Of a DNA stretch of 30,567 nt, positions 1 to 30,567 are shown one piece after another. Position 1 is the stretch's first letter. Each line of letters starts with the position of its first letter. Source of the DNA: Candidatus Ventricola intestinavium. Its GTDB lineage: Bacteria > Bacillota > Clostridia > Christensenellales > Aristaeellaceae. The stretch is from assembly GCA_018715105.1 (NCBI GenBank), contig DVMG01000198.1, forward strand, positions 1-30,567, read 5' to 3'. The position numbers were made by a program, and so were the translations under genes. The notes below the pieces were generated by a model, which was not told where the DNA came from, searched no databases, and saw only the letters and a list, made by a program, of their open reading frames with translations.

Positions 1-210
1 CGGCTATGTAATCTCCGGTTCTGTCACTTCCGGCTCTGTAATCTCCGGTTCTGTCACTTCCGGCTCTGTGATCTCCGGTTCCGTCACTTCCGGCTCTGTA
101 ATCTCCGGTTCCGTCACTTCCGGCTCTGTAATCTCCGGTTCCGTAATTTCCGGCTCTGTGATCTCCGGTTCCGTCACTTCCGGCTCTGTGATCTCCGGTT
201 CCGTTCCTTC
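1..210. repeat. 15-bp coding tandem repeat, 14 units alternating as a 30-bp dimer, reaching the window edge
   Basis: Units CGGCTCTGT(A/G)ATCTC and CGGTTC(C/T)GTCACTTC alternate in register; one even unit reads GTAATTTC and the last unit is degenerate. Confidence 0.97.
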
Positions 211-714
211 GGGCGCCGGCGTGGCAAAGCCGTACAGCGCGAGGTATGCGTCCGCTTCTTCCGGCGTGGCCGGTACCGGAGACACCCCGCTTGAGAACAC
301 AATCGCGATGGTGACAGGCGGCTGGGCGCTGTCAGCACTGCTTGTGAAATACAGCGGCTCATCCGGCACATAGCCCACTTCCGGATTTTCGGCCAGCGAG
401 AACTGCGCAACCGTCGCGCCCTCCTGCGTGACAAGCACAAACTGGCCCGTCGGCAGCGCGGAAATCTGCTCCGGCGTGAGCGTACTTTGATCCACCCAAT
501 AAACGATATCCCCCAGGGTGGTTGTCACCGTCGTGACAGGGATGTTCTGCTGCGAGCCATCCGGCATGGTGACAGTCAGGCTCGCCCAAAGGCTGGCGAA
601 ATCCAAAACCAGCTCTGGCGCGCCCGTCATATCCTGCGCGGAGGCAAGCGGTGAAGCCAGCGCAAACACGGCGCAAAGCATCACGGCCATCATCCGACGG
701 ATGATCTGCTTCAT
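4..714 (-). CDS. Secreted acidic protein with C-terminal (E-I/V-T-E-P)n repeats; ends at an in-repeat TAG, possibly truncated
   Basis: ATG at 714 with AAAGGAGG RBS; signal peptide [26 protein letters not shown]; TAG at 6-4 replaces the GAG of the repeat unit. Confidence 0.8.
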
Positions 715-808
715 TTTGTTATCCTCCTTTTCCAGGTAAACCAAGGGCCTGCATGGTCAAAGGCTTACGCCCCTCCCCCTGCGCCCATACCTTTCCTTGA
801 CCGCTTTC

Positions 809-837
809 ATTGTAAAACGACAAAAGCCGCCTGTCAA
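809..837 (-). promoter_or_regulatory. Sigma-A promoter for the repeat protein
   Basis: TTGACA(837-832)-17 nt-TACAAT(814-809). Confidence 0.7.
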
Positions 838-1023
838 CTCCGGGGCCGGATTTGCCAAGCATTTGCTGCTGCTTTACGCGTATAAAACGAATCAGAGGCA
901 GGGATTCTTCCCGGCCAGAGCGAATTTACAGGAAGAAAATTCCACAGCCGTTTCCATCCTGCGTCCGGGCGCCGCCTTTTGCGGGCGGCATGGCGCCGGC
1001 TGACAGAAAGGAGCCTTTCTTCC

Positions 1024-1590
1024 ATGAACGATCATTCTCTCAGGGAAATCCCCTTCTCATCGCAGACCCTGTATGACGGAAAAATTCTGCATGTCGAAAA
1101 ATGGCAGGTCACCTGCCCGAACGGGCATGAAGCGGCCCGTGAAATCGTGGTGCACAAGGGAGCGGCGGCGGTCGTTCCCGTTTATCCGGATGGCACGACG
1201 CTGCTTGTCCGCCAGCATCGCGTGGCCGTTGACCGGATCACGCTGGAGATTCCCGCCGGCAAGCTTGACAGTGCGCAGGAGAATCCGCTTGACTGCGCCG
1301 TGCGCGAACTCCGCGAAGAAACCGGCCTGACCGCCGGACGCATGACATACATGACCACCATCCTGACCACGCCCGGCTTTTGCACGGAAAAAATTGCGCT
1401 GTATCTGGCGCAGGATCTTGAGCAGGGAGAAACGCATCCGGATGAAGATGAATTCCTGGATCGGATCCGCATGCCGCTTGACGAGGCTGTAAAGCGCATC
1501 CTGCAGGGCGAAATCTGCGACAGCAAGACGATTTGCGGCCTGATGATGGCCAAAGCGTGGATAAACAGCCAGGGGGAAACGCGGACATGA
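1024..1590 (+). CDS. Nudix hydrolase, ADP-ribose pyrophosphatase-like
   Basis: Nudix box GKLDSAQENPLDCAVRELREETGL; REIVVHKGAAAV, EIPAGK, SPG-like TPGF, DSKT; AGAAAGGAG RBS before ATG 1024. Confidence 0.92.
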   Translation: MNDHSLREIPFSSQTLYDGKILHVEKWQVTCPNGHEAAREIVVHKGAAAVVPVYPDGTTLLVRQHRVAVDRITLEIPAGKLDSAQENPLDCAVRELREETGLTAGRMTYMTTILTTPGFCTEKIALYLAQDLEQGETHPDEDEFLDRIRMPLDEAVKRILQGEICDSKTICGLMMAKAWINSQGETRT

Positions 1591-3323
1591 CCGCCTGGCT
1601 TCCTCTCCTGTCCTCGTGGACCATCCAGGCCCATTCGCTGCCCGATCGCCTGATCCGGGCAGTTCATGCCGGTTTTTCACTGCCCGGCGCGCAGGCGCTG
1701 CTTCCTTATTCAGATCTGCTTGATTCGCTTCCGGAAGCTTCTAAAAATCCCCCGGGCGAGATGCAGGCGCCCTTCTCCCTTCCCGCGCAGATTCCGGAGG
1801 ATGTGGAAGGCCCCGTAACCCTGTCCCGCGAAGTGGATTTCGGCGCTCTTCGGGCGCAAACCGCTCATCTGCGGGTGGAACAGCCCCGGGGCCGCGGCCG
1901 TGTGATGCTGGATGACGAAGTGCTTGCCGAGTTTGACAGCTCCCGCTTTCCCGCCTTTCCCTGCGAGGCCCCGGGCCTATTGACCCTGGATGTGACCGAT
2001 GCGCTGCGCCTGCGAAAGCGCCGCACGCTGCGCCTGTGCTTTGAGGCCGTGCGGCCCGCGGGCATCGCCGGCAGCGTGATGCTTCACGCCACGGCGCACG
2101 CCCGGCTGAGCAGCGTGCGCATCACCCCGGATCCGGCGCGCCAAAACATGCGTCTTTCGCTGGATGTGCAGGCCGATGATGCGGGTGTCTATGCCCTTCG
2201 CGCCCAGGCCGTTTCCCCGGGCGAGTCCCTGCCCGCCTGGGAAATCACCCTTGAACTGGATGCAAAGGCGCGCCGAACGGTTTCGCTGGATCTTCCCGTG
2301 CCCGCGGATCGCTTTCACGCCGGGACAGCCTATGCCGCGCCGGTGATAAAAATTCTGCTTTTCCTGCGCACACGGCAGGCGTCCGTCCTGCCCGGTGTGC
2401 TGTGCGACAGCATCACGCAGATGTGCGGCTATCCGGGCAAAGCGGCCCCCTTTGACCTGCCGCTGACGCCGGAAGAATGCTTTCAGCCGCCGGATCCCCT
2501 CATCATGCGGCTCAAAACGCTGGCGCTTCCAGGTGTTTTTCTGCCTGTGGCCGCACCGGATGCCCTCTATCGCGCTTTGACGCGGGCGGCCATCGCCGCA
2601 CGCCAGCTCACCGGCGGCGATCCGGCGCTGCAGGCGCGTCTTGCCCGAATTCCGTGCGTCACATGCCAGCACGCGCCGGACGGCAGCGGGATTCCCCTGC
2701 CTCCTGAGCTGTCCGCCTGGCTGCTGTGCGGCCTGATCGCCTGTCCGCGCAGCATACCGGCTGATCTGACACCTGCCGAGATCCTTCTGGAGGTGTCAGG
2801 ACGGCCGCTGAACCCATGGGACAGCGGTGTGCGCAGTGTCCTTGAATGGCTGCGCGCGCTCTTCGTGCGTTTACGCGCCGAAGCCGCCCGGCAGGGGCGC
2901 CTGTCAGGGGCGATCTGCGCCCCCGGCGAATGGCATATTCCCGACATCGCGGATGCGTTGTCCACTGCGCTGGCCCCTCTGCATCTGGGCGTTCTCCCCC
3001 TGTGCGGCGCATGGTGGGCGGGTTCCCATTTCAGCGCATCGCTCCATGCCTTTGTCCCGCAGGGCGCGCTCTCCCCGCAGCAGCGCGCTTTATCCCTGAC
3101 GGCCACAGCTATTTTGGAGGATGAGGAGGGAAACGTTCTCGCGCGCTGTGACTGCGTCTGCCCCCCGGAAGGCGGCGCTCTCGGGACGATCAGCGCCATC
3201 CTGCCGGAATCCTCCTGCGTGCTGCAGCTGACCACCTGCATTCAGTGCGGCGGCACCACGCTTGAGCAGAGCGTTCTGCCCGTTTATGTGGGAACACGCG
3301 GCATGCTGGAAGCCGCTTTTTAG
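1587..3323 (+). CDS. Hypothetical protein with a degenerate GH2-like (beta-mannosidase/beta-galactosidase) scaffold
   Basis: ATGA overlap with the Nudix stop; RVMLDDEVLAEF, LDVTDAL, GIAGSVML, SSVRITPD resemble GH2 N-terminal and Ig segments; no recognisable NE acid/base motif. Confidence 0.55.
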   Translation: MTAWLPLLSSWTIQAHSLPDRLIRAVHAGFSLPGAQALLPYSDLLDSLPEASKNPPGEMQAPFSLPAQIPEDVEGPVTLSREVDFGALRAQTAHLRVEQPRGRGRVMLDDEVLAEFDSSRFPAFPCEAPGLLTLDVTDALRLRKRRTLRLCFEAVRPAGIAGSVMLHATAHARLSSVRITPDPARQNMRLSLDVQADDAGVYALRAQAVSPGESLPAWEITLELDAKARRTVSLDLPVPADRFHAGTAYAAPVIKILLFLRTRQASVLPGVLCDSITQMCGYPGKAAPFDLPLTPEECFQPPDPLIMRLKTLALPGVFLPVAAPDALYRALTRAAIAARQLTGGDPALQARLARIPCVTCQHAPDGSGIPLPPELSAWLLCGLIACPRSIPADLTPAEILLEVSGRPLNPWDSGVRSVLEWLRALFVRLRAEAARQGRLSGAICAPGEWHIPDIADALSTALAPLHLGVLPLCGAWWAGSHFSASLHAFVPQGALSPQQRALSLTATAILEDEEGNVLARCDCVCPPEGGALGTISAILPESSCVLQLTTCIQCGGTTLEQSVLPVYVGTRGMLEAAF

Positions 3324-3510
3324 CCCCTCTTTTCAGTCATGCCTCTTCTGGCGATGAGCGCGCCGTTTTTTCCCTGTTTTCCCACTCCTGCCGGGTGGAA
3401 AGAAGCCGCCGCCCCTTTTTCCGGAAAAGATAAAAGAATCTGAAAAAGAAGGAGGAAAAAATTGAAGAGACACGCTTGCACGCCGCGATTCACTTTTTTC
3501 ATTTCACCCC

Positions 3511-3539
3511 TTTACAAACCCATCAAAACCGGGTATCAT
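3511..3539 (+). promoter_or_regulatory. Sigma-A promoter of the ileS leader
   Basis: TTTACA-17 nt-TATCAT. Confidence 0.65.
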
Positions 3540-3545
3540 AAGGAC

Positions 3546-3780
3546 GATATGAAACGCGACGACGCGGGACGCGCACGCCTTATGCCGCAAAGAGAGCCGG
3601 AGATGGGTGGAATTCCGGACGGACGGGACGTGGGAGATCACCCGCAGCAGCGGCCCCTTGAGGCAACGATGCTCAGAGGTGGACGGCTTCGCCCCGTTAT
3701 GGCGATAAGCGGGCGCTTTTGCGCCAAATTGGGTGGTACCGCGGGCAGCCTCGTCCCATGTGGATGAGGCTGCCTTATTT
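3546..3780 (+). ncRNA. T-box riboswitch with Ile (AUC) specifier
   Basis: AGAGA and GGTG boxes; ATC at 3637-3639 between GCGGG/CCCGC stem arms; AAATTGGGTGGTACCGCG at 3726-3743; terminator GGCAGCCTCGTCC/GGATGAGGCTGCC followed by TTATTT. Confidence 0.93.
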
Positions 3781-3800
3781 GCACCAACAGGAGGAAGCGT

Positions 3801-6929
<3,129 letters not shown>

Positions 6930-7053
6930 CATCGCGTTTTGCTCCGGTAAAACCGTTCCCGGAAAACGGGGCGCTTTGCTCTTCTTTCAGGGCGTTTATC
7001 CATGACCCGGCCGGATCAAACCAACGGCTTAAAAAGATGATGAAAAAGAAACC

Positions 7054-8367
7054 ATGAGAAAAATAGTCATCGCGGGCGCGGGGGCATATCATTTTGCCCC
7101 CGCCATTTTAGAGGATCTCTTTGTCCGTTACCGCATGCCGGTGGAAATCTGGCTCGTGGATGCGGATTTGGATATGGCGGAGCTCACCGCACGCGGCGCG
7201 CAGGCGCTGGCGCGCGCATTCGGCGTGCAGGCGCAGTTTTACTATACCACGCAGCTGCATAAGGCGATCTTTTCTTCCGATGCGGTGGTCCTCTGCTCGG
7301 ATTTTCTGGATGAAGAGGCCTGGCAAAAGGATTATGAGGCGCTCAGCAGCGTGGGCCTGGGCAAGCAGGTTCGCCTGACGGGCGGCCTCGGCGGGGCCAT
7401 GCAGACACTGCGGGCCGTAGGCTTTATTGCGGATGTGGCCGATCAAATGCACCAGGAATGCCCGGATGCCACGCTCATCCTGTGCGACAGCGGTTTCGGC
7501 GGCCTTCCGCTCTCCCGCGCGTGCGAAGCGGCGCAGTGCCATTGCGGCATCCGCACGCTGGGCGTCAGCGGGGTCGCCGAGCAGACGAGGCATCGCCTGG
7601 CGCTCTATCTGAATGTCCGAGAGGAGAACCTGCTCATCCGCTGTGCGGGGCTCAACGGCTTTTCCTGGGTTGCTCAGCTGAGGGACACGCAAAAAGGCGT
7701 GGATCTCCTTCCCCGCTGCATGCAGGAAATGCGCGAGGACAGCCGTGAACAGCTCAGCGCTCAATATATCGACTGGTATGGCGCCATCCCTGCGGGCACG
7801 CGTGTGACGCAGTATGAGCTGCTCGCCGATACGGACCTGAGCCCGCGCCGCACGGTGTTTCCCCTCTCCGGAGTGGGGGCGGCCGATTATGAGCTGCGCA
7901 AGCGCAATCTGGCGCTTTTAACGGTGCACGGCCCCATGCGCCCGCAGGGGCTCAAGGCCTGGGGACAGATCCGCACAAGCGGCCTTGCCTCGGCGCGGCC
8001 CATTGAAATCCTGCGTGCGCTGTGGGGCGAAGGGGAATGCCGGGTGGAGAGCCTCACCATGCCGTGCGACGGCGCGCTTGCCAGCGTGACCCCCGGACGC
8101 TTTGTGGAAGTTCCCGCGCAGGTGGATGCGCAGGGAGCGCAGGGATATGCCGTCACGCTGCCGGTGGAGCTGGAAGAGCTCATGGAGCAGTTGAGCCTGT
8201 GCAACCGGCTCTATGCCGAGGCGGCTGTCCGGGGCAGCCGCAAGGCTCTGCGCGAAGCGCTTGAAATCGATCCGGCGCTCACGGGCGTCGATCTGCTTTA
8301 TGCCGAGGAAGTGCTCGGCCAAATGATGGAGGGCCAGCAGGAAAAGCTTCCCCGCTTTTTTGCCTGA
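7054..8367 (+). CDS. GH4-family-like Rossmann protein lacking the catalytic and metal residues
   Basis: KIVIAGAG, LVDAD, GGLGGAMQTLR, CAGLN, VEVPA and EAAVRGSRKALREALEIDP match the GH4 layout; NP, CH and NH motifs absent. Confidence 0.8.
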   Translation: MRKIVIAGAGAYHFAPAILEDLFVRYRMPVEIWLVDADLDMAELTARGAQALARAFGVQAQFYYTTQLHKAIFSSDAVVLCSDFLDEEAWQKDYEALSSVGLGKQVRLTGGLGGAMQTLRAVGFIADVADQMHQECPDATLILCDSGFGGLPLSRACEAAQCHCGIRTLGVSGVAEQTRHRLALYLNVREENLLIRCAGLNGFSWVAQLRDTQKGVDLLPRCMQEMREDSREQLSAQYIDWYGAIPAGTRVTQYELLADTDLSPRRTVFPLSGVGAADYELRKRNLALLTVHGPMRPQGLKAWGQIRTSGLASARPIEILRALWGEGECRVESLTMPCDGALASVTPGRFVEVPAQVDAQGAQGYAVTLPVELEELMEQLSLCNRLYAEAAVRGSRKALREALEIDPALTGVDLLYAEEVLGQMMEGQQEKLPRFFA

Positions 8368-8391
8368 TCCCCAACGAATGGAGGAGCCCCT

Positions 8392-8928
8392 GTGATCACA
8401 TACAGACCGCTTTTGCCCGCGGAGATCACCCCTTCGCTGTTTTCCCGTTTTATCCGCCGCCAGGAAGGGACCCACTGCCTGCGCCGTGATGCGAACGGCA
8501 TGTGGCAGACTGTATTTTCCCCCTTTATCGACGATTGGAGCGCACAGGATGTTGCGTTTTTGTGCGACTGCCTGCGGCGCACGCTCGCATCCGGCGGGTT
8601 TGTGGCGGGCGCTTTGGATGAGGAGGGGTTTGTCAAGGGCTTTGTCTGTGTGCGGGCAGAGCCGCTTGGCCCATCCGGAGAATATCTGGATCTGGCAAGC
8701 CTCCACGTTTCAAAGGAGATGCGCGGCCTTGGCATGGGCCGCGCGCTTTTTGAAGAGGCAAAGCGCTTCGCCCGCTCACGCGGGGCAAAAAAACTCTATA
8801 TTTCCGCTCATTCCGCCGTGGAAAGCCAGGCTTTTTACGCCGCCATGGGCTGTGTGGATGCCTGCATGATTCAGGAAGAGCATGCGCAGCGCGAGCCGTA
8901 TGACCGCCAAATGGAATGCATGCTGTAA
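8392..8928 (+). CDS. GNAT family N-acetyltransferase
   Basis: Motif A LHVSKEMRGLGMGRALF; SQAFYAAMG; GGAGG RBS with GTG start. Confidence 0.9.
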   Translation: MITYRPLLPAEITPSLFSRFIRRQEGTHCLRRDANGMWQTVFSPFIDDWSAQDVAFLCDCLRRTLASGGFVAGALDEEGFVKGFVCVRAEPLGPSGEYLDLASLHVSKEMRGLGMGRALFEEAKRFARSRGAKKLYISAHSAVESQAFYAAMGCVDACMIQEEHAQREPYDRQMECML

Positions 8929-9193
8929 ACGCGGCCCCGGACGCATCCCAAAAGGGGCTGTCTGATGAATCCTGAACATGCCAAGAAGCAACTTTTCGGG
9001 GAATCATGGGTTTTTTTGAGTTTGGGGCTCTGCCCAACGCCCCGCCAAAGGATTTTCCGATCGCCCTTTGGAAACCTTCGGGCGCAAATTCTTCGTTTTT
9101 GCTTGAAGTTTTTGCTTGGAATGTCTGAATGCTTAGCCTGCCCCCAACCGGCAGGCCGCGGGTTGGATTCCGTGCCCTTTTTTCCGCCGGCCC

Positions 9194-9222
9194 TTGACAG
9201 GCCGCGCCCGTCATGCTATGGT
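9194..9222 (+). promoter_or_regulatory. Sigma-A promoter of the MBOAT-SGNH unit
   Basis: TTGACA-17 nt-TATGGT with extended -10 TGn. Confidence 0.7.
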
Positions 9223-9353
9223 GTTGTCTTGGAATTTATATCCGATAGCCGGACGGCTGGCAGGCATTCCCTTCCGCCGTTTTCACCCCCTTTAACCGGG
9301 CGCATATTACCGGTTGGCGGGAGCTTTTCCTGCCAATAGAAAGAGGAAATCCC

Positions 9354-10946
9354 ATGTCGCTTTTCACCCTCGTGTTTTTTTCCTTTCTGTGCGCGGGGTT
9401 CTATTACCTGTGCCCGCTGCGTTTTCGCCCCGCTGTGCTGCTGCTGGTCAGCTATGCGTTTTATGCCTATCACGGCCTGAATGCGCTTCCCTTCATCCTG
9501 GTCACGACGGCCAGCACCTATCTGGGCGCGCTGGCCATCGGCCGCCTGGGAGAAAGCAGCAGGGCGTATCTGCGCGAGCACAGGGACACCCTGAGCGCCG
9601 CGGAAAAAAAGGCGCGCAAACAGCGCGTGCGTGCCCGCCAGCGCATGCTCTTTTTGTTGACGCTTCTGCTCAATTTCGGCATCCTGGCCGCACTCAAGTA
9701 TCTGGAGCCGCTGCTGGGCCTGGGGGCCGCTCTGGCAGGCGCGGTCACCGGCAGGGAACCGGCGCCGCCGGCGCTTGATCTGCTTTTGCCGCTGGGCATC
9801 TCCTTTTACACCTTCCAGTCCATGGGATACCTGATCGACGTATACAACGGCAAATATGCCGCCGAAAAGAATCCCGCGCGCTTTGCGCTCTATGTTTCCT
9901 TTTTCCCCCAGCTGATCCAGGGGCCGATCGGCCGCTATGATCAGCTGGGGCCGCAACTTGCGTCCGGCCATCGCTTTGATTTTGAGGAGATCAAGCGCGG
10001 CGCGCTGCTGATGCTCTGGGGCTTTTTCAAAAAGAAGGTCATCGCCGACCGCGCTCTGCCGCTGGTGGAAGAGGTCTTTGCCAATCAGAGCGCATACGGC
10101 GGAGCCGTGATCGTCATCGGCGTGCTGTTTTATTCCCTGCAGCAGTATACGGATTTTTCAGGCGGCATCGATCTGGTCACAGGCGTTGCGCAGCTGTTCG
10201 GCATTCGCCTTGCTCCCAATTTCAGGCGGCCGTATTTCTCGGTTTCCCTGGGCGAATTCTGGCGGCGCTGGCATATCAGCCTGGGCAGCTGGATGCGGGA
10301 CTACGTCTTTTATCCCTTTGCGCTCACCCGGCCCATGAATCGCCTGAGCAAGATGCTCAAAAAGCGCGTGGGCACACACATGGCCCGCGCCCTGCCCGCG
10401 GCGCTTGGCAACATTCTGGTCTTTTTCCTGGTGGGCATCTGGCATGGCGCGCAGATGAACTATGTGCTCTGGGGTCTTTATAACGGCGTGATTCTGGCAT
10501 GCACCGCTCTGGCGGATCCCCTCTATAAGCGCGCCTGCGAGCGCCTGCCCCGCCTCACGGCATCCCGCGGCTTTTATGTGTTCCGCGTGTTGCGCACATT
10601 TCTGATCGTCAACATCGGCTGGTATTTTGACCGCTGTGTGCGGGCGGGCGATGCGTTTGCCATGCTGGGCAAAACCCTGTTTGACCCGCGGCTTTCCCAG
10701 CTTTCGGACGGCACGCTCCTGTGCCTGGGCCTCAAGCCGGGGGACTATGCCGTGCTGCTGGCGGCGACGCTTCTTCTCTTTGCCGTCTCCCTTCTTCAGG
10801 AGGCGGGCGTCAGGGTTCGCGATGCCGTGCTTTCCCGCCCGCTCGCGCTTCGCTGGGCGCTGATCTATGCCCTGCTTCTTTTCACCCTCTGGACATTTTC
10901 CGGAAGCAGTTCCGGCACAGGCGGCTTTATGTACGCGGTATTCTGA
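9354..10946 (+). CDS. MBOAT family O-acyltransferase (AlgI/PatA/DltB-like)
   Basis: LPLGISFYTFQ, FFPQLIQGPI, DFSG, NFRRPYFS..EFWRRWHISL, catalytic GIWHG; many TM segments; ends FMYAVF. Confidence 0.96.
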   Translation: MSLFTLVFFSFLCAGFYYLCPLRFRPAVLLLVSYAFYAYHGLNALPFILVTTASTYLGALAIGRLGESSRAYLREHRDTLSAAEKKARKQRVRARQRMLFLLTLLLNFGILAALKYLEPLLGLGAALAGAVTGREPAPPALDLLLPLGISFYTFQSMGYLIDVYNGKYAAEKNPARFALYVSFFPQLIQGPIGRYDQLGPQLASGHRFDFEEIKRGALLMLWGFFKKKVIADRALPLVEEVFANQSAYGGAVIVIGVLFYSLQQYTDFSGGIDLVTGVAQLFGIRLAPNFRRPYFSVSLGEFWRRWHISLGSWMRDYVFYPFALTRPMNRLSKMLKKRVGTHMARALPAALGNILVFFLVGIWHGAQMNYVLWGLYNGVILACTALADPLYKRACERLPRLTASRGFYVFRVLRTFLIVNIGWYFDRCVRAGDAFAMLGKTLFDPRLSQLSDGTLLCLGLKPGDYAVLLAATLLLFAVSLLQEAGVRVRDAVLSRPLALRWALIYALLLFTLWTFSGSSSGTGGFMYAVF

Positions 10947-11035
10947 TGGGCGGAGTTCCCGCGGCATGTCCGCGGGACAGGCGCCTTTGCATGCTGCCCC
11001 GCCCCGATTTTTCTACCTTCGCAGGAGGCATATCC

Positions 11036-12466
11036 GTGAAAACCTTTTTTCGCGCGCTGGCCGGATGCGCCGCATTCGCCGCTCTATTCGCTTTGATCGT
11101 GCTGCTGGCCAACACATATCTGATTCAGACGGACACCATTACCGCTCTGACGCTTCGGGAGATGCAGGCGCGCGAGGATATCGAGCTGGCCTTTGTCGGC
11201 TCATCCGTCGTGCGCGACCACTTCAACGTGCAGCTCATCACCGAAAAGACGGGGCTGACCGCCTTTAACGTGACCGTGCCCTGTGCATCCATGCCGGCGA
11301 ACATCGCCCTGACCAAAGAGCTCTACCGCACCAACAGCCCGCAATGGGTGGTTCTGGTGGTGGAGCCGTATACCTTTCAAACCCCGCGCGAAGATACTGA
11401 GGCCGAATATAAGCTCATGCCCTTCCTGTCGGATTGGAAAAACCGGCTTGAATATTACCTGCGCCTGTGCGATGAGGACGGCTATTATCTCGACCGCCTG
11501 TTCATCTTCCGGGAGTTTGGCGTCAAATCCCTTCGGGATATCGCCAAAACCGTGGGGCTGCGCCACTGGCCGGAAGAAACCTATGCCTTACTTCAGCCGA
11601 GCATGGATCCCACCGTTTCCTACCAGGGCAGCGGCTTTCTGCGGCATACCACCGATGAGCGCGCCGACGACCTTGTGCGCAAATCGGTCTTCCGTGAATA
11701 TACCGGCTACTATTATGAGCTGTTTGACAAATCCAAGGCCGAGCTGCTTGAATACAAGGCCCTTTGCGAGTCCCACGGCTCCAATCTGCTGATCCTGCTC
11801 TCCCCCAATCTGGCCGCACACGCGCTGGCCGAGCCCGGTTTCCTTGAATATGGTGAGAGCCTGATGCGCTTTTGCCGGGACAACGGCATCGCCTGCTTTA
11901 ATTTTCTCTTCGCCCGCCCCGAATTCATGCCCAGCCTGGATGGATATTATTTCGACCTTTACCACATGGTGGGGGAGGGGGCGGACATTCTGAGCGACGC
12001 ATTTTGCCGCTTCTTCCGCCTGTATACGTCCGGGGAAGACGTAACCTCCCTGTTTTACGAAAACTCGGCCGCGTATCTTGAGTCCATCGACGAGATCACC
12101 AACGCCTGGGTGACGCAGTATGATTCCTCCTGCGCGTGGAACCTCGCCTGGGATCAGGACGAAGCCGCTGTCACCGCCGCCGCGCAGACGCAGGATGTCT
12201 TCATGGCGGACTGCAACCGCGGCACCCTGGTCACGCCGGAATACCGCTTTGTGCGGGTCGAGCCGGACGGCTCGGAGACAATCCTTCAGGATTACAGCAC
12301 CGAAACCCTGTATCTGTGCGCCCCCGGCGAGCTCGACGGACAGACGCTCCGGCTCTACGCCCGCCCGCAGGGGCAGGAAGACGCTCAGCCGGATTGGTTT
12401 GAGCTGACCGTCGGGGAAACCTCCTGCGCCACGCCGGGCGCTCTTGCGCATTCCTCTTCCTCCTGA
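11036..12466 (+). CDS. Membrane-anchored extracellular SGNH/DltD/AlgJ-like acyltransferase
   Basis: GTG start after AGGAGG; N-terminal TM segment; FVGSS nucleophile motif; DLYH (DxxH) motif; directly downstream of the MBOAT gene. Confidence 0.75.
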   Translation: MKTFFRALAGCAAFAALFALIVLLANTYLIQTDTITALTLREMQAREDIELAFVGSSVVRDHFNVQLITEKTGLTAFNVTVPCASMPANIALTKELYRTNSPQWVVLVVEPYTFQTPREDTEAEYKLMPFLSDWKNRLEYYLRLCDEDGYYLDRLFIFREFGVKSLRDIAKTVGLRHWPEETYALLQPSMDPTVSYQGSGFLRHTTDERADDLVRKSVFREYTGYYYELFDKSKAELLEYKALCESHGSNLLILLSPNLAAHALAEPGFLEYGESLMRFCRDNGIACFNFLFARPEFMPSLDGYYFDLYHMVGEGADILSDAFCRFFRLYTSGEDVTSLFYENSAAYLESIDEITNAWVTQYDSSCAWNLAWDQDEAAVTAAAQTQDVFMADCNRGTLVTPEYRFVRVEPDGSETILQDYSTETLYLCAPGELDGQTLRLYARPQGQEDAQPDWFELTVGETSCATPGALAHSSSS

Positions 12467-12596
12467 AACGGGAAGGGAGGAGCCTCCCGTCTTGTGCGCA
12501 TGCAATTTCGGTTTTCAAAAAGCGGTTCTCTTTTGACCGGCATGGGCGTCTTCCCGCCTCCCTGAGAGGAGGAAACAGGCCTTTCCCGGCCGTTTG

Positions 12597-12635
12597 AAGC
12601 CGCCTTTTCCAAATCGGAGAAGGCGGCTTTTTCTT
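12597..12635 (+). terminator. Intrinsic terminator after the SGNH-like gene
   Basis: AAGCCGCCTTTTCC/GGAGAAGGCGGCTT stem followed by a T-tract. Confidence 0.7.
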
Positions 12636-12709
12636 TGCCTTTTCCGCAAAGCGTTTGTGCGGCTCCTTCTTTGCCGCTCCTTCTTTGCGGATTCGCCTGG
12701 CGGCAAGCC

Positions 12710-12738
12710 TTGATTGCCGGCCCGAAATCGCGTATAAT
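12710..12738 (+). promoter_or_regulatory. Sigma-A promoter of the A-domain/decarboxylase/carrier unit
   Basis: TTGATT-17 nt-TATAAT. Confidence 0.75.
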
Positions 12739-12819
12739 AAGGGAGATCTCCCTGAAAAGGGAATCCATGCCTGCGCCGCTTCAGGCACAGGCTTCATTTT
12801 CATCGGGACGGAGTCTTTC

Positions 12820-14367
12820 ATGAAATACCTGATTCTGGATTATCTGGAGGCAACGGCCTCCCGCCTGCCCGAGAAGACGGCGTTTGCCGATGAGCATACG
12901 AGCGTCACATTCGGGCAGTTGGTTCATCGCGCCCGCGCAGTGGGCAGCGCGCTTTTGCCGCTCGTCTCTCCGCGCAGCGTCGTTGGCTTTTATATGGACA
13001 AGTCCGTCCACACGGTCACAGGCTTTATGGGCGCGGTCTATGCGGGTTGCGCATATGCGCAGCTCAATCTGCGCCATCCGCCCGCCCGCATCCGCGCCAT
13101 TCTGGATACGCTTGCAACGCCCGTCGTGGTGACGGACAGGGAGCACGCTCCCGCCCTGAAGCAGACGGGCTTTTCCGGGCGCATTCTGCTCCTGGAGGAG
13201 CTTCTTTCCTCGGCGGCGGATGAGCCGGGCCTTTTATCCGTTCGCCGCAAGATGATTGACACGGATCCCCTTTATGTCAATTTCACCAGCGGGAGCACGG
13301 GAGCGCCCAAAGGCGTGGTTGTCTGCCACCGCAATGTGACCGACTTTATCCCCTGCTTTACCTCCCTTTTTTCCATCACAGAACAGGACACGCTGGCCAA
13401 TCAGGCCCCGTTTGACTTTGATGTGTCGGTGAAGGATCTCTACAGCGGCCTTTTTACGGGCGCGACCGTGCAGATTGTGCCCACGGCCTTTTTCTCCCAG
13501 CCTACAAAGCTCATGGATTTCCTCTGTGAACGCCGGGCTACCGTGCTCGTGTGGGCGGTCAGCGCGCTTTGCTTCCTGACGACGATGAATGCCCTGGCGT
13601 ACAAGACGCCCCAGACGCTGCGCGCCATCCTCTTCTCCGGCGAGGTGATGCCCGTCAAGCACCTGAATAAGCTGAAAAAATACCTGCCCCATGTTCAGTA
13701 TGTCAACCTTTACGGCCCCACGGAGATCACATGCAACTGCACCTATTACATCGTGGATCGCGACTTTTCCGAGCATGAGACGCTGCCCATCGGCGTCCCC
13801 TTCCCCAACGAGCGCGTCCTTTTGCTGGGCGAGGATGGGCATGAAGTGACGGCGCCGGGCGAAACGGGCGAGCTCTGCGTCAGCGGCACGGCCGTCGCGC
13901 TGGGATATTACCGGGATCCGGAGCGCACGGCGGCCAGTTTTGTTCAAAATCCGCTTTCATCCGATCGGTATCGCGATATCCTCTATCGCACCGGCGACCT
14001 CGTCCGCATCAACGAGCGGGGCGAAATGGTCTATGTGTCCCGAAAAGATTTTCAGATCAAGCACATGGGCCACCGCATTGAGCTGGGCGAAATCGAGGCG
14101 CATCTCGGCGCCGTGCCCGGCGTAGAGCGCGCGCTGTGCGTCTATCTGCACGAAAAAGGGAAGATCCTCGCTTTTACCACCGGCCCGGCGGACCGGCAGA
14201 CCATCACCGCCGCGCTGCGCGAAACGCTGCCGGCCTACATGATCCCCAACCTGTTCATGCGGGTGGAGGAAATGCCGCTCAACAAAAACGGCAAGATCGA
14301 CCGGGCCCGGCTCATGGAGCGCTATCAGGCACAAAAGGAGGCACGCCATGGAAACCGCACCGCTTGA
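12820..14367 (+). CDS. Stand-alone amino acid adenylation enzyme (DltA-like, carrier-protein ligase)
   Basis: YVNFTSGSTGAPKGV, FDFDVSV, FSGE, NLYGPTE, YRTGDL, RKDFQIKHMGHRIELGEIE, NKNGKIDR. Confidence 0.95.
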   Translation: MKYLILDYLEATASRLPEKTAFADEHTSVTFGQLVHRARAVGSALLPLVSPRSVVGFYMDKSVHTVTGFMGAVYAGCAYAQLNLRHPPARIRAILDTLATPVVVTDREHAPALKQTGFSGRILLLEELLSSAADEPGLLSVRRKMIDTDPLYVNFTSGSTGAPKGVVVCHRNVTDFIPCFTSLFSITEQDTLANQAPFDFDVSVKDLYSGLFTGATVQIVPTAFFSQPTKLMDFLCERRATVLVWAVSALCFLTTMNALAYKTPQTLRAILFSGEVMPVKHLNKLKKYLPHVQYVNLYGPTEITCNCTYYIVDRDFSEHETLPIGVPFPNERVLLLGEDGHEVTAPGETGELCVSGTAVALGYYRDPERTAASFVQNPLSSDRYRDILYRTGDLVRINERGEMVYVSRKDFQIKHMGHRIELGEIEAHLGAVPGVERALCVYLHEKGKILAFTTGPADRQTITAALRETLPAYMIPNLFMRVEEMPLNKNGKIDRARLMERYQAQKEARHGNRTA

Positions 14368-15532
14368 GGCCATTGTGAAGGCATACGGCACCCCCTGCTT
14401 TGTCTTTGATGAGGCCGCGCTCGCCCGGCGCATGCACGCCGTGCGCGAAATCGTGGGGGAGCGCATGCGCCTGTGTTACTCCGTCAAGGCCAATCCGTTT
14501 CTGATCCCCGCCATGTGCGGCCTGGTGGAAACGCTTGAGGTCTGCAGTCCCGGGGAGCTGGAAATCTGCATGGCGCTTGGCGTCCGGCCGGACGCCATTC
14601 TCTTCTCCGGGGTCAACAAGACCTGGCGGGATGTGGAGCGTGCCATGGACGCGGGGATCACCCGGTTCACGTGCGAATCCCCGCTGCATGTGCGCCTGAT
14701 TGACGAAGCGGCGCAAAGCCGCGGGCGCGTCTATCCGGTGCTGCTGCGGCTGACGGCGGGCTCCCAGTTCGGCATGGACGAGGCCGATCTGCTGGCCGCT
14801 GTTGCAAACCGGTCTGGCACGCCCGGCATCCGCATCGAGGGAATCCACTTCTTTTCCGGCACCCAGCGCAAAAAACTCGACAGCCAGCGCGGGGAGCTCG
14901 CCCTGCTGCGGAACTTCTGCACGCGCCTGAGAGAGGAATACGGCTTTGAGGCGCTGCGCGTGGAATACGGGCCCGGCCTGTATTTTCCCTACTTCGCCCA
15001 TGAAGATGACCGCGATACGCTCGCCCCGCTGCGCGAACTTGCGCCGGATCTGCGCGCGCTGGCTGAAACCTGTGAGCTGACCGTTGAAATGGGCCGCTTC
15101 TTTGTCTCGGAATGCGGCACCTATTTGACACAGGTTGTGGATACCAAGGTCAACTGCGGCACCGCTTACGCGATTGTGGACGGCGGCATCCACCATGTCA
15201 ATTATATCGGCGGCACCATGGGCATGCGTGTGCCGCGCATCACCCATCTTGCCGGTCCGGCGCATGTGCGGGACGATGCGCAGGACTGGACGCTCTGCGG
15301 GAGCCTGTGCACCACGGCGGATGTGCTTGTGCGCCGCGTGAGCCTGCATGGCCTCGTGCCGGGCGATATTCTGGCCTTCCGGAATATCGGCGCTTATGCC
15401 GTGACGGAGAGCCCCGCGCTCTTCCTGAGCCGGGATATGCCCCGCATCCTTTTAAGCGGCGCGGGCGGCGTCCGGCTTTGCCGCGACGCCCTTCCTACAT
15501 CCATACTCAATCAACCGAAAAAGGAGATCTGA
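14348..15532 (+). CDS. Fold-III PLP-dependent decarboxylase (DAP/Orn decarboxylase family)
   Basis: TPCFVFD, YSVKANP (PLP Lys), HFFSGTQ, EMGRFFV, GSLCTTAD, GAY; overlaps the A-domain stop. Confidence 0.88.
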   Translation: METAPLEAIVKAYGTPCFVFDEAALARRMHAVREIVGERMRLCYSVKANPFLIPAMCGLVETLEVCSPGELEICMALGVRPDAILFSGVNKTWRDVERAMDAGITRFTCESPLHVRLIDEAAQSRGRVYPVLLRLTAGSQFGMDEADLLAAVANRSGTPGIRIEGIHFFSGTQRKKLDSQRGELALLRNFCTRLREEYGFEALRVEYGPGLYFPYFAHEDDRDTLAPLRELAPDLRALAETCELTVEMGRFFVSECGTYLTQVVDTKVNCGTAYAIVDGGIHHVNYIGGTMGMRVPRITHLAGPAHVRDDAQDWTLCGSLCTTADVLVRRVSLHGLVPGDILAFRNIGAYAVTESPALFLSRDMPRILLSGAGGVRLCRDALPTSILNQPKKEI

Positions 15533-15534
15533 TC

Positions 15535-15765
15535 ATGAAAGAAACCATCCTGAGCATTCTTGCCGACATCGTGGAGGAGGAGAATCTGGCCACCTGTACC
15601 ACGCTGATCGACGACGGCATCCTTTCCTCGCTGGATATCATCCAGCTCATCGGCGCGCTTAACGACGAATTCGATCTCTCCATCCCCGCCACCGAAATCG
15701 TGCCGGATAATTTCAACAGCGTGGACGCCATGGCGCGCATGGTTGCGCGCCTGACGGAGGAATAA
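15535..15765 (+). CDS. Acyl/aminoacyl carrier protein (DltC-like)
   Basis: 76 aa, acidic; GILSSLDII with Ppant Ser32; PDNFNSV tail; starts 2 bp after the decarboxylase stop. Confidence 0.92.
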   Translation: MKETILSILADIVEEENLATCTTLIDDGILSSLDIIQLIGALNDEFDLSIPATEIVPDNFNSVDAMARMVARLTEE

Positions 15766-15818
15766 GCATTTCATTCCGCGCGGTTTTCCCTCTGCGCTTC
15801 CTGTCATCCCCGTATGCC

Positions 15819-15862
15819 AAAAGGCCGCCTTCTCTCCCCAAGCGGAGGAAGACGGCCTTTTT
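15819..15862. terminator. Probable bidirectional terminator between the carrier gene and the PHP gene
   Basis: AAAAGGCCGCCTTC/GAAGACGGCCTTTT stem with A and T flanks. Confidence 0.7.
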
Positions 15863-16123
15863 CTCTTTGCTTTTCCAGGCGGCGTCCCGCACGCGCAATT
15901 TCCAGCGCTCTTCCCTGTTTTATACGGTTCTCCGATAAAAACGAGCAGCCGGCGCGAAGCGAAGACGGGGTTGGGGGCTAAAGTTCCCAGGCAGGTTGGG
16001 GCGACAGCCCAACGTTTTTCCTCATCGAAGCACAATATGCAAGCATCGCACAGGTGCCGAAGGCGGCCCCTGCGCTTCCGACAGCGCAGCTTTCAAAAGC
16101 TTTCCATGAAACGGAGAACCGCA

Positions 16124-16951
16124 TTACAGCCCAACCGGCACGAAGGTCTTCTTTCCACCCTGCTCCTCAAGCTGCCAGATCTCCCGAAAACCGCATGCAA
16201 GCGCAAGCGCTCGCGCCTGCTCAAAGCCGAAGGCCACGGCTTCCACCCCGTGCGCATCCGCGCTCACCGTCACCCTGCCGCCCATTCGCGCAATCTCCCG
16301 CAGCAGCGCCCGGGAAGGATAGGGCGTGGTGCGCCATCCGCGGCTGATTGCGCCGGTATTGATCTCAAAGATCTTTTCCTCCGCCACAAGCGCCTCCAGC
16401 GCGCGCAGCGCTGCCCTTCTGTAAGCCGGGCTGTTCTCATCAAAGAAACCGTGCCGCTCGTTAAACTTGGTGATCAGGTCCACATGTCCCACCACATCGA
16501 CCTCCGGCACACGGGCAAGGCGTTCCACCTGCTCATAATACAGGCCTGCGGCCGCGTTGGCATCGCCGCCAAAATACAGGCGCAAAATCCTCTGCGTCGC
16601 CTGAGGGGATTCATCCACCGCGAAAAAGCCGCCGTCCGCGGGCAGATGGTGCACCGAGCCGATCACATAGTCAAAGGCGGATCGATCCACAGGCTCGCAG
16701 AGCACATCCCACTCGACACCCGCATACACACGAATTTCGCCGGCATACGCCTCCCGCAGCCGGCGCATTTCACGAAGAAACGAGGGGATCTCCTCCCGGC
16801 GGGCCGCCCACGGCGTTTCAAAAGGCAGCGGGCCGTGCAGGCTGAGCCCCACGCTCGTCAGCCCTGCCGCCTGAGAGGCCCGCACCATTTCCTCCGGCGT
16901 GTTCTTTCCATCATCAAATGTACAGTGCGCGTGCAGGTTCTGCGCGACCAT
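16124..16951 (-). CDS. PHP-family phosphatase (HisJ/HisK histidinol-phosphatase-like)
   Basis: NLHAHCTFDDG, DYVIGSVH, GHVDL, FEINTG, SADAH; GGAGG RBS before ATG 16951. Confidence 0.88.
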   Translation of the reverse strand: MVAQNLHAHCTFDDGKNTPEEMVRASQAAGLTSVGLSLHGPLPFETPWAARREEIPSFLREMRRLREAYAGEIRVYAGVEWDVLCEPVDRSAFDYVIGSVHHLPADGGFFAVDESPQATQRILRLYFGGDANAAAGLYYEQVERLARVPEVDVVGHVDLITKFNERHGFFDENSPAYRRAALRALEALVAEEKIFEINTGAISRGWRTTPYPSRALLREIARMGGRVTVSADAHGVEAVAFGFEQARALALACGFREIWQLEEQGGKKTFVPVGL

Positions 16952-16974
16952 GCTCGTCCTCCCGCTCTTCAAGA

Positions 16975-17274
16975 TCAGCGCGCGTCCTCCTCGTTCTGAA
17001 GGCGATTCAAAACCATGCGATAGCCGCCCGGCCCATAGTCAAGGCACCGCTTCACCCGGCCGATGGTGGCCGAACTCACTCCCGTGGCCTCCGCCACCTG
17101 CTGATAAGAACTCCCGGCATCCAGCTGCCGGGCAATCTCAAGGCGTTGTCCGAAGTCGCGCACCTCTTTGTTGGTGCACAGATCCTCAAAATAGCGATAG
17201 CATTCCTCCACGCTCTCAAGCGCCAGGATCGAACGGAAGAGTGTGTCGGTCTGTTCGTCTCTTCTTAAGCTCAT
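16975..17274 (-). CDS. yerC: YerC/YecD TrpR-like transcriptional regulator
   Basis: EECYRYFEDLCT, QRLEIA, TGVSSATIGRVKRCLDYG; GAGGTG RBS. Confidence 0.92.
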   Translation of the reverse strand: MSLRRDEQTDTLFRSILALESVEECYRYFEDLCTNKEVRDFGQRLEIARQLDAGSSYQQVAEATGVSSATIGRVKRCLDYGPGGYRMVLNRLQNEEDAR

Positions 17275-17304
17275 CGTGCTCACCTCAACGCGTTTCATAA
17301 GGTA

Positions 17305-17333
17305 ATCATATCATGGCTTGTATCGAAAAGCAA
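17305..17333 (-). promoter_or_regulatory. Sigma-A promoter of yerC-PHP
   Basis: TTGCTT-17 nt-TATGAT with extended -10. Confidence 0.6.
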
Positions 17334-17406
17334 GAGACCGCCTTCCTTTCCCCGGCCGAATTCCGCTTTGCCCGGGCGGCCGTGCAAGCCGAAAGGATGG
17401 GGGCGC

Positions 17407-17438
17407 AAAAGAAGGGCGGGAAAAATCCTTTCCCGCCC
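17407..17438 (-). terminator. Intrinsic terminator of gdhA
   Basis: GGGCGGGAAA/TTTCCCGCCC stem followed by TTCTTTT on the minus strand. Confidence 0.8.
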
Positions 17439-17450
17439 CGTCATCAAGCC

Positions 17451-18864
<1,414 letters not shown>

Positions 18865-19013
18865 GTGTTTTTTGATGTTTCTTCGATTTCTACTTTTATC
18901 ACACGTTAAATACAGTCGATTTGCATAATCGAATTCCATCTCTCCCGTAATCGACAATTTTCTCCCCAGCAGGCGTGGCTTCCTCTTTTTCTGCGCGCTC
19001 TCCGCCCTGGATG

Positions 19014-20447
19014 TCATGCCTTCAGCGCGCGCATCAGCGCCTCCCGAATGCGCTTGGGATCCGGCTTGCCCTGGAAGGCTTTCATGGCCTGGCCGATGAG
19101 GAAGCCGAGCGCCTTCTCGTTTCCCGCGCGATAGGCATCCGCATCGTTCCGGCAGCGGCTGAGCACCTCTTCAACCGCCTTGCGATAGACGCCGTCCTCC
19201 TGAACCGTTTCAAGCCCGTGTGCCCTCACATAGCCCTCGATATCCTCCCCGCCCTGAAAAGCATAGGCAAACGCCTCCCGCGCGCTCTGGCGGCTGACGC
19301 GCCCTTCCGCCACCATCGCCACGAGGGTGCCCAGCGCTTCACCGGTGATTTCAAGTGCTTCCGGCATCACCTGTCTCTCCTTCATCATGGCCATCATCTC
19401 GCCCATGATCCAGCCTGCCGTCTCCCTCGGATGCCCGCACACGGCAACGGCGCGCTCAAACAGATCTGCCACGGGCTTTTCCGCGGTGATCTGATTCGCC
19501 TCATACTCACTCAGGGCAAACGTCTGCTGATAGCGCTGTGCCTTCGCCTGCGCGAGCTCCGGCTGGCGGTCCCGAACCTGGGCCAGCCACGCTTCCGAAA
19601 TCTCAACCGGCGGCAGATCGGGTTCCGGAAAATAGCGGTAATCCTGCGCGTTTTCCTTGGAGCGCATGGCAAAGGAGGTGCCTTTGTTGTCGTCCCATCG
19701 CCGTGTCTGCTGGAGGACGCGCCCGCCGTCCTGGATACATTCCACCTGCCGGCGGAATTCGCCCTCGATGGCCCTTGCGATGGCCTTAAAACTGTTCAGG
19801 TTTTTCATCTCCGTGCGGGTGCCCAGCTCTTTTTGACCGGCCGGGCGCACGGAAAGATTCACATCCGCGCGCAGAGAACCTTCCTGCATCCGGCAATCGG
19901 ACACGCCGATGTACTGCAGCGTCTGGCGCAGCGTTGTCAGATAGGCGATGGCTTCCTCTGCAGAGCGCATATCCGGCTCGGAGACGATTTCAAGGAGCGG
20001 CACGCCGCAGCGGTTGTAATCCACCAGCGTCTTATCAAGCCAGGGATCGTGCAGAAGCTTGCCGGCATCCTCTTCCATATGAATTTCATGGATGCCGATC
20101 TCCTTTTCCCCCGCCGCGGTGCGGATGTGCACATGCCCGTTTCGGCAGATGGGCAGATACAGCTGGCTGACCTGATACGCTTTGGGCAGATCCGGATAAA
20201 AGTAATTCTTCCGGTCAAACTTGCTCACGCGCGTGATCGCACAGTTTGTCGCCAGCCCGGCAGCCATGGCAAATTCCACCACGCGCCGGTTGAGCACGGG
20301 GAGCGTGCCGGGCATGCCCGTGCAAATCGGGCACGTGTGCGTGTTGGGCACGCCTCCAAAGCGCGTCGTGCATCCGCAGAAGATCTTGGTGCGGGTTGAA
20401 AGCTCCACGTGCACCTCCAGCCCGATGACCATCTCATACGCCGCCAT
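19014..20447 (-). CDS. gatB: Asp-tRNA(Asn)/Glu-tRNA(Gln) amidotransferase subunit B
   Basis: IGLEVHVEL, RKNYFYPDLPK, HMEEDAGK, EGSLRADVN, YRYFPEPDL. Confidence 0.98.
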   Translation of the reverse strand: MAAYEMVIGLEVHVELSTRTKIFCGCTTRFGGVPNTHTCPICTGMPGTLPVLNRRVVEFAMAAGLATNCAITRVSKFDRKNYFYPDLPKAYQVSQLYLPICRNGHVHIRTAAGEKEIGIHEIHMEEDAGKLLHDPWLDKTLVDYNRCGVPLLEIVSEPDMRSAEEAIAYLTTLRQTLQYIGVSDCRMQEGSLRADVNLSVRPAGQKELGTRTEMKNLNSFKAIARAIEGEFRRQVECIQDGGRVLQQTRRWDDNKGTSFAMRSKENAQDYRYFPEPDLPPVEISEAWLAQVRDRQPELAQAKAQRYQQTFALSEYEANQITAEKPVADLFERAVAVCGHPRETAGWIMGEMMAMMKERQVMPEALEITGEALGTLVAMVAEGRVSRQSAREAFAYAFQGGEDIEGYVRAHGLETVQEDGVYRKAVEEVLSRCRNDADAYRAGNEKALGFLIGQAMKAFQGKPDPKRIREALMRALKA

Positions 20448-20449
20448 GT

Positions 20450-21928
20450 TCAGGCCTCCTTCCCTTGCCCGCACAGGGGCCGCTGCCTGTGCCAGGACGT
20501 GTGCTGCTGATAAGCATGCGCGCAGTTCAGGAGCGCCTGCTCGCCAAACGCCCGGCCGATCAGCTGCGCGCCCACCGGCAGGCCCTCTGCGTCAAAGCCG
20601 CAGGGCATCACAAGCCCCGGCAGGCCGGCCATGTTGACCGACACGGTGTAGATGTCCCCCAGGTACATGCGGATTGGATCCTCTGCGTGAAAGCCGAGGG
20701 GATACGCCGTTGTGGGCGCGGCGGGCGTCAAAAGCACATCCGCCTGCTCAAAGCAGGCGTCAAAGCCGCGCTTGATGAGCGTCCGGACCTGCAGGGCCTT
20801 TTTGTAATAGGCATCATAATAGCCGGAGGAAAGCGCAAACGCGCCCAGCATGATCCGCCGCCTGACCTCGGCCCCAAAGCCTTCGCTGCGCGCGGCCACA
20901 TACAGGTCATGCAGCCCCTGCGTGTTCTTCGGCCGGAAGCCAAGCTTCACACCGTCATACCGGGAGAGATTGCTGGATGCCTCCGCGCAGGCCAGCACGT
21001 AATAAGCCGGCACGGCATACGCAAGCACCGGCATGCGCACGGGCACAAGCCGCGCGCCCAGCCCCTCCAGCACATGCGCCGCCTCCATCACGCGCGCGCG
21101 TACCTCCTGCTGAAGCCCCTCGCCGAAATAATCCTCCGGAATGCCCACGCGAAGGCCGTCGAGCGCATCCCCCCGCGGCACGCCGGGCGCAGGCGCATCC
21201 ACGCTGGTGCTGTCAAGCGCATCCCTCCCCATGATTGCGGCCGTCACCGCCGCGGCATCCGCCGCGTCAAGGGCAATCGGGCCAATCTGATCCAGGGAGG
21301 AGGCATAGGCCAGCAGGCCAAAGCGTGAAACCGCTCCATACGTGGGCTTGATGCCCGTCACCCCGCAGAAGGAGGCCGGCTGGCGGATGGATCCCCCCGT
21401 ATCGCTGCCCAGCGCGTAAAAGACCTCCCGCGCCGCGACGGCCGCCGCCGAGCCGCCCGACGAGCCGCCCGGCACGCGGGCGGGATCCCACGGGTTGCGC
21501 GTCGCGCCGAAAAAGGAGGATTCCGTGGAAGACCCCATGGCGAATTCATCCATGTTCGTCTTCCCCAGGCAGACCGCGCCGATCGCCTCCAGCTTTTTCA
21601 CCGCCGTGGCGTCAAACACCGGCACATATTCGCTGAGCATCTTCGAGGCGCACGTCGTGCGCACGCCTTTTGTGGAGAACACGTCCTTGACCGCCATGGG
21701 CACGCCCGCCAGCGGATGGGTGAGCTCGCCGCTGTCGATGCGCCGCTGCACATCCCGCGCCCGCTCAAGCGCCGCCTCCGGCGTGACGGTGACAAACGCA
21801 TGGAGGACGCCCTCAAGCGCTTCCATGCGTGAAAGGCAGGCGCGCACCGCTTCCTCCACCCGGATCTGGCGGCTTTGTATCTTCGCGCCCAGTTCAAGCG
21901 CGGACAGGTCCAGCAGGTTCATCGTCAT
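20450..21928 (-). CDS. gatA: Amidotransferase subunit A
   Basis: Amidase signature GKTNMDEFAMGSS, PGGSSGGS, SDTGGSIRQPA; EASSNLSRYDG. Confidence 0.98.
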   Translation of the reverse strand: MTMNLLDLSALELGAKIQSRQIRVEEAVRACLSRMEALEGVLHAFVTVTPEAALERARDVQRRIDSGELTHPLAGVPMAVKDVFSTKGVRTTCASKMLSEYVPVFDATAVKKLEAIGAVCLGKTNMDEFAMGSSTESSFFGATRNPWDPARVPGGSSGGSAAAVAAREVFYALGSDTGGSIRQPASFCGVTGIKPTYGAVSRFGLLAYASSLDQIGPIALDAADAAAVTAAIMGRDALDSTSVDAPAPGVPRGDALDGLRVGIPEDYFGEGLQQEVRARVMEAAHVLEGLGARLVPVRMPVLAYAVPAYYVLACAEASSNLSRYDGVKLGFRPKNTQGLHDLYVAARSEGFGAEVRRRIMLGAFALSSGYYDAYYKKALQVRTLIKRGFDACFEQADVLLTPAAPTTAYPLGFHAEDPIRMYLGDIYTVSVNMAGLPGLVMPCGFDAEGLPVGAQLIGRAFGEQALLNCAHAYQQHTSWHRQRPLCGQGKEA

Positions 21929-21969
21929 TCCTCCTTTACAGGGCTGCTTTTACAGGGCTGCCTGCCGCC

Positions 21970-22257
21970 TCATTCCACGGTTCTTGGCACGACAAAGCAT
22001 CCATCCTTCTTTTCCGGCGCGTTTTTGAGAATCGCCTCGCGGTCCATGCTCTCGCGAACCTCATCCTCACGAAACACGTTTTTGACCGGGAAGACGTGGC
22101 TCATCGGTTCCACGCCTTCGGTATCGATTTCCGCCAGCTGATCGACATAGCCGATCATCCGCGCCAGATCGTCCCTGGCTTTCGCTCGCTGCGCATCATC
22201 CAGTTTCAGGTGCGCCAGCTCCGCCACATAGGCGATCAGGCCATCGGTAATCTCCAT
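21970..22257 (-). CDS. gatC: Amidotransferase subunit C
   Basis: AELAHL, DTEGVEP, FREDEV, FVVPRTVE; directly upstream of gatA. Confidence 0.96.
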   Translation of the reverse strand: MEITDGLIAYVAELAHLKLDDAQRAKARDDLARMIGYVDQLAEIDTEGVEPMSHVFPVKNVFREDEVRESMDREAILKNAPEKKDGCFVVPRTVE

Positions 22258-22302
22258 GGCTCCTCCTCCTTTTCTTTTTCGCGTGTTCTTTCACGATTCG
22301 TC

Positions 22303-23616
22303 TCAGGGGTCGAGGCGCTGCTGGTCACGCGGGAACAGGCAGGCCATCCGCACGTTGTCAAGCCCCAGCAGGCGCGCGGTAAACCGCTCAAGCCCCATTC
22401 CCAGGCCCCCATGCGGGCAGGTGCCGCAGCGGTGAAGGGTCAGATATCCGGCAAAATCCTCCGGATTCATGCCCCTTCTCTTCATCTTGTCGACCTGCTC
22501 CCTGTAATCGTGAATGCGCTGCCCGCCGGTTGTGACCTCCATGCCGCGGAAGAGCAGATCGAAGGAGAGCGTATACCGGGGATCCTGCGGGTCATCGGCC
22601 GCGTAAAACGGGCGCTTTCTGCTGGGATAGTGCGTGACAAACACAAACTCACTGCCGGATTCCTCTTCAAACAGCCGGGAAATAAGCTGCTCTTCTTCCG
22701 GCTCCAAATCAAACGGATCGCGGATCGGGCGGTGATACCGCTCGCTCACCCGCTGCTTCGCCTCGTCAAAACGCACGGCGGGGATGGAGGAAACCTGCGG
22801 CAGCTTCACCCCCAGCAGATCCAGCTGCGGCGCATAATCGCTTTCAAGCACCTGTATGATGCGCTGAAGCACCGCCGCTTCCATCTGCATCACGTCCTCA
22901 AAGCCGTCGATAAAGCCCATCTCGAAATCCAGGGAGGTGTATTCATTGAGGTGTCGGGGTGTGTTGTGCTTTTCCGCCCGGAATACCGGCCCCACCTCAA
23001 ACACGCGCTCATACACCGGCACCATCGCCTGCTTATAAAACTGCGGGCTCTGTGCCAGATAGGCGCGGCGTCCGAAGTATTCCATCCGGAAGAGGTTGGC
23101 TCCTCCTTCCGCGTTTTGCGCGACGATTTTGGGGGAATGGATCTCGGTGAAGCCCTCTTCCAGCAGCGCCTGGCGAAAACCGCGCACAACGCCTTCCTGA
23201 ATTTTAAAGACGGCGCGTTTTCTCAGGTTGCGCAGCGTCACAAACCGCAGCGACAGATCGCTTGAAAGTGAAAGGTTCATCCGGTTTTTGCCGATGGGCA
23301 CGGGCAGGGCCCCCGCCGCGCGCGCGAGCACCTGAACGCTCTGCACGTGCAGCTCCGCGCCGCCGGGCGCACGCCCGTCCCGCCGGACGCATCCTTCCAC
23401 CTTCACCGCATCCGCCTCGCGCACATCCGCCTCCCGGTCGGTCAGCACGCATTGCAAAACGCCCTGCGGCATGCGCAGCAGCATGAAGCGCACATCCCCC
23501 AGATCGCGCAGCGTATGCACGATGCCATGCACATGCGCGCAGGCCCCTTCCTGCATGGCAAGCACATCCGAGCGCGTGTGTTCGCCTTTTTTGATCTCTC
23601 CGGTTATGGTCTTCAT
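22303..23616 (-). CDS. aspS: Non-discriminating aspartate--tRNA(Asp/Asn) ligase, archaeal-type short form
   Basis: RAPGGAE anticodon-loop Pro, LAQSPQFYKQ, FRAEKH, GMEVTTGGQR, PHGGLGMGLER; GGAGG RBS before ATG 23616; upstream of gatCAB. Confidence 0.95.
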   Translation of the reverse strand: MKTITGEIKKGEHTRSDVLAMQEGACAHVHGIVHTLRDLGDVRFMLLRMPQGVLQCVLTDREADVREADAVKVEGCVRRDGRAPGGAELHVQSVQVLARAAGALPVPIGKNRMNLSLSSDLSLRFVTLRNLRKRAVFKIQEGVVRGFRQALLEEGFTEIHSPKIVAQNAEGGANLFRMEYFGRRAYLAQSPQFYKQAMVPVYERVFEVGPVFRAEKHNTPRHLNEYTSLDFEMGFIDGFEDVMQMEAAVLQRIIQVLESDYAPQLDLLGVKLPQVSSIPAVRFDEAKQRVSERYHRPIRDPFDLEPEEEQLISRLFEEESGSEFVFVTHYPSRKRPFYAADDPQDPRYTLSFDLLFRGMEVTTGGQRIHDYREQVDKMKRRGMNPEDFAGYLTLHRCGTCPHGGLGMGLERFTARLLGLDNVRMACLFPRDQQRLDP

Positions 23617-23692
23617 CGCGATTCCTCCGATCTTTTCCCGCGGGGCGCCGTTTTGTGTCCGCATGCCTTCCGGTGCAAAATCGCCGGCCAAC

Positions 23693-23970
23693 AAAAAAAC
23701 GTCCCGAACACATGCTCGGGACGGGAACAAACACAATACCCCCGCGGTACCACCCAAGTTGCTGCCTGCGGCCATCACCCGGCAGCCTCTCGAACCCTTA
23801 ACGCGGGTGAAACGGATGCGTCTGGGCGCGGCAGGGGCCGCACGGTCGGCGCACCGGCTCCGGAGTGTTCTTTCGCCTGCGGGGTTTCTGCGCGCGGCTC
23901 TCAGTCCATGGCCGCGCCTCCCTGATCGAAAACGCAGGGTACTCGTCTCTTTCTCAGCCGTTTTGATTAT
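23693..23970 (-). ncRNA. T-box riboswitch with Asn (AAC) specifier controlling aspS-gatCAB
   Basis: AACTTGGGTGGTACCGCG at 23760-23743; terminator CGTCCCGAGCA/TGTTCGGGACG plus T-tract; specifier loop GAAAGAACA with AAC at 23869-23867. Confidence 0.92.
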
Positions 23971-23977
23971 GGTGAGC

Positions 23978-24006
23978 ATTATAGCGTCCGAAAATGCATC
24001 TGTCAA
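23978..24006 (-). promoter_or_regulatory. Consensus sigma-A promoter of the aspS leader
   Basis: TTGACA-17 nt-TATAAT. Confidence 0.9.
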
Positions 24007-24092
24007 GAGATTTCTCTCAAATTTCTTTCGATTTTCAAACAAACCGAAGAGAATCTGGATTTTTTCTTCTTTTTTCCGCCTTCTTTTTCGGT

Positions 24093-24121
24093 TTGACAGT
24101 CCCGCGCAAAACGGGTATACT
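24093..24121 (+). promoter_or_regulatory. Sigma-A promoter of the YbjN-like gene
   Basis: TTGACA-17 nt-TATACT. Confidence 0.85.
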
Positions 24122-24162
24122 GAAAGAAAGAAATCGCTTGAAGCGGAAACGGAGGCGCCCTC

Positions 24163-24630
24163 ATGGCCTATTCACAGGAAATTACCGACAAGCTGCGCGC
24201 GTTCTTTTCGGCATCCGGCATCCATACCACGTTTGAGGAAAGGGAAAACGTGGCCCTGTTCACCCTGCGCATGAAACTCAGCTGCCGGCTTCAAAGCGCG
24301 CAGATGCTCCTTATCGTGCGGGAGGATAACTTTTCCGCGCTCGCCCAGATCCCTCTCTCCGCCGGGGAAGACACGCGCCTTGCCGTGGCGGAATACATCA
24401 CACGCGCGAATTTCAACATGCGCAACGGCAATTTCGAGCTGAATATGGATGATGGAGAAATCCGCTTTAAAACATACGTCCACGCCGGCAAGGAGCCGCT
24501 TGATATGAACGCGGCCCGGCTCGCGATCACGCTTCCGTTTGTGATGTTCAACCGGTTTGGGGACGGGCTGCTCGACGTTCTCTTCGGCTTCAAGTCCCCC
24601 AGGGAAGCGTTTGAGGCCGTTCGCGGCTGA
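24163..24630 (+). CDS. YbjN-domain protein (T3SS-chaperone-like fold)
   Basis: VAEYITRANFNMRNGNFELNMDDGEIRFK; GGAGG RBS. Confidence 0.85.
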   Translation: MAYSQEITDKLRAFFSASGIHTTFEERENVALFTLRMKLSCRLQSAQMLLIVREDNFSALAQIPLSAGEDTRLAVAEYITRANFNMRNGNFELNMDDGEIRFKTYVHAGKEPLDMNAARLAITLPFVMFNRFGDGLLDVLFGFKSPREAFEAVRG

Positions 24631-24640
24631 GGGCCGGCGC

Positions 24641-25288
24641 CTATTTCTTTCCTTTCGGGTTGCCGTTCGCATATTCGCATAACGCATGCAACGTGCATGT
24701 CGGGCATGCGGGACGGCGGGCTGTGCAGACCTGCCGTCCATGAAGGATCAGCCAGTGGTGTGCGCGGCTCCACTGCTCTTTGGGGATATGTTCCATCAGC
24801 TGGCGCTCGGTTTTGAGCACATCCGGCGCATCGGCCAGGCCCAGGCGGTTGCTCACGCGGAAGACATGCGTGTCCACGGCGATCGCATCCATGCCAAAGG
24901 CGCAGCTCATCACCACATTGGCCGTCTTGCGGCCCACACCGGGCAGCGTCTGCAACGCCTCATGATCCGCCGGCACCTCCCCGCCGTATTTTTCACACAG
25001 CGTCCGCGCCGTCAGCACGAGATTTTTGGCCTTATTGTGGTAAAGGCCGCATGTCCTGATCAAGGGTTCCACCTCCTCGGGGCTGGCCGCGGCCAGCGCC
25101 GCGGCGTCGGGATACGCCTCAAAGAGCGCCGGTGTAACCATGTTCACCTTTACATCCGTACACTGCGCGGACAGGATGACGGCCACAAGCAGCTGATAGG
25201 GGTTTTTAAAATGCAGCGCCGGCCCGGCCTGGGGATACAGACGGCTCAGCTCCGCAAGGATGCCTTTGTTTTTTTCTTCCTGCGTCAT
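24641..25288 (-). CDS. nth: Endonuclease III
   Basis: LLVAVILSAQCTD, HhH LPGVGRKTANV, VDTHVFRV, 4Fe-4S motif CTARRPACPTCTLHALC. Confidence 0.97.
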   Translation of the reverse strand: MTQEEKNKGILAELSRLYPQAGPALHFKNPYQLLVAVILSAQCTDVKVNMVTPALFEAYPDAAALAAASPEEVEPLIRTCGLYHNKAKNLVLTARTLCEKYGGEVPADHEALQTLPGVGRKTANVVMSCAFGMDAIAVDTHVFRVSNRLGLADAPDVLKTERQLMEHIPKEQWSRAHHWLILHGRQVCTARRPACPTCTLHALCEYANGNPKGKK

Positions 25289-25540
25289 ATGTGTTTTCCT
25301 TTCTACGCTCATCGTTTCATCGGCAGCGCCGCATCTGCGAAACGGTTTTCACCATTATAGCCTTGCCGCGAAAAAAAGGCAAGCCGTCCGCCCCGGCGTC
25401 TTCCCCGGCGCGCGGCCTGATTTTTCCATGCAGCCCGCTTGTATTCGGGAACCTGCGGATGCCGCAGGACGGCATTCGCGGGTTCCCGCCTTTTCCTGCC
25501 TTTGTCTCTCCGTTTTCAGCCGGGCTCTGCCTGCGCCGCG

Positions 25541-25813
25541 CTACATATGCAGCGGCGTAAGCTGAATCTGGCGTGTGCCGTAATGATCCACACGGTAAAA
25601 ACCGATGAGCGCGCCGGGATTCACCCGCCGGTAAACCTGCATCACCTGCGCGGCCTCCGACAGCTCAAACCGAACGGAAAGCCCGCAACCGATCGCCACC
25701 TCGCGCGGCGTGGAAATCACGCCGGCAGAAAGCCCTGCGCGCCGCAGGGCATCCTCCATGCGCAGCACCTGCGTGCGCGAACGGAAAGCGGCAATGCCAA
25801 AGGATTGATTCAT
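25541..25813 (-). CDS. DUF3343-family small protein (putative S/Se carrier)
   Basis: AAFRS, VISTPREVAIGCGLSVRF; RBS spacing favours ATG 25813 (alternative 25819). Confidence 0.75.
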   Translation of the reverse strand: MNQSFGIAAFRSRTQVLRMEDALRRAGLSAGVISTPREVAIGCGLSVRFELSEAAQVMQVYRRVNPGALIGFYRVDHYGTRQIQLTPLHM

Positions 25814-25925
25814 GTGCATTCCCCTCCCCTGGGTCTACCTGAGGGCAGACCTCATATACTGTAGCGTATGAAGGGCGCGGCTCGGCGGTGCGGGCACGGC
25901 GCAGGAGGAAGGAAAGGGATGCGGG

Positions 25926-27068
25926 ATGATCTATCTGGATAACGCGGCCACCAGCTTTCCCAAGCCGGATTGCACGGCAGAAGCGATGACGGCGGCGCTC
26001 ACACAATACGGGGCCAATCCCGGCCGGTCGGGGCATGCTCTGGCGCTTGAAGCCGGGCGGATCATGGAAAGCTGCCGCGAGGAAATCGCCCGGATGCTGG
26101 GCGAACCCGACGCCTCGCGCGTGGCCTTTTCCCAAAATACGACGGATGCCCTCAACATGGCCATCCACGGCGTGCTGCGCAGCGGCGACCACGTGGTTTC
26201 CACGCTCATGGAGCATAACTCCGTTCTGCGGCCGCTTTCCGAGCTTTCGCGCAGTGGGATTATCACGCTCACCCTCATTCCTCCGGACAGCGAAGGACGC
26301 ATCCATGCGCAGGATATCGAGCGGGCTCTGACTCCGCGCACACGTCTTGTGGCGATGACGCACATGTCTAACGTTCTGGGGATCGAGCAGGATGTCGCCG
26401 CTGTGGGCGCCATGTGCAGGCGGCGCGGCGTGCTGCTGCTGCTAGACTGCGCGCAGACGGCCGGGCACCTGCCCCTGACTCCGCGCACATGGGGCTGTTC
26501 CCTGCTGGCCATGCCCGGGCACAAGGGGTTGCTCGGCCCACACGGTACGGGTGCGCTGTGGGTGGCGCCGGGGCTGACGCTTGCCCCGCTGCGCCAGGGC
26601 GGGACGGGATCGATGTCCGAGAGCATGTTCCAGCCGCGCATGATGCCCGACAGCCTGGAAAGCGGCACGCAGAATCTGCCGGGCATTGCCGGCCTGCTGG
26701 CGGGCATGCGCTTTGCCCTTTCCCATCGCGAACAGGCGCACGAGCAATCCGTCGCCCTGTGCACACGCATGCGCGAGGAACTGCTCAACTTGCCGGGCAT
26801 CCGGGTCTATACACAACCCGGCGCGTCGCTTTTGAGCTTTAATGTGGAGGGAATCGCTTCCCAGGAAGTGGCCTCTGCGCTGGATGAAGCGGGCATTGCC
26901 GTTCGCGGCGGGCTGCACTGCGCCCCCGGCGTGCACCGGTTTCTGGGCACGCTTTCCTGCGGCGCTGTGCGCGTAAGCCCCTGCCTCTTCAACACCCTGG
27001 AAGACGCCATGGCCCTGGTTCGGGCTGTAGCGCGCATCGCAAGCGGCGCATCCTCCCCCGCCGTTTAA
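25926..27068 (+). CDS. Cysteine desulfurase-family class V aminotransferase
   Basis: IYLDNAATS, EHNSV, LDCAQTAG, PGHKGLLGP (PLP Lys), ESGTQN, RGGLHCAP (catalytic Cys). Confidence 0.93.
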   Translation: MIYLDNAATSFPKPDCTAEAMTAALTQYGANPGRSGHALALEAGRIMESCREEIARMLGEPDASRVAFSQNTTDALNMAIHGVLRSGDHVVSTLMEHNSVLRPLSELSRSGIITLTLIPPDSEGRIHAQDIERALTPRTRLVAMTHMSNVLGIEQDVAAVGAMCRRRGVLLLLDCAQTAGHLPLTPRTWGCSLLAMPGHKGLLGPHGTGALWVAPGLTLAPLRQGGTGSMSESMFQPRMMPDSLESGTQNLPGIAGLLAGMRFALSHREQAHEQSVALCTRMREELLNLPGIRVYTQPGASLLSFNVEGIASQEVASALDEAGIAVRGGLHCAPGVHRFLGTLSCGAVRVSPCLFNTLEDAMALVRAVARIASGASSPAV

Positions 27069-27094
27069 GCACGGGAAGAATGGACCGCCAAGAG

Positions 27095-27144
27095 AAAAGC
27101 GGGCCGTTTCCTCTTCATGAAAGAGGGAAAACGGCCCGCTTTTT
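27095..27144. terminator. Bidirectional terminator
   Basis: Perfect 15-bp stem AAAAGCGGGCCGTTT/AAACGGCCCGCTTTT between convergent genes. Confidence 0.88.
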
Positions 27145-27160
27145 CCATTTGGACGATGCA

Positions 27161-27346
27161 TCAATCCACGTTTCCGTCGCTGATGAGCGTTTTAAAACGC
27201 ACCACACTGATGCGGTATTCCCTTCCGCAGTGGGTGCAAAACAGCGGGAAGCGGTAAAGCACGGTATCTTCCGCCACGCTGATATCGGTATCCTGCTTGC
27301 AAACCGGACATGGGATTTTCCTGAGTTCTTCCATCTGCTTGACCAT
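27161..27346 (-). CDS. Cysteine-rich KTR-like small zinc-binding protein
   Basis: CPVC..EDTVLYRFPLFCTHC pattern; GGAG RBS. Confidence 0.8.
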   Translation of the reverse strand: MVKQMEELRKIPCPVCKQDTDISVAEDTVLYRFPLFCTHCGREYRISVVRFKTLISDGNVD

Positions 27347-27720
27347 ATGCGTTCTTCTCCTTTTACGGATTTCTTCCCGGGCGACTCATTCCCCCGCCAG
27401 AATAAATCTATTTTAGCAAGCAGCATTTTAGGCGGCCTTCCTCCCACGCGAAATACCGCTATTTAGTCGCGAAACCACATCCTTCTTCCTGGATTGCCGC
27501 ACGGAATTTTGAGCACTTTGAGTCGGCTTTTTCCCTCCCAAAGGATTCAAATCCATCAAAAAAAACGGCCTTTTCCCCAAAAGCGGCAGGCGCCGCCTCT
27601 AAGAAAAAGCCGTCCTTTCCCTCCATCCAAATGCAATCAACGCGCATCAAGCGGGCCATTTTCCCGCCCGGCGCCGCCTTTTCCGGCTGCCTCCATGCCC
27701 TTTTCATGGGGCCCTGTCTT

Positions 27721-28287
27721 TCAGCCTTCTTTCTCCTCTTCCGCTTTTTCCTGCGCACCGCTGCGGTCGGCCTCCCCCAGCTGCTCCATGATCGTCTGAT
27801 ACAGATAAGGCGCGCGGCCCGGCCATCTTTCGCAAAACCGTCTGGCCTGCGCCTTGGTCGCGGCGGTCAGCGTGAGGCAGAATATTTCCGCACCCGACTC
27901 GAGCGCGCGCAGCGTGACGATAAAGCCGTTGTCCGTCTCCACCCAGTCCGCAGGCATCTGCAGTTCATCCCGAAACCGTCTGCGCCAGGACGCGCCGTTT
28001 TCCTCCAGCTTTTGCTGCAAAGAAGCCCGAATGCGTGAGCCAAACAGCTCCACGCTCTGCCGCCCCTGCGGCGTCAGGATGAGGAGCGTCCCTTCCAGAT
28101 GGTGAGATTCGCGCACAAATCCCGCCTCGCGGAGCGCACCCAGCGCCAGATAAAACTGGAACTGGTTCATCAACTGTGTTTCTACCACGAAGCGCAGCAG
28201 TTGCTCCTGTGTGCAGCCGCCCACGTATTCAAGCGAACGGAGGACGACAAGCTTGTCTTCTTCTTCCGTAGCATGCGTGTCAAACAC
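27721..28287 (-). CDS. DUF4364-family protein (winged-helix-like)
   Basis: KLVVL, MNQFQFYLAL, LTPQGRQSVELF; GGAGGTG RBS with GTG start. Confidence 0.75.
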   Translation of the reverse strand: MFDTHATEEEDKLVVLRSLEYVGGCTQEQLLRFVVETQLMNQFQFYLALGALREAGFVRESHHLEGTLLILTPQGRQSVELFGSRIRASLQQKLEENGASWRRRFRDELQMPADWVETDNGFIVTLRALESGAEIFCLTLTAATKAQARRFCERWPGRAPYLYQTIMEQLGEADRSGAQEKAEEEKEG

Positions 28288-28311
28288 AGGCGCACCTCCC
28301 CAGCGGCGTGC

Positions 28312-28569
28312 TTACTGCTGCTCCTGTTCAGGCTCCTCCTTGACGATATAATCGTCAAGTTCCCTGAGCAGATCATCGCACTCATCGCTGTAAATCGTCA
28401 TGCGGATCGGCTTGGAAAGATCAATCGAAAAAATGCCCAGAATGGATTTGGCATCCACCACATACCGGCCTGAACGCAGATCCATATCATACGGATAACG
28501 ATTCACCAGGCTGACAAAATTCTTCACATGATCGGTCATCATGGTCAGACGAATGGTTACGGTTTTCAT
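28312..28569 (-). CDS. HPr-like phosphocarrier lacking His15
   Basis: GRYVVDAKSILG Ser46 motif; no HARP motif. Confidence 0.88.
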   Translation of the reverse strand: MKTVTIRLTMMTDHVKNFVSLVNRYPYDMDLRSGRYVVDAKSILGIFSIDLSKPIRMTIYSDECDDLLRELDDYIVKEEPEQEQQ

Positions 28570-28601
28570 ACAGAAGCTCCTTCCTCTCTGGCCTGAATAT
28601 G

Positions 28602-28630
28602 ATTATACCTGAAACATCGAACGATTGCAA
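28602..28630 (-). promoter_or_regulatory. Sigma-A promoter of the HPr-like/DUF4364 pair
   Basis: TTGCAA-17 nt-TATAAT. Confidence 0.8.
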
Positions 28631-28723
28631 GCATGCCGGCGGGTTTTGCAAAAAGCATCCTCTGCCGGTCAGTCCTCCAAGGCACGGCGGCATGACAAAA
28701 GGCGCGTTTCTTCGCCTTTTCTC

Positions 28724-28752
28724 TTGCATCCGTCCTCATTTTGCGGTATGAT
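28724..28752 (+). promoter_or_regulatory. Sigma-A promoter of the L,D-transpeptidase-like gene
   Basis: TTGCAT-17 nt-TATGAT. Confidence 0.65.
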
Positions 28753-28841
28753 GGTAGATATCATAAAAGATGTTGATCTTCGGCGCGATGCGCAGGCCCG
28801 CCTTCCCGGTGCGCCTCACGTTTGAAAGGAGCCCAACTGCT

Positions 28842-30194
28842 ATGAAGCTCATTCGCCCTCTGTCGGCGCTGCTTGTCTGCGCCGCCTTGTCTTCTCCGGC
28901 TGCCGGCGTTCTGGCCGCCCCCGATGCTTCCGAGGCGCCGGTATTTGAGATCGCTTCTCCGGAAAACGGCGTCAACAGCGGGTTTTCCACCCAGTTGACG
29001 GTTACCGCTTCCCTCCCCGGTTTCCTGACGCTTTCGCTTTATGACAGCAGCGGCCTTGAAGTGGCAACGCTGTGCGATTACCACGAAGTTCACACTGAAG
29101 AAAACTTCCTCCTCATCAGCGCGGTGGATGACAGCGGAGAGCCCCTTGATGCGGGCACGTATACCGTCAGCGGCACAATGGTCAGTCAGTTTGGGGTTGC
29201 CTCCTCGACGGTGACGCATCCGCTCACGGTCAACGCTCCCGTCGTGTCGGAAGAGGAGAGCACCGCGCCGGAGAGTTCCGGCACGCAGGGAACGGACGAA
29301 GGGGCTGCATCCACGGATTCTTCCTCAACAGGCTCCTCCTCTTCCACAAGCGCGTCCGCATCCACGCCGGATGTCGCCTATAGCGCGGGCAGCACGGTGG
29401 TGGGCGCTGAAGGATATGCCATCGGGGTAGGCGTCGGCGATATCGTCCCGCAGGAGGACGCCGGTTACTGGGGCCTCACCGCCTCGGCCAGCGATGCGGA
29501 AATCTGGGCCGCTCTGACACGCACGATGATTGGCGTGGATGTGGGCGAAAGCGAATCCGCCTATATCTATGATTCCCCGGAAGAAGGCCGCGAGAGGCTG
29601 GGCACCGTATCCGGCATTTCTCAGGGGCTGAATGTCCTTTCCGAAAGCGATGGCTGGGCTCTGGTGGAGGCCTACCGCAATGAGGACGGCGCCTTTGTAC
29701 GGGGCTATATCCGCTCCAATAAGCTGCGCGTCGTCGAGCCAAACACCACATACGGCATCGTCATTGACAAAGCCACGCAAACGCTGACCGTCTTCAAGGA
29801 TGGCGAGCGCATCGGCTCCTGTTCGGTGAGCACCGGCCTGCCCACCAGCAAATATCTGCACCGGGAGACGCCTGCCGGCGAGTTTATCACCGTTACGCGG
29901 CGCGGCACCACAGAATACTACGGCAATGGCTATTGCAAGTATACCATCCGGATCAACGGCAGTTACCACCTGGAGGAAATCCCCACCACCAGACGCAACG
30001 GCAGTGATTTTTCCATGCTCGAGGGAACGCTCGGGCAGAAGGCGACACGCGGCAACATCTGCATAGCGCACGATGCATCAGCCGACGGCGGCATCAATGC
30101 CGAATGGATCTGGAATATGACCGATGAAAATAAGAAGGTCAAGGTACTGATTTTCGATGACAAGGAGCGCACGGCTGTCCCTGTGGGCGAATAA
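28842..30194 (+). CDS. Secreted multidomain L,D-transpeptidase (YkuD)-like protein with a degenerate active site
   Basis: Signal peptide; FlgD-Ig-like segment (LYDSSG..DDSGEPLDAGTY); Ser/Thr linker; SH3b-like segment (DGWALVE..GYI); YkuD entry IVIDKATQTLTVFKDG..CSVSTG..ETPAGEF; ATRGNIC in place of ASHGCIR. Confidence 0.85.
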   Translation: MKLIRPLSALLVCAALSSPAAGVLAAPDASEAPVFEIASPENGVNSGFSTQLTVTASLPGFLTLSLYDSSGLEVATLCDYHEVHTEENFLLISAVDDSGEPLDAGTYTVSGTMVSQFGVASSTVTHPLTVNAPVVSEEESTAPESSGTQGTDEGAASTDSSSTGSSSSTSASASTPDVAYSAGSTVVGAEGYAIGVGVGDIVPQEDAGYWGLTASASDAEIWAALTRTMIGVDVGESESAYIYDSPEEGRERLGTVSGISQGLNVLSESDGWALVEAYRNEDGAFVRGYIRSNKLRVVEPNTTYGIVIDKATQTLTVFKDGERIGSCSVSTGLPTSKYLHRETPAGEFITVTRRGTTEYYGNGYCKYTIRINGSYHLEEIPTTRRNGSDFSMLEGTLGQKATRGNICIAHDASADGGINAEWIWNMTDENKKVKVLIFDDKERTAVPVGE

Positions 30195-30205
30195 AACCAG
30201 GCACG

Positions 30206-30240
30206 AAAGAAGGAGCAGGGCATCCTGCCCTTCTTTTGTT
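30206..30240 (+). terminator. Intrinsic terminator after the YkuD-like gene
   Basis: AAAGAAGG(A)GCAGG/CCTGCCCTTCTTT stem followed by a T-tract. Confidence 0.7.
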
Positions 30241-30533
30241 ATAATCCGCCTGCCAAGCAGCGGCCTCGGGCACAAAGCAACGAAATTTACAGCTCTTTGC
30301 CGGGCCTGCAGCCTGCATCATGACGGTTGCAGACCGCAGACCGTTGACAAAACGCTTTTCTCCCCCTTCTGAAGGAGAAAAGATTCCCGCAATTCCTGGA
30401 AACGCAACGCCTATCCTGAATGAAAGCGATGCTTATGTCGGCAAACGGCAACCGGCATCATGAGGTTTGTTATGAATTATTGGAAATGCTTGGCTCTCTA
30501 TCCCTAAAATATGAGAGGTTCAACGGTTTTCTA

Positions 30534-30562
30534 TTGACATTCGGCTCAAATCCGTGTACCTT
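30534..30562 (+). promoter_or_regulatory. Possible sigma-A promoter for a gene beyond the window
   Basis: TTGACA-17 nt-TACCTT; the -10 is weak. Confidence 0.4.
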
Positions 30563-30567
30563 ATTGA

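Follow-up and report, generated by a model that had tools for sequence, protein, structure and literature searches.

D-alanylation of teichoic acids is the textbook Gram-positive route bearing on surface charge, cationic-peptide resistance, and host interaction, and the Dlt pathway that carries it out is, to our knowledge, the only carrier-protein-fed MBOAT/SGNH pathway described. This Firmicutes system (DltA, DltC, DltB, DltX, and DltD; mechanism summarised in PMC12148441) combines a stand-alone adenylation enzyme, a small carrier protein, an MBOAT membrane acyltransferase, a tyrosine shuttle with the motif FxYxxF, and a membrane-anchored SGNH protein of the DltD fold. The FxYxxF motif and its acyl-shuttle role are described in the same source; it recurs, fused to the MBOAT's C-terminal end and beside a separate SGNH gene, in the PatA/PatB and AlgI/AlgJ/AlgX O-acetyltransferases, which use acetyl-CoA without a carrier protein, as do the known MBOATs with a fused motif so far (PMC12148441). 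A different set of pathways decarboxylates amino acids on a carrier. In butirosin biosynthesis (BtrI/BtrJ/BtrK), the fold-III PLP-dependent decarboxylase BtrK acts on glutamate held by the stand-alone carrier BtrI, and the product is built into the side chain of an aminoglycoside in the cytoplasm instead of being handed to an MBOAT. The loading enzyme there, BtrJ, is an ATP-grasp ligase and not an adenylation domain. In the VinN/VinL/VinO (vicenistatin) and FlvN-type (fluvirucin) pathways, 3-methylaspartate or aspartate is loaded by an adenylation enzyme via its side-chain carboxyl on a stand-alone carrier, and the VinO-type PLP decarboxylase acts on the tethered form only (PMC11284099); here the product primes a polyketide synthase. 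Lastly, the uncharacterised, exosortase A-associated families TIGR03098 and TIGR03099 of proteobacterial exopolysaccharide loci show the pairing of a ligase with such a decarboxylase in a surface-polysaccharide setting.

The locus studied here, from an uncultured chicken-gut Clostridia bacterium, lies in a window of 30,567 nucleotides (the whole stretch of DNA analysed). It holds five intact genes, all on the + strand, whose coordinates agree with those of a first-pass annotation that had read them as a single dlt-like cluster with a built-in decarboxylase:

9194..9222, + strand: promoter-like site upstream of the MBOAT gene (TTGACA, 17 nt, TATGGT, with TG; consensus match only)
9354..10946, + strand: MBOAT membrane acyltransferase, 530 aa (PF03062, 60 bits)
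10926..10943, + strand: hexapeptide F-M-Y-A-V-F followed by the stop, FxYxxF acyl-shuttle motif (MBOAT C-terminal translation)
11036..12466, + strand: DltD-like SGNH transferase, 476 aa from GTG (AF2 model, Foldseek, ribosome-binding site)
12596..12640, + strand: terminator-like hairpin and T-run in the spacer between the second gene and the adenylation gene (15 pairs, 8 GC; -31.1 kcal/mol, z -5.24)
12710..12738, + strand: promoter-like site for the adenylation-decarboxylase-carrier unit (TTGATT, 17 nt, TATAAT; consensus match only)
12820..14367, + strand: stand-alone amino-acid adenylation enzyme, 515 aa (AMP-binding, 219 bits; TIGR01733, 336.6 bits, above cut-off)
14348..15532, + strand: fold-type III PLP-dependent decarboxylase, BtrK-like, 394 aa (Orn_Arg_deC_N, 66 bits; Orn_DAP_Arg_deC, 51 bits)
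15535..15765, + strand: carrier protein, 76 aa, with the phosphopantetheine-serine motif L-S-S-L-D (PF00550, 27.2 bits; cut-off 20.8)
15819..15868, + strand: terminator-like hairpin and T-run 3′ of the carrier gene (-25.3 kcal/mol, z -3.3)

The co-orientation and tight packing of the last three genes noted in that annotation are borne out: the decarboxylase gene shares 20 nt with the end of the adenylation gene, and 2 nt separate its stop from the carrier gene, a translational coupling that counts in favor of the reading we prefer, namely a carrier-fed acylation pathway with a tailoring step on the carrier. The description as a single cluster holds for five linked genes on one strand but not for one operon. 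Since the 353 nt that separate the adenylation gene from the second gene contain a terminator-like hairpin (12596-12630), the best of the region, as well as a promoter-like site, two transcription units are predicted, one of the MBOAT and DltD-like genes and one of the adenylation enzyme, PLP decarboxylase, and carrier (hereafter the trio). Of 33 scanned loci of the same type (type 1, see below), 18 have a comparable hairpin at the equivalent position, and this apparent boundary between the MBOAT/SGNH pair and the trio counts against our preferred reading. Contigs from chicken-gut metatranscriptomes match parts of four of the five genes with zero mismatches, which we take as a weak hint in its favor.

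Compared with Dlt, the locus has the PLP decarboxylase as an additional component, and the four proteins with Dlt counterparts all stay below the Dlt equivalog cut-offs. The core of the MBOAT is of the DltB/AlgI kind, WHG histidine included, and is extended by two additional C-terminal hydrophobic helices, which carry the shuttle motif; DltB is the protein's sole sequence match in the PDB (3e-24), and it scores 156.8 bits against the DltB model TIGR04091 (cut-off 375). Across 60 linked orthologues, the core motifs WHG and WRRWH do not vary. The acyl-shuttle motif is confirmed to be fused to this protein: FMYAVF directly precedes the stop, no small open reading frame ending in FxYxxF, as expected of a separate DltX-like microprotein, was seen between the genes, and F-[MLIV]-Y-x-x-F plus stop terminates nearly all complete trio-linked MBOATs (exceptions are L045, which ends in Y, and L052, where the motif begins AMY). 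Whereas Dlt has its shuttle on the DltX microprotein, the conserved catalytic His together with a C-terminal hexapeptide is the combination found in MBOATs of the PatAB/AlgIJX type, and by this analogy the acetyl-CoA use of fused-FxYxxF MBOATs would speak against a carrier-fed enzyme. We nevertheless infer that the donor is the carrier rather than an acyl-CoA, for which the gene context argues: unlike PatA/PatB and AlgI/AlgJ/AlgX, the MBOATs of this clade have adenylation-enzyme and carrier genes as specific neighbours. In a tree of 62 rows, all linked MBOATs form one clade (support 100/100) that leaves out the two other MBOATs of the same genome and other unlinked paralogues.

The reading frame of the second gene is open from 10721 to 12466, with an alternative ATG at 10946. 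Its start is most likely GTG 11036; AGGAGG precedes this codon (11023-11028), and alignments with orthologues begin only near residue 32 of the longer frame. Because the gene has zero Pfam or NCBIfam matches, the Pfam DltD model included, its proposed SGNH/DltD-like nature had to be addressed by structure prediction, which agrees with it: the AF2 model (pLDDT 91.9) finds only DltD among its top 10 Foldseek matches (best 8e-7) and compares with DltD at a VIA Z of 12.8 over 260 residues. In the predicted architecture, an N-terminal membrane helix leads into an SGNH domain, which is followed by a C-terminal beta-sandwich domain that is extra with respect to Dlt, and relatives encode one to three copies of the protein. 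Gly85-x-Ser87 and His340 (numbered from 10946) are invariant in the family. With its membrane helix and its putative catalytic Ser and His, the protein has the features expected of a DltD-type SGNH transferase. Matches to Lipase_GDSL_2, ALGX, and DltD are found in 17, 3, and 2 of 61 family members, respectively.

In its predicted pocket and its model scores, the adenylation enzyme differs from a D-Ala-specific DltA. The DltA models TIGR01734 and NF003417 give 277.9 bits (cut-off 559.85) and 290 bits (cut-off 476), and the pocket predicted by motif alignment (D235, V236, K239 ... L299, S301, L322, C330, N331, K517, that is, D-V-K...LSLCNK) is unlike that of DltA, with a Lys at position 239 in place of the DltA pattern. 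Type 1 loci have Lys here and type 2 loci Arg, and the canonical amine-binding Asp235 is kept in type 1 and replaced by Ile in type 2; judged from the pocket, the Ile would fit a substrate bound unlike an ordinary alpha-amino acid. Asp235 with Lys239 is likewise the pattern of nonribosomal peptide synthetase (NRPS) domains activating glutamate at its alpha-carboxyl. The type 1 pair counts against our preferred reading, as an alpha-linked thioester could not undergo alpha-decarboxylation. Among PDB matches, LgrA module 2, other NRPS domains, and DltA rank above the beta-aminoacyl-ACP synthetases, and the enzyme is not especially close to VinN or FlvN. It scores 213.9 bits against TIGR03098, far below the cut-off of 592. 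The carrier has DltC as its best NCBIfam model, again below cut-off (NF003464, 39.1 bits against 68; TIGR01688, 25.5 against 52.35), and its phosphopantetheine serine is conserved in 79 orthologues.

The PLP enzyme scores above the cut-offs of PF02784 and PF00278 and keeps the catalytic Lys47 and the HxxGxQ, EMGR, DGG, and CxxxD motifs; 22 orthologues share, without exception, Lys47, His167, Glu247, Asp278-Gly-Gly, Cys317/321, and Tyr350. Its best PDB match is BtrK (3e-36, 128 bits; best diaminopimelate [DAP] decarboxylase, 1e-25), and its family profile likewise gives 169 bits with BtrK and 118 with DAP decarboxylase. The best NCBIfam model is TIGR03099 (200.7 bits, below the cut-off of 478.45); in contrast to TIGR03098/TIGR03099 loci, the system occurs in other taxa and without exosortase context. 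With its PLP motifs intact and a carrier and loading enzyme encoded alongside, the protein has the makings of an on-carrier decarboxylase. It does not match a plain lysA product: it reaches 162.8 bits with TIGR01048 (lysA, second-best NCBIfam model; cut-off 297.9), a separate lysA-like gene on contig C202 reaches 288.1 bits with only 23% identity to it, and BtrK is the closest solved relative.

The decarboxylase's linkage to the other genes is conserved as well: the members of the trio are neighbours in each of 80 related loci from other species-level genomes, and an MBOAT adjoins the trio in most of them. Two gene orders recur, MBOAT, one to three SGNH genes, adenylation enzyme, decarboxylase, and carrier in type 1, and adenylation enzyme, carrier, decarboxylase, MBOAT, and an SGNH-like gene, separated by gaps of about 10-70 nt, in type 2, with flanking genes that vary from locus to locus. 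Overall, more than 200 species-level genomes of Bacillota from gut and rumen encode the system, as does at least one from the Coriobacteriaceae; Ruminococcus sp. JL13D9 and Ruminococcus sp. zg-924 are cultured strains that have it. No MBOAT was found within 10 kb of the trio in several loci (L038, L061, and L065), and these count against our preferred reading. Two further MBOAT-less copies (L053 and L076) lie inside polysaccharide gene clusters, a hint at the acceptor, where the trio twice stands beside genes for cytoplasmic sugar-nucleotide enzymes and LbH acyltransferases.

Taken together, the locus is best explained as a carrier-protein-fed MBOAT/SGNH envelope acylation system that includes an additional tailoring reaction on the carrier. 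The interpretation of the first-pass annotation is thereby supported at the level of sequence, as the adenylation enzyme appears not to be D-Ala-specific, and the decarboxylase is something other than a plain lysA product and travels with its neighbours. Beyond the gene content, folds, catalytic motifs, conserved linkage, and distinct MBOAT clade described above, we infer a substrate, an activated carboxyl, an on-carrier decarboxylation, and an acceptor as follows. In the cytoplasm, the adenylation enzyme would activate an acidic (dicarboxylic) amino acid, most likely via its side-chain carboxyl, and pass it as a thioester to the 76-aa carrier. The BtrK-like enzyme would then strip the free alpha-carboxyl from the tethered substrate to leave an omega-aminoacyl thioester, beta-alanyl from aspartate or 4-aminobutyryl from glutamate, by the same load-then-decarboxylate logic as in VinN/VinL/VinO. 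The MBOAT may move the acyl group from the carrier to the tyrosine of its own FMYAVF motif on the membrane's outer face, and the DltD-like protein may accept it on Ser87 and pass it on to a surface-polymer hydroxyl, with a polysaccharide or a teichoic-acid-like polymer as the probable acceptor, where the decoration would add positive charge; a TagF-type gene was not found in this 76%-complete genome, which counts against the reading. Decarboxylation on the carrier to a beta-alanyl- or 4-aminobutyryl-like unit, followed by export to a surface polymer, is what we consider probable from these sequences, with reservations.

The most serious competitor separates the two halves: the MBOAT/SGNH pair would O-acetylate a polymer from acetyl-CoA, like PatA/PatB or AlgI/AlgJ, and the trio would feed a cytoplasmic acceptor of its own. 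The terminator and promoter between the halves, with similar hairpins in many relatives, would be natural for two neighbours, as would the fused motif typical of acetyl-CoA-using MBOATs and the trio copies without an adjacent MBOAT, two of them by sugar-nucleotide and LbH acyltransferase genes. We consider it unlikely all the same, because the adjacency persists in two gene orders, across several Bacillota families and one Coriobacteriaceae genome, amid unrelated flanks; the linked MBOATs form their own clade against unlinked paralogues in the same genomes; the five type 2 genes are closely packed; and the window holds no other enzyme able to use the loaded carrier.

The remaining two alternatives concern the PLP enzyme. 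It might make a free substrate for the adenylation enzyme, for instance lysine from diaminopimelate, so that the polymer would be lysylated. Membership of the Orn/DAP/Arg decarboxylase family, the rank of lysA among the NCBIfam models, and public annotations that name orthologues diaminopimelate decarboxylase point this way; the score below the lysA cut-off, the better lysA-like gene elsewhere in the genome, and BtrK as clearly the closest solved relative point the other. Moreover, Lys or Arg at position 239 would be poorly suited to a cationic side chain, and most amines arising from decarboxylation retain no carboxyl for adenylation, which together make this quite improbable in our view. Or the enzyme might perform other chemistry on the tethered substrate, either L-to-D epimerisation of an alpha-linked aminoacyl thioester or beta-decarboxylation of an alpha-linked aspartate to alanine, with a D-aminoacyl or alanyl group exported. 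Here the Asp235 kept by type 1 enzymes, a match of the N-terminal domain to Ala_racemase_N (34 bits), and several public records that name orthologues alanine racemase must be set against decarboxylase models that outscore it, a C-terminal decarboxylase sheet domain, best relatives that are all decarboxylases with BtrK first, and the loss of Asp235 in type 2. We know of no beta-decarboxylation by an enzyme of this fold, and we regard such chemistry as very unlikely.

If the carrier-fed reading with on-carrier decarboxylation is true, the locus represents a second carrier-fed pathway with a built-in decarboxylation and a new type of cationic surface decoration, and it would mean that MBOATs with a fused tyrosine shuttle can use carrier proteins as well as acyl-CoA. 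A search of the literature found no published description of such surface chemistry. One locus (L092) has a putative alternative loading module of FkbH, carrier, dehydratase, reductase, and methyltransferase. It is tempting to speculate, though we hold this as possible rather than probable, that the MBOAT/DltD-like pair belongs to a broader, hitherto unrecognised class of carrier-fed surface acylation systems with exchangeable loading modules, the trio being one and the L092 module another, and that the trio also serves as a portable donor for cytoplasmic sugar-nucleotide acylation, as in L053 and L076. In that case, gut-anaerobe surfaces would bear chemically unseen groups that are neither acetyl nor D-alanyl, such as beta-alanyl or 4-aminobutyryl esters. 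As a separate observation, a gene of the M18 aspartyl-aminopeptidase family lies directly 3′ of the carrier gene in one sub-lineage (9 genomes), which we note as a weak hint in favor of our preferred reading.

The window is the entire contig C24 of a metagenome-assembled genome of 2.18 Mb and 76% completeness, and the closest of the loci that we fetched from other genomes belongs to Candidatus Ventricola gallistercoris (76-82% protein identity over the five genes). All five genes that the first-pass annotation had assigned to a Dlt-like acylation system were recovered, intact and in the same orientation:

9354-10946, plus strand, MBOAT
11036-12466, plus strand, second gene (DltD-like); GTG 11036 is the likely start
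12596-12630, terminator-like hairpin in the spacer after the second gene; -31.1 kcal/mol, z -5.2
same spacer, promoter TTGATT-17-TATAAT (sequence match)
12820-14367, plus strand, adenylation enzyme
14348-15532, plus strand, fold-III PLP decarboxylase
15535-15765, plus strand, carrier protein of 76 aa

The adenylation and decarboxylase genes overlap by 20 nt and the carrier gene begins 2 nt beyond the decarboxylase gene, which bears out the tight packing described earlier for this trio; good ribosome-binding sites precede both the decarboxylase and the carrier genes. The second gene most likely starts at GTG 11036, which follows an AGGAGG; its orthologues begin to align at about residue 32 of the longer frame, whose first 30 residues were modeled at low confidence. 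Because the region's strongest terminator-like hairpin and a promoter both lie in the 353-nt spacer between the second gene and the adenylation gene, and because another terminator-like hairpin sits 3' of the carrier gene, the five-gene set would form two transcription units. The genes are neighboring and co-oriented, as had been claimed, but the single cluster is split by these predicted signals. A hairpin scan revealed comparable hairpins at the same site in 18 of the 33 loci having the window's gene order. A search of the 353-nt spacer for a riboswitch or T-box that might name the amino acid found none, and Rfam gave zero matches at gathering thresholds over the whole window, its only hit being a chance sRNA match (E 0.05) to the terminator. 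Three chicken-gut metatranscriptome runs contain contigs, short and possibly stemming from DNA carry-over, that agree with portions of the DltD-like, adenylation, decarboxylase, and carrier genes with zero mismatches and faintly hint at transcription of these four genes.

When one genome per species was scanned with a pattern, relatives of the decarboxylase turned up in 224 genomes, and we retrieved 80 loci. Every one of these 80 loci keeps the adenylation, decarboxylase, and carrier genes side by side. Two gene orders can be read directly from the loci. The type 1 order (MBOAT, one to three copies of the DltD-like gene, adenylation, decarboxylase, carrier) occurs in the window, in Christensenellales, in some Oscillospiraceae, Lachnospiraceae, and Erysipelotrichaceae, and in one Coriobacteriaceae genome. 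The type 2 order (adenylation, carrier, decarboxylase, MBOAT, and then a protein of 346-427 aa) was seen in Ruminococcus, Acutalibacteraceae, and Coprococcus, and the complete genome of Ruminococcus sp. JL13D9 has it too; the protein at its end is remotely homologous to the DltD-like gene product (E 2e-8 around the serine motif). The flanking genes vary from locus to locus, and the distribution is patchy, with an orthologue at E ≤ 1e-60 in 7 of 398 other genomes evenly sampled from the class.

The second gene gave zero matches to Pfam, NCBIfam, and PDB sequences, and we therefore turned to structure prediction. The model, built on a 38-sequence alignment (mean pLDDT 91.9, pTM 0.88), shows a membrane helix at the N terminus, then an SGNH-type domain (residues ~59-365), and a β-sandwich at the C-terminal end (residues ~381-497). 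Foldseek places 1-10 are all DltD structures (best E 8e-7), and in a second structure comparison DltD gave the longest alignment (Z 12.8 over 260 residues, versus ~180 for generic SGNH hydrolases), so that the predicted structure upholds the SGNH/DltD-like assignment made earlier. Gly85, Ser87, and His340 are invariant in both gene orders and in 61 distant family members, and Asp337 is invariant inside type 1. The family comprises just 476 clusters at E ≤ 0.001 out of 1.84 billion representatives, and some of the 61 members reach Pfam SGNH models (Lipase_GDSL_2 in 17, ALGX in 3, and DltD in 2). Tandem copies, 36-58% identical to the window's copy, occur twofold in loci L012, L013, L015, L018-L020, L026, L027, L040, and L042 and threefold in L036 and L043; these could reflect several acceptor sites or polymers.

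The only PDB sequence relatives of the MBOAT are DltB structures (3e-24), and its score is far under the DltB equivalog cut-off. Its core motifs ISFYTF, WRRWH, and WHG are invariant over 60 orthologues linked to the trio. At the C terminus, two extra hydrophobic helices are followed by FMYAVF and the stop codon, and F-[MLIV]-Y-x-x-F terminates nearly all complete MBOATs adjoining a related decarboxylase. Judged by its residues, this ending is an FxYxxF acyl-shuttle motif, the tyrosine of which holds D-alanine on DltX and acetyl on PatA (PMC12148441). In a maximum-likelihood tree, every linked MBOAT falls in a single clade (support 100/100) that also takes in three more MBOATs within 10 kb of a trio, while unlinked paralogues, including two from contig C81 of the window's genome, lie outside it. 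On C81 (L007:4550-13026), these two MBOAT genes are each followed by an unannotated protein of 363-393 aa and flank a VanY-type D-Ala-D-Ala carboxypeptidase with a peptidoglycan-binding domain; fatty-acid synthesis genes adjoin.

The PLP enzyme has all fold-III decarboxylase motifs, invariant over 22 orthologues. Among proteins of solved structure, BtrK, which decarboxylates L-glutamyl-[BtrI carrier protein], is the nearest to it (3e-36 with the single sequence), and the best diaminopimelate decarboxylase reached 1e-25; the family profile scored 169 bits against BtrK and 118 bits against diaminopimelate decarboxylase. The best NCBIfam model is TIGR03099 (uncharacterised exosortase-A-associated decarboxylase), with lysA next, both below their cut-offs, and a separate lysA-like gene (288 bits; 23% identical to the cluster enzyme) lies on contig C202, which speaks against the PLP enzyme being a plain lysA product. 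The carrier matches PP-binding and, weakly, DltC, with the serine motif conserved. The decarboxylase looks broken in L081 (8574-9724, two overlapping tblastn pieces) and in genome G150 (C32:13727-14872, in-frame TGA and TAA stops), through either pseudogene formation or assembly error.

The adenylation enzyme is a complete stand-alone domain, above the cut-off of TIGR01733 and under those of both DltA models. LgrA module 2 and generic NRPS domains, uninformative on specificity, are the best matches of both adenylation subtypes, and reading the substrate off such relatives was dropped. By motif alignment, the pocket comprises D235, V236, K239, L/M299, S301, L322, C330, N331, and K517, the mapping of position 278 being uncertain. 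A basic residue occupies position 239 in either subtype, Lys in type 1 and Arg in type 2, suggesting a second carboxylate on the substrate. Arg at 239 is found in NRPS domains that activate a side-chain carboxyl (such as the ACV synthetase module for aminoadipate and the microcystin synthetase modules for iso-linked Glu and MeAsp), and Lys occurs there in at least one ordinary α-Glu code; residue 239 therefore argues for an acidic substrate and not for its orientation. The canonical amine-binding Asp235 is replaced by Ile in type 2, a loss that would fit an amine not α to the activated carboxyl. In one sub-lineage of nine genomes, an M18 (aspartyl aminopeptidase family) gene lies ~10-20 nt after the carrier gene (L008:11565-17739, and the same place in L012, L013, L015, L018-L020, L026, L027, and L030), followed by 5-oxoprolinase subunit and D-glutamate cyclase genes. 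These genes may supply Asp or Glu and faintly hint at an acidic amino acid, the one lineage counting as one event.

On the predictions from sequence and model, all elements of a Dlt relay are present, namely loader, carrier, MBOAT, tyrosine shuttle, and DltD-fold transferase, and the extra element is a PLP enzyme whose nearest characterised relative, BtrK, decarboxylates its amino acid only when on the carrier. Since a PLP α-decarboxylase needs a free α-amino acid end, a tethered substrate must be held via another carboxyl. We infer that the substrate would be held on the carrier by its non-α carboxyl and would lose its α-carboxyl there to the PLP enzyme, giving a β-alanyl or 4-aminobutyryl thioester. 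BtrJ/BtrI/BtrK of butirosin biosynthesis share this tethering logic, as do VinN/VinL/VinO, which load via the other carboxyl and then decarboxylate (PMC11284099); by analogy, BtrK points to glutamate as the candidate substrate, and VinO and FlvN point to aspartate. We found no description of this gene set in the literature, and the system is a real, conserved, and apparently undescribed variant of Dlt/MBOAT-SGNH envelope acylation with BtrK/VinO-type on-carrier tailoring; its architecture and gene linkage are observed directly, and its chemistry is a proposal. MBOAT/SGNH pathways other than Dlt are stated to work without a carrier protein and to use acyl-CoA (PMC12148441), a generalisation that the system contradicts at the level of gene context. 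By tblastn, neither a canonical dlt operon nor a second adenylation or carrier gene was found in the 76%-complete assembly.

Alternatively, the MBOAT might use acetyl-CoA and its half of the set be independent of the other, a reading favored by the terminator between them and the fusion of the shuttle motif to the MBOAT; however, their linkage is kept in two gene orders, and the linked MBOATs form a dedicated clade. The PLP enzyme might instead act on a free amino acid, a reading opposed by its closeness to BtrK, by the separate lysA-like gene, and by the basic pocket residue of the adenylation enzyme. Epimerisation of the tethered substrate, or a different kind of decarboxylation, is a further possible activity of this enzyme.

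With regard to the acceptor of the proposed carrier-fed acylation, the 76%-complete genome yielded no TagF-type gene and, at a contig edge, no more than part of a sulfatase/LtaS-superfamily gene. Two of the trios without an adjacent MBOAT lie inside polysaccharide gene clusters. In one (L053:5643-14876), rml-type sugar-nucleotide genes precede the trio, and genes for a Wzx-type flippase and two GT2 glycosyltransferases follow it; the other (L076:3332-11182) is accompanied by a MurJ/Wzx-type flippase, a CapD-type dehydratase, and, directly upstream of the trio, a hexapeptide-repeat acyltransferase. This context points to surface polysaccharide as the target class and to a role of the trio as a portable donor module. 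At L092 (2339-10769), a distant DltD-like family member (24% identity) directly follows an MBOAT, with an FkbH-like loader, a 79-aa PP-binding carrier, a MaoC dehydratase, a short-chain reductase, and a methyltransferase upstream and an LCP (LytR-CpsA-Psr) gene downstream; this set has the look of another type of MBOAT/SGNH surface acylation system fed by a carrier, one that would use a different acyl group.

Upstream of the window's cluster (7054-9339) lie genes for a GH4-family protein and a GNAT acetyltransferase, as well as a 124-aa ORF that matched nothing and is probably not a gene; we saw no tie between these neighbors and the acylation genes. Convergent housekeeping genes follow the carrier gene on the minus strand (16124-24042), encoding a PHP-domain phosphatase, glutamate dehydrogenase, gatB, gatA, and an AspRS-type tRNA synthetase. 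The PHP-domain phosphatase gene also adjoins the cluster in L008 and L009, in the latter beside his genes.
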